64,000 nucleotides of DNA from Octopus vulgaris. Lineage: Eukaryota. Position numbers and translations under genes: made by a program. This document shows positions 1 to 64,000 of the stretch, piece by piece (positions within the stretch are counted from its first letter, which is position 1; each line of letters starts with the position of its first letter). Where the stretch lies: contig OX597838.1 of the NCBI GenBank assembly GCA_951406725.2, positions 25,854,001 to 25,918,000 on the forward strand. Direction: 5' to 3'. Under the pieces are notes generated by a model. The model was not told the origin of the DNA and ran no database searches. It was given only the letters and a program-made list of their open reading frames with translations.

Positions 1-699
1 AAATTTTATATAGCCCACTGTATTAATTTGCCTGGGAGTGGGGACTTATGAGTGTAAGGGGCCCAATTCCGATTTATGTATGATATGCCTTGCTGTCAAT
101 GAATAAATCTTATCGTGCCCAATAGATTGATTTGCCTGGGGGCTTACAGTGCTGCTAATATGGCCCTGTGTTGTGGTGTAATATAACTTTATGGTTTTGT
201 CTGTGATGTAAGCCTAGAGCTGTGTTGTTGTGGTGGTCTGGTGTGGTGTTGTGATCTGTTGAATGGCGTGTTGCACTTTGTGATGTGTTTTTGGTGCATA
301 AATTGGTAGTGATGGAACATGTATAATGGGAGATTGGTGGCGGTGGAGGATGTACTGGTGTAATGTGGGTGGTGATATGGTGTTGGTGGTGTAGTGTGCT
401 GATGATGTACATTATTGTTATTTAGCCCCAGGTCTGATCTGACTGGACAGAGAGACAGACCAATCATCAATGACTGTCTTAGGCATGACTATGTTCTCTT
501 CTGGAGTGATGTATCCCAGTCAACATCATCCAAGGGTAGCTTTGATAAGAATGTAGGATGTTATTTGAGGGAAATTTGGCTGCTATTTCTTGTAGGTCAA
601 ATGATCATGCAGAAGTCTCCCATAATTGGTCTCACATAAATAGTGCTGCTAGTTACCACAATAAGCTCAGAGTCACTCCCTTTTTGTAGAATACTTAGA

Positions 700-1022
700 A
701 AAAAGGAGCACTCCATCGATTATGACGAGGGTCCCTGCTGATACAATCAATGGAATAGCTTTCTCATGAAATTAACATGCAAGTGGTTGAGCACTCCACA
801 GACATGTGTACCCTTAATGTAGTTCTCAGGGAGATTCAGCATAACTGAATGTGACAAGGCTGACCCTTTGAAATACAGGTACTACTCATTTTTGCCAACT
901 GAGTAGACTGGAGCAATGTGAAATAAAGTGTCTTGCTCAAGGACACAACGCGTTGCCAGGACTTGAACTCATGACCTTACGATCGTGAGTAGAATGCCCT
1001 AACCACTAAGCCAGGCACCTTC
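700..1022 (-). mobile_element. tRNA-derived SINE (relatives near 7763, 13600, 47420, 60400)
   Basis: minus-strand head ggcttagtggttagggcattc...gagttcaagtcc (A/B boxes) then gtgtccttgagcaagacact core. Confidence 0.75.
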
Positions 1023-1201
1023 ACTGTAGAATACTATGATGATATCATTCAGAATAATTATGTGCTTTTATGATGATTATTATCTTTATGTTAATTACTA
1101 TAATTACTGGATGATTGCATTTTCTGTTTTTCTCTCCTTTTTTTTTTTCTATCTGTTGTCTCTGAAGTCTTTATCATCATTTATTTCCTCTTGTCTTTCA
1201 G

Positions 1202-1295
1202 AGTGGTATAAAGAATTCCTCTGGTTTTGTGAAAGGGGAAGATATTTTGGACATATGGTTTGATAGCGGTGTCTCTTGGGCCTGCATATTACAAG
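1202..1295 (+). CDS. IARS2: mitochondrial isoleucyl-tRNA synthetase exon (SGIKNSSGFVKGEDILDIWFDSGVSWACILQ)
   Basis: tttcag acceptor, g|gtaac donor; IleRS DILDIWFDSG motif. Confidence 0.95.
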
Positions 1296-1974
1296 GTAAC
1301 ATTTGTTGTAATTGTTGTTGCTGTTGGTGGTGGTGGCGGTGATGGTTGGCTTCCAGGTCTGCCATCAGCGGGCAGATCCAAGATCAAAGTTATTTCATCC
1401 ATGACCATCCTGTCTTTTAGCTTCTGAAGAAGCCAGCATTGTCCAATGTCTTTTATTCAACTTTCGGATGTGATTTGAGAGAGGGGTATTGGTTGCTATT
1501 TCTGGAGGCCAAGCAACCACAGATTTGCATCCTCACGTTGTGAGGACGCATTGTGTCCTTGAGCAAGACACTTTATTTCTTGCTGCTCTAGTCTACTCAG
1601 CTGGCAAAAATGCATTGTACATGTATTTCAAAGGGCCAGCCTTCTCACACTCTGTGTAACAGTTCTTGCCATTGATGGTGGAAATATCAATGAGCATTGC
1701 TCCTCCTCATCCTCATCCTCCTGGTGGGTGAAGTAAACTTATCTGTATGGGAAACACCTTTAATTAATCTGTATAGGATTGTTGGCCTTTGAATTAGAAT
1801 GTGTACTAAAGCTGATTAATGTAAATCAACCAAATGCGCAACCCTATTATATCAAAGGACTGTAAGACACTTATTCAGGAGAAACATGAATTGAAATGTA
1901 AGAAGAAAATGCTTTTTTATTAAATAAATTTTCAAAATGTATAACATGTATATATATATATATATATATATACA

Positions 1975-2225
1975 TCATCATCATCATTTAACGTCTGCTT
2001 TCCATGCTGGCATCGATCAGACGGTTTGACTGGGGTCTGGGAAGCCAGGAGGCTGCACTAGGCTCCAGTCTGATCTGGCAATATTTCTACAGCTGGATGC
2101 CCTTCCTAATGTCAACCACTCTGAGTGTGTAGTGGGTGCTTCTTTATGTGCCATTGGCACAGAGGCCCGAGGGGGCTGGTATCAACCACGATCGGATGGT
2201 GCTTTTTACGTGCGACCAGCACAGG
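1975..2225 (-). mobile_element. SINE/LINE 3'-tail repeat ending in (GAT)n (copies near 5170, 10140, 11445, 12838, 31605, 57895)
   Basis: shared ggaagggcatccagc...gcatggaaagcagacgttaaatgatgat on the minus strand. Confidence 0.75.
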
Positions 2226-2596
2226 AGCCAGTCATAGCAAGCAGCCTGGCAGAATCGTTAGCATGTTGGACAGAATGCTTAGTGGCATTTTGTCCTTCTT
2301 TGCAATCAAAGTTCAAACGCCATCAAGGTCAACTTTGCCTTTCATCCTTTTGGAATCAATGAAATATTTACCAGTTGAGCACAGGGATCAATATAACTGA
2401 TTAGCCCCACTATCTATCACCCAGCAAAATTTCAGGCATTGTGCCTATAGTAGAAAGGGTATTTAGTTAAATCCCATAATCTTCTGAGTACAAGTTCTCT
2501 GTGAGTTGACTTGGCCTTTCATTCCCTCTTTCAGAGTCATTTAGACAAGTACATGCTTTATATTAGTGTTTGTTCATTTGGCCCTTCTATTTACAG

Positions 2597-2705
2597 ATTC
2601 TAATGAAGAAGCTGATGTCTATTTGGAAGGACTTGACCAGTTTGGGGGCTGGTTTTTGTCCTCTCTTCTCACCAGTGTGGCCCTCAATGAAAAGCCCCCT
2701 TTCAA
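2597..2705 (+). CDS. IARS2: IARS2 exon ([37 protein letters not shown])
   Basis: ttacag acceptor, aa|gtgagt donor; YLEGxDQxGGWF motif; phase 1 in, phase 2 out. Confidence 0.95.
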
Positions 2706-3305
2706 GTGAGTTATCCCTTATTTGAAATTATTTTTTTTTATTGCTATCTAGATTGTCTTTTTTTTCATTTCATCCTTTACTTCATAATTGTTTTAGTCAT
2801 TGGACTGTGGCCATGCTGGGGCACTACCTTGAAAGGTTTTCAGTTGAATAGATTGACCCCTCAGGACTTACTTTTAATTCTGGTACTTTTTCCATCAGTC
2901 TCTCATGCCAAATTGCTAAGTTACAGGGACATAAACAAACCAACACTGGTTATGGAGAAGGGTGGGGACAAACATACAAAGACACACACATAATTACATA
3001 CATACACACACACATGTATAAATATACATATATATGTATACATACATATGTATATATACATATATATATGTATACATACATATGTGTGTGTGTGTGTGTG
3101 TGTATATATCATACAAATAAACCATTTAAACATCTGTAATTCTCCATTTTCTTCCTTTCATCATTATTAAAAATATGTATTACTATAATAATCCTTAACA
3201 TATTGCAGAGCCTTTCTCTTTATATGATAGGGATTAACCAGTGAGATTTTTGGATTGTTTAATCCCTAATGAGGACCTGACATCCTCAAATTGACTGACT
3301 ATACA

Positions 3306-3352
<47 letters not shown>

Positions 3353-3441
3353 AGAAGAAAATGGATATAATAACAATGGGAAACTCGTGGTTTACACTAG
3401 CATGTCTTTAATTAAATCGGTAACAAAGGAGAGATGAGGTG

Positions 3442-3492
3442 GCATTTACGATTGTTTCGATTTACTGGTTTAAGTAAATCTCTTCAGAATGC
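3442..3492 (-). ncRNA. minimal type I hammerhead ribozyme (Penelope/retrozyme type)
   Basis: minus strand GCAUU-CUGAAGA-GAUUUAC(UUAAACCA)GUAAAUC-GAA-AC(AAUC)GU-A-AAUGC: complete core with perfect stems I and II. Confidence 0.85.
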
Positions 3493-4073
3493 AAAGATAG
3501 ATAGATAGATGCATCAGTTAGGATGCGAAAATGATTGATACATATGTGATGGTGATGTAAACAAATTGGTAATTCTTACATTAAATTTTTGTTCTTGCAC
3601 TGGTAAATTCGCTGAGTAGAGGTTTGCTTGTAGTAGATTGGTTAGTTTCGTTGGGAAATTAGGGCAGGGTGAATATCATTTAGGTGCAAGCTACTTCGTT
3701 TAATTAAGCACGTGTGTGTGTGTGTGCATATGCACACAATTTTCAGCTACGAAATTCATTGGCAAGGCATTGATTAGTCATAGGGTATAGTAGAAGACAC
3801 TTACCCAAGGTGCTGCGCTGTGTGACTGAACCTGAAACCGCATAATCGCAAAACAGGCTTTAAACCACACAGCCACGACTGCACTTATACAAATATTCTT
3901 TCAACACATTTTCTATAACATTTACCATAGACACTTTTATGCAGCTCTTTCTTTGTATGTGCATTCAGTTAGAGGTCCCTGTTAAACATCAGTTCATAGC
4001 TGTGTGTAGGTGTATACAGCTGCACACAATCAACTGCATCACTGCACTATCATCTGTGTTGTTGTCTTTACAG

Positions 4074-4176
4074 GTCTCTTGTGGTTCATGGGTTCACAGT
4101 TGATGCGGATGGTAAGAAAATGTCCAAATCTGTCGGAAATGTCATAGATCCGATGGATGTTGTGGATGGATCCAAG
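4074..4176 (+). CDS. IARS2: IARS2 exon with class I aaRS KMSKS motif ([34 protein letters not shown])
   Basis: ttacag acceptor, aag|gtaggc donor; HGF...KMSKSxGNVIDP. Confidence 0.97.
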
Positions 4177-4411
4177 GTAGGCACATTTGGCCTACATGTG
4201 ATGTTATAGGCTTTTATCCTATTCATTCTCCTATGTTCTCACACACACACATTCTTTATTTCTTATGGTCATGTGCTGCGGTGGTTGCCAACCTCCTACT
4301 TCTATCCAACAGCAGTTTACTCTCCTCCTCCTCCTCCTTCTCCTCCTCCTCCTCTAATAGATGGTCTCTCATCACTGACTTTGTATTTTTTGTTGGTTTC
4401 TTTCACTTCAG

Positions 4412-4534
4412 GCCAGTGGTATTCCATCCTATGGAGCTGATGTCCTGCGATGGTGGGTGGCCACTTCGGGACTACAGAGTAACATCCCCATCGGAAGTTC
4501 AATCCTCACCAGGTGTAACGAGGAAGTATTTCGG
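4412..4534 (+). CDS. IARS2: IARS2 exon (ASGIPSYGADVLRWWVATSGLQSNIPIGSSILTRCNEEVFR)
   Basis: cttcag acceptor, cgg|gtgagt donor; YGADVLRWWVA motif. Confidence 0.96.
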
Positions 4535-4557
4535 GTGAGTGAGAATGAAAATTTTAC

Positions 4558-4560
<3 letters not shown>

Positions 4561-4612
<52 letters not shown>

Positions 4613-4815
4613 CTACTTTCGGCACAAGGCCTGAAATATTTTGTAGAGGTGTGCTGTTAATTACATCGACCTCAGTACTCCACTGGTACTTATTTTATCG
4701 ACCCTCAGAGGATGAAAGGTAAAATTGACTGGCGAAATTTGAATTCAGAATGTAGGTGGACAAAATTCCACTAGGCATTCTGCCTGGTATGCTAATGATT
4801 CTGCCAGCTTGTCAC
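4561..4815 (-). mobile_element. tRNA-derived SINE with gcctttcatcct..gggtcgataaaataagtacc core and (TTA)n tail
   Basis: same family as the tandem arrays; core resembles the Meta-domain SINE core. Confidence 0.8.
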
Positions 4816-5479
4816 TTTAGCATCATCATCATGATAATAATCTACTATAATAATACTCTTGTGTTTTTCTCCAACACAACATGTGAATGAAAAAGGAAAG
4901 GGTGATAAGTGAATAAGGAAGGAAGGGGTGATGGCAAATTGGTAGTGGCAGCATTTCAACTCTGTGTGTGTATATGTAAAAGGGAGGTATGTGAATGTGT
5001 GTGTGTGTGTGTGTGTGCAATGAAAGTGGGATAGTGAACATTCAACGCTGAAAAGAAAAATCAAACAGCGTTTCAACTCTGTGTGAGTATATGTGTGTGT
5101 GTTAGTACAAGGGAAGTATGTGAATGTTTGTATGTGTGAACCAGTGTTCTTTCAGTAACAAATGATGATCGATGTCACATCAAGCCGAGCAAAATCGCAG
5201 GCGTGGCAGATACCGGTGTCACACAAATGGCACATAAAAGCACCCATTACACTCTCAGAGTGGTTGGCATTAAGAAGGGCCATCCAGCCGTAGAAAACCA
5301 TGCCAAATCAGACTGAAATCTGGTGCAGCCTTCCAGCATGCCAGCCTGGTCAAACCACCCAACCTATACCAGTATGGACAGCAGACATTAACTGATGATG
5401 ATGATAACGATAATGATCTCAAAAGACAACCATTAGATAACATTGACTAGTGTATTAATTTGATTTACCATCCATATAT

Positions 5480-5872
5480 TCTTTTACTCGTTTACTTCTT
5501 TCAGTCATTTGACTGCGGCCATTCTGGAGCACCGCCTTTAGTCGAGCAAACCGACCCCAGGACTTATTCTTTGTAAGCCTAGTACTTATTCTATCGGTCT
5601 CTTTTTGCCAAACCGCTAAGTTATGGGGACATAAACACGCCAGCATCGGTTGTCAAGCGATGCTGGGGGGACAAACACACACACACACACACACACATAT
5701 ACATACATATATACGATGGGCTTCTGTTCAGTTTCCGTCTACCAAATCCACTCACAAAGCTTTGGTTGGCCCGAGGCTATAGTAGAAGACACTTGCCCAA
5801 GTTGCCACACAGTGGGACTGAACCCCAGAACCACGTAGCTGGTAAGGAAGCTACTTACCACACAGCCACTCC
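5480..5872 (-). mobile_element. tRNA-derived SINE with internal (CA/TA)n
   Basis: near-identical to 7065-7468; head ggctgtgtggtaag...ggttcagtccc. Confidence 0.85.
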
Positions 5873-6024
5873 TATGCCTATGTATGTATGTATATATGTC
5901 ATGTATGTCACATATATATATGTGTGATATGTAAGGAGTACATTTGTTGGTGTGCCTGTGTCTGTTGCATACATGTAACATGAAGATGTAACATAATGTT
6001 GTTGTTTTTGTTTGTTTGTTGCAG

Positions 6025-6156
6025 TTACGCAAGACTTGCCGGTTCCTGTTGGGTAATCTCTGGGATTTCACACCTGACAAAGACAGCGTCTCCTACAACC
6101 AGCTGCTTGCACAGGACAGCTATATGTTGCACCTGCTGCATGACTTTGCACTCAAG
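6025..6156 (+). CDS. IARS2: IARS2 exon, anticodon-binding domain (LRKTCRFLLGNLWDF...LLHDFALK)
   Basis: ttgcag acceptor, aag|gtaagg donor; LRxTxRFLLGNL motif. Confidence 0.95.
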
Positions 6157-6183
6157 GTAAGGATACATGTGAGTGTGTGTGTT

Positions 6184-6227
<44 letters not shown>

Positions 6228-6584
6228 TAGTTGTAAGAGGAAGATTGTACACACACACTCTTCCTCATACAACTAGACTCTTCTTCACCACACATATATA
6301 TATACATACACCCACACATATATGCACACATAGACACATATGCACACACATAAACATGCACCCACACATACATGTACACATACACACATACATACACATA
6401 TACACTCCTTCAGATCTACTGGATGCCTATTCTTATGTCACTTACCAATGAGACCCTTGCACTCATGAAATTTGCCAAAAGTACTGTTGTTGCACTCTTT
6501 ATAAGCCAGACCAGGTCTGACCTGTGAGTCATCCACAAAAACTGCTCATGATGATGATGATGATGATGTATGTGTTTGTTGCAG

Positions 6585-6691
6585 GCGATCCAACTTTATG
6601 CTGACCATCGTTACAATAAAGTCACTTCTATTGTTGACCGCTTCATCAGTGCTGATGTATCCAGTTTCTACAGTTCCATTATCAAAGACAG
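6585..6691 (+). CDS. IARS2: IARS2 exon (AIQLYADHRYNKVTSIVDRFISADVSSFYSSIIKDR)
   Basis: ttgcag acceptor, ag|gtataa donor; SxFY..IIKDR motif. Confidence 0.94.
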
Positions 6692-7064
6692 GTATAAAGT
6701 CTTCTCTCTCTCACTGTCTCTCTCCCTCACTCTCTCTCTCTCTGTCTCCCTCTCTCTCACTGTCTCTCTCTCCCTCTCTCTCACTGTCTCTCTCACTGTC
6801 TCTCTCTCTCTCTCTCTCTGCTTTTATGTGTATGACCAAATGTGTGTATTTCTGTGTGAGTCAAGTTACAGGATTCTGTTTATGAGGTGGGGATGGGGGG
6901 ATGTAAACACTCATCGTTTTTACTCATACGATGAAAGCACCTACACTCACACGCATATGCTCCCCCCACATGCACACACTTGGATATACATATACACATG
7001 GCAGGCTTCTGTACAATCTCTTTCTATCAGCTGTTGCACACAGGGCATTTGTTGGTCTGGGATA

Positions 7065-7468
7065 TTCTTACTCTTTTGCTTGTTTCAGTCATTTGACTGC
7101 GGCCATGCTGGAGCACTGCCTTTAGTCGAGCAAATCGACCCCAGGACTTATTCTTTGTAAGCCTAGTACTTATTCTATCGGTCTCTTTTGCTGAACCACT
7201 AAGTTACGGGGATGTAAACACACCAGCATCAATTGTCAAGTGATGTTGGGGGGACAAACACAGACACACAAACACATACACACGGATACATATATACATA
7301 CATATATACGACGGGCTTCTTTCAGTTTCCATCTACCAAATCCACTCACAAGGCTTTGGTCGGCCTGAGGTTATAGTAGAAGACACTTGCCCAAGGTGCC
7401 ACGCAGTGGGAATGAACCCGGAACTATGCGGTTGGTAAGCAAGCTACTTACCACACAGCCACACCTGC
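7065..7468 (-). mobile_element. tRNA-derived SINE, same family as 5480-5872
   Basis: colinear high similarity; further copies near 2790, 12678-13487, 29740, 57130. Confidence 0.85.
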
Positions 7469-8055
7469 AAACTTTTAAGTCACACAGCCATGTGTGTGTG
7501 TGTGTGTGTGTGTGTGTTAGCATGTGTTCATAGCCGCATATCTTTGCCTTGTTACCATCTTGCTGGTGACATTGCTTCTAATTCCCATAAACAAAATGTC
7601 TGGGAAAACTGGGTGTAAAAAAATAAGGATTATGTACATATATATATGCATGTATGTGTACAAATATATGTCTATATATGTATATTTATATATGTATGTC
7701 TATGTATGTGTGTACAAATGTATATTTGTGTGTGTGTATGTATATATATGTGTGTGTGTATGTGGAAGTGTGTAGTTTAGTGGTTATGGTGTTGGACAAC
7801 TGTAAGATTGTGGTTTCAATTCCTGGACTGAGTGATGCATTGTGTTCTTGAGCAAGACACTTTATTTCATGTTGCTCCAGTCCACTCAGCTGGCAAACAT
7901 GAGTGATCCTGTCTGGTGAAGGAATATATACCCCACAGAAACTGGGAAACTAGAATGACAAGCCTATATCACTTAGAAAGGACCTTTGATCTGTGTGCGT
8001 GCATATTTGTGTGCGTACATATGTATATATTTATATGTATATATACATACATGTA

Positions 8056-8292
8056 CAGGGTGGCCCAAAAGTAGGTTTACAGTTATTCAACTATCTCTTT
8101 CGCATTCATATATTAACAGTTTAGATCTTAATTATAAAAAAAAATATGAAACCATTATTCTATGCTAATTTAGTTAATTTTATCAAGCTCCCTTTTCAGT
8201 TTGTAACATGAAAATTTAAATGTAATAAAATGTTTTAAAAAACATTCAAAGTGCCTATGTGAAAACTGTAGACCTACTTTTGGGCCACCCTG
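8056..8292. mobile_element. Tc1/mariner-type MITE
   Basis: 29-bp TIRs cagggtggcccaaaagtaggt(t/c)tacagtt, TA on both flanks. Confidence 0.92.
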
Positions 8293-8312
8293 TATATATA
8301 AATATATATATA

Positions 8313-8366
<54 letters not shown>

Positions 8367-8389
8367 AGTGTATAAGCTTATCCTTACAG

Positions 8390-8544
8390 GTGTTACTGTG
8401 ACAGTAGAGACAGCCTTGCGAGAAGGTCCTGCCAGACAGTCCAGTACAATATATTAGATGTTCTGATTAGGCTTTTGGCACCAATTCTGCCACACTTTGC
8501 CGAGGAAGTCTTCCAATATTTACCAAAATTACAACACCAACAAG
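8390..8544 (+). CDS. IARS2: IARS2 exon (CYCDSRDSLARRSCQTV...APILPHFAEEVFQYLPKLQHQQ)
   Basis: ttacag acceptor, g|gtaaca donor; RRSCQT and APILPHxAEEV motifs. Confidence 0.95.
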
Positions 8545-8859
8545 GTAACAACATCAGTTTCCTTTCCTTCCATGTCAGTGTCTCCTTCCCTGCATGCCTC
8601 TCTGTCTATATTGCTGTTTGTCTGTCTTCCAACCACTGTTACTCACCTGCCTACCTACTTATCTACCTACCATCCATCCTTCCTGCCCCACCTATCTCTC
8701 TCTCTCTCACACACACACAAATGAATAAATAGAGTTTCAGAGATGCTTATTATGCGAACCAGTCAAACTTTTCCCTATTTCAAAAGAAAGCTTTTTTCCA
8801 TTAGAACCATAAATAAATTTATATAACCTTTTCAATTTCCATCCAGCTTCACTCAGAAT

Positions 8860-10030
8860 TCCTGGGAAGGGCAAGGTGGGAGATAAATTCCTCAGGCACC
8901 TTCTGTACAGGCTCCTATCAGAAGCAACCATCATTACACTTCCCTGCTGGATCCCGAAATATCACCAACTCAGACTAAGGATATTATCCAACCATCTCAT
9001 TCTAGGTCGACCCCTAGGTCTCCTACCAGTCAAAGGGTAGAGTCTTCAGGTACCTCCTCCATAATGTCTTATCAGAAGCAACCATCATTACACTTCCCTG
9101 CTGGATCTCCAAGCATGACCAACTCAGACTATGGACATTATCCAGCCATCTCATTCTTGGTCTACCCCTTGGTCTCCTACCAATTGGCTTGGTTTGAAAA
9201 ATCCATTTTGCAATTCTTTCCTGTGACATTCTAATCACATGTCCATAATATCAGAGCCATGACCTCTCAATGCAGAGAAGTGGTGGCTCAATCTGGAGAG
9301 ACTGCCTGATTGCTGAGCTACACACCCTGTCAAGTAATACCAACTACTTCAGAAATCCTTTAGCAGACCTCCATTTCATCCACTTAGTATTCATGATTAT
9401 TTCAGTCACTACCCAACATTCATGACCAACTCCATCAATATTATCCAACCATTTCATTCTTGGTCCACCCCTTTGTCTCCTGCCTTATCTTGATTAATCC
9501 ATCATGCAATTCTTTCCTGCAACATTCTAATCACATGTCCATAGTAGTGGAGCTGTGACTTCTCAATGCAGAGAAGTGGTGGCTCAACCTGGAGAGACTC
9601 CATGATCTCTGAGTTAAACATCCTGTTAAGTAATGCTAGTCTAGAGATCCTTTAGTGGACAGCACTTCAGCCACTTGTATTCGTGATTGTACTCTTGGTC
9701 ATCACCCAACATTCCCGACTAACTGCAACTATGGACATTATCCAACCACCTCATTCTTGGTTTACCCCTTAGGTCTTCTGCTGGCTGGTGCAGCTTAAAG
9801 AATCTGTCTTGAAATTTTTTCATGCAACATTCCAATCACATGTCTATACTACCTGAGCTGTGATCCCTCGATGCAGAGACATAGTGGCCTGACCTGGAGA
9901 GATGCCCTGATCTCTGAGCAAGATCTTTCAGAAGAAAGCCATTTCAGCCACTTGCTTTTGTGATTGTACTCTTTCAGTCATTACCCAACATTTATGAACA
10001 TAGGTAAGGATTGGCACAAAAACTGAATTA
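8860..10030 (-). mobile_element. tandemly reiterated 3' fragments of an RTE-clade LINE
   Basis: ORF 9023-9238 IRMSQERIAK...GRRPRGRPRMRWLD...DKTLWR matches RTE ORF C-terminal motifs; about 4 diverged overlapping copies. Confidence 0.75.
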
Positions 10031-11186
10031 AACATAAGACACTTTAAGCTTTTCCATCCATTGTCTTGTCTGTAACATTATGGGGCATAAATTGTGTAAA
10101 TTTAGATCTTTGGCCCTTTAGCATTTAAACTGGCCAAATCCATGTAAAAAGCATCCAGTTCACACTGTGAAGTGGTTGGAATTTGGAAGGGCATCCAGCT
10201 GTAAAAACTGTGCCTAAGCAAACCTCACCAATGTTTGTACCATGTAAAAAGCACCCAGGTCACTCTGTAAAGTGGTTGGCATTAGGAAGGGCATCCAGCT
10301 GCAGAAACCATGCCGAAACAGACAGTAAAGTCTGGTGCAGTCTTCTGTCTTGCCAGCTCTTGTCAAACTGTCCAACCCACGCCAGCATGGAAAACAGACA
10401 TTAAATGATGATGATGATGATGATATCTGGCCAAAACATTCTACCTGTTTTATATTCAAATTGGCCATATCTGGTCTTTCACACCTACCCTGTAATGCCA
10501 TTCTTGAAATAAACCACCATATCATCAAAGTTTCAAAGCTGCAGGGTCATAAATGATTAATTTAGAACAATGTGAATAAATAAGCCTTAAATTTGGAGGG
10601 AGAGATCTGAATGTTGAAGGGGTAACAAGATAAAGAAATGGATAGCATTTAGTTGTTGAGTATGATGTCTGCTTCTGGTTTGTAAGTTTAAAATTTGTTG
10701 AAATGGAAAAGTGCATAAAAATTATGAATAAATCACAAACACCATTGCTGATATGAATAAATACTTATTTCTTTAATACCCACAAGGGGCTAAACATAGA
10801 GGGGACAAACAAGGACAGACATAGTTATTAAGTCGATTACATCGACCCCAGTGCGTATTCTCCACAGCTAATTCCATCACCACCCATGTCACCACTGGCA
10901 CCATCACCACCACCACCACCATCATATCATGACTACCACTATCATTACCATCACCACCTCCATAACCAAGACTACCACCACCACCATCGCCAGCAAGACC
11001 ACCACCACCTCTAAAACCGTCACCTTCATCACCACCACCACCATCATCACCAAAACCATCACAACTACCATCACCATCAGCACTACACTATCGTCCCTCT
11101 GCTACCACAAAGGTGAAGCTGATATAAATGAATGCTAACCACTCCCTTCTTTTTTTCTTTTTTTTTTTTCCATCTCATGTCCCCAG

Positions 11187-11374
11187 ATTGTAACAGTCTG
11201 TTTAAGACTACAGGCCACAACATCAACCCAGAATGGGAAGATTTAGCAGGTTACCACCGTTTTCAACCAAGTCTGCAGATCAAGGCCCGGTTCAACGAAA
11301 TGATTGGTCCAGAGACCCCTTCCTCCTTTGATGTCGTCATCTGGGCTTCTGGTGACCTTTATGATAACCTTAAG
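11187..11374 (+). CDS. IARS2: IARS2 exon (DCNSLFKTTGHNINPEWEDL...SGDLYDNLK)
   Basis: ccccag acceptor after a pyrimidine tract, aag|gtaagt donor; phase matches both neighbours. Confidence 0.9.
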
Positions 11375-11380
11375 GTAAGT

Positions 11381-11414
<34 letters not shown>

Positions 11415-11738
11415 TACATGTACATACATAGACACACACATATCATCATTTAATGTCTTTTGCCCATGCTGGCATGGGTTGGACAGTTTGACCTCTCAAA
11501 GGAGGACAACAGATGATGATTTAAAACTTTTTTTTAATATATTGGAGAGTTAGGTAATTAACGAAGGGGGATAATTGTCCTAGAGGGAGCAATTGTCCTC
11601 AGTGGGTAATTGTCCTGATATGTGCTGGGGAGCTGCACCAGACTCCAGTGTGATTTGGTATGGTTTCTATGGGTGGATGCCCTTCCTAACACCAACCACT
11701 TTACAGAGTGTGCTGGATGCTCTTATATGGCACTATGC

Positions 11739-11963
11739 CAGTGCTTTTCAAACTTTTTGCTGGAGCGGAACCCCAAGGAAACATTCCACTGGCTCGAGGA
11801 ACCCCTGTGCAATAATTTAATAGTCTTATGCACACATATCTGCACAGGAGACTTTAAAATTACTGCCGATTTTAGCAGTTTTGTAACTTCTTGCGGAATC
11901 CCTGGACTGTACTGGCGTCTGCATAACCCTAAGGTTCTGCGGAACCCCAGTTGAAAACCACTG
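11739..11963. mobile_element. hAT (Charlie/Buster-like) MITE nested in a SINE-like repeat
   Basis: TIRs cagtgcttttcaa / ttgaaaaccactg; perfect 8-bp TSD CACTATGC at 11731-11738 and 11964-11971. Confidence 0.93.
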
Positions 11964-12278
11964 CACTATGCAGACACTTTTATATGGTGCTGAATGAGCG
12001 CCTTTACGTGGTACTGCATAGGTGCTTATATGTTGCACCACACAGGTGCTTGTACATGCTGCTGCATGGGCACTTTTATGTGGTACTGCCATGAGTGCTT
12101 TACACGATCAGAAGGATCGATCCTAACACTTCTGCTGCAGAGCAAGGGTCTTCATGAGTACAGCAAGGTGCCAGGAATTATCGGCCCTTTGTCATCTTGC
12201 CTGAAAGCTTTGGCATCTCGAGGTCATTCTTCAGTACTTCATCCCATGTCTTCCTGGGTCTCCCTCTTCCGCATGTTC

Positions 12279-12316
<38 letters not shown>

Positions 12317-12354
12317 TGCACATATACATATGCACACATTCTGTTTGTTTTCAG

Positions 12355-12499
12355 GTGTTACAGCCCACCTATGTATCGACTAATTCTGCCCTTGTGGAGA
12401 TCTTGCAAGCATCACAAGTTTCCCTTAGCAACCAGAGACTGGATTCTGCCATGGACGACGTTGAATTGGTAACTGCCTCTTGTTCGTTATATAAACCAG
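12355..12499 (+). CDS. IARS2: IARS2 exon (VLQPTYVSTNSALVEILQASQVSL...ASCSLYKP)
   Basis: tttcag acceptor, cag|gtgaga donor giving the phase 1 required by the last exon; LxEIL..SQV motif. Confidence 0.88.
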
Positions 12500-14188
12500 G
12501 TGAGATCTTCCTTTTAATCCCCACTCAACTCAAACACTCACTCTCAACTGTAACTTCCTCTACTCAACTATACCACACCACACCTCACCACCATAACCCC
12601 GCTACACTATGAATATGTGACTTGGTAAGTCCAGGGTACCCTCTACTTTGAAATCCACCAAAGGAACTTCCTATAGGAAGTGGAGTGGCTGTGTAGTAAG
12701 ATATTAGCTTCCCAACCACATGGTTCCAGGTTCAGTCCCACTGTGTAATACCTTGGGTTAGTGTCTTCTACAATAGCCTCAAGCTGACCAAGCCCTTGTG
12801 AGTGAATTTGGTAGATGGAAACTGAAAGAAGCCCATTCATCATCATTTAGCGTCCGCTTTCCATGCTAGCATGGGTTGGACGGTTCAACTGGGGTCTGGG
12901 AAGCCAGGAGGCTGCACCAGGCTCCAGTCTGATCTGGCAGTGTTTCTATGGCTGGATGCCCTTCCTAACGCCAACCACTCCGTGAGTGTAGTAGGTGCTT
13001 TTTACGTGCCACCAGCACAGGGGCCAGGCGAGACTGGCAACGGCCACGATTGGATGGTGCTTTTTACGTTGCACTGGCATGGAGGCCCGTAGGGGGCGGC
13101 GCTGGCAATGGCCACGTTGTATATATATTGTATATATATATATATATGATGATGATATATATATATATATGTCACCACAACTGTCATCACCACCATTAGG
13201 ATGTTTTTGTATATATATATGATGATGGTATTTATATATGTCTGTATGTATGTATATGTGTGTGTGTTTGTTCCCCTCCACCACTTGACATCTGGTGTTG
13301 GTGTGTTTATGTCCCTGTAACTTAATGGTTCAGCAAAAGAGACCAATAGGATAGTCTCTTTTTTTTTTTAAAAAAAGCAAACTTTAAAAAAAGAAAAAAG
13401 TACTGGGGGTGATTCATTTGACTAACTCTTCTTCAAGGTTGTGCCCCAGCATGGCCACAGTCTGACGACTGAAACAAGTAAAAGATAGTGGGGTCCCAAT
13501 TAAACTTTGCTAAGTGTAAGCTGAAACATCTATCTATCACCTTTATGTATTACAGAGGCAGTGCATTGGGGTGCTTACTGGTTAGGCCACATTATTCCGT
13601 AAGGAGCACAGGGTCAGCTTCCTGGTTTCTCTGGCGTATACATTCCTCGTGGGATGGGACACCAGTCCATTGCAGAATTACTCATTTTTTCCAGCTGGAG
13701 AAATGAAGTGTTTTGCTCAAGAAGACAATGCATCACCTGGTCCAGGAATCGAAACCTCAATCTTCTGACCATGAGTCCAACACCCTAACCACTAAGCATG
13801 GGATGGTTCTTGCTTACTTAAAATCAGATCTGTCATGGACCCCAGGATTCCTAAGGCCAGAGCTTATCCCATTTCCCATGGGGTGTAAGTGACTGAAATT
13901 TTGACATTCCTCTCCCCTGTAGAGGACGCTGGTCTCTCTCAGGGTTAACTTCCCAGTTATTGCTGGAACACATTTACAGCTGAATGGACTGGTGCAACGT
14001 GAAATGAATTGTCTTGCTCAAGAACACAATGCATTGCCAGGCCTTGTGCCTATTGTAGAAAGGATTATTGTAACACCACCACTATTAGGATATTTTTGTT
14101 TTTGTTTATTTTTAAATGTGTTTTTTGTTTTCTTTTTAACTCTCTCCCTTTTTTGTTTTTCTTTTTTTTTTTGTTTATTTCTCTCCAG

Positions 14189-14340
14189 ATTCGGATGCAA
14201 CCGAGAAGCATGACTATGTGATGGGGGTGTTACCTTGCCAACTCTACATGTGCACCAGATGTCGCAGATCTGTGGCTAAATCGTCGGCCCTGAGGTTCTG
14301 TTCTCGATGTGCAGATGTCATAGCTGAAGACTACCAATGA
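14189..14340 (+). CDS. IARS2: IARS2 last coding exon with C-terminal zinc finger (...MCTRCRR...FCSRCADVIAEDYQ*)
   Basis: ctccag acceptor after a long pyrimidine tract; CxRC-x-CxRC zinc finger of IleRS; TGA at 14338-14340. Confidence 0.93.
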
Positions 14341-14649
14341 GTGCAGCTCTCTGAACTCACACTCACATTGTCTCCAGCTCTTTCTGTCTGTCTGTCTGTC
14401 TGTCTGTCTCTCACTGAAGTGATCTCAAAGGAGAGTGAGATCACTCGATTCATGAGTGAAGATGCTTGTCTGTCTGTCTGTCTCTCTTTCTCAAGAAAAA
14501 AATGCAGACTTCCTACCAGCGAGTATAGCTTTTTCTTTTCTTTCCTTTAAAGCTGAAACCTTCATTAAGTGAAGCAGTCTCCATTAAGAGCTCCCCTTCC
14601 TCAAGGAATTCTGAAGAAAGACAACTCTATCAAAATATCCATCAATCTT

Positions 14650-15012
14650 ACTGTCTGTCTGTCTGTCTCTGTCTGCTGTCTCTCTCTCTCACTATCTCTA
14701 TCTTTCTTTTTCCCCTTCTCTCTCCTTTTGTTTGTTTGTTTGTTTCTTTCTTTCTTTCTCTCTCCTTTTGTTTCTTTGTTTGTGTTTCTTTCTGTCTGTT
14801 ACTCTCTCTCTTTCTTTTTTTCTGTCTGTTTCTCTCTCTCTTTATTTCTCCTTTTCTTTCTTTCTCCTTTTGTTTCTTTCTTTCTTTCTGTCTCTGTCTG
14901 TCTGTTGCTCTCTTTCTCTCTTTCTTTCTCTCTTTATTTCTCCTTTACTTTCTCTCTCCTTTTGTTTGTTTGTTTCTGTCTGTCTGTCTATCTCTGTTTT
15001 TCTCTCTCTACT
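14650..15012 (+). repeat. long CT/T-rich low-complexity tract
   Basis: (ct)n, (tttc)n, (gtct)n, (gttt)n mosaic. Confidence 0.9.
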
Positions 15013-15082
15013 TTGGAAGCTTGTGATATTCCCTCTTATGAAATGTCAGTACTACGCTAATGAGTGATGCTCAGATATCAAG

Positions 15083-15680
15083 GAGTGCAGCTGTATAGCT
15101 CCACTCAAATGTCAGCAGCAGATGACACATTGAGGGATGGAGCCATCATGTCACTCTCTCTATTCAAGGACGACAGAAGACAGGGGACTCATACCAAACC
15201 TTCAGTGGGAGTGCAGTTGTATAGCTTCACTCAAGTGACAACTGCAGACTGTCTGTGAGTGCAACTGTCAATCCACACTTGAATAACAACTGTAAACTCA
15301 AAGAGTGCAGCTGTATATCTCAAATCAAATGACAACAGAGACTACCAGTGAGTGTAGCTGTTCATCTCTACTCAAGTGATAACAGAAGACCCAGTGAGTG
15401 CAACAGTAAGTCTCCATTCAAGTGACAACAGTGTCAGTGAGTGCAGCTGTCAGTCTCCACTAAAATGACAACAGCAGTCTATCAGTGAGTGAATCTGTAA
15501 GTTTGTACTCAAGTGACAACAGTTGACTTGAGTGTATTTGTAAGTCCGCACTCAAGTGACAGCAATAGACTCAGTGAGTGCAGCTGTCAGTCTGCACTCA
15601 AATGAGAACAACACTCTGTCAGTGAGTGGAACTTTCAGTCTCCACTCAAGTGACAACAACAGACCCAGTGAATGCAACTA
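15083..15680 (+). repeat. degenerate tandem array of ~12 units (43-49 bp), each with an internal hairpin, downstream of the IARS2 stop
   Basis: recurring cagTGAGTGcagctgtcagtctcCACTCAagtgacaaca; perfect 9-bp stem at 15575-15600. Confidence 0.9.
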
Positions 15681-17111
15681 TAACTAATGAGGACATTATT
15701 GTGAAATCGTTAAGAAAATAATTGTTTAAATTTGTAAAAGTCATCTTTTGATGATTTTAAAATCTGTGATTCAACGGAAATTGAATTGTTTTTTGTTTGT
15801 TTGTCTTTGATATTAAATTGTTTTGATTACATGGTAGTCCTGTCATAAATGAGAGATGAGGGCCCTGCAGCTTGTTGCTGAGTAACCTGTAGGGATCATT
15901 TGTTTAATGTTTGTGCTGTGCATCAGCTCCCTTCCCCTCCAACAGATCGGCCCCTGAGACGAAGGGATTACTGAATAAAGTGAAATAAATAAAGTGTTTT
16001 GCTCAGGAAAACAATGCATAGCTTGGTCTGGGAATTGAAACCGTGATCTTGGGATCATGAGTGCAACACCCTAAACACTAGACCATTAGCCTTCACATTG
16101 ATTATATACTTACATACATACATATGCACACACACACACACACACACTCACACATATGCAAGCTTGCATGCATACATCTACAAATACATGTATGTTAACA
16201 TCCATGTATACACACACACACACACATACAGAGGCATAAACATTACACACATGTACATACACACACACATGCAGGCATGCATACAGACATACACTCATAC
16301 ATATATAGATATGTATGTATATAAACATCTATGCAGAGAGACACATACAGACACACAGATACACATATACATAAATACACATACATACCTCATATACACA
16401 CACATTACACAGACATACATTAGACATAAACACACACATACCTAAACATATACATTACACACACACATATTACATATAAACACACATACATTACACACAC
16501 ATATTACACAAACACACACACACATGCATATATTACACACATATACAAACACGGACACACACTCACACACACAATGAATGTTATGTTGACGATGGGTATT
16601 TTGTGGATTAAATCAAGTAAACTCATCATAAATTTACATATATGTGCCTGAGTACTCCATAGACACATGTACCTCCGAAATACAGATACAGTCCACATGG
16701 CAGGTTTCCGCATACTTTCTATTCACTTATTTTCGGTCACATAGCTCGGGTCCGTCGAAGGCCATGGTAAAAAAAAATACACTTGGTCCAAGATATTGCC
16801 TAGTTGGGGATTGAACTGAGAAACGATGCAACTTCAAAAGGCAAACTGCTTGAATGTGTCTGCATCCATTCACAGAGGTACAGAAGGCAGAAGGAGACAA
16901 TTGGGAGCGGCTGTTTTGATGTTGGTAGCTGCTAGGCACAGTGGAGTGGACATTGAACTTGGCTTGGCCACAGTACTTTTTGGCACTGGATAGAACTGAC
17001 TCACACACACATGCATGCACTGCATGGAAACATAGATAGATAGATGGACATGATATATGTATTTACATTATTTATATTTGACGGATATTTGTCCTCATCT
17101 TGCTTGTTGCT

Positions 17112-17157
17112 AACACAACATTTCAGCTGATATGCCCTCCAGCCTTCATCAGGTATC
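17112..17157 (-). ncRNA. hammerhead ribozyme motif in left arm of palindromic element
   Basis: GAUAC-CUGAUGA-A-GGCUG(10 nt)CAGCU-GAA-AUGU-U-GUGUU; loopless stem III implies a dimeric fold. Confidence 0.6.
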
Positions 17158-17406
17158 TTGGGGAAACTTCGAACCTGGGTTCTCATTCCTAAGGTATTTT
17201 TTGATGTTATTGTTGTTATTATTATTATTCAGGTCACTGCCTGGAATCGAATATGTCCATGGTCATAAGACGTAGTGGTTAAGAGCTTGGGCTACTAACC
17301 CCAAGATTCCGAGCTTGATTCTAGGCTGTGACCTGAATAATAATAATAATAACAACAACATTGAAAAATACCTTGGAATGAGAACCCAGGTTCGAAATTT
17401 CCCCAA

Positions 17407-17450
17407 GACACCTGATGAAGGCTGGGGGGTATATCAGCCAAAACGTATTA
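17407..17450 (+). ncRNA. degenerate hammerhead motif in right arm of palindromic element
   Basis: GACAC-CUGAUGA-A-GGCUG...CAGCC-AAAACGU; G12 mutated to A. Confidence 0.45.
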
Positions 17451-19192
17451 ACAACAAAAAAGATGAGGATAAATATCTGTCGAATGTAAATAATGTACAT
17501 AATTCCTCATCTCTTAAATATAGAACTGTATGATATATGTAGATGCACACATACACACACACATTTACATATGCATATATGTACATACACATGCACACAC
17601 GTGTATGTATATATATATATATGCCAATTTTGTACAAGACATTGTAGATCTTTAGCTGGGCTAAAAAGTCACATGCGATCACAGCACCAGTAACAGTTAA
17701 GCTTCGTGCAATGGCCATACTCGATAACAAGGGGGCAGCCATAATATATATATATATAATATATATATATACAAACACGTACATAAATACAAGTACATTC
17801 ACAGACATCCTCACATGTATACACACACACACGAGATAGATAGAGAGAGAGACATAATGATTAATTGAACATTATTGACATAAACCTTTCCTTCTGCTCA
17901 TAAATGCTTTCTCTCTTATACACATTATCATGATCATTTAATGTTCACTTTTCCATGCTTGCATGAGTCAGAAGGAATATATTTGAGGCAAATTTTCTAC
18001 TGCTGGATGCACTTCCTGTCACCAACCATCACCTGTTTCTAAATTAGGTACTACTTCTCCATGGCCAGACATATTGGAAATGAACGACACTGCTTGTATG
18101 ACAATGACACTCATTTACAACTATATATCTATGTATATATATGAGTTTGTGTCTTGACATCCTGTAATAGTTGTAAATGAATGTTTTATATATATATATA
18201 TAAAAGTAGAGGACATTGGAAACGCAAATCCTAGGCTGTCAAACAGATTGCCAACTTTAATACTTTATGTCCGCTTGATCATAATTCGTCTAGGAATTAA
18301 ACAACAAAAGACTGCAACTTGTTTACGACCGTATGACAAACAAGCTCAACTTATTAAATGAAACCAAAGTTACTTTTCAGCAGCTAGTTAAAAAAAAAAA
18401 TTAATTCCTTGGAAATTTTACGTCGACGCTTCGCAGTAAACACGCACAATTGGTAAAACTTACGAAGTGATGGGTTATACATACGAAGGGAGATAACTGT
18501 CATGGTATGTTTTCAAAGGGAAGTAACTCTATTTTCACGCAATAGTTTCAAATTTCAATCTGTTACTCCTTTTTTTAAAGAACTTATTTCAGTCATTAGA
18601 CTGCGGCCAAACTGGGGCACTGCCATGAAGGGGTTATTACTTTTTTTTATTTCTCTTCCAAGGCAGATCAAATGGTAACATAAGAATGAAAAGACGTGCA
18701 ATCATTGTTGTCATGTGTGAAACAGCAATTTAGAAATGGCCAACTTTCTACAAATCTTTTATTCAAAATATGAAAAGGAATATAATTTACAAAAAGAAAA
18801 AAAGGGAGAAAGAAGAAATGTTGCAAGATATGTTGTACAGAATCTTCGGACGAAATTTGAAACCTCTCACAGGAATGTTTCAACTACACCAAGAAAAAAA
18901 AAAGTATTCTAGACGTTCGGACACTATAAGGACACGACATTTCAAACAACGGGTCCAAATCATTATCGATGGTGATCCTGGAAAATCGGTGAGGAATGGA
19001 TTATCGGAACTCTGGTGCTTGAGGGGAGGGGCAAATTCATGCCTGAAAATTTGCAGGAGAACCATTCGACCCGTTCCAAGTGGTTCCTAAGTTAGATTAA
19101 AACTCTCGCGAACATAGCAGGCTTTGATTCGTCTTTGATTAGAAAAAGTTCCACCAAAACTAAAAGTGTAACAGGAAAAGTGACGGACGGTT

Positions 19193-19340
19193 CGCCGAGG
19201 TCGACTTTGCCTTTCATCCTTTCGGGGTCGATAAATAAAGTACCAGTTACGCACTGGGGTCGATGTAATCGACTTAATCCCTTTGTTTGTCCTTGTTTGT
19301 CCCCTCGGTGTTTAGCCCCTTGTGGGTAGTAAAGAAATAT
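19193..19340 (+). mobile_element. 5'-truncated SINE with intact CpGs inserted in the fossil transposase
   Basis: cgccgaggtcgactttgcctttcatcctttcggggtcgataaataaagtacc; tail matches 10760-10857 in reverse. Confidence 0.85.
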
Positions 19341-19383
19341 ATTTGCAGAACCTTTTGACGTTTCCAGAGCGATGCATAACGCG

Positions 19384-19398
19384 CCGGAAGTGACGTCA
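19384..19398 (+). promoter_or_regulatory. overlapping ETS-CRE composite motif CCGGAAGTGACGTCA
   Basis: exact 15-bp match to the GABPA/CREB composite motif; aag|gtgaga donor ~125 bp downstream; function unproven. Confidence 0.5.
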
Positions 19399-20918
19399 GA
19401 TAAGAAGCGGAGTATTCGAATAGCGAGAACTGATTGCATGGTCGGAATCTTCGTAGAGTGTCTCAGAGTTTTTCAGTCGGAGTTTGAGTTGTTTCCTTCT
19501 TCGAGACAGTGCCCAACTTAAGGTGAGAAACACTTTCTTTCCGTCCTTCATACTACACACATTAAGTTTCCAGCAACTGTATTAGTTTTAGGGGTGGTCA
19601 ATGACTCCTCACGTATACATACATATCTATATTTGTATGAGTGTATGTCTGTATGCATGCCTGTGTGTGTGTATGTACATGTGTGTAATGTTTATGCCTC
19701 TAGGTCGTGTCATGCCTCCTCACATCTTTCGAAATTGTCTTAGAATTAATGCTGCTGGTTACGTCGAAGCGCTGGAGACAGTTGTGAAACTCTGGGCTAG
19801 TGAAGTACGCAGTGGAAGGTCGTAGGTATTTCAGCACGTCTCAGTACCTTTTTTCAAAGCCCTCACAACACTAGAATGGATGTCGGGCAATTTTTACGAT
19901 TATGTACCGTCAAACTCGTGGCCTCCAAATTAGCTAGAGTACATACAAGCACAGACATGCTGATGTACGTATAGGCACGTGCACACACGCATATATCTAG
20001 GCACAGATACACGCATATTTATGCAGGCATATACACAAACATACAAACACGTGCATGTATACACAAAAACTTGCATATACAGATATATGTACACACATGA
20101 ATGAACATATACATCCACGAAGGTGAACGCAAACTCGTGGATTCTAAACATATACAAGGAAATATAAAACCATATAGACACACAAATGTAGGCACTTACA
20201 TACAAATGCAGACAAACCTATGTAGGCGCAGACACATATAGTTGTGTGCATATTCTTTACTTTCGCCCCCATGCTTATGGTTTTGAATGTTAGACTGTAC
20301 AGCATAGTCTTTGGGTAAGCAGACTTGTGTGTTTGTATAAAATGTTGGTATGGCCAAGTGTTTAAGAAATTTGCTTTCCAATCACAGATCCTGTATTTGA
20401 TTCCAAAAGCCCTAAGTTGAGAACTTGGTTAGACCAGTGGTTCTCAAACGGGATCCATATGGTTCCTTTGGACAGTGCCATCTTAGGCACTGTCATGGTA
20501 TTAGCTGTCAGAAGTGAAAGTAGAAAAATCTGATGTCAACTTCGTGTATTTACGTTAGCTAATTCCGTGGTAGTGCCCCATCTTAAAGCATGAGAACACT
20601 GAGTAATTACCCAGTTCTGATCTCTGCTGTGGTTTGCTGTCACTATATACTGCAGGGCACAGGGCATTGATGAATTCAGGGACCTATAATGTTGTGAAGG
20701 TGACTCTGCTTGGACGTCTGTATAAGATTTAATTGTTTGTGAGAAATGAATTAATTATACGTAAAGTATACTAGCCATCTCAATATGGCTAACCACTAAG
20801 GGTGGGTGTTACTGTAGCTTTTAGCCCCAGGAGATCATCGTCTCCAGCTGGCTTTAGATACACTTTCTGTGCCCTTATGATATTTGCAAAGGGAGGTCAT
20901 CCTCTCTCGTAAACCTAA

Positions 20919-20978
20919 GTGATACGCATGGACTGCAGTTTCGAGGTTTTTTGCCTCTTGTCAACATACGGTAATCAC
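20919..20978 (-). ncRNA. type I hammerhead ribozyme, U3:A8 core variant
   Basis: CGUAUG-UUGACAA-GAGG(CAAAAAA)CCUC-GAA-AC(UGCA)GU-C-CAUGCG; palindromic stem III, GUC cleavage triplet, stem I extendable by GUGAU/AUCAC. Confidence 0.75.
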
Positions 20979-21779
20979 CGGTTTTTGATGAGGAGAGACC
21001 TGTTTGCGAATATCTATTTAATGTTTTTCCCAGTAACCACTGTCACTGATTTCGAAAAACTGTCTGAAAGCAATAATAAATCTCTGAACGAGATGTAAAC
21101 AGGGGAGAGGCGGTGGGGAAAGTTTACTAAAAAGTTTGCCAGGGGAGGAGATATAACCAGCATTAAAGATTCTGGATGGCCTCAACAGGTAGCTGTGGAA
21201 GTCATCTCAGACACGGATCTTTTCAAGGTAATAAACTCCTTCCCAGAAGATGCATTCCGCTTCTGATTAAGGTGACCTGACCCGGCACTATCGGAGTGCT
21301 TAAGTGACACTTTGAGCCTGGTTGGGTGCCAGTGGGGCAGAAAATAGTAAAAATTAAGAGGCCGAGTGCCTCATACTGAAAGGACATATGGCCCATAAGA
21401 GAAAATGTAAGAGGCCTAGTGTCTCATTTTTCAGGACATGGTATTATTTTTGATAAGAGGCTTAGTGTCTCATTGTAAGGACCTTGTGTCCAATGGAACA
21501 TTAATAAGACGTTTATTACCTCAAATTGTGTGTTTTGTAAAAGAACAATGTTTTCAAGAAGCAGCAGGCATCGTCTGCCTTCCCTCATTAATACCATTTT
21601 TTTCATCATTCATCTCATTGTTATTGTCCAGCATGCAGGTACTACTTCTTTGTAATACCTTGATGGCAAATTGAATGAAATAAAGTGCTTATGTGAGAAG
21701 ATCTCTCAAGGCTTATAATGCAATATTTGGCATTCTAAGAAGACTTTAATATTGCTTTTGTTGCTAATAATCAATTTTT

Positions 21780-22101
21780 ACAGAGATGTACTTGCATAGC
21801 AAGTGACCTGATCTGAGATCGTGTGCTGGAACAAAAACAATTGCAGTGTGGAAGGTGTTTATTAGCCATTTAAGAAACACACAGAAACCGTTAGATTCAC
21901 TTCAACATTTAGATTTAATTTGTCGAAATATTTTTCGTTGCTTTGAGACCGCGACCTATTCAGCACGGAATTTTGTTAGTGAACAGGTTGCAGTCTCAAA
22001 ACGACGAAAATATTTCGGCGAATTAAATTTAAATGTTGAAGTGAATCTAACGGTTTTTGTGTGTTTCTTAAATGGCTTATAAACACCTTCCACGCTGCAA
22101 T
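21780..22101. mobile_element. palindromic Penelope-like repeat
   Basis: ~120-bp inverted arms 21840-21962 and 21980-22101 with a hammerhead-like fold next to the centre. Confidence 0.7.
21969..22024 (+). ncRNA. hammerhead-like motif, G3:C8 core variant (decayed copy)
   Basis: UUUGUU-A-GUGAACA-G-GUUGC(9 nt)ACGAC-GAA-AAUAUU-U-C-GGCGAA; the opposite arm supplies GUCGC and GACAAAUU, improving stems II and I. Confidence 0.5.
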
Positions 22102-23111
22102 CAATTTTTAATATTACCTTAATTTCTTTTTTACTATTGTGGCCTTAGATGAGCCATGTCTCATGTGACTGACATTTTGCAAAAGGTTGCCCTTGCCTGG
22201 GTTAAAGTATGATAAGGACTGGGGAATAAAAGGAGGTTCTTGCATGGTCACTCACATTTAGCAGGAGCTGCAAAGAGATAGGTAGTTGCAATGAGGTGCC
22301 CATGTGATCCCTTAAGGCACTAAGGGATTAGAAGTGGGTGGTTTGTTAGATTAAACGACTAATTGTTGCCGACAATTTATGAACTAGCATACAGTTTTAG
22401 ATTTTAGCCTATTGGGGGTAAGGCAGACATGCACAGTCAACTGTTACATTTAATAGGGGGTACGCACACAAATAGGGAGGAATGTTTTAGTAAGAAAATT
22501 GTTAACCCCTGCCCCTCAAAAAAAAACAAAAAAACAAACAAATCCTACTCTGAAAGATATTCAAAGCATGAATGAAGATAAAGATAGCATGAAATGATGG
22601 TGATTACGATGATGATGATGGTGAAGATGGTGGTGATAATGATGGTGATGATGATGATATTAGAGATAATGACAAATTAAGAGAAATATAAAAACACAAG
22701 ACCGTGAAAGTCTGTACAAAATTGTTTTTATTATTTTAGTTGAGTTGTTTGTTGTTTTTATTTCTTTTTTCTCTTTTTTTTTCTGAAATTCTACGAAACT
22801 GTACAGTGTAGGTAGGTATTAGTCAGTCACACAATTATGAAGACAATATTTCCAGTCCCAAGGTGGCAAAGAGGGAGGGAGGGAGGGAGGGAGCGAGAAG
22901 GAGAAAGAAAGAGAAGGGAGCAGGAGGAACAATTCCTTAATGTTGATTTCCCTTCAGAAAGAAGGAATAAATCCATTTAAGAATTTAAAAAAAAAAAATT
23001 TTAATCTAAAATAATATCTCACACACACACACCTCATGATTAAAGATGATAAAAAAATTAACTTAATTTCACTAACAAAATGAAATGGAAAACTTTGTAT
23101 GCATGTGTGTG

Positions 23112-23149
<38 letters not shown>

Positions 23150-23185
23150 CTGTGTGTGTGTGTGTGTGTGTATATTTCTTATACT

Positions 23186-23278
23186 AGAATGTTGTTGACA
23201 GTGACTGCGAAGTTTTGGCCAGCTAAGCCCTCATCAGACGGCTGGTCAAAACTTCAAAGTTATTGTCAACAACATTCT
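23186..23278. repeat. short foldback repeat, Penelope-like
   Basis: agaatgttgttgaca...ggccagc and gctggtc...tgtcaacaacattct inverted arms (~38 bp). Confidence 0.7.
23197..23240 (-). ncRNA. degenerate hammerhead motif
   Basis: GU-CUGAUGA-G-GGC(UUAGCUG)GCC-AAA-ACU(UCGC)AGU-C-ACUGUC; G12>A, 5' strand of stem I truncated by the inversion. Confidence 0.45.
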
Positions 23279-23368
23279 TGTTTTAAGAGTAATAAATTTG
23301 TACTCAACAAAAGAACAGATTAATGTAAAATTGTTTTTTTATGTTCAGTTATGATAAAAACTAATATC

Positions 23369-23400
<32 letters not shown>

Positions 23401-23478
23401 GTAATCACATCAGTGCAAAACAAGCTGAACAAAAATAGTACTCCAATATCTAAGGTAGTGTAATATGATTTAATAAAA

Positions 23479-23479
<1 letters not shown>

Positions 23480-23525
<46 letters not shown>

Positions 23526-23641
23526 CATATATATATATATATATGTATGTATATGTATATATGTATGTATATGTATATATATGTATGTATGTATATATGT
23601 ATATATATGTATGTATGTATATGTATGTATGTATATGTATG

Positions 23642-23676
<35 letters not shown>

Positions 23677-23800
23677 GTATGTATGTATATGTATGTATAT
23701 ATATGTATATATATATATATATATATGTATGTATATATATATATATGTATGTATATATGTGTATGTATGTATATAGATATATGTATGTATGTATATATAC
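23480..23800. repeat. (TA)n/(TATG)n compound microsatellite
   Basis: direct reading; source of several spurious ORFs. Confidence 0.95.
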
Positions 23801-24641
23801 ATTAAGATTATACATGTGTGTGTGTTTGTCATATGCAGATAAGGTTATATATTCAGTTGTAAATGGTTTGTGTAATCATGAAATAACAATCTTGTTTACC
23901 TTCGGTATGAGACATATATACACCACCCTCTACATACTGCTAACACCGGTGTTTACTGAATATCACACACACACACACATACACACAAATGCAGAAAGAT
24001 AACATGTGGGGGTGAATGCTACAGTTTAGGTCTAAAGAACCTGGACATTTCCTGGTAGCATTAGTAATGCTTGGCACTGCTGCAGGAGTGATTGCCGTCA
24101 GAAGGTACCGGAACAATATTGATGTTTCCAATCAGCATCTGATGAAGAAAACATCCTACAGGGCAAGCTCGATGTTAGAACCTTTATCGTCTCTGTGCTG
24201 ACCAGACTATCAGTTGTTATACGTCCGCTGGCCGGTCATCATGTACTTCTTTTGCATTGATGCAGCTTTTGAATGACCACCCCACTCTGCCGGCTTGGCA
24301 GGAAGGCAGGCCAGGCCAACATTCCGCTTGAATGAAACGCCAGTCTGTCACAGAGGGTCCCCATTTACTGTTGAGTGGGCTGGAGCAGTGTAGAATGAAG
24401 TGTCTTGTTCAAGAACACAGTGCACCACCAATCAGGGAATTGAAATCACAACTTTTGCTTATGAGCACAATACCTTAATTACAAGGCCACACACACACAC
24501 ACACACATGTACATACACACATGCTACATAAATTCCGAAGAATTTTCCAGCATGTAATTCAAACCGACACATCACTTGTTCTGTATTTTGAAATTTCTAA
24601 ACATTTCTCCTTCAGTCGGTCCTTATCATTTTAAGGTTTAA

Positions 24642-24787
24642 CCCTTTAGCATTTAAGCCAGCCATATCCGGTCCAAATATTCTCTAGTCAATCAACCACA
24701 TCAAAATATCAAAGCTTTAAGTGCTTTGTTAATTCAAATCGAAGTGAATAAATAAGCATTACTTCTGATAATCTGGATGCTGAAGGA
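24642..24787. mobile_element. piggyBac-like MITE (related copies near 10114-10622 and 48088-48283)
   Basis: ttaa-ccctttagcat ... atgctgaagga-ttaa. Confidence 0.65.
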
Positions 24788-25914
24788 TTAAACTTAATCA
24801 TTAAGGAGCACATTTCGTATTTTATATATGTGTCTGTCTGTCATCTAACGAGACTAAACTTCTATAGTTGACACAATACCATCTTATCCAGTCTTCTAAG
24901 CAATTGTCTGAGATACCTTAGACATCAGTTTGTTTAGGCATACTTTGCTATATGGATACGGATACTCACTGGATCATAAACTATTATACACCGTACATTT
25001 AAGAATAAAATGGTTTAAACCAATTCCATTCATCATACGCTAATTATAGAGATAGGAATTAACAGGTAGAGAAGAAAATATATAAGAAATTTTAAAAAAT
25101 GAAAACCGAGAGGGGTGAGTCCCTTGGGTGGAAATATGTCTGTGACAAAACAGAGGTGAATATAAAGTGGAAAAATGTCTTTATTAGAGGTTAGATGCAA
25201 AAACAAGAACAAAATAACAAAAAAAGTAACAAAAAAACCCCAACAACAATAGAATATAACACAAAAACACTCCTTCCTCCCCACAGAAAACAAAAGATTG
25301 TCACTCACAGCTTGCTTTAGTTGTTTTAAACCCTAGTAAAAACCTGATTTTTTTTTTCTTAATTTTTTTCCCTTTCCTTTTTTAACCTCCATTTTATGAA
25401 AGATAAAATTATCATGTACATATATATATGTATATACATGTGTGTGTATTTATATATATGTATATATACATATACACACACACATATATATATATATATA
25501 CGTGTGTGTGTGTATATATATATGAAACAACTTTTTCTCTTCTTCAATTTTTATATTTGAAAAAATATAAATTAAACAACAACAGTAAGTCATTTGTGAG
25601 TGTTTAATTCGTTAGGGACCCAGAAATGTTCAACCCCCATAAACATAAATGGGTTATTTTTTTTTTGATTTTTCTTCACAACTTTAATGTTAATAATAAT
25701 AATAATAACAACAATAACAAGAATCAACAAGAAACCCCCTAATTACAAAGTGAAAAGTACAAACTCATTGAGGGATTTAGGGGATTAATAAAATCCAGAA
25801 AACACAAGGTATTAAAAATAATAAAAAAAAGATCATGAAAGAATTAGTGGGCAAGTTGATTAAGAAATGAAATTTTAATGACTTTTCTTAATTAGGTGCC
25901 TACCAAGATGATAA

Positions 25915-27340
25915 TTTGGTTGTTTTATACCATTGGCACAGGGAGGACCTCAAAATTTTTGTAATAGTTGATTAAATCAACCCCGGTATATGACAGGTAT
26001 TTTCTCAACTCCTGAAAGAATGAAAGGCAATGCCAACTGCAACAGGATTTAAACTCAGTGTAAATAAAGAAGGGATGTGAGTAAATACCACAAGGCATTT
26101 TTGTCTGATGCTCTACCGACTACCAATAATAATAATTTTGAATTTTCCACAAGGGGGCACAGATGTTTAAAGAAGAGGGGCAGTCAATATACTTGAGTAT
26201 ATTGACTGCCCCAGCTTGGGAATTAAGTAAAGAAGGGATTTAACTAAACACCACCAGGTATTTTGTCCAATGCTCAACCAATCGACTCCCCTGTCAATAA
26301 CGATTTCAAATTTTGCCAACCCCAGTATTTCACTGGTACTTGTTTTATTAACCCCAAAAGGATGAAAGTCAGTCGTGCTAACGATTCTGCTAGCTCGCTG
26401 CTTTTACCCTGTCAGTAACGATAATTGTTTATAATAGAGGCACAAAGCCAAAAATGTGAGGAGATGCATTATTAGTCAAATAAATTGACCCTAGTACTTT
26501 GCTGGTACAAAATGCTATTGGCTCCAGAAGTACAAATAGTAAAATAGTCATTGGTGAGATTTGAAATTGGGGATTTTAAGAACCAGAACTAAACACTGCA
26601 AGGTATTTCGTCTGATACCCTAATGAGTCTCCCAAAACCATTGTCCTTAATAATCTTTTCTACGACAGGGACAAGGACTCGGGGAGTGGGGGGTAGTAGA
26701 CTGCATTGACCCTTGACCCAGTGTAATCAACAGGTACCTGTTTCACTGGCCCTGAAAGGATGAAAGGCAAAGTCGACCTCCGCAGAATTTAGACTCAGAA
26801 CATACAACTGGAAGAAATACTTGCTATTTTGTCTGCTGTGCTAACCATTCTGCCAGCTCGCTGCCTTAATAATGATGATAATAATAATGATCCTTTCTAC
26901 TATAGGCACAAGGCCTGAAATTTTGGGGCATGGGACCTAGTCGATTACATCAACCCCAGTACCTCAGTGGTACTTATTTTATCAACCCCGAAAAGATGAA
27001 AGGCAAAGTCGACCTTGGCAGAATTTGAACTCAGAATGTGAAGACAGATGAAAGCATTTTTCCCAGTGTGCTAATGATTCTGCAAAGCTCACCACCTCAG
27101 TAATAACCCTTTCTACTAATAGGTGCCAGGGAGTTGGGGGTTATTGATCACATTGGCCTCAGCACAGAACTGGTATTTTATTTTGCCACCCCTGAAGGGA
27201 TGAACGACAAAGTTGGATATAAAGAGCTGGAACAAATACCTCAGGGCATTTTATGTTTTTTTACAAGTGATTCTGTCAGTCCACCACCTTAGTATATAAT
27301 AATAATAATAACAATAATAACAATAATAATAATAACAATG

Positions 27341-27376
<36 letters not shown>

Positions 27377-27515
27377 GTTTCAAATTTTGGCACAAAGCCA
27401 GCAAGTTCAGGGGAGGGTGTAAGTCGATTGCATCGACCCCAGTATGCAACTGGTACTTATTTCATCGATCCCGAAAGGATGAAAGGCAAAGTCGACCTCG
27501 GCGGAATTTGAAATA
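25915..27515 (-). mobile_element. head-to-tail array of ~8 SINE copies separated by (AAT)n
   Basis: repeated ggcacaagg...gaccccag...ctggtac...gaaaggatgaaaggcaaagtcgacc...gaatttgaactcag. Confidence 0.85.
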
Positions 27516-28127
27516 ATAAATTCTAATGGTTTCTTAGAAAGGTATGAAGTTGGACATTGTTTAAGAGTGAGAGGTGGTGGGGTGGGGGAAACGGTTAAGT
27601 TGTGACAGTCATGCCTCCTTAGGGGGCATCTGCAACCTAAATGAAGTAGATTAGTACAAAATAAGTGCTGAAGAATCTTGTGATGGTGGTAGGGATTTAG
27701 CTAACCTTTGCACTACAGTGCTTCTACAATAATAATAATAACAGTAACAACAATAATAATAATAATAACAATAATAATAATAATGATAACAATAATAATG
27801 TCTCTACTGAGGCAAGAAGCCGTTAAGATATTTGGAGAAGAATATAAAGAGATTATATACATTCATTGTAGAAAACTGTAAAAAAGTTTGTTCATTTATT
27901 TATTTATTTATTTATTTATATTTGTGTGTGTATGTGAGTGTGTGTATATATATATTATTTATATCTCACGGTAGTCTTTAAATATCAAACGAGGTACCGT
28001 GAGATATGTTTACAGTGATAAGCTACCCAGCAATGTCCTTCCACCCCGCCTGTTTCTTAATGTGATTTTTATATTTAGGTAACTTCACTTTCTCGTATTA
28101 TGTATTATCTGTATACGCAGCAGCTAT

Positions 28128-28158
<31 letters not shown>

Positions 28159-28559
28159 TATATATATTCATTAATCTCATTTCTCCCTATAGCTTTATGA
28201 AATGAATATATATATATATGTGCATATATATATATATACATGTATGTATGCATATGTATATATACATACATGTTTGTATGTGTATGTATATATGTACATA
28301 CATGCATATATATATTGTTGATGTCATGAGAATTTAGAAACTTCAAGAATGTGAAACAATCCTTTTTAGGAACGGTGAATCTCGAAGCAGATGAAGCTAT
28401 AACAACAGCATGTGAATATTGGGTTAAAATGCTGACTTCATTCTAATATTTACACTCTATTATGTATAGCTTTATTTGCTTCAAGTTTCACCATTCCTAA
28501 AAGGAATCACACACATATTTGGAGTAAAGAAGTGTGTTCCCATGCAAGAAAGAATAAAG

Positions 28560-28864
28560 GAGAATTTGTTTCGGGGTCCGAAAATGTACCTGAATCTCAA
28601 AACATGTAGTTGCTTAAAAATCTTGCAACAGATTTGCCAAAACCTCAAACCGGCCTTGACAATCTCTTGCCGTGGGGAACGGAAAATCCTGCATTTCGGA
28701 CAGAGTCCTTAATCAGAGAAAAGTTGACAAGAATGAAATTAAAGGAAAACAGGAGAATTTTACATCCTCTAAGTTTGGTGTTTTGGTGAATCTGTTGCAA
28801 AATTTAGCAACAACTGCACGTTTTTAAATTTGGGGTGCATTTTTGGACCCCGAAACAAATTCTC
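28560..28864. mobile_element. MITE-like element with long imperfect TIRs
   Basis: gagaatttgtttcggggtcc... / ...ggaccccgaaacaaattctc; complementarity extends ~90 bp. Confidence 0.8.
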
Positions 28865-29382
28865 ATACATACATACATATATATATAGAGAGAGAGAGTA
28901 GCAAAGTTCTTAAGATTGGCTTTGAAAAGGAAACAAAGCTTAAAATTTTTAAGCTTATACACCTTTGCTGTCAATATTCTATTATTAATTAATATTCCAT
29001 TATTAATTAATTCATTTTAGTTTTGTTGTTATACAGGGCTGCCCGTAGCCCTCTTAAATAGTCTTTACCTCTACCTAACTTAGAAAAAGCAAGTCCCAAA
29101 ATTAATTCTTTTTGTTTTTTTCGCTTTTGTTTAATTAATAAGTTCCGTAACAGAATTTAGAAAATAAAATTATAATCCAAAAGATAATCTGATATGCCGC
29201 CCATCCAGTGATATGTTGTCTTGGAGTCTCTTCACACAGCTTGATGAGGAAATTGCTATCTACCCTCCCTTATGCACTGTGTAGAGGAGAAATGATAGGG
29301 TCACACAACTCAAAACCCCAGTGTATGTGTATATATTGGAAGTGTGCATATTAAGGGTATATATGTGTGTGTATATATAAAA

Positions 29383-29544
29383 CATATTTTAACGTGTATA
29401 AGGAATCCTTCTTTTGTCAAAAATTAGGTTAAAAAAATATGGGAGTTTCTTAAACATGAATAGTATTATGATCTTTCACAGAGCCTTTTTTCCATATTTT
29501 AAGCCCCCAAAATTAAGGGGTTCCTTATACACATTAAAATATGG
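29383..29544. mobile_element. pogo/Tigger-like MITE
   Basis: TIRs catattttaacgtgtataagga / tccttatacacattaaaatatg. Confidence 0.7.
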
Positions 29545-30339
29545 TGTGTGTATATATATTGGGGGAAAACACATCCATTACTTCTTCATTTTCTCCCCCC
29601 ATCCCCCAATATTGATAATTTCAATAATCCCTAACATACACCAATGACTTTCGCATTCTATGATAGGGATTAAACCAGTGGAATACCTTGGATTATATAA
29701 TCCCTCATGAGGATATAACTTCCTCAAATTAACTATATATTCCTGTCAGTCATTGGACTGTGGCCATGCTGGGGCACCGGTTTGAAGCATTTCAGCCGAA
29801 CAAATCAACCACAATATTTTTTTTTTTAAAGTTTGCAACTTATTCTATAGGTCTCTTTTGGTGAACTGCTAAGTTATGGGAACATAAACAAAGCAACACT
29901 GGTTGTCAAGCTGTAGCACAGTACACGCAGACACAGACATGCTTACAGACACATATATACATGTGTGTGTGTGTGTCCACATCATGACAGCATGGACAAT
30001 GAACATTAAATGATGATGGTAATGATATATATATATATATAGATAGATAGATAGATAGGATGGGCTCCCTCACAGTTTCCCCTCAACCAAATTCTCTCAA
30101 GTCATTGGTTGGTTGAAGACTCTTGCCCAAAGTGTTGCACAATATGTATTGCAGCAGCAAGGGAAAGATGCATGCACATGTGCAGCATACCCAGTTTTTG
30201 CACCATTGATTTTATGAAGACAAGTGGTTGGGAGGGGGAGTTGTTGTAGCTACTTGACCCCGGGATATAACTGGTACAGGTTTGCAAGTATATAATGTGT
30301 TATGCTACAGATATATAAGAAAGCATTATATTTGTTTTG

Positions 30340-30721
30340 AATTTAGGTATGCGGTCAAACTTTTGAGGGGAGGGGGCTAGTCAACTCCAATGACCCCAGC
30401 ACTTGGCATGTACTTTTTATTTTACTGACTCCAAAAGTTGACCTGAGTGGGGTTTGATCTCTGAATCTACAGAACTGAAAGTAAATACCACAAGGGATTT
30501 TGCCTAATAGCTCTAGTAGTTCTGCTGAGGGCCAGCAGTTTTAAGCGGTGAGTGAAGTCAACTACATCAACCCCTGTTCTAAACTGGTACATCTCTTTTC
30601 AACCTTAGAGAGATGAAAGGAAAATCAGATCTCGGTGGAATTTGAACTGAGAATGGCAAGCTGGAAGAAATGGTGCTAAGCATTTCATCTGACACAGTAA
30701 TGACTCTACCAGCTGGCCACC

Positions 30722-30756
<35 letters not shown>

Positions 30757-31205
30757 CGTTACTACTATAGGCACAAGGTCTAAAAATTTGGGGGAGGAGG
30801 ATAGTCAATTACATTGACCCCAGTATTCAACTGGTACTCAATTTATCGACCCCGAAAGGATGAGAGGTAAAGTCAACCTTGGCAGAATTTGAACTCAGAA
30901 CATAGTGACAAGTGAATATAGCTAAACATTTTGTCCAGTGTGCTAACAATTCTGCCAGCTCACCACCACATAATAATAATAATAACAACAACAACAACAA
31001 TCCTTTCTACTATAGGCACGAAGCCTGAAATTTTGGTGAAGTGAGTCTAGTTGCTTACAATGACCCCAGGGCTCAAATGGTACTTATTTTATTGATCCTG
31101 ATCGGATGAAAGGCAAAATCGACCTTGGCAGAATTTGAACTCAGAACCCCCAAAAAATCAGATGGAATGCTGATACAAAAGGTTCTGCTAGCTTGCTGCC
31201 CTAAT
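30340..31205 (-). mobile_element. head-to-tail array of 4 SINE copies
   Basis: same family and orientation as 25915-27515. Confidence 0.85.
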
Positions 31206-34200
31206 AAGCACTGAAATTTGCAGACGATTCATAGTGCTGAGCTTATTCATCCCCTCCCCTCAACAACCCCAAAGGAAGAAGGGCCCAATGATACACCGGG
31301 ACCCTATCTTGTCAGGGATATATTTTATAGTTAATGCTACAGAGAAAGGGAGATGAGTGCTGGCTTCATGAATCCTTGTGGGGTTGCTTGTAATAAATTG
31401 TTGCTCTGGCAATAATGTCTGCTTTTCCATGCTTGCATGGGTTGAACAGAGTTCAAGGCAGAGTCTAATACGTCCCCATGGCCAACTTTTATTTTCTGTC
31501 TTTTTGGTAGAAGATTGAAAGATCAATCACACTACTAGTATGACACATTGATACTTATGACAACTGTCACATGTCCAGACAAAGGAGACACACATATATA
31601 TATCATCATCATTATCGTTTAATGTCCACTTTCCAAGCTAGCATGGGTTGCACGATTTGACTGAGGTCTGGCGAACCAGATGGCTGCACTAGACTCCAAT
31701 CTGATCTGGCAGAGTTTCTACAGCTGGATGCCCTTCCTAACGCCATATATACATACATACATACATGTGTACATATACACATACATGTTCATCCTTATGC
31801 TTTGTGCTGATTTTTAATATATAAATGTACATACATATATATATATATATATATAATATAAATGTACATATATATATGTGTATAATATGTACAAATATAT
31901 ATATATAGGGGTCTTCCCTTAGGCAGGTCCTGTGCATGTGCACCTTCTCCAGCACTCTCTCTACAAACTGGGAGAGGGTCTGCACCCTCCCCTACCACCT
32001 TTAAATAGATTTCTGGAACTTTGGCTACCACGACTAGACTTGGGATGAATACCATAGTGGTTTACTGTTGCCTTCTACAGGCAGGTGGGATTTGAACTCG
32101 GAATGTAGAGAGCCGGGAGATATACCGTGAAGTATTTCTGCTCACGTGCCAACAATTCTGTCACCCACAAAGCAGTGTAAAGTGAACCATTTAGCTCAAG
32201 AACACAGCACGTTGCCTGATCTGGGAATAGAACCCATGATCTAGCAAGCTTGAGTCCAACACCCTAACAAGCCATGCGCCTTTACTGTGTGTGTGTGTAT
32301 GTATGTATACACATATGTACATGTGTTTGTAATATATGTCTTGTATGTATATTACACATACATACAAGGAGCACAAATTTTATGGACCCCTCCTGATTTG
32401 AAAGAAGGGAACAAAGAAAAAATAAATGGATATAGTCAGACTCAAAACTAGTATGTGGTCCTTGTTTTATTATCCACTTTTCCATGATTTCTCTCTCTCG
32501 CTCACACACACACACACACAGACAACATACTTTTGATGTCTACTTTTCTATGCTTGCTTGGATAGAATTTGTAGAGGCAGATTTTCAACAGCTGGATGCC
32601 CTTCCTGTTGCCAACCTTCAATCATTTCCAAGTAAGGTAATATTTTCACATAGCTTGACATGTTTCTATGGAAATGAAGGAAACCATTTGTGTGATGGTA
32701 ACAATCATTTGCAACTATTGTGCAATGTCAAAATAAGAAGAAATAAACACCTACATATATATGTATGTATGTATATACATTTGTGTGTCCGTGGATATTG
32801 ATATATATACAGGTTTCTTTCAGTTTTTGTCTGTTAAAACCATTCTTAAGGCATTGGTTAGCCTGAGGCTATAGAAGACAGGTGCCCAAGGTGCCATGCA
32901 GCCAGACAAGCTGAAAACACATACAATCCTGTTTCCTTTCCACTATAGAAACCTGAGAGAAAAGGAGCACAAATTTTGTGGACCCCTCCTGATTTGAAAG
33001 AAGGGAACAAAGAAAAAATTTACTCCAATTTATAAAATAAGTGTATGACAAACTAGAATCACAGCATATGGGTGACAGTGACATCTATTTTGTAATAGGC
33101 TCTAAACCTTTTTTTTTTTTTTTTACATTATGTTGGGGGCAGAGATGGGTTCAGAACAAGGGGGAAGGGTCTGACATTTTTATCTTAATGTTTGGAGCTG
33201 AGATGAATTTCGAAAACGAATGCCAACCATTTCGCTTTGTTTTTTTTATATGCAGATTTGAAAATGCTGCGTGAGACAATGGGTGTTTTATAATATTTGC
33301 TAAACCATGCAGATTTTAATAGGGAGTAAAATGTTTACATCTGCGATCCAGCAATTTGACACTGGCCAAATGGTCCAAAGGTCAAAAGGTCAGGACTGGC
33401 AGCCGTCTGTGTTGGAATACAGAATATGGAGAGGATTGTGCAGCTATTATTGTTGGGTTACAACTTACAACTAGTTATTGTTGTCTTGGTAATTCTTTCT
33501 GCTATAGGTACGAAGCCTGAAATTTCATGGGGGGGATCTAGTTGATTACATCAACCCCCAGTGCTCAACTGTTACTTATTTGATTGACCCCGAAAGGGTA
33601 AAAGGTAAAGTTGACTTCAGTGAAATTTGAACTCAGAACGACCAGAATGCTGCTAAGTATTTTGTCCCTTCTGCTAACAATGCTGCCAGATCACTGCCTT
33701 TAATAATAATAATAATCCTTTTTACTATCAGCACAAAGCCTAAAATTTTAAGGGAAGGAGCTAGTCAATTACATAGTCCCCAGTTCCCAGGTAGTACTTA
33801 TATCATTGACTCCAAAAGAATGAAAGGCTAAGTTCACCTTGGCAGAATTTAAATTTAGAACATAAAGCTGGTAGAGATGCTGCTAGGCATCTTGTCCAGT
33901 TGGCTTATGATTCTACTACCTTCATATCCTCTCAATAGTAATTGCAGGTGTAGACGTGGCCATGTGGTTAAACAATTTGCTTTCCAACCATATAGTTTCG
34001 GGTTCAGTCCCACTGAGTGGCACATAGTGCAAGTGTCTCCTTGTATAGCTCCAGATCAACCCAAAACATTGGGTGTGGATGTGGTAGGTGGAAACTGAAA
34101 GAAGCCTGTTGTGTGCATGTGTGTATGCATTTGCTTGTTTTTTTTGTCTTGACCTCATGCAACAGTTGTAAATGTGTGTCACCAGTGAAGGACACCAAAT

Positions 34201-34866
34201 GGTGTCCTTTGCTTCCAATCTTCTATGAAGTGCATGTCTAGCTAAGAGGAAATATTACCTTGCCTGGAAACAGGTAAGGGTTGGCAACTGCAAGGGCATC
34301 CAGCTGTAGAAATGTCTCAATGAATTCTGTTTAACCCATACAAGTATGGAAAAGTAGACATTAGAACATGATTATATATATATATATGTATGTATGTGTG
34401 TGTGTATGTATGACCATCATCCTTTAACATCTGTTTTCCACACGGGCATGTATGTATATATGCATGTGTATGTATATATACATAGAGGCCATCACTTGGT
34501 AATGTCTTCACTAATTATTTTAGGATCATATATAGTTGCGAGCGGAGAGGCATCTTTTTGGCTCTGCCAGCCTTGATCCAGCTGAATATTTAGAATGAGA
34601 CAACTAGAGGGAGCGAGAGAGACCACTGTATCAGCATTAGGTCAGGTTGGTACCTATTACAGCTGAGTAGACTGGTGCAACATGAAATGAAAATGCCTTG
34701 CTTAATTAAGGATACAACACTGCTCAGTCCAGGAATTGAACTCCCTATCTTTAGATCATGAACCTAATACCCTAACCACATCATTTATATATTACACACA
34801 CACTACAGATATATACACATGACACTAAGAGGTATCATTGAGACAGAGAAGTGACAGAAAAGAGAA

Positions 34867-34898
<32 letters not shown>

Positions 34899-35405
34899 CA
34901 TATAGGAGTGTGTTAGTGTGTGTGTGTATGGGGCAAGGATATATAAACTAATATAAATAGGGGAAAGGTCCATCCCCCTTCCTCTCTCTCTCAGATCACC
35001 CTCTTCACTTGTTAATAACGTGTATAGAAAGGTGGTGCAAAAAAATAATTTTAGGAGCAAGATGAAACCGGTGTGGAAAGAATGGGAGGGAGTGACTTTC
35101 ATGCTGTTTCTTTTGTTATTTTTTTTTATTGTTTGAGAGTACTTGCAAAAATATTTTAAACTAAAGTTAGAAGATATACTGTAGGACTGGCCCGCAGTAA
35201 ATGTACCAGTGTGTGTGTATACACACACTGTAGTATGTATGTACATCCCTGCAGGAGACCTACCATGATGGGTATATATTCACACAAGCCTTGGCCAACA
35301 GGAGACCTTTCATAATGGGTGTGTGTGTGTGTGTATACATATATACTGCAGTCTTGGCCAGCAGGAAATCTACAGCTGTTCCACATTATGTTTATACACA
35401 CTGCA

Positions 35406-35460
<55 letters not shown>

Positions 35461-35807
35461 GTTCTGCAGGAGAACTACTGCTGTACCACACTGGTACCAG
35501 ACCATTATGATATGTGTCTGTGTGTGCACATAAACACACCACAGTGGTTGACTTTCTCCCAAAAAGTTAAAGATATATTTCAGGAGAAAGGGAATTAGGT
35601 TTGATCATCGTGCCTTTCTCAGGGACATAATATAAGCTAAAAGTGGAGTGAGTACTACAGCAGAGTATCAAAAGTGGGTCTCGAGTTCTTCTTAGAGTAC
35701 TTTGTTCTTATAACAATGAGAAAAGCAGTAACAAAAAAGGTCGGACGGAATAGTTATTCAATCAATCACACTGGCTCAAACTCAGAGTACCCTAGTTATT
35801 TAATTAA

Positions 35808-35885
35808 TCACATTGATGCAAACTCGGAGTAGCCTACACGGATGTCTCACATTGATGCAAACTCGGAGTAGCCTACACGGATGTC
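35808..35885. repeat. perfect 39-bp tandem duplication
   Basis: tcacattgatgcaaactcggagtagcctacacggatgtc x2. Confidence 0.95.
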
Positions 35886-37190
35886 TTGAAGTTGATGTTT
35901 ATTGAAAGTTAACGGTGAAAGGGCAACCAGCATTCTAACATGTGTAACAGGAGTTTAGTGACTGCATGTCCGTGAAAGAGGGGGAGAGAGAGAGAGTGTG
36001 TGTGTGTGTGTGTGTGTGTTGGTGTTTGTGAGAGAGAAAGAAGAGGTTTGTTAAGCATTATATTTTTCAAATGAGCAACTTTGGCACTCCTTTAAAACTA
36101 AAATGGGAGTCTCTAAAGTTATGGGAGGGAAGGACGACAACGATGGTGGTGTCTGTAACTCCACTAGACACACACTTTGGATTTAAATCTCTACAGTAAA
36201 CATGGAGGGTGAATTTGGAGTAAGGGGTAAGGAGTGGGGGGGGGAGATAGATAATGAGAGGTGCCCCACCCTCATCTCACCTGTTTCCAGGTATGTGGAT
36301 CAAATCCAACAATAACCAAAAATTTAAAGTTTAGCTCTAGCTCCCTATCTTCACTAAAATATAGTTAAAAAGAAAAGGAAAAAAATTTTATTTTTTTTTT
36401 GTGGGGTGAGGTGATGGTGGGATTGTAGATATTCAATGACATTGACCTTGGTACTTTGCTAGTGCTTTACATTATCAACTCCTCAGAAGAATGAAAGGTA
36501 AAGTAGACCTTGGTTGGATTTGAACTTGGAACATAAAAGTCCATAACTAAATATTGTATTTTGTCCATTGCTAGAATGTCCCTTACATCATCCTACACTC
36601 TCATAATAATAATAATAATAATAATAAGGATTTCAAATTTTGGCTGGTGTGTACTAATGATAATGGCAGCTAAGTTTTGAGGGGAGGGGCTAGTCATTAT
36701 TATTGACCTCAATACATAACCGGTACTTTTATCAAATTTCAAAATGACAACAGGCAAAGTTGACCTTTGATGGTCAGTCTGATCTCTACATTGTTAGAAA
36801 TAGAGATTTTTGACTCAATGCCACAAAGCCATGCTTCGTTTTTCTTTTTAGCCTTTTCACTGCAAAATTAAATTTCCTTGTTATTCTACTAATGATGTTT
36901 AATATCTATAAAAAAATTTTTAAAATTCTGCAAGTCATGTTGCCACAGCAATAAACTTCATGTCTTCACAAGAAATCGTTTCAAACACGACATTCCTCGA
37001 CAAAAGATAGATTGATATATAAAACTGCTTTTGTCGGTCAGAGATAATGTAATTCTGAGAGGACATATCTGATTTCCACAGCAAAAGGATTAACCAATGC
37101 TGGCAGCAACAATGAGGATGATTACGCTAATGAAGTTAATTAAGACATTGATGACATTCTTTATTCTCTTTATGTAGTAATTAATTTTAA

Positions 37191-37413
37191 CCCTTTTACA
37201 GTGAAATTAAATTTCATGGTTATTTCCAGTCCTGATATTAAACATCTACCAGCAAAATAGAATTGATATTTTGGCAAGTTGTGGTGCCTGAAACTTGGCA
37301 AATCTAAACAAGAAACATGGCATTTCTCAACAAAAGGTTTATATAGAACTGCTTTCCTCAGTTTGAGGGAATGAAATTTTGAATGGACATGCAGGATTTC
37401 AGCAGTAAAGGGG
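37191..37413. mobile_element. piggyBac-like MITE
   Basis: TTAA on both sides, CCC...GGG termini, imperfect 17-bp TIRs. Confidence 0.7.
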
Positions 37414-38702
37414 TTAAGGTAGGGATGTAGCTGCATCTTGGCACACATTGTGTTGTGCCAATTCTGCCTGAGAATTACATTAAGGATCCACATGCCTGTG
37501 GAGTACTCAACCACATGAATGTTAATTACGAAGCAGGTAATTTGGTTGAGCGCACAATTGAATCCTTATAGTCAAACAGAGGGAGTACTGTCCATAGCTG
37601 CAATTATAGTGACTGTAACATGGTATGGTACTCACATCAGTGGCAGGCTTAGAAGGGGGGAGTAAGTTGCCCCTTCCGCCTATAGACTGGGGTGGTACCT
37701 TAAGCAAATTCTAGCAGCCCCTAAACCTCATGAGCCAGGGATACAGTGAAAATGTTGGATAATCAAGTTGGAGGAGTCCCACACCATTGGCTGAAAGGTA
37801 CCATCAGCCGACTGTTGGGTGCTGACCAAAGTGAGCTGCTATTGCACAGCAACCTTGTCTTTAACTATGTTTGGTACATTCTTGTACACCTCTTGGTATT
37901 TGGCATAAGTTCTGAGAGAGAGGCAGTCTGGTGGTGGGGATGGCACCAATTGCCTTACTCACCAACCAAAGGCATTTTGTTCAGAGAACTGAGCATTCAG
38001 TGTTAACTATGACAGACAGCTGCCACTGCCGACTACGACGGACAAGACAGTTTCATTTTATTGATAAAGGGCATGATATTGATGAGATGTAACTACAGAA
38101 CATAAGGGGACATGGACCTAACTAGAACATTGCAAGGAAACCTGTTTTCTGCTAACTCTACAACAAAAATAATCATTTCTAATATAAGATACAAGGTCAC
38201 ATGTTCCAGGAGGTGATGCGGTAGAGAGTTAAGTCAACCCCCCACTTCATCATCACCTAGCACTTTACTTTTCATCCTCTTTGCATTTTTGTTGTTGATA
38301 ATATAAAGTCGATCCTATAAGAATTTCACTGACCCCGCCTCCCAGCCCCACCCCCAAGGATATAAACTACTGTTTTAGATAACCCCGTTCAACAAAAACG
38401 GCTTCATTGTCCCACTGCATCTATTTATTAACGCTGAGAGGAGGGAAAATTTTGAAACGCATTTGTTCAATAAAAATATGGTGTGTGTGCATGCATGGAG
38501 GTTTGCACCACACGTGCTGAAAATTAGAACAAAAACCCAGTAACATTAATGCAATATAAGGGCCACTACATGAAGGGCCTGTAAAGATTGTGTGACAAAA
38601 TCGTTTTCACTGTACATAGTAAATATAGATTGGTTGCTGACAGGATTTGTCTTTTTTTTCTCAAACTGAAGATTAATTCTAAATAACAGTGGTGGTGGTG
38701 GT

Positions 38703-38746
38703 TTAGTGGCTTCTGTAATAGTCTGTATAATAGTCTTCTGGTGAAG
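38703..38746 (-). other. candidate terminal coding exon (xSPEDYYTDYYRSH*)
   Basis: strong acceptor ccttttatttcag followed by a non-repetitive Tyr-rich reading to TAA in phase 1. Confidence 0.3.
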
Positions 38747-41700
38747 CTGAAATAAAAGGATAAACAGGGGGAAAATATATATATATATATAAAAATATAT
38801 ACGTGTGTGTGTGTGTGTACATATATATATGTATATATAATATATAATATATAATATATATATATATATATATGTGGGAATGGAGAGTGATGACAGAGCT
38901 TAAAGAGAGAAGAGGAAAGAGAGATTCTCTTCTATTTTGAGAAGTCAGTCTGAAGAGGAAGACAGCAGAGAGAAAGAAAAGGGGGGGGGGAATGTGACCA
39001 AGAAACGGCGAGAGTGACATGTAGACATTGGAGAGTGTCCACACAAGGGGAGACAATGGAAAAATAAACAAACAAACAAAAAAAAACCTAAAATCAAATT
39101 TACAAATATTTTAAAAATCAAAAACAATTGTAAATTACTTAAAACTAAAAAACAACTGTAAAATACTTCTCCCACTAAAAACGAAAACAAATGAAATGAA
39201 ATCAACATAAATTTTTTTTTTTTTTAAATAAATAAATAAAAGATGTTTTGGTGTTAAGAATTTTTGTATTTTATTAAAATTTTTAATTTTTTTCTTAGTT
39301 TTTTTTTCTTCCCTGAAACAAAAAAAAACTTTGTTTTGTTTTATATTATTATTATTATTTTATAAAACTCTTCCCAGTTAGCCTTTTGTTGTTTCTTTTT
39401 GTAATTTGATTTACATTTTAAATTATGGTTGGTGTTTTTTCTTCTTTTTGCTTTATATTTTATTTTATTTTCGTAATTTTATAGGTGCAGTAGCCATCTT
39501 GGAGGCATCACAACCCTGGCCTCTTCCTACCTCCAACATGGAGGAAAGGAAGGAGGACAAGGAAGAGAAAAGCTGTTGCAGTGAGAGGAGCAGGTTGTAG
39601 TTCTCTCTCCATATAAACCTTGCACACCAAGAACGTGCCCCACCCATCTGAGACGAGAAGGGGAAGCTGAACTGGATTTGGGTTAGATTTTTCTTTGTTG
39701 ATGTTTTTGTTGTTATTGTCTATGTTAGTTTGCTGTTTTAAACTTGGATAAACCCCTCACCCAGCACTCCCTACACAATGCAATAACTGCTACATTAATT
39801 TTTAAATAATAATAATAATAATCGTTTCTAATTTAGACACAAAGGCCAGCAATTCGAGGGGAAGGGGTCCGTTGATATCAAACCCCCACCACCACCTTTT
39901 CCTCTCAAGTACTTGATGGGACTTAATTTTATTAGCCCCAGAAGGAATGAAAGGTAAAGTTTGACTCCAGCAGGATTTGCACTCAGAATGTAAAGAACTA
40001 GAAATAACGTTATCCTTTTTCATATTGGCCACCAACATGAGGCCAGAAAAATATTTCTGGTGGATAGGTGAGAAGAAATACTCAAATTAAACAAGACCTC
40101 TAAAACCCCTAATCCCTACTGTCACCACACCTTGTCAAGCAGTGATGCGTGACAAGCAGGGAGGGTATTGAGGATCCAGCTAAATTTCACTGATTCCTCT
40201 CATGCCATCCACTACAAAACTGTGACCCTGTGCTGATACAAGAAATCACACCATTATTATTATTATTGCTATTAATTACTATTATTATTAATACTATTTT
40301 CATTAATATTATTATTATTTAGATTTTTGACCCTTCTCTCTCAGATGGAATTCTTCTCCTCTATACCTGTTCACCTTTCCCCATTTCTCGTTACATTTTC
40401 ATTTAAATTTTCCCCAATTTCTCGTTAATTTCTTAAGTTTACATTTCCTTTGTTTTTTTTAGGATGTTTGTGTATGTATATGTACGCATGTTAATAATTA
40501 CAATTTTTATTATTATTTATTAAAACTCATACTAATCCAAGTCACTTTTTTTTTTTTTAAATTCTTTTAATCATCTTTTCAAAAAATTAGCAAACAGCAA
40601 AGTCTCTTTCCTCTTTTTTTTGGGTGTTTTTAATAAATTTTTTGTGGTATTTTTTATTTTTTAGTTAGAAAAGTTTTTTTAAATATTTTTCGGACACAAA
40701 AAAAAAGTTTTTTCTTTTTAAATTAAATTAAAATATATAATAATTAAAAAAAAGAAAAATCAAATGATTTAACTTTTATTTTAATTTAAATTAAAATAAA
40801 TAAAATTAAATAAATAAAAAAATAAAAACTTGGTCTACATTAAAATTAAGTAGGGCAAGGGGCTGGGTAGGGCTTTAATTTACAGCTAATTAATTAAATA
40901 AATAATTGATTATAAAAGAAACACAGGGAGTGACAAGGAGTGAGAGGGAGAGTGTGGGGTTCTATAAAGTTAAGGACCTTGTGAAAAGGATTAAGATGGG
41001 ATGAGGATTTTAGGGAGCCTTAACTAATGAGATGGATAAGAAGAAAAGGGGGTTTGGAGTGAATCAGCATCACCAAGCTGCCGTATATTTCTTCATACCA
41101 GGGGGGTTGTAAATACCACCCCCTCCACATTACTCTTCAGTAATCCGACATACGCACACACGTGCGTGTGTGTATATGTGGGTGTGTGCATGTGCAAAAG
41201 GACCCTGTCTGATTGCTACCCCAAGAAGATAACGCTTATTGGGGAAGAGAGAGAGAGAGGGCCCTCGAGTTAATAATTCTTAACCGAGGAAACGAATGAA
41301 GAGAATTTTGGTCATCATCATGATGGTGGTGGTGGTGGCGGTGATGCTGCTGCTGCCGGCAATGCAGGGAGGAGTGGCAGGGAGGGGAGGGAGGGAGGAA
41401 AGATGCGTCCCTCCCCCCCCTTCACGAGTGAGCAGAGAAGGCAAAGAGATTAAGAAGAAGAAGAAGAAGAATGCCTTATCCCCCCCTCCTCCAGACTCCT
41501 CCTAGCTTCTGCTAATCCCACCCTAGCGCCCACCCCCAAAATCGCACCCACACGCCTTAGCCCCCCCATATGCTCGACTGACCTGCTCCCAATATCCCCC
41601 CTTTCCCTCCCCCCCGCACCACTACCATCACAGTCACGAAGACGACTGCCGCCACCACCATTACCACCACCATCAGCACAGCATCAAACCCTGTCCCCCA

Positions 41701-43163
41701 CCACCCCCAGCCAGCCCCTTCTGTCACCGTCCAGTAAAGTGTGTGTGGAGGGGGGGAAGGTGACGTGCATATTGCACCTATGTGCAAGTTGCATATATTC
41801 ACACACACACACACACACACACATGCACGTGTGTGCAACGAGTGTTACAGCGTAGGGACAGCAGCAGTGGGTGGAGGCGGTGGTGACGGTGGGTACTGAG
41901 TGAGGGCTTTCAAGACCAGTTGTGTGGTGATGGCGACGGCGGTGGCGACAGTAACGGCGATGCAGAGACAAACCCCCCTCCCTCGAAACCGACAAAGGGA
42001 GATAAACTCAGCAGTTACGAGAAAGAAAAAAAAAAAAAAAACATGTATTATATATAATATATATAGGAAGATGGTGGCGACGAGGACGGAGGAAGTGATG
42101 GACAGAGGTGGTGGTGGTGGTGACGGCCTACAGCAGTTGTTGAGAGAGAGAGAGAGAGAGAGACAGAAAGAGACAAGACAGAAGAGAGACTGAGAGTGAG
42201 AAGGAGAGGACAAGAGAGCCTCTACTAATTTCACCTCCCTCTCGACCAAATGTTCTTTCTGGAAAGAAAAAATATATATATATATAAGAAAAAAAAAAAA
42301 AGGTGGATGACAAGGGGCGAGGGGGATGGGAGGGGCACAGCAGATGTAAAGAATGGGGGCAGGGGGGAAGATGGGCGGCCGAGCTCTTTTTTTTTTTCTA
42401 AAATGTAAATTGGAAAAAAAAAAAAAAAAAAAAAATCGAAAAAAAAAAGAAACCCCCTACATCGAGATTTATTTCAAATAGTAGAAGTGGTGGTGGTAGT
42501 AGTAGTAATAGGAAGAAGTAGTAGTAGTAGTGGTAGTAGTAGTAGAAGAAGAGGTGCGAAGGTAGCTGATAGACAATGGGAATCCATTACACATCACTCA
42601 AAACTGGGCTTAAACTCTTGGGTGTGGTGTCTTAAGTTTGAAGTTGCTTCAGCAATCAGAAGAAACCAGGATAGTCTGTAAAGATGCAATATGAAGAGAG
42701 AGAGCGAGATATAGATAAGAGAAATATCAGAAACAAATATAGATATGTATATATATTCATACAAGAATTTTACATTAAAAATTTAAAACATTAAATAAAA
42801 TGAAGTGAAACAAAAATACAAAGCCCTAATAAAGTGAGGAATTATATAACTCTAAAGAAAGCTGATTGCAAATGAAACAAGATAATATAAAGACTATATA
42901 TATATATATAAGTGTGTATATATATTACAGAAAACTACTATGCAAAGACTGGAATAAATTGTTTGTAGAAAGCAAGAATTTCTGGAAAAGACCAGAAGGT
43001 AAAGTGGTAGAGTGAGCAGAAGGGTTAGGGATTAGTGTGGTCCTTTATTTTGGCGTCAATGAAGAGACCAGATAGACAGAGAGGTAGACTGACAACAATT
43101 ACAAAGAGACACACACACATACATTATATATATATATATATATACATATATATAAAATGTATA

Positions 43164-43382
43164 TTGGGTTGGTGAATAATTATTGTGGCTTTTTTTCAAC
43201 AAAAACATTAACAATATTTAACAAAAAAAAACATCTTTAAATGGCATTCTGACCGTCTGCCAAGCAAATGGGAAGCAGGAATTGAAGTAGATGGTGAATA
43301 TGCTCCGGAATAATCATTCAAAGATGTTTTTGTTGAATAAAATTTGTAGAAAAAAAGTTGCAATAATTATGCACCAACCCGA
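43164..43382 (+). mobile_element. internally deleted mariner element
   Basis: TIRs ttgggttggtgaataattattg / caataattatgcaccaacccga, TA flanks, transposase C-terminal remnant RLPSKWEAGIEVDGEYAPE* (43254-43313). Confidence 0.88.
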
Positions 43383-44431
43383 TATATACTCATGGTTTTT
43401 TGAAATTGGATTTTGATGTACATAGAAAGCTACTACTAATAGCTTTCTATGTACATTGAAATCCAATGTCAAAGAAGAAAAAAAAATCTTCCATGTTCTC
43501 ATGTTTATAAATTCTTATACCTATATATAATATATATAGACACACACAAGTACTTGAAAGAAAGTAAAAACCTTGGGTGAAAGAGAGAAAGAAAGGGAGA
43601 GAGAGAGTGGGGGAGAGATTTATTGAGATAGTTTAAGAGTGGGGCATCAGTGGTGACAGAGCAGAAGGAAAAACCCGTGTCCACAGACTATTTAACCTCA
43701 TCTCTGTTTCTATGGAGAAGCAGGAAGAACAATCTCTCATTGCCCCATTCAAATATTGGGGGAGAAATAGAGACCATTACAAATATTATTAATAAGAATA
43801 GAAAGATATGGCAGTGTGAGAACGAGTAGAATAGGAAATACTCCATCACTGACACTATATTGTATTATTTGATATAATTTATCTCCTGTACAGCAAGATA
43901 ACTGTTTTGCTCTGGCCCTTTTCTCTCATATTTACCCCTTTCTACTCATCTCTTAATATAAATTTGATGCCCCCTCTGCCTCAGGTCTGGCAAGCTGCAA
44001 TGGCAACCTCAGCAGTGCTGTTGGCACAATGAAAGTACACAGGACATACTGTAAAGTGACAAGCGTTAGGATGGGCACCCAGCCTTAAGAAAATGTGCCA
44101 AAGTAGAGACCAGATCATAATGCTGCCCCCTTGGACCCATCACATTGTATCAAACTCCAAGCCATGTCAGCATGGAATATTGAAATTACACATACACAAA
44201 ACTCTTCGATAATTTTGACAGAGTTTTCTTGGCTTTCTAGAATTTTGAAAATCTAAGAAATCAGCAATTATGTTGATTGAACCCAAGACTACATGACTAT
44301 TTGACATGGTGGATGAGACGTGGAACTGGAAATCAGAAGCAAACCAACCCAGTAAACACAACTGAGTTGCAAGCTTGGTGTCCAGTTAAAACTCATCCCA
44401 AACATCAAGTCTTTGGCTGTAGTCTCTCATC

Positions 44432-44761
44432 TTTACCTCCGCCTTAGTGAAAGCAGAGGTATTGTTTTCAGTTGTGTTTGTTTGTTTGTCCATGGATGGA
44501 TTTGGATGAAACTTTCAGGGATTGGCCTTGTAACTGGCACGAACTGATTAGATTTGGGGATCGATCTGGTACTGGCCAAGGATTCTGGATTACTTTACCA
44601 GTTTTTTTGAGAGCGGTCAGGTTCATTTTTAGTATTCTCATTTGTGAGAACAGTCGAGTTTATTTCAGATATTCTCATTTTAAAAATCATCTCTGGCTAA
44701 TCATTGAGAGGATGTTGCTGTTGCCTTGGCAGAGGTTTGCACTCTCTGAGTGCTCTTGTTT
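44432..44761 (+). mobile_element. Helentron-associated non-autonomous element (HINE-like)
   Basis: subterminal inverted repeats acctccgcc / ggcagaggt, (gttt)n, 3' stem-loop gcactc-tct-gagtgc, T-rich ends. Confidence 0.7.
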
Positions 44762-44932
44762 ATGTATATATATATCTCGGCTGACCAATCAATCAGAAAC
44801 AAATACCAAATCTGATAAAGCTATTACCGTCCAAGGGGAGATTACTCCATATTGAACCCTTTTGCTATCAAACCTACCTCAACTGGATACAAAATGTCCT
44901 GCTCCGTGAACACAGAGGAGAAAGTTATAGAC

Positions 44933-45030
44933 CAGTCATGGGCAACCTGTAGGACTGTCTGCATGGCACACCTGATGATGAGGCACATGTGTCATGCGGC
45001 CCACTTCTTGAAAGAGGTTGCCCATGCCTG
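44933..45030. mobile_element. short hAT MITE
   Basis: TIRs cagtcatgggcaacct / aggttgcccatgcctg; 8-bp TSD ttatagac / ttatagag. Confidence 0.85.
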
Positions 45031-45643
45031 TTATAGAGGGAGAAGACAAAGAGAGAGAAAGAGAGACAGACAGACAGACAGAAGGAAAGGGAGAGAGGGA
45101 AAGAACCAAAAATGAAAAGAATAAAAAGAGAATTGGTTGAAAAACTTAGTATTGGAAAAAAGATATTTGAAAAACCAAACAAACAGGGTGTTGAGGGAGT
45201 AGGAGGAGAATAAGTAAATAGGTAGGTAGGAGGAGTTATACTACTAGAAGTAGTAGTGGTGGTAGTAAGGGTTACTTGTGGTGGTGGTGGTGGTAGCTAG
45301 AGGTGGGGAAAATCACAACCTGAGAGGGTGGTGCCAAGTGGGAAGTGAGTCAGTAGCAAATGGGAAGAGTTAACACGTAGGAAGAGGAGTGGAGGAGAAG
45401 AGGGATTATGGATTAAAAGCCAGGGAATTAAAAAGAAAAACCACAAAAAACACATGAAAAGGACACTATATAAAAATCCACCCACCCCCACTATTTTACT
45501 ACCCTCCTCCCTTATCCTGTTGCCCTTACAACAATCCTTAGTTATGAAGGAAAAAAAAAAAAGGTTCAAATAAATTAATAACCGACTTCTGCAGTCCAAA
45601 ATGTGATTTCTCTAAGTGCGGCAGGGGAGGAAATGGTACTTAC

Positions 45644-45677
45644 CCAGGTGTTGACTTTGGATAACCACATACAATAT
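45644..45677 (-). other. candidate 34-nt exon of an unidentified minus-strand gene
   Basis: cctctctgtag|atattg...acctgg|gtaagta; no stop in any frame. Confidence 0.35.
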
Positions 45678-46829
45678 CTACAGAGAGGTTATATTATATT
45701 ATTAATATATCATAAACAATTATAAATACAGATATTTGGGCCTATGTGTATTGGTTTGTGGCTCACTCCTAAAATAATAATGGTTTCAAATTTTGGCACA
45801 GGGCCTGTAGTTTATGAAGGGAAATGGGGGTTGGTCGATTACATTGACCCCCCCAGTTCTTGACCAGTACTCATTTTATCGACCCCGCCGAAAGGATAAA
45901 AGGCAAAGTTGACCTTGGCGAAATTTGAACTCAGAACGTAAAGACGGACAAAATGCCATTAAGCATTTTTGTCTGACACGTTAACAATACCGCCAAGCCC
46001 ATGGCCTTCACTCCTAAAACAATGATAATAAATATTAGTAGCATAACAAGGAAGTCTTAACTGAAATTTCTGTATCAAAGAACATATTTCATTGACACTG
46101 CTCCGCAAAGGGAATGTTGACTGAGAAGTTTTAACTTTGTAACTCTTGATACAAATCCATCTGAGACCACCCCTTTTGATATCAACCTGTCTAAGACTGC
46201 CCCTGGTTCAAACTTGCTGCTTTTAAGTGATCTAGAACTTTCCATCAAGATTTGAAACTAATTTATGTTCTAAGTGATAGTTTAGTAACGACAAAGTTAT
46301 TTTAGTAAATTTTTTATTATTTAAAAAAAAAAAAATTAATTAAAACAAAAGTAGTGTATTAATTATTTCAATCAAAATACAGTAACAAGGGTAGTTATGG
46401 AAGAAAGAACTAAATCCTATTAATTTTGTATGCATGTGTGTGTCATTAATTCTAGTGAACAATACACACACAACTAATAGAATAAATTTCATTTTAGAGT
46501 TATCCTCATAATCATATTTACTCTAATTATATTATCCTAATTAATGAACCAAAACATTAGATTTCGTGTGTGTGTGTGTGTGTGTACGTACATGGTTACT
46601 ACATTTTTTATTCTTAAAAAGGATTTATTAATGAAGCTGATTACTTGTGACAGTGTATTGTACTATTTAAGATGGTCGTATAAACTTCAATGTCTGGAGA
46701 TTAGTTATATTTAGTTTGAGTGCACAACTGACTTAAATTTTATTTTAGTATTTAAGAAGATTTAACATTGCACCTAGTCAAAATTGATGCTAACCTATTA
46801 GACAGCTGTTACAATAATGTTTGCAATAG

Positions 46830-46865
<36 letters not shown>

Positions 46866-48923
46866 TTCATTTGTTAACAAGGCAACCAATGGTTTCATGT
46901 GAAGAGGTCTTTACAATTATTGAAGTATACCACATTGGTACTGGTTTCTTTTTGCTGATTTAATATACTACAGTTATGTTTACAATAGTGACTATTCATA
47001 TTAAATCTCAAAAAGGAATCTCCCATTTATACATATATAATAAATATTTATAAAAATATCGTAATAGTAAATAATGCCATGCCATTGCAAGCTTTCTGAA
47101 GGTAGTGACAAAAAAGCTTAAAAACAAACCAACGAAGGCAAACAAGCAAGATATTAAAGAGACAATACAATGAAAAGAAAATGTTAAAAGGGTGGTAGGA
47201 TACTTATAATTCATTGAAACTCAACTTCAGATTTTCCCTTCTTCTTTTAACCCTTTCTGTACAAAAGGGACACACATGCATTCCCTCCTGCAATACTCAA
47301 AAGAGGATTCTGGTTTGCATAATAGTATTAATGTATGTCTGTGTGGTTCAGAAGTTTGTTTCCAAATTACTTGGGCTTGGATTGAGTCCCACTATGGGTT
47401 AGTTAGTTAGTTACCTTCTTGGATCATACTGACTCACAAGGGCCGGTTTCCGTGGTTTCATATATTCCCCACCTGGACAGGACACAGGTCCGTTGCCGGA
47501 TTACTCATTTTTGCCAGCTGAGTGGATTGGAGAAACATGAAATGAAGTGTTTTGCTCAAGAACACAACACGTCGCCCAGTCCAGGAATTGAAACCACAAT
47601 CTTACAATCATGAATCCAACACCATATACACTAAGCCACATGACTCCACTGTGGGTCACCTTGGACTGACCAAAACCTTGTTAGTGGATTCATTTGACAG
47701 AAACTGAAGCCTAATGCTACTGATGAATAAACATCACCATTATACAAGCAATGTTGTTTGCCTGCAATTTTCTGTGTAAAAATATTGATGGCATTCAAAG
47801 CAATAGGAGGGAAATATCTTGGTTGGAGACTAGTGGATATTTGGCATCCAGCCTGACCCATGCCGACATGGAAAAGTAGATGTTAAAATTACCATGTATT
47901 TAGTATAAGAAAGATTAAAATATTCTCTACTGTAAGCACCACCACCAGTATTTTAGAGGCCCTGGGTGGTTGCTTTTGATGAGATTTGAAATCAGAATGT
48001 GGAGAGCGAGAGAGAGTAACTAAAATATTACACATGGCATTTGTCTGCCCCTCCTAACAATTTTACCAAACACCTGCCCCATGTTCTAACTGTTTGGCAT
48101 TCAAATTATCCTGCCAAATATAATGCTTATGTATTCATTCTTTTGAACTAATCATTCATTATCTCATAGCTTTGAGATTTTGATGTTATTGTAGGGTAAG
48201 TGTGAAAGGTTGGATCTGGCCAGTTTGAACATAAAACAAGTAAGATATTTGGTCCAAATGTAGCTGGTTCAAATGCTAATGGGTTAATTAGGCCGAGTGT
48301 TTTTTTTTTTTGTTTTTTTTTTGGATTTTTAGAATTTAGACAAAGGTACAAGTCATGCAAAGTATGATTATTTTTTAATTTTTTTTTTTACTTGTGAAGT
48401 ATTAAAAGAGCAAAAAAAAATAATCAATGAACAAAACAAGACAGAGAGAAAAAGAATGCATTCAAGGATGTATTAAGAGACAAAAATTAATAAAATTAAA
48501 AATATATTATAGAAACAAGTATTAAAAAAATTGAGAAACACCTATAAAAAAAATTAAAATTGAACAACCAGAGAGAGAAAGAGGGAAAGAAATAGAGAAA
48601 GAGAGAGTGGGGAAAAAAGAGAAAGAGAAAAAGAGAGACATTGATGCCAAAATAGCAGACACTGCTATTATCTGTTTTTTTTTTTTTTATAATGAATTTT
48701 GAGAATATTGCAAACATAGTACATCAGAAAATACAAATAAATTTTTCTGTAAATATATGCATTGTAAAGCAATTTGAGATAGAAAAAAAAAAAAAAAATA
48801 TTATATACATATATACTAAATGTATATATATATAAAAAATAACCTGAAAAGAAATATATAAAAATAACATAACAAGCAAAAAAAAAGAGAGATAAAAATA
48901 AGAAAATAGATAAAGAAACTTAC

Positions 48924-48929
48924 CAAAAT
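48924..48929 (-). other. candidate 6-nt microexon of an unidentified minus-strand gene
   Basis: minus strand gttttatcattttgttag|ATTTTG|gtaagttt. Confidence 0.35.
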
Positions 48930-51312
48930 CTAACAAAATGATAAAACTACTACTTACAATAATAAAAATAACATAGGTGCAATGCTACACATTTTGTGGT
49001 TGGTGGGGGTTTTGTTGATTAAATCGAAGTATTTCATTGATGGTTTATTTTGTAAATTCTTTACGAAAATGAAGGGTGAAGTTGACCTCAGCTTGATTTG
49101 AACTCAGAACATAAAATTACATAACTGCCACTCTACTGATCTACAAAGATTACTGTCATTGGGGAAAGGTCCAAATTTTACAAGGAATGGAAATGAAGAG
49201 CATGTGTGACCTTTTTTTACATTATGTCTGTTTTCCATGCCAGCATGGGTCAGATGCCCATTACTATGCTTTTCGATGGGTCAGAGACCATGTCTCATTC
49301 AATTTGCATTTTTTGCCAGGTGCCTGTAGCTGGTTTCCCTTCCCAACACCAACCACTTTACAAAGTGTACTGGATGCAGTTTTTCATGGCAAAAGCATTA
49401 GGGAGGTTGCCACACTCTTGACAAGATTAAAAGGAGCATTGACCCCATCACAGGCAATGCTTATAAAATACTTATAAATATATACAAAAATTAAACTGTG
49501 GCACAAAAGACCTAAAAACCATCAACTGCTTTTTTAATTTTAAATTGTTTTGGGAAAAGGTCTGAGGCCCACCAAGAACACTTAGATGGCCTACTTATGG
49601 GTTGTGGCCAACTTGTTACTGACTACTACACTAGGGCCATCAACTCAACTCTCCAAGATAATATTAGGCACTTTTATAGAGCTGTGAGTCATTAGACCAA
49701 TCAGGTGGCCTCAACTCCACCCAGGTACCCAGTATCAGCCAGGTGACAATTGAGAGTTAAGTTTTTTGACTGCAGCCCCCAACAATTAATTGGTGGCAGC
49801 CTGAAATGTAACAGCCACACTCTTAAGCTAGAGGACTTGTACCGGTCACCTGCAATGCTTTCTCTAGGTCTGGCCAGGAGAGAACCTGCAGCAGACCCAG
49901 TTCAGCAAAACCACTGAAATAGCAATTGATTCTAATTCTGGTATTAACACAAATTTGGAGTTAATACTGTTTTAAGGAACTAGAGAGAGAGAGAGAGAGA
50001 GAGAAAAAGAGAGACATACATATAGACAGACAACACATTCAAATTAAGTTTTAAGTATTACATTAATTATCAGCTGTTATTTAGAGGTAGATACGAAACT
50101 ACTTGTACAACTCATAGGTAGCACAATAATGATAATGAATGAATGATGTAATTGAACAGAATGCAATAAATTGTAAAAAAAAAAAAAATCTCATCAAAAA
50201 TGCAAAAAAAAAAACAATTTAAAAAACCAATAACAGAATAAAAAGCAATTTAAATAACATATAAACAGTTAAAATATACAGAACAAGTAAAACAAAAGAG
50301 AAAAAAAGCTTTAATAATAGAACGACATGCAGTTATGACATGCTGGGTATATATATATGGAGACAGAGAAATAATATATGTAATGAGGTAGAATGGATGT
50401 GGAGATGTCAGATATATTTATATAATACATATGTAATATAAATTATAGAATAAAGTGCATATAATATATATTTAAAGGAGATATAAATTATGCATTATAC
50501 ATTTTATATAATGCACATTTGATATATCATTTTGTATATATTATATATAAGCAGATGATAAGGAAGTTAAGAGGAAAGTGGGGAAAGAATTTTTTCCAAA
50601 ATGAAATGAAAAATGTGTATGTATGCCTGTGTGATCAGATGAGTACATGAGAAAAATTTATATATTTTATATAAAAATGGACTGAATGAAGTTTACTAAG
50701 ACGAAGCTGAGAAAAAAAAATCGAGACATCTTAGATTAGAAATGAGATCTTTGGGTGATAACTTCTGAAGCAAAGTGAAGGGCATTGAGTGATAAATGAT
50801 GAAGGGGTTGGATGGCTTGGCTCTTTTGGAGACGAAATAATTCATTGATGGCAGAGTCTGTGCTAGGTTAGATAGTCTAATCAATAGAATTTGACCACTT
50901 TTGGAACCACATTTCTGTTGAAAGCTACACTGAATCAATTGTGAAACTTGAACTGAATTCGAAAATAAGGAAGAATATAAAGAAAAAGCTTTGTGATTAT
51001 TAAAAGCTGATGTTTCAAAGTTTTATGGGGAACTTTTAACTTGGATCATTTTAAAATAGAGTTTGTACCATAGAAGCAGGGGGCAGTTTTGGGAAGGTTG
51101 GTATCAAAAGGATTAACCTTTTAGAGGAAGAATAGACAGAATTAAGGGATCAGAGTGTTGATTGCAAAAGAAACATGAAGACTATGAATAGTCACTCCAT
51201 TGACATCAATAGTGTCAATATGGTCATATAGAGGAAGAGGACGAGAGTCACAAATTTGTGGGCTTCAGAGAGATAGCAGGGGAGTTGATAAAAGAATCAT
51301 TCCAGAGAGAAT

Positions 51313-51414
51313 GAGAGCCAATGGTACAAGTGTGGTCAGGGGGAGAGAGAGAGCCAATGGTAGAAGTGTGGTCATGGAGAGAGAGAGAGAGAGAGCCAAT
51401 GGTACAAGTGTGGT
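51313..51414. repeat. 3 copies of gagagccaatggta(c/g)aagtgtggt with (GA)n spacers
   Basis: direct reading. Confidence 0.9.
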
Positions 51415-51503
51415 GAGAGAGAGAGAGATAGACTGTGTGTATGTGAATAAGCTAGAAGTGACAGGAACTCACACAGAACTAAATTCTACAGCTATATCAA
51501 CAG

Positions 51504-51562
<59 letters not shown>

Positions 51563-51921
51563 CTATTTTGTCTAGTCCAGAAGTGACCATCTTGTCTTTT
51601 CAGATGGGTTTACCTTGGACTGGCTTGTAATTCAAAGGAAGATTTTGCTGCTATTATCTAGCTCAGGTCAATCTCATTATGGATACAAATAGAAAGAAAA
51701 GCTAACTACATAAATGGCAACCGTTTTCCCCCATGGGTTAATAAATAAGAGTAAGAAGGGCTGAGTGGGGGGTAGTTTTGTGCTTGTATCTTTGGTCATG
51801 AACTTCAGATCAAGAATTTGCTATGTGATTTCAAATGCTATGTGTGAGAGAAACTAAACTGTGCGAACAAAGAGATAACTGACGAACAATAAGCACATTA
51901 TACATATATAATGTATATATG

Positions 51922-51955
<34 letters not shown>

Positions 51956-52338
51956 TAATATACAAATACAATATACATTAAATATACGTATGTATTTATG
52001 TATAATGAAGAAAGCAAAATCCAAAAATCAATTCTCGCAAAAAACATAATTGAATGAAAATGAAGAAGAAGATAAAATAAGCGATGTTAAAATACATGAA
52101 AGAATGAGTGAGAGGAATAATAAAAAATTGTGAGTATGAAGAAATGGACACTGAATAAATAATCAAAGAAATGAAAATGCAATAAATATAATAATAACGA
52201 TAATAATGATAACCAAGATACTTGAAATAAAATTGAAGTAACGTGCTAAAATAGATGAAGATAAGATAAAGAAATAAAAAAAAAAAAAGATTTAAATAAA
52301 TAAAAGTGTTGAAATGCAATGCATATATATATATATAC

Positions 52339-52373
<35 letters not shown>

Positions 52374-53174
52374 TTAAAATAAACTGTCTCACCTAGAAAA
52401 TCCAGATGCCAAAAAGTCCCTTCTCATGTTTGTTCGAGGGCCGATGGCAACAATTTTTTTTTTTTTTTTTTTACATCCCTATGGCATAAGAAAAACTGAC
52501 CCCTTGACAAATTTTAGGGAGATATACTTACTCTAGAGAGGAGAGGGGGTTAAACAAGCCAGATCTGACATCGAATTGACAAAAACATAGATTATCTTCT
52601 TTGAAGGCATTTATATAAAAGAGAGAGTTTTTGGTGCCTGAATCTGTTTTATTGGACAATTTTTTTCTTGGTGATGCTTTTTCCTTTTTTCTTGTTCCAA
52701 AATTTCGTTTCTAGAATATATATATATCCTGCATGCGCCACAAAAGGTTATCTGTTTTATATAAACACATCTAAATGCAAACAAACACCTTTCTTAATTA
52801 TTTTAGTGTATGTGCGTATACGTATATAAGTTGTGGGAGAGAATCTTGTCATTCAGTCTCTTTAAGATTTCCTTACTTATCAACACCTTGTGTTTTCTTT
52901 CCATCTTTTTTCTTCTCCAAAATTCTTATGTTTTATTCCATCTCTCATCGTTGAATGGTGTCAAAGTATTAAAACACAGATCCCACGTTGATTAGGATAA
53001 TAAAAGATTAAATTTCAATATAATTCCACCCACACACTCTCTCTCTTTCACACACGCTTCATATATTTTACATATGCACCCAAACAATAAAACAGTGCAT
53101 ATGCACTTGAACAGTAAAAACATACAAATCAACTTTATTGTTCAAAACCATAAACTTGAAGGCCATGCTGGAGG

Positions 53175-53490
53175 TCAAGCTTGATGGCCTTCGCTACCAA
53201 GCTTTGGTGGACACACTCGAGACCAAGCTTGCTGGCCAAACTTGAGACCAAGCTTGATGGCCAAACTTGAGACCAAGCTTGCTGGCCAAACTTGAGACCA
53301 AGCTTGATGGCCAAACTTGAGACCAAGCTTGATGGCCAAACTGGCCAAACTTGAGACCAAGTTTGCTGGCCAAGCTTGAGACCAAGCTCGATGGCCAAGC
53401 TTGAGACCAAGCTCGATGGCCAAGCTCGATGGCCAAGCTCGAGACCAAGCTTGATGGCCAAACTTGAGACCAAGCTTGATGGCCAAACTT
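53175..53490. repeat. minisatellite of alternating 12/13-bp subunits (ccaaacttgaga + ccaagcttgatgg)
   Basis: 25-bp higher-order unit visible directly. Confidence 0.92.
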
Positions 53491-56400
53491 TGCTGGTCAT
53501 AATGGAGACCAAATTTTTGATTTGTATTCTTAAGTTTCTCTTTTAAATGTGTGAGTCCTAACCTTTTAATGTTGTCAAGTGACAGGAAATCACTCCTGGT
53601 CTATTTGCTACTTTAAGCCATCTTTTAACCAATCGATAACGTAGACCAATATTTAATAAATCTAAATTTTTCCAATTTTTAAACGGGGGAGAAAAAAAAA
53701 AGACTTAATTTCAGGACAATTTATGTATTTTTGAGGTGAGGAGGAAGGGACAGACTTTCATTTACAAATATATAGTTTGTATATCTCAACGTTGCATATT
53801 TTAATAAAATTCTGTGGCTCATAGAACATCACAAATTAAGGACAAATAAGATATACAAAGAGAGAGAAAGAGAGAGAAAAAAAAAGGATTTATGATAAAG
53901 AAAGAAAAAAATCTCAATCCTTAAATTTCACTGTACCAAAGTTTAACTTGCATTATAATAGATTTTACTATCTATATATGTATATATATTTAAATTTTAT
54001 TTATTTATGGAATTGAAAATTATCTATGCATGTATATTATTTTAATTATGATTGCAGATTAAGAAGGGAGATAACCAACACTTTCTACATCTTGTTTCTT
54101 AGACATTGCCTTATATCAATACCAGAAGTGGAAAAGACAAAAATCAACCTCAAAATACACAACAATAACAATCAGACAGATATGTTTACTAGATTTCCTT
54201 CTAGCGCCAAACACTGAAATCACAAATTAGAAACCAGTACATCTAAGAAATGACAAAACTGACACCCTACCCTAGTTGTTGAATGAAGTTACTTCTAAGC
54301 ATTCAGAGACATTAACAGAATTAATACTAAAAAGATTTAGCAACTGACAGTGCAGCAGAGAGGATTTATACCCCAACCCCACCTGCAAAGACTAGAAGAG
54401 CTGTTAACAAAACACCAGTTTTAAATCTAGAATCTCTACTCTTATTGTTTAATGGAGTCACTATAGTCGGAATTGTCTTTATATGGAGGCTGAGCATTCC
54501 ACATTTGGATAATTCTGGAAATAGTTATAAGCTTTCTGGTTCAGTCCCACTGCATAGCACATTGGACAAATGTCTTCTGCTTTCACCCCAGGCTAACCAA
54601 AACTTTATGAACCGATTTGGTAGATGGAAACTAAAAGAAGCCTGTCACGTGTGTGTGTGTGTGTGTCCTTGTCATCACATGGCATGACAGATATAAATGG
54701 ACACCTTCATACTTCTATGGAAACATGTTCAGTCAGTGGGGAAATATTACTTTGCTTGGAAACAAGTGAGAGTTGGTGACAGGAAGGGCATCCAGCCATA
54801 GAAAATTTGGTTCAATGAATTCTAAGCTAATTGATAAACCTGAGAAAATCCCAAAGATTCAACAAGTCTTTCCCACTAGCTTTCATTAACCACCATTATC
54901 ATGCTTGTGAATATTACAGGCAGAAACGGTAAGGTACATATCTGGCTGTCAGTGACTGCCGAAACTGATGTCATTCTTTCTTAAGCCTAATTCCTTATTG
55001 ATGAGGATCTATCCTTAGTTGCAATGTTTCTGGGTCTGTTATTACAGGAATTGGAAGCTTGTATTAGTTCCTTTCATCCTTTCTGTACACTATTGTTAAA
55101 CAATCTTGGAAAATCAGGTAGTAGAATAAACGAGCAATCATTTTTTTTTAGTTTAATCTTACCAAAGAATTGCTCCTAATCCAAATTCTACCTTGCTCCT
55201 TGCCCCCCTCCCAACCAAAACTGTTCTCTTGTCGTAAAATTGTCGCACAATGTAGTTATTATAGGTCTCTAGTAAGTCTTGACCTTCCTCCCATGCCAGA
55301 AGGGCACTGGCAATTCACCCTGTCCATCTTTCAAGAGGGAACTACACCCAGGTATGTTTTCTAATGAATACAGGAAGGTCACTCCTCAACCCTCAAAGAC
55401 TTAGTTTGCAGGCTACAGATGTCCAACATCTATCTGTAGACATGCCTACACTTATTGAGACTCATGAAGCAATTATGTGTAGTAGGTTTCTCTACTCTTC
55501 AGAAAGATCTTAAGGGGTCAGATTTACCAATTAGATACTAATGACAGTAACAATAACCTTCTGCTTATTAAATTATAGCTGTCTCTCTTTATCATGCCCT
55601 ATTGTACAGGTTCAGCTGATTATAAAAGACCAAATAAAAATCTCCTTTACTGAATTCATTTCTATTACACTGTTATAATGCTTATAAAATTTCTGAAACA
55701 CATCCACACATTATAAAATACGACTGACATCCACTTAATACCTGCCGATATAATTGCATGAGATGACAAAGACCGAAACCCTTAAGTATGATAAAAAACA
55801 AGAACAAAAACACTTAAATATAAATTAAAAGATGTAATAAAGAAGGACAAATGTCATCCCTAACAGCTTGACTAGTTGAAAGACAGACCTTGTTTAAGTA
55901 ACAGCAGAAATAATGAGCTCTTGCATAAGACACAGGCTAAAGTTTACTGCAGAGTGGCAATGAGATTTTGGTGTTCATGTGGTGTGATGTGATAAGTGAA
56001 TGGAAATAGCTACAACTGGGAAAAGATGCCAGGAGCTCACCATGGATTTATGGTGCTCACAAAAAAAACAGGTAGAACTGTTAGTAATTAACTGGGTAGG
56101 ATGTTGAGTGGACTGGATATGAAATGAAAACACCTGCAATTAACTCTTTTGTCAACAGGACACTGCCATACCTTAAAAGTGAAACTCAGTTGTTGAGAAA
56201 ATCACCGGTTGTTGTGCAACACTGGGAAGAGGGTCGTCGTGTTCTTAAACAAGAAACTCCACAAATGGAGCTACACGTACCCCTGTCCACCCAGCTGACA
56301 TTGAATAGTGTTAATTCCCCACTATATTCTTGATTCCCATTCGTTAAAACAAAAAAATGTGGCCAAGGTGTTTATGTACCTGTCATTATCCATCACTAAA

Positions 56401-59400
56401 GAAAAAAAATAAAGGGGGTTTCATCCCCCTTGTCAAGTGGTGATAATAGAAAGCTAGTAAATCTATCCTTTCTTCCCTGACAGAAGGACACCAACAATTC
56501 ACCCCTTTCATCTTTCAAGAGGGAACTACACCCATATGCAGTTTCTAATGAAAACAGGAAGGTCACTTCACCTCCTGAAAAGACCTAGTTTAGTCAGATT
56601 CTGGATAATTGTAGCCTGCAGATGCCAAGGTACCTCTGGTCTGGCTTATTGTGGTCCTTCACACTGTCTATTAGATGAAAACTTGATCTCTTAGATTGAC
56701 TCAAAACCACAAATATTTTTAGACAAGGCTATAACTGACAGGATTGATTCTTACCTAGGGAAAGATAGGGCCATAGATGATTGAAAGAGAAGTGGATAAC
56801 AGGGATATAAAGTGTCTGAATAAACCCTAGGATTGGAATAGCCCTACTTACATTGTGAGAACAGAAGAACTCAATAAGGGTTAAACTTAGCAAATAGAAA
56901 TGTTTTTGTATTTGTGTATTTGGTTTTTGTTGTGTTTTGGTTTTGTTACTAAGGTTTGACAAGAAGGAATTCTATAGAGTGTGATGTTCCAAGGGGGCCG
57001 ATAACAGGAGCAAGGTTGGGGGGAAAACAAATGATGAGCAGACACAGAAATATTGTGTTCTGATAAACCTTTCTCTTAGGAAGATGGGGGAGCTGTGAAG
57101 ATTGAAATGAGACAAACTGCCATCTTTTATCTTTTATTTGTTTCAGTCAATTGGACTGTGGCCAGGCTGGGGCATTGCCGTGAAGAGCCTAGTTAAACAA
57201 ATTGACCCTAGTACTTATTTTTAGGTCTGGTACTTTCATCTAGCAGTCTCTTTTGCTGAACTAAGCTGCAAAGATGTAAACAAACCAACACCAGCTGTCA
57301 AACAATGGTTTGTGGGTGGGCATAAACATTATCTATACACACACATGCTATAGGCTTCCACACATTCACTCAAAAGGTGTTGGTCAGCCATGGTCTTCAG
57401 TAGAAGACCCTTGCCCAAGGTGCCATGCAGTAGGACTGAACCAGAAACCATGTGATTGCAAAGTAGTTTCTTAACCACAGTCATACCTTCACCTTGTTTA
57501 ATAATATTTTCAACATGGTTTTCAATTGTTTAATCTTGTCAAACATCTTCGAATAAGAAGAAGTAATATATGGAAGCAAAATCTCTTGCCATCTCACTAT
57601 TAAAGACAGAGGACAGCTACCCCAAAATTTCATTAATATTTATCCTCTCATAGCGCTGGTAGTGGAGGGTGGCCTTGGATTTAGAACTGTAGTCCTAAAT
57701 CTTTTATACAGAGTTCTGCTTATATGAGACAAAATGGTCACACAAAACAAATGCACATGTCCATGTATATTATATATACATACACATAAGACTGACTGAC
57801 TATCACATAAAAGAGAGAGAAGACTAGGAATTTGAAACAAGGGTAACATATTTTGATAAAAAAAAAACATCTCTTACATATATACATTATCTTCATCATT
57901 AAATGTCTCTTTTCCCAATGTTGGCATGGGTTGGATGGTCTGAGAGGCACCAAGGAGCCAAGAGGGCTGTGCCAAGCTCCAATGTCTGCTTTGACATGGT
58001 TTCTGTGGCCAGATGCCCTTCCTAATGCCAACCACTTTACAGTGTACTGGATGGCACCAACACTAGTGAGGTTACTGAGAGCTTGCAGCCTAGCCTGTCT
58101 CCAAATAAACAGGGTTACTGTTAGAGGTTCAATTCCTGAACAGACTGGCATGTTGTGCTCTTCAACAAAATAGGTTTCATGCTGTTCCAGTCTACTTAGC
58201 TGTAAAGGAGTACCACACTAATGCTGGTGTAACCTTTTCTCTCTCCAACTATCACATCCTTGATGTTCTACTGCTGTCACTTACAAAGGCACCTTAAACA
58301 CTTAGCAAAAGCAAGGTAAAGCCACCCGGTCATATTTGGAAGCAAGGACAACTATGCTAAGCTTTTCTATAACTTTTAGACCCTACATCTTGCGAGTTAA
58401 ACCCTAATTTCAATATGAAATTGTTCAGTAGTAAGGTAGTTGTTGTCAGAGATTCAAAGGGGATGAAGGAAGCGTGGTATGAAGAAAATAGTCGGAACAA
58501 TGAATGAATGAATGACTAAAAAAGAATCAGACAAGCAGGACTAAAAGAAGACTAAGATGGGAGGAACTAGTGAGAGGAGGAGGGGGAGGATGACAACTAT
58601 GATATATCCGAATGAAAGCAAAGGAAGGGAAGAAAGGAGGGCTGAACAAAGGCGAAAGGAAGGGAAAGACGAAAGGTTTGCGTGAAAGAGAGCAAAGAGC
58701 AAATGAATGCACAAATGAACTAATGAATGATGAAGATAAAGTGAAATGACATGAATCGGATTATTTTCGTTTTTTTTTATCCATGTTTTTTCAGGTTTTT
58801 TTTTTGTTAAATAAATTTGAAATTGTTAATTATTGAATGACCTAGTTGCCATTACAGAGACAGACGGGACCAAGGAAAAACAAAACCACTAGGAAAGACA
58901 TAAGATGCATGCAAGTAATTAAAAAATAAATGAAGGAAATTAAAAAAAAAAGATAAGAAAATAAAACACACACACACCGTTTCAAAATGCTAAAAAAAAA
59001 TACTTAACAGAAAGAAAGAATTTGAAAAAGAAAATGGTTAAAAGTTGCGTGCAGTTGTTAGAAGCACTTGAAATTAAAAATTAATAATCGAGATTTTAAG
59101 TGAAATTATTTTGGAAATATATTTGTCCAGTTTTAAATTGGAGGTATTAATTAAAAAAATTATTTGTCTGTTCTTAAGTTTTATATTATTTTGGAAGGAG
59201 AAGAGAAACTTGGTACAGTGCTAGGTAAGGAGAGAGAGTGAGAAAAAGAGAGAATTAGAGATATGTATATATATTTAGAGAGAGAAAGAGATAACGGGAT
59301 GCACAGAAGTACTTTAAAACATGTTTCAACTGATCAAAATTTAAGCTAAATTTGTTTAGGACCTTCCATTTTATTTTCCACATTTACCTCCCTTTTGTTT

Positions 59401-61484
59401 ACAAACAACAACATTAACAAGAAAACAAATGAGAGGGAAATATATAAAAAGATAAATAAATGGGAAGTAATAATAATGTTCGCTGAGACTGACATAAATC
59501 CATGCATTTGGTGAGGAGGATACAGCATAGTTGAAAGTAAAATGTCCCCAGCATATGACTGGTTCATTATTTTATCAAGCTCAAAAAAGACAAAGTTGAG
59601 CTTTGCAGGATTCGAACAAAGACCAGGAAGGTCACAATGGAATGCTGCAAGGGACAGTCTTTTGCTCCACCGATTCTGCTAATATGTACCCCACTACTTA
59701 TTTTGTCATCATTGGCACCAGACCCACAGTCTTCAGAAAGAGCACACTCACTATCATCCATTCAACTCCCTTCATCACTTACTGTTCTTGGAAGGGTCAG
59801 TGGGAGTAGAGTCCCCAGGCACCTCTTCTGTTGGGTCCTACCCGAAGCGACTGTCATTACACTTTCTGGCTGGCTCCCCAAGTGTGATCAACTGAGACTA
59901 TGGATTTCGTTCTTGGTCTACTCCTAGGTCTCCAGTTAGCTCAGCTTAAAAAAATTTTTTTCTTGCAATTCTTTCCTGCAACGTTGTGTCTGCAGTACTT
60001 GCATTGCTGTGACCTCTCAATGCTAAGAAGTAGTGGCTCAATCTGGAGATCTCAGAGCGATGTACCCTGCAGAGGTCTTTTAGTGAACCCCCATTTTGGC
60101 CACTTGTATTCACAATCATTAACCAACAGTCATTATTATTACATCAAAGACTATGTCTATTGCTTTATCATAAAATCAGCTTTGGTTGAAGGTGAACTTA
60201 AACTGTAAAAGGGACATAGCTTAATGCCATAAAGAATTTGGCCCACAGCTCTAACCTGCGATATTGTAATACTTAGAATATCTTTGTAACATAAGCAGGT
60301 AGAAAGCCATGCAGTTTGGTGGTGGTGAGGTGAAGAGCGTCAGTGGGGGAAGTGCATGGTCAATCATACCTGGCACTCCAGTTACAACATGAATTTCAGG
60401 TGATCTGAAATTCATGTTATACAAGAACAGCCTGCTTGTGAAATCAATGTGCAAGTGGCTGAGCACTCCACAGACACGTGTAACCCTTAACATAGTTCTC
60501 GGAGATATTCAGCATGACACAGAATGAGACAAGGTCGGCCTCTTGAAATACAAATACTATTCATTTTAGCAAGCTGAAGTTAACTGGAGCAATGTGAAAT
60601 CAAATGTCTTGCACAAAGACACAGCGTGCTTGTGGGAATTGAAATCACAACCTTGCGATCACGAACCAAACACTCAAACCACTGATCCATGTGCCTTTAC
60701 TGTAATCTATCATATTGATTTTAGGGCTACCCTAGTACTTTTTTTTAAGTCACCCCCTAATAACTTCATTTTTAAGAATATACAAAAAAAGAAAAGAAAA
60801 AAAAAATCAGTATCTGCAGAGTTAGAATTAGTTGTAATAGGAGGAGCGAGATATGTGTGTGTTTGTGCATGTGTGTATGTATGTGTATATATACATATAT
60901 ATATACACATACACACACACATATATATATACATAGATAGACCCAGCAACGTTGAGATATGCATGCAACATTGGGAGTTCCAAATAAGAACAGAGTTTAG
61001 AAGATGACGAAACGAGAAGGGGCAAAAGGTGGGGCGGAGACTATCAGAGGAATACACACATATACATACATATATGTGTGTATATATATATATATACTTG
61101 TGTGTGTAAATATAGATAGATAGGAGTTATAACAAGTAGGTGGGGGGAGCGGGGGGTAACAGTGGAGGTGATAACAGCAAAGGATAAGTGAAGACTCACA
61201 CGTTTTAAAAAAGAACAAAAAGTAAGAACAGCACTAGAGTTCTACAGAAACGAAGGGTTAAAAAACGAAGTTGTACATATTCATATCTATACACATATAT
61301 ATATATATATATATACATATATATACACACACATACACATGTCTGGGATTTCCATTGTGGCTGCTTGCATACACACACATATATATATATATAAATAAAT
61401 ATACATATATATGTATGTATGTCTGTATATTATATTTTTTGTGTGTACGCATTTATACATGTGAGTGTGTGTATATATACAGAC

Positions 61485-61517
<33 letters not shown>

Positions 61518-62149
61518 AAGGAAACAAGAGAAATAAAAAAAGATTAAGAGGTAAAAAAAACAACAACAAACTCAAGTAAAACCACAAACTATGGACACCA
61601 TGCATTGTTTTTGGTTCAGAAGAAATTTAATTAAAAAACGTTTTTTTTTTTCCATCTTTTTTCTTTCATATATATTTTTTTCTTTCAAGTTTCATATTGT
61701 TTGTTATTATTATTATTATCATCATTATTATTTTTTGTTTGTTTGTTTGTTTTTTGTTTTGTTTTTTTTGGTCTATATTCACTGTACAGTACTTTCATTC
61801 AAGAATGAAATACTTTGTATATATATATATATTTTTTTTGCTTTGCTTTATTTTTTTTTTAATTAAATTTGTGTGTATGTGTGTGAGCATGTAATAATGT
61901 ATGTGTATGTATGTAGGTGTGCATGTATGTGTGTTGGTTTGTTGAACAAGTGGAAGGTGAAAGAGAAAGAATAAACAACAAAGTTTCATTTAGAAGGGAT
62001 TTAACAAGAAAAAAAAGTAGGGGGAGGTGATGTACATTGATAAGGGGGCGGGGAAGACGAGAGAGAAGGAGAGAGAGAGAGAGAGAGAGAGAGAAGCAGG
62101 TGAAAACAGTTACAGAAAAGGTTAAAAAATAAAATTAATGAATGAGTTT

Positions 62150-63274
62150 GAACATAGGCACGAGGACTCAGTTGTTTCTTTTTGTAATTTTGGGAGGGTA
62201 GGAGGAGTTAGGGTATATATATATATATAGTCAATGGACTACCCCCAGTACAAGACTGGTCCTTTATTTTATCAACTCAAACCACCCCCACCACACTTCC
62301 CCAAAAAGGATGAAAGGCAAAGTGGACGTCAGCGGGTTTTGGAATTCAGAATTGAGACGATTGCCTCCACGGCTTGCAATTCTTTGCTCTGGTCATCCTA
62401 CTTGTTTGCCATAATTACAATCATTTCTTCTGGCACAAAGCCGGAAGTTTTGGCAGGGGAGGTGGGGCTAGTTGATCACATCGACCCTAGTATTTAACTG
62501 GTCCCTATCTTATTGACACCCTTCCAAAAGGGAGGAAAGGCAAAGCCACACCTGGAATTTGAACTCAGAATGTAAAGACGGACGAAATGCCGCTAAGCAA
62601 TTTGTCCAGTGTACTAAAGATTCTGCCAGTTCACCGCCATAATAATAATAATAATAACAATAATAATGTTTCTGACTTAAGCACAAAACCAGCATTTGTG
62701 AAGGGTGGGCAGTTAGTCAACCCCCGGTACTCAACTGGTACTTTATTTTATCGATCCTGAAAGCACGAAAAGTCATGTTGACCACAAAACTTATGGAGTC
62801 AGAACAAATACTACAAAGTACTTTTTTTTTTCATTCTTTTACCAACACTAATGATTCTACCACTAATATAGGCGCACAAGGCCTGAAATTTTGGGGTGGA
62901 CAACAGTCGATCTGATCACTCGCCCCAGTTCTAGACCATTGCTTGATACCTTTCCTCCAAGAGGAAGAAAAGATTTGAACCCAGAATATAACCAAATGCA
63001 ACAAGACATTTGGTTATCCATTGCTGCACTGATTCCGACATCCACCACCCTCATCCTAATAATAATAATAATTGTAGACACAACAAAGGCAGAAGGCCAA
63101 CACATTTGTTTATAATATTGTTTACTACTAGTATTTATTTTATTGACACTCCCTGGAGGGGAATGGATAGTGAAGTGAACTTCCATTGGAATTGAACATG
63201 GAACATCAAGGACATAACTAAATGCTACCAGGCATTTAGTTCAGTGCCTTAACCATTTCTGCTACTCCACTGCC

Positions 63275-63324
<50 letters not shown>

Positions 63325-63832
63325 GCAATAATAATAATGACGATAATAACAATGATAGTTGTTTCTAATTTTGGCACAAGGCCAGCAAATTTAAGGGAAG
63401 GGCATCAGTTGATTAAATCAACCCCAGTAGATGACTGGTACTTTGTTCTATCAACCCTGAAAGGATGAAAGGCAAAGTTGACCTCGGCTGGATTTGAACC
63501 CAGAACCTAAAGAGCCAGAACAAATAATGCAAAGTATTTTTTTTTCCCAATGCTCTAACAATTCTGCCAATCCATTCACCATTTAACAATAGTTATAATA
63601 ATAATAATAATAATAGTTTCAAATTTTGGCACAAGGCCAGGAATTTGGGGGCAGGGTGAGGTAAGTCGATTACATTGATCCCAGTGCACAACTGGTACTT
63701 ACTTTATCGACTCTGAAAGGATGAAAGGCAAAGTTAACCGTAGCAGAATTTGAACTCAGAACATGAAGACGGACAAAATGCCGCCAAGCATTTTGCCCAG
63801 CATGCTAATGATTCTGCCAGCTCACCGCCTTA
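62150..63832 (-). mobile_element. head-to-tail array of ~7 SINE copies separated by (AAT)n
   Basis: same family and orientation as the other arrays. Confidence 0.85.
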
Positions 63833-64000
63833 AATAATAATAATAATAATAATGGTATCTTTAATAACAACAACAACAACAACAATGGGTATGATTTAAT
63901 AATGATGATAATACTAATTAATAATGTCAAAGTAATTACAATGTTGAAATATAATGAAAAAAATAACTAATCCAGACGAGAACTATGCAACGCACGCACA

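What the first reader, a model, noticed from the sequence alone, without database searches (positions are those of the whole stretch)
3442..23278. A set of hammerhead-ribozyme retroelements showing three Watson-Crick versions of the catalytic 3:8 pair
Seen: five repeats with dissimilar flanks (3442-3492, 17112-17157/17407-17450, 20919-20978, 21969-22024, 23197-23240) fold as stem I - NUGANNA - stem II - GAA - tiny, mostly palindromic stem III - UH - stem I. Their cores read CUGAAGA/CUGAUGA (C3:G8), UUGACAA (U3:A8) and GUGAACA (G3:C8). Established: positions 3 and 8 form a tertiary base pair whose compensatory swaps retain cleavage, and minimal type I hammerheads with palindromic stem III mark Penelope-like elements and retrozymes, acting as dimers. 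Inference: this genome hosts several self-cleaving non-autonomous retroelement families, two of which would be missed by CUGANGA-based searches. Covariation of the pair suggests selection on catalysis.
Basis: partly seen in the sequence, partly recalled or inferred. Interest (0 to 1): 0.9.

Follow-up and report, generated by a model that had tools for sequence, protein, structure and literature searches.

The report
Jumping repeats with swapped ribozyme cores
Five families of short jumping repeats in this animal genome carry small self-cutting RNA motifs of a known kind, and one family with thousands of copies has the key paired letters of the motif reversed, a form so far known mainly from laboratory mutants; whether it cuts has not been shown.

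Summary
All five sites belong to dispersed repeat families whose copies form minimal type I hammerheads with C3:G8 (three families), U3:A8 or G3:C8 cores. Several window copies are decayed; two lack G12. [quoted passage not shown] The 17-kb family is the terminal repeat of a degraded RT/GIY-YIG PLE. The U3:A8 family is a head-to-tail ~360-nt retrozyme with a C3:G8 sister. PLE hammerheads and U3:A8 are published. The G3:C8 family is the new part: a linear 209-nt element, 5,145 intact motifs, 96 of 100 listed being G3:C8, with older relatives that share its stems. I found no paper reporting natural G3:C8, but three key papers were unavailable; this scan noted G3:C8 earlier in protist PLEs and phages. 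Against 'selection on catalysis': older relatives amplified mostly with C3·A8 or U3·G8 (16 of 21), G3:C8 copies are not in tandem, and their dimer helix is weak. No cleavage or expression data. Verdict: new variant of a known kind.

The parts
3345..3711 (-). Copy of the '3.4-kb' repeat family (unit about 550 nt, with an optional 3' tail of about 140 nt); parent element not found
3442..3492 (-). Minimal type I hammerhead, C3:G8 core, 8-bp stem II, A17; one change in the stem III palindrome
17050..17061 (+). Left 12-bp target-site duplication of the 17-kb insertion
17064..17229 (-). Inverted, 5'-truncated arm of the 17-kb PLE terminal repeat
17112..17157 (-). Minimal hammerhead, C3:G8, extra base after A9, U17; in full-length copies it lies inside the start of the PLE reading frame
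17256..17338 (+). tRNA-like head of the 17-kb family (box motifs judged from recall; ARAGORN calls no tRNA), also present upstream of the hammerhead in ORF-bearing copies
17407..17450 (+). Decayed hammerhead copy (G12 changed to A, three bases missing at the cleavage site)
17452..17531 (+). 3' end and tail of the 17-kb family; in other loci it continues into the PLE ORF
17530..17541 (+). Right 12-bp target-site duplication
20759..21102 (-). Slightly 5'-truncated monomer of the U3:A8 retrozyme-like family (head-to-tail unit about 357-367 nt)
20920..20977 (-). Type I hammerhead with U3:A8 core, 6-bp stem I plus extension, 4-bp stem II, 8-nt palindrome, C17; intact in this copy
21769..21780 (+). 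Left 12-bp target-site duplication of the G3:C8 insertion
21778..21962 (-). Inverted, 5'-truncated copy of the G3:C8 element with its 60-nt tail; the junction removes position 3, and position 8 is changed to U
21958..22101 (+). Tail-less copy of the 209-nt G3:C8 element
21969..22024 (+). Hammerhead with G3:C8 core (G3 = 21979, C8 = 21984), extra G after A9, 6-nt palindrome, U17; stems I and II partly decayed in this copy
22099..22110 (+). Right 12-bp target-site duplication
23172..23242 (-). Arm of the old '23-kb' family holding a decayed hammerhead (C3:G8 core, G12 changed to A, palindrome broken)
23241..23342 (+). Inverted arm of the same insertion, lacking the 5' half of the core, with tail

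Best explanation
These are short Penelope-like-element (PLE) derivatives that carry the PLE terminal-repeat hammerhead. An RNA with the terminal-repeat region is bound by a PLE RT/GIY-YIG protein (its own for the 17-kb family, borrowed for the others), which nicks AT-rich DNA and reverse-transcribes from one of two internal start sites; that gives the fixed 3' ends, the optional tail, the inverted arms and the target duplications. The hammerhead fold is kept by selection on successive master elements. Its core pair has switched between C3:G8, U3:A8 and G3:C8, and passed through U3·G8 and C3·A8 states. Cleavage is probably slow, conditional on a partner RNA or the PLE protein, and not required for each insertion. 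For the tandem U3:A8/C3:G8 retrozyme pair it probably cuts multimers into unit-length RNAs; for the linear G3:C8 element it is probably an attenuated ribozyme whose fold matters at least as much as its chemistry. Shown here: sequences, anatomy, homology, covariation, one parent ORF. Inferred: trans-mobilisation, transcription, any cleavage.
For: Dispersed families with 378-2,489 first-look candidates each. Sharp 3' ends, tails and inverted arms; 12-bp target duplications around two window insertions; these match PLE anatomy in PMC8557442 and the two RT starts in PMC11167929 (passages). 17-kb family: hammerhead and tail run into an ORF with RVT_1 (E 1.4e-8) and a GIY-YIG-like piece (E 5e-5 to a Pfam GIY-YIG hit; layout). 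U3:A8: two cores 357 nt apart in L014, and a 359-nt tandem sister with C3:G8 in L188 (237 of 342 aligned bases identical; score outside the hammerhead 124 versus -54 +/- 13); 5 of 16 pairs change on both sides, 0 of 500 shuffles as high. G3:C8: 5,145 exact matches with 3, 7 and 8 free, control 0; 96 of the first 100 listed are G3:C8 while loop II varies by subfamily; 23 of 26 tail-selected copies that reach the core. Relatives homologous outside the hammerhead (score 40 versus 20 +/- 3) show two-sided changes at 3:8, 15.2:16.2 and in stem I. C3G/G8C partly rescues a PLE hammerhead, which needs the PLE protein (PMC11167929, passages).
Against: No cleavage, transcription or circular RNA is shown; the listed runs are contigs not on record as RNA. 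No autonomous parent found for four of five families; 0 of 40 tail-selected G3:C8 copies share sequence beyond the 3' end, and my search for one was narrow. Old relatives are mostly not Watson-Crick at 3:8 (9 C·A, 7 U·G, 3 C:G, 2 U:A of 21 scorable among 39). Within that old group alone covariation does not exceed shuffles. The two-sided changes are few events inherited by many copies. The tree is unrooted and its deep branches are weak. Rfam gives no hammerhead hit, not even for the C3:G8 array.
Confidence: 0.75

Rival explanations
1. One reading: all families, G3:C8 included, are efficient self-cleaving elements acting as dimers, and the 3:8 swaps were selected for catalysis.
For: Three Watson-Crick states, each fixed in a family; G3:C8 is found both in very divergent old copies and in the young burst; strong palindromes in the U3:A8 and 3.4-kb families (-11.1 and -10.0 kcal/mol); tandem copies in the U3:A8 clan.
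Against: G3:C8 palindrome duplex only -0.2 kcal/mol; one near head-to-tail junction genome-wide, with a spacer; 5' ends of 40 copies do not pile up at the cleavage site; old subfamilies spread with C3·A8 or U3·G8; published minimal PLE hammerheads cleave weakly even as dimers (PMC4209133).
Confidence: 0.3
2. The G3:C8 lineage is a catalytically dead hammerhead relic: the fold is kept as a protein-binding or RNA-stabilising element and positions 3 and 8 drifted, landing on a complementary pair by chance.
For: Masters with non-Watson-Crick 3:8 states amplified while keeping stem I pairing through a two-sided change (A-U 11, U-A 6 of 21); cleavage is dispensable for insertion in vitro (PMC11167929).
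Against: G3:C8 needs two transversions from any pyrimidine-3/purine-8 state and is kept across old and young subfamilies while N7 and loop II change; U4, G5, A6, A9, G12, A13, A14, A15.1 and U16.1 stay at the hammerhead consensus in all subfamily majorities.
Confidence: 0.3
3. The motifs are chance hairpins in foldback DNA repeats (MITE-like) and have nothing to do with ribozymes.
For: Three window sites lie in inverted repeats; 4 of 6 window copies fold no better than shuffles; no Rfam hit.
Against: 3 descriptor hits versus 0.1-0.3 expected; full 13-base core in five unrelated families; two-sided changes; the inversion points vary from copy to copy; one family is tied to a PLE ORF.
Confidence: 0.03

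Closest known systems
Minimal type I hammerheads of Penelope-like elements (Cervera and de la Pena 2014, PMC4209133)
   Same: Type I topology, tiny palindromic stem III, extra base between 9 and 10.1 (17-kb, 23-kb, G3:C8 families), frequent U17, thousands of mostly single copies, several families per genome, and the U3-A8 variant (about 1,300 hits in Schistosoma mansoni).
   Different: That paper's text (parts 1-2 of 4) and the two searchable supplement files mention no G3:C8 core and no octopus; one supplement file could not be searched.
Non-LTR retrozymes of animals (PMC7229834; bioRxiv 10.64898/2026.07.22.740005)
   Same: U3:A8 family and its C3:G8 sister: head-to-tail monomers of about 360 nt, one hammerhead each, no ORF.
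   Different: U3:A8 core; mostly single 5'-truncated copies; circular RNA not shown. The G3:C8 element is linear with a fixed 5' end and not tandem, so it does not fit.
Poseidon PLE of the green anole, PAc (PMC11167929)
   Same: Hammerhead overlapping the ORF start (17-kb family), two 3' ends that define a tail, AT-rich targets.
   Different: There C3G/G8C is an engineered, partly active mutant; here it is the natural state of a family of thousands of copies.
Natural hammerhead core variants (Perreault et al. 2011, PMC3088659)
   Same: Natural C3:G8 to U3:A8 covariation.
   Different: Section 8 names only U3/A8 as the natural swap; G3:C8 is not listed.

Membership tests
Minimal type I hammerhead ribozyme | Core N3-UGA-N7-N8-A ... 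GAA-A ... UH with paired 3 and 8 | tested here: met
   Family majorities; not met in the window copies at 17407 and 23197 (G12 lost)
Minimal type I hammerhead ribozyme | Stems I and II supported by pairing and two-sided changes | tested here: met
   (0 of 500 shuffles; few independent events); not tested for the 3.4-kb, 17-kb and 23-kb families beyond pairing
Minimal type I hammerhead ribozyme | Palindromic stem III able to form a dimer helix | tested here: inconclusive
   Strong for U3:A8 and 3.4-kb, marginal for G3:C8; imperfect in the old relatives
Minimal type I hammerhead ribozyme | Site-specific self-cleavage after H17 | not testable with these tools
   No assay; contigs cannot show RNA ends
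Rfam hammerhead families | Score against curated covariance models | tested here: not met
   No hammerhead row or among the 150 of 197 rows shown; the canonical C3:G8 array is missed too, so the models do not cover this minimal form
Penelope-like element (autonomous) | RT plus C-terminal GIY-YIG ORF next to the terminal repeat | tested here: met
   17-kb family only; copies are broken by stops and frameshifts
Penelope-like element (autonomous) | ORF-bearing parent for the G3:C8, U3:A8, 3.4-kb and 23-kb families | tested here: not met
   None; samples of 29-70 loci per family, so rare parents could be missed
PLE-type insertion | Fixed 3' end, optional tail, 5' truncation, inverted 5' arm, target duplication | tested here: met
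   target duplications read for the 17-kb and G3:C8 window insertions only
Non-LTR retrozyme | Head-to-tail monomers of 170-400 nt, one hammerhead each (U3:A8 family and sister) | tested here: met
   joint 21102 to 20759-20761 in contigs of 4 of 4 runs
Non-LTR retrozyme | Head-to-tail monomers (G3:C8 family) | tested here: not met
   One match genome-wide, with a spacer; none
Non-LTR retrozyme | Circular and unit-length RNAs in vivo | not testable with these tools
   No listed run is on record as RNA; the junction exists in genomic DNA

The most novel reading that the evidence does not exclude
The 209-nt element is a PLE-dependent SINE-like retroposon whose natural G3:C8 hammerhead cleaves, probably with help from the PLE protein; its lineage records in one genome the whole series C:G, U·G, C·A, U:A and G:C at the 3:8 pair, that is, the evolutionary path by which a catalytic tertiary pair is inverted, and natural G3:C8 is not yet in print.
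Probability: 0.25. Interest if true: 0.72.

Novelty: new variant of a known kind. Interest (0 to 1): 0.5.

Why it matters
The role of hammerheads in Penelope-like elements is open: they are nearly universal, yet cleave weakly and are dispensable for insertion in vitro. This genome offers a natural allelic series in related elements (C:G, U:A, G:C, and the half-way U·G and C·A states) with copy numbers and ages attached, so cleavage rate can be set against amplification success. It also shows that hammerhead counts from CUGANGA descriptors or Rfam miss thousands of motifs in one animal genome.

Tried and rejected
Rfam scans of the window and of family copies gave only microsatellite-driven miRNA hits and noise. 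ARAGORN found no tRNA. ORF lists of the window showed no PLE ORF. PLE-like ORFs in L057/L155, L088/L156 and L098 lie beside family copies but belong to other insertions. The shared 5' flank of L010-L013 is a segmental duplication, not a parent element. The 31-codon open frame in the G3:C8 tail did not lead to a parent: six of the longest frames ran into unrelated or simple sequence. A second GUGAACA match at 40374 (-) is not a family copy. Expression: no RNA holder listed; contigs of four runs hold both the U3:A8 and G3:C8 families but cannot show strand, ends or level. U17 in the G3:C8 family avoids the G3-C17 trap suggested by PMC3884650, but U17 is shared with the old relatives and common in PLE hammerheads, so I rejected it as evidence of co-adaptation. 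The random census covers only 200 kb: 3 full G3:C8 cores and one fragment, none of the other four families, too little for copy numbers. A fourth Watson-Crick state (A3:U8) was not seen as a family in any fetched DNA. Three papers that bear on novelty and activity were not held: Lunse et al. on about variant PLE hammerheads (PMC5785218), Przybilski and Hammann on 3:8 exchanges (PMC1986816), Nelson and Uhlenbeck (PMC2271363). No look-alike or same-genome earlier findings.
Full report
Setting. The window lies in G000, contig C25, a 2.8-Gb genome in 227 contigs. It is repeat- and microsatellite-rich and shows no credible long ORF. Its common repeats look like those of an octopus; that is recall, not a test.

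Observation. All named motifs are present. A descriptor with free positions 3 and 8 gave 3 hits in the window against 0.3 per shuffle, 0.1 with a Watson-Crick pair (30 shuffles). The remaining three named copies are decayed: two have A in place of G12, one of these also lacks three bases at the cleavage site, and the G3:C8 copy has changes in both stems. Each site is a member of a dispersed family (first-look candidates 1,470, 1,662, 2,489, 805 and 378). In the 29-30 loci fetched per family the majority sequence has the whole hammerhead core and a palindromic stem III; the 3:8 counts are U:A 29 of 30, G:C 30 of 30, C:G 29 of 30, 30 of 30 and 13 of 29. These loci were picked by likeness to the window copy and include it. 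The five families are not alike outside the core. Rfam recognises none of them, nor a canonical C3:G8 array.

Anatomy. In the hammerhead's sense all five families have sharp 3' ends, an optional tail and variable or inverted 5' parts. The window insertions at 17 kb and 21.9 kb are flanked by 12-bp direct duplications. This is the structure described for PLE insertions (PMC8557442, passages), and the tail corresponds to two reverse-transcription starts in the anole PLE (PMC11167929, part 1 of 4 and passages).

17-kb family. Its tail continues into a reading frame; a protein search gave 665 candidates. In 30 fetched loci the order head, hammerhead, tail, ORF recurs, and three loci show RT motifs. 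The RT piece of L159 scores as RVT_1 (E 1.4e-8; two other pieces had no Pfam hit); those two pieces match GIY-YIG-bearing fragments weakly (E 5e-5 and 1e-5). So this is the terminal repeat of a degraded Penelope/Poseidon-type element (clade from recall of motifs), with the hammerhead inside the ORF start as in the anole element.

U3:A8 family. The 3' end joins the 5' region head to tail; L014 has two cores 357 nt apart; the same joint stands in contigs of 4 of 4 runs laid. One of 20 random 10-kb stretches held a 359-nt tandem array that is a sister over the whole unit (237 of 342 aligned bases; score outside the hammerhead 124 versus -54 +/- 13) and has C3:G8. On 26 distinct rows, 97.4% of cells pair, 5 of 16 pairs change on both sides, and the 3:8 column reads U:A 23, C:G 2, other 1. 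This is a retrozyme-type element (PMC7229834, passages; bioRxiv 10.64898/2026.07.22.740005, part 1 of 5). U3-A8 is published for PLE hammerheads (PMC4209133, parts 1-2 of 4 and two of three supplement files) and for other natural hammerheads (PMC3088659, section 8).

G3:C8 family. The unit is 209 nt with a fixed 5' end about 24 nt before the core and two 3' ends. A tail peptide search gave 15,087 candidates. I fetched 40 of its 150 listed places, chosen without regard to the core: 26 reach the core, of which 23 are G3:C8, 2 A3:C8 and 1 G3:G8; 13 begin at the full 5' end; all 40 stop at the same 3' end and none continues into shared sequence. A pattern with 3, 7 and 8 free has 5,145 exact matches (control 0); by my count 96 of the first 100 listed are G3:C8, across several loop II subfamilies. 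Only one head-to-tail match exists, with a spacer. The palindrome duplex is -0.2 kcal/mol, against -11.1 and -10.0 in two other families. So this is a linear, SINE-like PLE dependant, not a tandem retrozyme, and a dimer is hard to form.

Its relatives. Patterns keeping stem II found 49 matches each against 0-1 in controls. One search lists 16 U·G, 9 G:C, 8 C·A, 4 C:G, 2 U:A and 10 others. These older elements are homologous to the G3:C8 unit outside the hammerhead (40 versus 20 +/- 3, maximum 33). With columns 3 and 8 masked, a 48-row tree (12 short or unalignable loci left out) separates the pyrimidine-3/purine-8 group (27 rows) from the rest at 99/99, and shows subclades rich in U·G (97/95) and C·A (96/91); G3:C8 occurs both in the young burst and in long-branched old copies; the tree is unrooted and its bootstrap had not settled. 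Of 39 old copies chosen by downstream sequence only, 21 were scorable: 9 C·A, 7 U·G, 3 C:G, 2 U:A (Fisher p 0.03 for an excess of mismatched over matched states, not corrected for relatedness). On 22 young plus 18 old rows (I left out five young rows with junction-cut stems or a second copy, and three old rows with indels) two-sided changes occur at 3:8, at 15.2:16.2 (A-U 20, G-C 13) and in stem I (U-A 27, A-U 9), 0 of 500 shuffles as high. Within the 21 old rows alone covariation is no higher than shuffles.

Reading. The fold and the invariant core bases were kept through many master elements, and the 3:8 pair truly changed within lineages. But masters with U·G or C·A also spread. Published work says minimal PLE hammerheads cleave weakly even as dimers (PMC4209133), and that in the anole PLE single changes at 3 or 8 abolish cleavage, C3G/G8C partly restores it, the protein is needed, and cleavage is not required for insertion in vitro (PMC11167929). 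The most likely picture is PLE-mobilised RNAs with slow, conditional hammerheads: probably used to cut multimers in the tandem clan, attenuated or partly structural in the G3:C8 lineage. Cleavage, transcription and the mobilising partner are inferred, not shown. No listed run is on record as RNA; contigs from four coded organisms hold both variant families, and positions 3 and 8 are not among the 40 best-supported differences shown there (153 rows hidden).

Novelty. Searches for hammerhead with 'G3-C8' (1 paper, an engineered variant, PMC3884650, passages), 'G3C8' (0), 'G3 and C8' (1, unrelated by its listing), C3G/G8C/natural (2), C3U/G8A (1) and octopus showed no natural G3:C8 hammerhead. 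Passages of PMC6765202, PMC6155905, PMC10085705, PMC7151607 and PMC13725137 added none, and a 2026 octopus repeat annotation does not mention ribozymes in its main text (PMC13282606). The largest survey of variant PLE hammerheads (PMC5785218) and two mutational papers were not held, so absence from print is uncertain. This scan noted G3:C8 earlier in two protist PLE findings and two phage findings (unchecked). Verdict: real; known kind; one new variant of moderate interest, 0.5.

Noticed in passing
L188:2263-4900 (G000:C1, near 20.00 Mb): Young, nearly identical 359-nt tandem array with an intact C3:G8 hammerhead in each unit: five sense cores and two inverted ones. The best candidate here for an active retrozyme.
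   Followed up: partly
L006:2013-2076: A closer relative of the U3:A8 family with a C3:G8 core and a different stem II.
   Followed up: partly
L248-L320, L321-L333: Old relatives of the G3:C8 element (1,931 first-look candidates) with U3·G8 and C3·A8 subfamilies; in cis-pair geometry these two wobbles would have similar shape (own knowledge, untested).
   Followed up: yes
window 17256-17338; L162, L164, L166: A tRNA-like head sits upstream of the hammerhead in the terminal repeat of the 17-kb PLE, also in ORF-bearing copies; the inversion junction of many short copies lies at its 5' end. Possibly a Pol III promoter captured by a PLE.
   Followed up: partly
L013, L052, L098, L115, L121, L129, L157, L190, L206: At least eight further hammerhead-like families in flanks and random stretches, among them two more U3:A8-type motifs (L157, L206) and one behind a PLE-like ORF (L098).
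   Followed up: no
window 53182-53517: Array of a 25-nt unit with internal palindromes, about 12 copies.
   Followed up: no
window 4583-4769, 26703-27536, 30556-31163, 33469-33877, 63335-63780 and others: At least a dozen copies of a common SINE-like repeat that I recall from octopus genomes; with the 2.8-Gb size and about 30 large contigs this suggests an octopus (recall, not tested).
   Followed up: no
L155:5159-6484, L156:7522-8091: GIY-YIG-bearing PLE fragments of other families.
   Followed up: partly

What the first reader, a model, noticed from the sequence alone, without database searches (positions are those of the whole stretch)
3442..3492. Intact canonical hammerhead antisense within an IARS2 intron
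All conserved core nucleotides are present, with a 5-bp stem I, a 7-8-bp stem II and a GUA cleavage triplet. Loop III AC-AAUC-GU is one CpG-type transition from the palindrome ACGAUCGU. It lies in a ~350-bp non-SINE segment (about 3351-3710) abutting a (TA)n run, consistent with a Penelope terminal repeat. The antisense orientation spares the IARS2 pre-mRNA from cleavage (inference).
Basis: partly seen in the sequence, partly recalled or inferred. Interest (0 to 1): 0.7.

Follow-up and report, generated by a model that had tools for sequence, protein, structure and literature searches.

The report
Decayed retrotransposon hammerhead in octopus intron
A self-cutting RNA motif really lies backwards in an intron of an octopus housekeeping gene, but it is one worn copy of a common repeat, most likely the tail end of a Penelope-like jumping gene, and this copy has lost the short palindrome that such ribozymes need to pair up and cut.

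Summary
Window 3492-3442 (minus strand) is a type I hammerhead: full core, 5-bp helix I, 8-bp helix II, GUA site. It is the only descriptor hit in 64 kb, and 1 of 300 shuffles gave a comparable one. It lies antisense in intron 2706-4073 of octopus IARS2.

Segment 3351-3711 is a dispersed repeat: 346, 288 and 262 contig pieces in three DNA runs. Variation concentrates in loop II; none of the 40 rows shown touches the core.

This copy is 5'-truncated, ends on (TA)22 and differs from the family majority at 15 of 336 places. Its one change inside the ribozyme removes the predicted dimer helix (+0.3 versus -10.0 kcal/mol). So it is neither functionally intact nor 'canonical'.

Best reading: the 3' terminal repeat of a Penelope-like element, now inert. 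No RT or GIY-YIG gene could be linked, as no genome is held; only a short endonuclease-like end motif supports it. Hammerheads of this build, including one from an octopus element, are in print. Ordinary.

The parts
3442..3492 (-). Type I hammerhead motif of Penelope-like build (helix I 5 bp, helix II 8 bp, 2-bp helix III with 4-nt loop, GUA triplet; predicted cut between 3447 and 3446)
3448..3455 (-). Helix III/loop III octamer; self-complementary in the family majority, broken in this copy by a CpG-type transition at 3453
   Evidence: table 3; (self-duplex +0.3 versus -10.0 kcal/mol)
3351..3711 (-). 5'-truncated 3' end of a dispersed repeat, read as the pseudo-LTR of a Penelope-like element; 15 of 336 covered places differ from the majority of all three DNA runs, plus a short deletion near 3428-3437
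   Evidence: tables 1-4 and 7; no second copy in the window
3642..3710 (-). 22 open codons and a TAA stop, 149 nt upstream of the hammerhead; possible last codons of a GIY-YIG endonuclease (inferred; motif clearer in other copies than here)
   Evidence: loose ends at 3686-3687 translated by hand; compared by eye with Fig. S2 of PMC8557442; database searches blank
3307..3350 (.). (TA)22 run at the element's 3' end; probable target site
   Evidence: other copies also end on TA-rich flanks at 3352-3353 (table 7)
3712..3726 (.). (GT)n run at the 5'-truncation junction, followed by a different repeat (recalled as a common octopus SINE-like repeat, not tested)
   Evidence: depth of the family falls to zero from 3702 (table 2, where repeats at 3700-3735 were skipped)
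2706..4073 (+). Host intron of mitochondrial isoleucyl-tRNA synthetase (IARS2), GT...AG
4074..4177 (+). IARS2 exon carrying the KMSKS motif, downstream of the intron

Best explanation
The segment 3351-3711 is the 3' end (pseudo-LTR) of a Penelope-like retroelement with a C-terminal endonuclease. It was reverse-transcribed from its 3' end into a TA/GT microsatellite of an IARS2 intron and broke off after about 360 bases. In the active family the hammerhead cannot form a stable helix III alone. Two copies in one tandem transcript, or helped by the element's protein, pair their 8-nt palindromes into an intermolecular helix III and cut after GUA. This genomic copy is a passive relic: single, antisense to the host transcript, about 4.5% diverged from the majority, and with the palindrome broken by CpG decay, so it very probably never cuts. 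Shown: fold, multi-copy status, truncation, TA junction, palindrome in the majority, divergence. Inferred: the link to an RT/GIY-YIG ORF, the insertion route, dimer-dependent cleavage, inactivity of this copy.
For: Dispersed repeat: 346, 288 and 262 pieces laid in three DNA runs of three coded organisms, covering 3352-3687. Shared loose ends go on beyond both ends: 7, 6+4 and 6 contigs at 3686-3687; 9, 11 and 9 contigs at 3352. Another 9 contigs (X6) and 1 (X1) run into TA-rich flanks at 3352-3353, which fits a 3' terminus with an optional extension like the 30-40 bp PLE 'tail' (PMC8557442; PMC11167929). Listed variation: loop II 4 of 6 places, core plus helices 2 of 41, core alone 0 of 13 (Fisher p=0.0012). 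The one helix II variant is G-C to G-U, and two loop variants with equal depth in X2 would add an A-U pair. The build matches PLE hammerheads: helix II 7-8 bp, helix I 4-5 bp, G10.1-C11.1, palindromic helix III (PMC4209133). The closest printed example, S. kowalevskii(2) in its Fig. S3, is the hammerhead of Penelope-1_SK in File S2 of PMC8557442. The motif lies 91 nt from the TA end; four printed examples lie about 30-110 nt from their 3' ends (worked out by hand). Upstream on the same strand, other copies read I/V-x4-P-x-L-N before a stop, like the last GIY-YIG motif of Poseidon and Nematis; the pattern occurs once in 127,996 codons of the window. PLEs are abundant in Octopus (PMC13282606).
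Against: No RT or GIY-YIG domain in six frames of window 1-12000, and no genome to extend the repeat. The 44-residue read-through found no protein. The endonuclease motif rests on 30-letter loose-end consensuses read by hand; the expected Glu four places before the Ile reads Lys or Gln there, and this copy has Leu for Pro. Core plus helices are not significantly more conserved than the rest of the repeat (2 of 41 versus 32 of 285, p=0.17). Eight variant rows were not shown. [quoted passage not shown] Runs of three coded organisms are related samples of one family, not independent origins. No cleavage was measured.
Confidence: 0.78

Rival explanations
1. A non-autonomous, pLTR-derived element (non-LTR retrozyme or SINE-like) that keeps the hammerhead, has no full ORF and is moved by PLE enzymes; this locus is a solo, truncated monomer.
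For: High copy number with no ORF found. Animal retrozymes are 170-400 nt, occur in molluscs and also as solo monomers, and are proposed to derive from pLTRs (PMC7229834; 10.64898/2026.07.22.740005).
Against: Single copy in the window. No joint from one end of the stretch back to the other among the 3 joints listed. The left-hand continuation seen in other copies is not part of the stretch. The hammerhead is of PLE build, not the canonical 6/4-bp build. An endonuclease-like motif lies at the upstream end.
Confidence: 0.14
2. The copy has been kept by the host for a function, either as an active ribozyme on an antisense transcript or as an antisense target in the IARS2 pre-mRNA that pairs with element RNA.
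For: All 13 core letters and both long helices are unchanged in this copy. Only 1 of its 15 private changes falls in the 51-nt motif.
Against: One change in 51 nt is near what 4.5% divergence gives by chance (about 2 expected), and it is the one that breaks the dimer helix. Helix I is disfavoured in context. There is no partner copy in the window. Related PLE hammerheads show no activity as monomers (PMC4209133) or without the element's protein (PMC11167929).
Confidence: 0.04
3. The hammerhead look is accidental: a hairpin in an unrelated repeat with core-like letters around it.
For: No Rfam match; folding z-score only -2.1, with 6 of 200 shuffles as stable; no two-sided change within helices I or II among the rows shown.
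Against: 1 of 300 shuffled windows gives a comparable hit. The family majority has the predicted palindrome, which no descriptor asked for. Variation sits in loop II.
Confidence: 0.02

Closest known systems
Hammerheads in pseudo-LTRs of metazoan Penelope-like elements, variant with a small palindromic helix III (Cervera and De la Pena 2014, PMC4209133)
   Same: Type I; helix II 7-8 bp; helix I 4-5 bp; G10.1-C11.1; palindromic helix III and loop; mostly solo, in truncated copies; U-rich 5' flank.
   Different: No extra nucleotide between 9 and 10.1 (also missing in 2 of the 56 motifs of Fig. S3 as laid out). No cephalopod among those 56. This copy's palindrome is broken.
Hydra-clade PLE hammerheads, e.g. 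Penelope-1_SK, Penelope-2_NV, Hydra-1_aMil, Hydra-1_oBim (Craig et al. 2021, PMC8557442, Files S1 and S2)
   Same: Core followed directly by a long helix II in these four; sense strand, close to the 3' end; (TA)n target; one member is from Octopus.
   Different: Helix and flank sequences differ from Hydra-1_oBim, so this is another family. The frame upstream lacks the CxH motif that follows the conserved Asn in Hydra, and looks more like Poseidon or Nematis.
Poseidon element PAc of Anolis (Frangieh et al. 2024, PMC11167929)
   Same: Minimal hammerhead in the pLTR, with the element's 3' ends some 85-92 nt past the cut site (about 96 nt here) and an optional tail.
   Different: In PAc the ORF starts at helix II. 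Here the stretch after the hammerhead takes indels of many sizes (table 4), so no ORF start there is supported.
Non-LTR retrozymes of animals (PMC7229834; 10.64898/2026.07.22.740005)
   Same: Type I hammerhead in a short, AT-rich, multi-copy repeat of a mollusc.
   Different: Not in tandem here; not the canonical 6/4-bp build; ends on (TA)n; endonuclease-like motif upstream.

Membership tests
Type I hammerhead ribozyme | Conserved core CUGANGA, GAAA, UH with three helices | tested here: met
   helix III is only 2 bp and is not predicted to form
Type I hammerhead ribozyme | Match to a curated Rfam hammerhead model | tested here: not met
   0 matches at gathering score in 64 kb; none of 8 matches at E<=10 in 3300-3760 is a hammerhead
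Type I hammerhead ribozyme | Site-specific self-cleavage | not testable with these tools
   no assay; contigs cannot show RNA ends
PLE-type hammerhead (PMC4209133 consensus) | Helix II 7-8 bp, helix I 4-5 bp, G10.1-C11.1 | tested here: met
   8 bp, 5 bp, G-C; G-U in 5-86% of depth in other runs
PLE-type hammerhead (PMC4209133 consensus) | Extra nucleotide between 9 and 10.1 | tested here: not met
   absent; also absent in 2 of 56 printed motifs, one of which is a Hydra-clade PLE hammerhead
PLE-type hammerhead (PMC4209133 consensus) | Palindromic helix III/loop III, family level | tested here: met
   92-99% of depth in three DNA runs
PLE-type hammerhead (PMC4209133 consensus) | Palindromic helix III/loop III, this copy | tested here: not met
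   two mismatches in the homodimer; self-duplex +0.3 kcal/mol
EN+ Penelope-like element | Dispersed, 5'-truncated copies sharing a 3' end that holds the hammerhead | tested here: met
   tables 1, 2 and 7; 91 nt to the TA run
EN+ Penelope-like element | Telomerase-like RT ORF upstream | not testable with these tools
   none in window 1-12000, but the copy is cut off; no genome; no relatives in collections
EN+ Penelope-like element | C-terminal GIY-YIG endonuclease | tested here: inconclusive
   I/V-x4-P-x-L-N in loose ends of other copies (by hand; background 1 in 127,996 codons); Glu not seen; searches blank
EN+ Penelope-like element | Insertion into (TA)n (Hydra, Naiad and some other clades) | tested here: met
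   File S1 of PMC8557442
EN+ Penelope-like element | Partial tandems, inverted 5'-truncated copies, optional 30-40 bp tail | tested here: inconclusive
   2 contigs with opposite-strand joints; shared extension past 3352 in 9, 11 and 9 contigs, seen for 30 letters only
Hydra clade | CxxC and CxH motifs either side of the conserved Glu and Asn | tested here: not met
   no CxH between the Asn and the stop in the window's frame (definition); depends on the frame being right
Naiad | No canonical hammerhead; N-terminal endonuclease | tested here: not met
   a full descriptor-fitting hammerhead is present (definition)
Non-LTR retrozyme | Head-to-tail repeats of 170-400 nt, each with a hammerhead | tested here: not met
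   single copy; no end-to-start joint among 3 listed; short contigs could hide arrays elsewhere
Non-LTR retrozyme | Abundant circular RNA | not testable with these tools
   no raw RNA reads offered

The most novel reading that the evidence does not exclude
An octopus PLE family, not found in the supplement I searched, joins a Hydra-type hammerhead to a Poseidon/Nematis-type endonuclease end. Its many recent copies keep a perfect dimerising palindrome, so sense intronic copies could cut host pre-mRNA by pairing in trans or with help from the element's protein. Selection would then leave intronic copies antisense or palindrome-broken, as this one is on both counts. The family would be a natural test of whether PLE hammerheads cut in vivo.
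Probability: 0.1. Interest if true: 0.55.

Novelty: new member of a known kind. Interest (0 to 1): 0.17.

Why it matters
As a single locus it matters little: solo hammerheads in truncated Penelope-like copies number in the thousands in several animal genomes (PMC4209133), and a hammerhead from an octopus PLE is already listed (PMC8557442 File S2). The modest value is at family level. Whether PLE hammerheads cut in vivo is unresolved (PMC8557442; PMC11167929 found no read ends at the cut site and no need for cleavage in vitro). A multi-copy family with a one-letter on/off mark for dimer formation would allow an orientation-by-palindrome test in introns. One search for such a test found 1 unrelated paper.

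Tried and rejected
No whole genome is held, so genome BLAST, copy count, orientation bias and orthologous-site checks could not be run.

Rfam found no hammerhead. Family-specific patterns found 0 loci in metagenome, GTDB and viral contigs. Relaxed core patterns gave 2 and 19 loci, none with helices of 4 bp, so they were used as a negative control only.

Protein searches with the candidate endonuclease end were blank: Pfam on 22 aa, word search on 44 aa, phmmer on 1.84 billion proteins. These are weak tests for so short and decayed a query. Pfam on six frames of 1-12000 found only tRNA-synt_1 and Anticodon_1; 12001-64000 was not scanned.

Expression: no RNA holder is listed as on record. Run X1 (RNA is a guess) holds a 187-nt piece identical to 3428-3614, but it has only 19 letters on one side of the cut site, shows no strand and may be DNA, so nothing is drawn from it.

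An upstream CUGAUG at 3517-3512 was rejected as a second core: the family majority differs at 3516. An ORF start at the AUG in helix I was rejected because of mixed-size indels just downstream (table 4).

Earlier findings of the scan: none by sequence, place or the full word set; the eight shown for 'hammerhead Penelope' concern other genomes. The supplement of PMC8557442 has 0 hits for short motifs of this family; line breaks or cut runs may hide a hit. Lunse et al. (dimer cleavage) is not held and is known here only through a review passage. Supplements of PMC13282606 (the O. vulgaris repeat library may already hold this family) and of the bioRxiv preprints were not seen.

Full report
Observation. 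The minus strand at 3492-3442 carries a complete type I hammerhead core with a 5-bp helix I, an 8-bp helix II closed by G10.1-C11.1 around a 6-nt loop, a 2-bp helix III with a 4-nt loop, and a GUA triplet. It is the only hit of a relaxed descriptor on both strands of the window. Of 300 block-wise dinucleotide shuffles, 2 gave any hit, 1 gave helix I>=5 with helix II>=7, and 0 gave this geometry. As a control, 21 public loci that match the core letters alone include none with a helix I or II of 4 bp. Against the motif: Rfam finds no hammerhead here; the fold z-score is -2.1, with 6 of 200 shuffles as stable; helix II is robust (pair probability 0.93-0.98), but helix I falls from 0.86 alone to 0.02-0.05 with flanks, and helix III stays at 0.03-0.04.

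Host. An exon at 8385-8546 is identical over 96% of 54 residues to a protein named mitochondrial isoleucine--tRNA ligase of Octopus sinensis. That protein maps to ten exons on the + strand between 1199 and 14337.

The repeat. No genome is held, so I laid contigs of 4 of the 24 listed runs on window 3351-3735. The three DNA-type runs, from three coded organisms, gave 346, 288 and 262 pieces, most at 80-95% identity, covering 3352-3687. Summed depth is in the thousands in X2 and X6, where single long contigs show about 30-80. That suggests some hundreds of copies, but this is my rough inference and the tool warns that it is no copy number. There is no second copy in the window. Loose ends (23 rows shown, 170 hidden) show that the family goes on past both ends of this copy. 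At 3686-3687, 7, 6+4 and 6 contigs share a continuation that matches the window to 3711 and then departs from it, so this copy is 5'-truncated at a GT run. At 3352, 9, 11 and 9 contigs share one extension, while 9 contigs of X6 and 1 of X1 run into TA-rich flanks. That fits a 3' terminus on (TA)n with an optional extension. Two contigs show opposite-strand joints; none of the 3 listed joints returns from one end to the other.

Variation. Of 40 variant rows shown (8 hidden), none touches the 13 core letters. Four of 6 loop II places vary, against 2 of 41 core and helix places (Fisher p=0.0012). One of those two turns G10.1-C11.1 into G-U (5%, 86% and 25% of depth); the other is the outer pair of helix I. 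Two loop variants have equal depth in X2 and would add an A-U pair. Core plus helices are not significantly more conserved than the rest of the repeat (32 of 285, p=0.17). This copy differs from the majority of all three runs at 15 of 336 places, 4 of them CpG decay, and only that one lies in the motif. Computed self-duplex of the helix III octamer is +0.3 kcal/mol here against -10.0 for the majority. The strand-swapped dimer is -16.2 against -28.2, where two monomer folds give -13.4.

What the repeat is. PMC4209133 (main text parts 1-2 of 4 and supplement parts 1-2 of 3 read) describes PLE hammerheads with helix II of 7-8 bp, helix I of 4-5 bp, G10.1-C11.1, a palindromic helix III and an extra nucleotide after position 9. 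Most occur as solo motifs in truncated copies; a single motif did not cleave and dimers cleaved weakly. All features but the extra nucleotide are met at family level. Two of its 56 printed motifs also lack that nucleotide. One of them, S. kowalevskii(2), has the same overall build and reappears as the hammerhead of Penelope-1_SK in File S2 of PMC8557442 (passages, section 11 and parts of the supplement read). That file also lists a hammerhead for Hydra-1_oBim of Octopus bimaculoides, a different sequence, and File S1 gives (TA)n as the target. The motif here ends 91 nt from the TA run; four printed examples end about 30-110 nt from their 3' ends (by hand). Upstream on the same strand, 3710-3645 is open for 22 codons and stops 149 nt before the motif. 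Loose ends of other copies, translated by hand in that frame, read K/Q-M-C-L-I/V-K-x-G-x-P ahead of H-L-N, several of the differences being at third positions. This resembles the closing E-x3-I-x4-P-x-L-N of Poseidon and Nematis endonucleases in Fig. S2. The pattern I/V-x4-P-x-L/I/M-N occurs once in 127,996 codons of the window. Against: the Glu is not seen, this copy has Leu for Pro, the pattern was chosen after seeing the data, no protein search found a relative, and no RT or GIY-YIG domain lies in 1-12000. The CxH motif of the Hydra clade is absent, so the clade stays open. PLEs are reported as abundant in O. vulgaris (PMC13282606, passages; 0 occurrences of 'hammerhead' in its main text).

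Mechanism. I infer target-primed reverse transcription from the 3' end of a PLE RNA into a TA/GT microsatellite, aborted after about 360 nt. In active tandem transcripts two hammerheads pair their palindromes to build helix III and cut after GUA (PMC4209133; review passage in PMC6765202). In the one PLE reconstituted in vitro, the hammerhead cut only with the element's protein present, and cleavage was not needed for insertion (PMC11167929, passages). This copy is solo, antisense and palindrome-broken, so it is very probably inert. The antisense orientation does keep the motif out of the IARS2 pre-mRNA, but one locus cannot show selection, and the copy would probably not cut in sense either.

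Rivals. A non-autonomous pLTR derivative (retrozyme-like; PMC7229834 and 10.64898/2026.07.22.740005, passages) is not excluded, but there is no tandem here and the hammerhead is not of the canonical build. Domestication has no support. Chance is unlikely, since the family shows a palindrome that the descriptor did not ask for.

Novelty. Searches found no description of this particular family, but PLE hammerheads of this build, an octopus PLE hammerhead, and 235 Rfam hammerhead hits in giant squid (PMC6962438, passages) are in print. The O. vulgaris repeat library, not seen, may already hold the family. Verdict: new member of a known kind, interest 0.17.

Noticed in passing
window 3459: In run X6 (coded organism B) 86% of depth has G-U in place of the conserved G10.1-C11.1 pair, against 5% in X2 and 25% in X7, so a wobble-pair subfamily seems to have spread there.
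   Followed up: partly
window 3428-3437: Other copies are longer here, with indels of many sizes; on the minus strand the stretch is pyrimidine-rich and is followed by an AG. It could be a 3' splice region of a pLTR intron, as in Drosophila Penelope, or simply a slippery tract.
   Followed up: no
window 3409-3417 and 3700-3708: The palindrome TTAATTAA occurs near both ends of the repeat.
   Followed up: no
window 15209-15683: Tandem array of a 43-48 bp unit, about 10 copies, with higher-order periods of 94 and 137 bp, just downstream of the last IARS2 exon found.
   Followed up: no
window 53196-53490: Tandem array of a 25-bp unit, about 12 copies, 87% matches, inside open frames of 100-141 codons on the minus strand.
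   Followed up: no
window 8887-9900: Several imperfect repeats of a longer unit in an IARS2 intron; minus-strand frames resemble the end of an RTE-type LINE ORF (motif recalled, no Pfam hit).
   Followed up: no
L005:2045-2094, L006:270-319, L012:2643-2692: Three metagenome contigs share one sequence with hammerhead core letters, a 3-bp G-C base to helix II and the same palindrome; my strict test found no helix I. It may be a bulged microbial hammerhead.
   Followed up: no

Follow-up and report, generated by a model that had tools for sequence, protein, structure and literature searches.

A type I hammerhead with a mostly U3:A8 core in a small mobile repeat family of Octopus vulgaris

The hammerhead and its repeat unit

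On the minus strand of the window (the whole stretch of 64,000 nucleotides of Octopus vulgaris DNA analyzed here), a type I hammerhead with an extended stem I lies within a solo copy of a repeat of about 357 bp (Table 1). Within positions 20978-20919 the strand reads CGUAUG UUGACAA GAGG-CAAAAAA-CCUC GAA AC-UGCA-GU C CAUGCG, exactly the letters given in an earlier sequence-only reading. That reading had placed both departures from the consensus core at the paired positions 3 and 8, with everything else canonical, and had continued stem I past a small internal loop. Both departures do fall there, the remaining elements are in place, and the extension is formed by a distal helix, 20978-20974/20923-20919. 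Three helices surround the core and open at stem I, as in type I hammerheads. U4, G5, A6, A9, G12, A13 and A14, the A15.1-U16.1 pair and H17 are all present. Positions 3 and 8 form a Watson-Crick pair as U3:A8, an accepted variant of the consensus letters C3-G8, which are absent.

A relaxed type I descriptor had five matches in the 64 kb, and only the one at 20919..20978 combines a 6-bp stem I with a palindromic stem III. Regions of 121 and 151 nt holding it folded with z-scores of -3.98 and -4.60 relative to 200 shuffles. The monomer hammerhead fold had a nearest-neighbor probability of 0.0006, a weak measure as the calculation ignores tertiary energy, and an Rfam scan of the window gave no match at the gathering score. 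The hammerhead in the window is confirmed as a real feature. A second hammerhead-like match to the relaxed descriptor, at 3440-3495 on the minus strand, has a CUGAAGA core, an 8-bp stem II and a GUA site.

Table 1. Features of the hammerhead-bearing repeat copy, in window coordinates
Feature	Position	Strand	Remarks
Solo monomer of the ~357-bp unit (likely a retrozyme)	20758..21102	minus	Without 14-nt spacer and tail
Type I hammerhead with extended stem I	20919..20978	minus	From sequence; pair counts on 129 distinct copies
Stem I	20970-20965/20930-20925	minus	6/6 pairs, one U·G
Core positions 3-9, UUGACAA	20958..20964	minus	U3 = 20964, A8 = 20959; from sequence and family counts
Stem-loop II, 4 bp and 7-nt loop	20943..20957	minus	Last loop A, 20947, conserved
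Stem II arms	20957-20954/20946-20943	minus	
G12-A14	20942-20940	minus	
Stem III, 8-nt palindrome	20932..20939	minus	Predicted intermolecular helix in a double hammerhead
C17 (GUC)	20931	minus	Position in hammerhead consensus
Predicted cleavage site, 3' of C17	20930..20931	minus	Position in hammerhead consensus
U1.7, stem I internal loop	20924	minus	Likely tertiary partner of last loop II A
Likely transcription start and LINE target	20979..20989	minus	ATCG in family, ATCA here; empty in window copy
ATCAGTG element at -61, likely part of an snRNA-type promoter	21044..21050	minus	Matches U2 motif at -57 to -61; function inferred

Family copies align to window positions 21102-20759 at 90-97%. The repeat therefore stops at 21102 and does not reach 21350, the high end of the range named in the sequence-only reading. 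Across the window copy of the unit there is no ORF of 120 aa. Elsewhere in the genome the unit occurs in tandem, as in L061, a locus of ten units that all carry U3:A8 with a period of 354-357 bp, and many loci hold inverted partial copies. The family is thus a non-coding unit within the 150-450 bp of non-LTR retrozymes, with a type I hammerhead and tandem copies. The circular monomer folded with a z-score of -5.6 against 100 shuffles. The 48 alignments at loci L002-L030 show two fixed 3' ends relative to the start of the following unit: 21 break off 12-16 nt short of it and 15 break off 31-35 nt beyond it. Of the rest, eight run on and four end elsewhere. The fixed 3' ends mostly run into (AT)n or AT-rich DNA. 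A fixed end with a tail, inverted pairs and (AT)n junctions are marks of Penelope insertion. These features make a non-LTR retrozyme the likely identity of the family, with Penelope-like enzymes doing the copying.

Other repeats lie in the window. Three 21-bp direct repeats at 21349-21474 adjoin the unit, and arrays of ~46-bp and 25-bp units occupy 15209-15683 and 53196-53490; none of these is part of the unit family alignments. A dispersed repeat of ~230 bp is common (19193-19342, 10766-10855 and 12 further places) and also interrupts a LINE at L112:6221-6452.

We surveyed the 2.8-Gb genome with a 201-bp query, which gave 2,327 first-look candidates, the best 40 of which were scored. The 30 nearest loci yielded 34 hammerhead readings, 33 of them with U3:A8. 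An exact 21-nt pattern that used stem I as its anchor and left positions 3, 7 and 8 open had 304 genome matches and its reversed control none. U3:A8 is found in 190 of these, C3:G8 in 64, U3·G8 in 42 and C3:A8 in two; the other six were obtained by subtraction, C3 totaling 66. A sister stem I spelling had 463 matches, and the first 100 listed are all U3, with A8 and G8 mixed. These exact counts cover two stem I spellings and miss other subfamilies. This small mobile repeat family therefore numbers hundreds of copies, with U3:A8 as their majority state, which is the outcome of the check on genomic copies that the sequence-only reading had proposed. Descriptors fixed on CUGANGA overlook most of it (240 of the 304 matches). 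Related families in which core position 4 is C (CCGAUGA, CCGACGA) occur in several copies (L009:338, 697 and 1057; L118:1467 and 1092, minus strand; L134; L212; L214). At L115:1350-2250, tandem 50-bp units hold the stem I arm, core and stem II and lack the cleavage strand, making them half-hammerheads.

From 175 loci we took 156 distinct units, and 148 of 154 in-family units, drawn at random, were aligned to give 129 distinct rows. These copies were picked by core-like patterns, and the invariance of U4, G5, A6, A9, A13 and A14 is by construction because extraction required these letters. Helix pairing holds in 94.4% of 2,557 cells, with 13 of the 20 pairs changed on both sides. Every covariation measure exceeded all 500 shuffles and the slid controls, relatedness among copies inflating the comparison with shuffles. 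The 3-8 column has U-A in 64 rows, U-G in 33, C-G in 30 and other letters in two, in a sample stratified by the searches used.

In 106 of the 129 rows stem III is perfectly palindromic, with seven spellings among them, which favors cleavage as a dimer. Its self-duplex is predicted at -11.1 kcal/mol against +2.9 for the 2-bp monomer hairpin, and this fits the double-hammerhead mode known for the class with palindromic stem III (PMC4209133; PMC6765202). The palindrome noted in the sequence-only reading is thus present as described, but it is the ordinary dimer signature of this class. In the younger U3·G8 subfamily (L146-L173), the stem III palindrome is 6 nt and GUU replaces GUC at the predicted cleavage site. 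U1.7 and the final loop II A, probable tertiary partners by assignment from the Schistosoma structure, are each conserved in 128 of the 129 rows, and two loop positions vary freely. Their conservation supports the possible contact between the stem I loop and loop II that had been suggested for the window copy. A reverse Hoogsteen pair between the loops is conserved in hammerheads (PMC6155905).

Likely start site and promoter, and LINE insertions

An ATCAGT-type motif like that of the unit is found at -57 to -61 in 11 of 12 U2 loci, and the twelfth has a LINE there, with the 3' end of the same LINE group at U2 +1. The motif common to U2 genes and the unit, together with a LINE at U2 +1, makes an internal U2-like promoter likely in the unit. 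At the same position the motif is present in none of ten U6 upstream regions, several of which resemble retrocopies, leaving polymerase II and polymerase III both as candidates. An snRNA-type promoter was reportedly found in a study of newt satellite 2.

Three loci reached through inverted hammerhead pairs kilobases apart contain, between the two halves of a unit, an L1/Tx1-type element that encodes ORF1 and an APE-RT-zf ORF2 (L110:1662-6986, L112:1590-7158 and L111:2500-7977). Its Pfam domains are Exo_endo_phos, RVT_1 and zf-RVT; zf-CCHC rises above the cut-off only in the ORF1-only L113. The inserted LINE, absent from the window copy, thus has the domain set of the Tx1 clade (zinc knuckle in ORF1; APE, RT and zf-RVT in ORF2). 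We take it to be Tx1 from its motifs and its nearest named homologs, animal proteins of 30-33% identity, the name being a label and not a tree result. The LINE loci (L116-L145, L206-L225 and L231) represent at least two subfamilies, with tandem stacking.

Of 50 LINE 3' ends from two subfamilies, 48 abut the start motif or its counterpart. For the first subfamily this is true of all 30 fetched ends (best 40 of 182 candidates scored), the host being the unit superfamily in 27 cases and a more distant hammerhead family in two, while in the remaining case another LINE follows. The second subfamily, 82% identical, has 18 of 20 fetched ends at the target (41 matches). The target motif lies 25 nt upstream of hammerhead position 3. 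A fixed target with target-site duplication (in L110, L112, L135 and L143) is therefore seen for this LINE, and its presence at the unit's likely start site is very probably target-specific insertion. Amplification of the unit may have multiplied some of the LINE copies along with it, yet many different unit subfamilies host LINEs. Short elements whose single frame is ORF1-like (zinc knuckle), 68-71% alike, share the target (L113:1552-2859, L111:1085-2416, L105-L107 and L075). In L113 the 3' part of such an element is duplicated inverted with the unit, as if carried by retrozyme copying.

Spread of the family and history of the 3-8 pair

We consider the feature to be the U3:A8-majority type I hammerhead of a non-coding family of about 357 bp, probably a non-LTR retrozyme that spreads by means of Penelope-like enzymes, and we predict that the hammerhead cuts multimers, likely as a dimer (probability about 0.75). 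Transcription would begin at 20989 from the internal U2-like promoter. Multimeric transcripts would be cut after C17 into unit-length RNA, likely by a dimer paired through stem III, and the unit-length RNA would be circularized and then reverse transcribed by a Penelope-like element. None of the sequencing runs listed as holding the unit is recorded as RNA. Contigs of four runs guessed to be RNA cover the L061 unit unevenly, and contigs show neither ends, strand nor level.

The history of the 3-8 pair was examined on two trees. The quick tree had 155 units, one false core having been dropped, with positions 3 and 8 masked. It required nine state changes at 3-8, compared with 66.9 in shuffles. 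C3:A8, the only non-pairing state fetched, falls on two unrelated tips, and U3·G8 forms two groups, each nested among U3:A8 copies. A second tree of 82 rows combined every C3:G8 copy with the window copy, three outgroup rows and a random draw of 45 others; the C3:A8 rows were left out, as were four that stood isolated or may be recombinant. On this tree C3:G8 makes up one side of a branch (98/93), and a single U3·G8 clade can be rejected (p-AU 6e-45). For a clade of all U3 copies the p-AU is 0.24, and the outgroups are long and do not fall on one side of a branch. The order from C3:G8 to U3:A8 is assumed, since the outgroups do not fix the root. Because U3·G8 is nested in U3:A8 and its grouping as one clade is rejected, the wobble has at least two origins from U3:A8, and both derived lineages were amplified. 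We also considered U3·G8 as a stepping stone between C3:G8 and U3:A8, which its nesting inside U3:A8 rules out for the sampled copies.

Amplification of U3·G8 is hard to square with results from a type III hammerhead mutated in pairs, in which only the G:C swap rescued 3-8, other single and double mutants being low (PMC9901934). The U:A swap also gave low activity in that one ribozyme, a caution that U:A activity is context-dependent. With U3·G8 subfamilies amplified, selection on the 3-8 pair looks looser than the bench data suggest. The core might even have drifted, the family spreading without efficient self-cleavage and U3:A8 and U3·G8 being passengers fixed in successive master copies. 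The separate origins of U3·G8 fit this, as do the amplification of both clades (42 exact matches for one; many of the first 100 listed of 463 for the other), the 96% identity within one of them, the most homogeneous group sampled, and the low activity of single 3-8 mutants in one ribozyme (PMC9901934). Against drift, no subfamily with a non-pairing 3-8 state was amplified (two of 129 rows), and the helices and palindrome covary across subfamilies 70-89% identical. We regard drift as unlikely. A comparably tentative idea is that U3·G8 copies are cheaters, weak catalysts cut in trans by U3:A8 or C3:G8 partners in mixed dimers joined at stem III, with the LINEs exploiting the start site and promoter.

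The unit might instead be a solo pseudo-LTR belonging to some coding Penelope-like element not yet found. The same end geometry would be expected, and our search for Penelope-like RTs left room for such an element, with 15,961 first-look candidates and only the best 139 scored. However, unit directly follows unit in arrays and dimers, and the only long frames within units belong to the inserted LINE, making a pseudo-LTR improbable. An RT and GIY-YIG frame between repeats, as an autonomous Penelope-like element would have, was not found in the loci examined. By tblastn, Penelope-like frames are present in only three of the 175 loci, none shown to be linked to the unit. An abundant Penelope-like family found with the RT from L114 was rejected as the autonomous partner as it lacks similarity to the unit: blastn gave no match between the unit and 30 of its loci. 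In this family (L192:394-2745 and 3579-3625; L179-L205) many copies have open 784-aa frames, and in 24 of the 30 loci fetched its terminal repeat carries a minimal U3:A8 hammerhead with a GUA site. As read from these terminal repeats, that hammerhead is a second, independent use of the U3:A8 swap.

Full-length LINEs flanked by 5' and 3' parts of the unit (L110, L111 and L112) could be taken to mean that the unit is the terminal repeat of an APE-RT LINE with hammerhead ends. This is very improbable: a target duplication of 11-15 nt brackets the LINE, near-identical LINEs occupy a wide range of unit subfamilies as well as U2 genes, the unit 5' part is still upstream of 5'-truncated LINEs, and the majority of units have no LINE. 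Least probable of all is a canonical C3:G8 element (CUGACGA) with two private decay mutations in the window copy, a case that the sequence-only reading had itself raised and for which C3:G8 subfamilies and a CpG at positions 7-8 in some copies speak, but which the family counts (33/34 and 190/304) refute, U3:A8 being inherited. CpG decay as the source of A8 would yield C3:A8, the state of only two of the 304 matches.

Returning to the retrozyme reading, the window copy, a lone insertion lacking any partner in cis, is probably a passive descendant. It ends at one fixed family end and has neither spacer, tail nor partner, and it differs from its three nearest relatives at 10-13 positions, including G20986A in the start motif. 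It had been put forward as the best candidate for a still-active ribozyme in the window. With dimer cleavage favored, a lone monomer whose start motif is altered is not the best candidate, and the ten-unit L061 array is a better one. The window copy may nevertheless cleave in vitro because its core is intact: U3:A8 still forms a Watson-Crick pair, and the ribozyme probably works, if perhaps more slowly.

Comparison with known systems

The C3-G8 to U3-A8 covariation is known from several natural hammerheads and is stated to be active in vitro (Perreault et al. 2011, PMC3088659). The core that had seemed non-canonical is thus a natural variant described before, and as an inherited family trait it does not make a new kind of ribozyme. 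Unlike those variants, the octopus family presents a series of states within one family, including amplified U3·G8, and the passages of PMC3088659 consulted contain neither. The swap alone adds little; the value of the locus lies mostly in the natural series of 3-8 states and in the LINE target. As C3:G8, U3:A8 and the twice-derived U3·G8 occur in near-identical contexts, they offer a direct test of whether spread in vivo tracks cleavage rate, a question left open by the poor in vitro cleavage of animal Penelope-type hammerheads (PMC4209133).

Cercyon Penelope-like elements of Schistosoma mansoni carry about 1,300 minimal U3-A8 hammerheads (PMC4209133). Like the octopus family, they combine the U3-A8 core covariation with an animal Penelope-type context, a likely one in octopus, and their motifs on opposite strands, 100-700 bp apart, are a further likeness. 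However, Cercyon hammerheads lack helix III and a defined loop 1 whereas the octopus hammerhead has the full type I architecture, and only in octopus do canonical and wobble sister subfamilies coexist, as far as PMC4209133 describes Cercyon.

The closest counterparts in architecture are the non-LTR retrozymes of Mytilus galloprovincialis, repeats of 350-390 bp that cleave and form circles (PMC7229834). Both have a type I hammerhead with a 6-bp helix I, a 4-bp helix II and a short palindromic helix III, in a non-coding unit of a few hundred bp found as monomers to arrays, with a self-paired circle predicted. The octopus core is mostly U3:A8 or U3·G8, and the terms U3-A8 and C3-G8 are absent from the main text of PMC7229834. 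Expression and circles, known for the Mytilus repeats, are predictions for the octopus family. An origin from Penelope-like elements has been proposed for non-LTR retrozymes (bioRxiv 10.64898/2026.07.22.740005).

The inserted LINE resembles the target-specific Tx1 LINEs, among them Tx1L in Tx1D, Keno in U2 and Tx1-Mar (PMC4494074), in being an APE-RT element that occupies a fixed site in a mobile element or snRNA gene, is flanked by target duplications and stacks in tandem. It differs in its targets, a hammerhead retrozyme and U2 +1, and "Penelope" is absent from the main text of PMC4494074. In the article texts searched, no Tx1 element is described as having hammerhead repeats for its target. 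The likely retrozyme family is new, and a type I hammerhead with a U3:A8 core is already described in nature and in Penelope-like elements.
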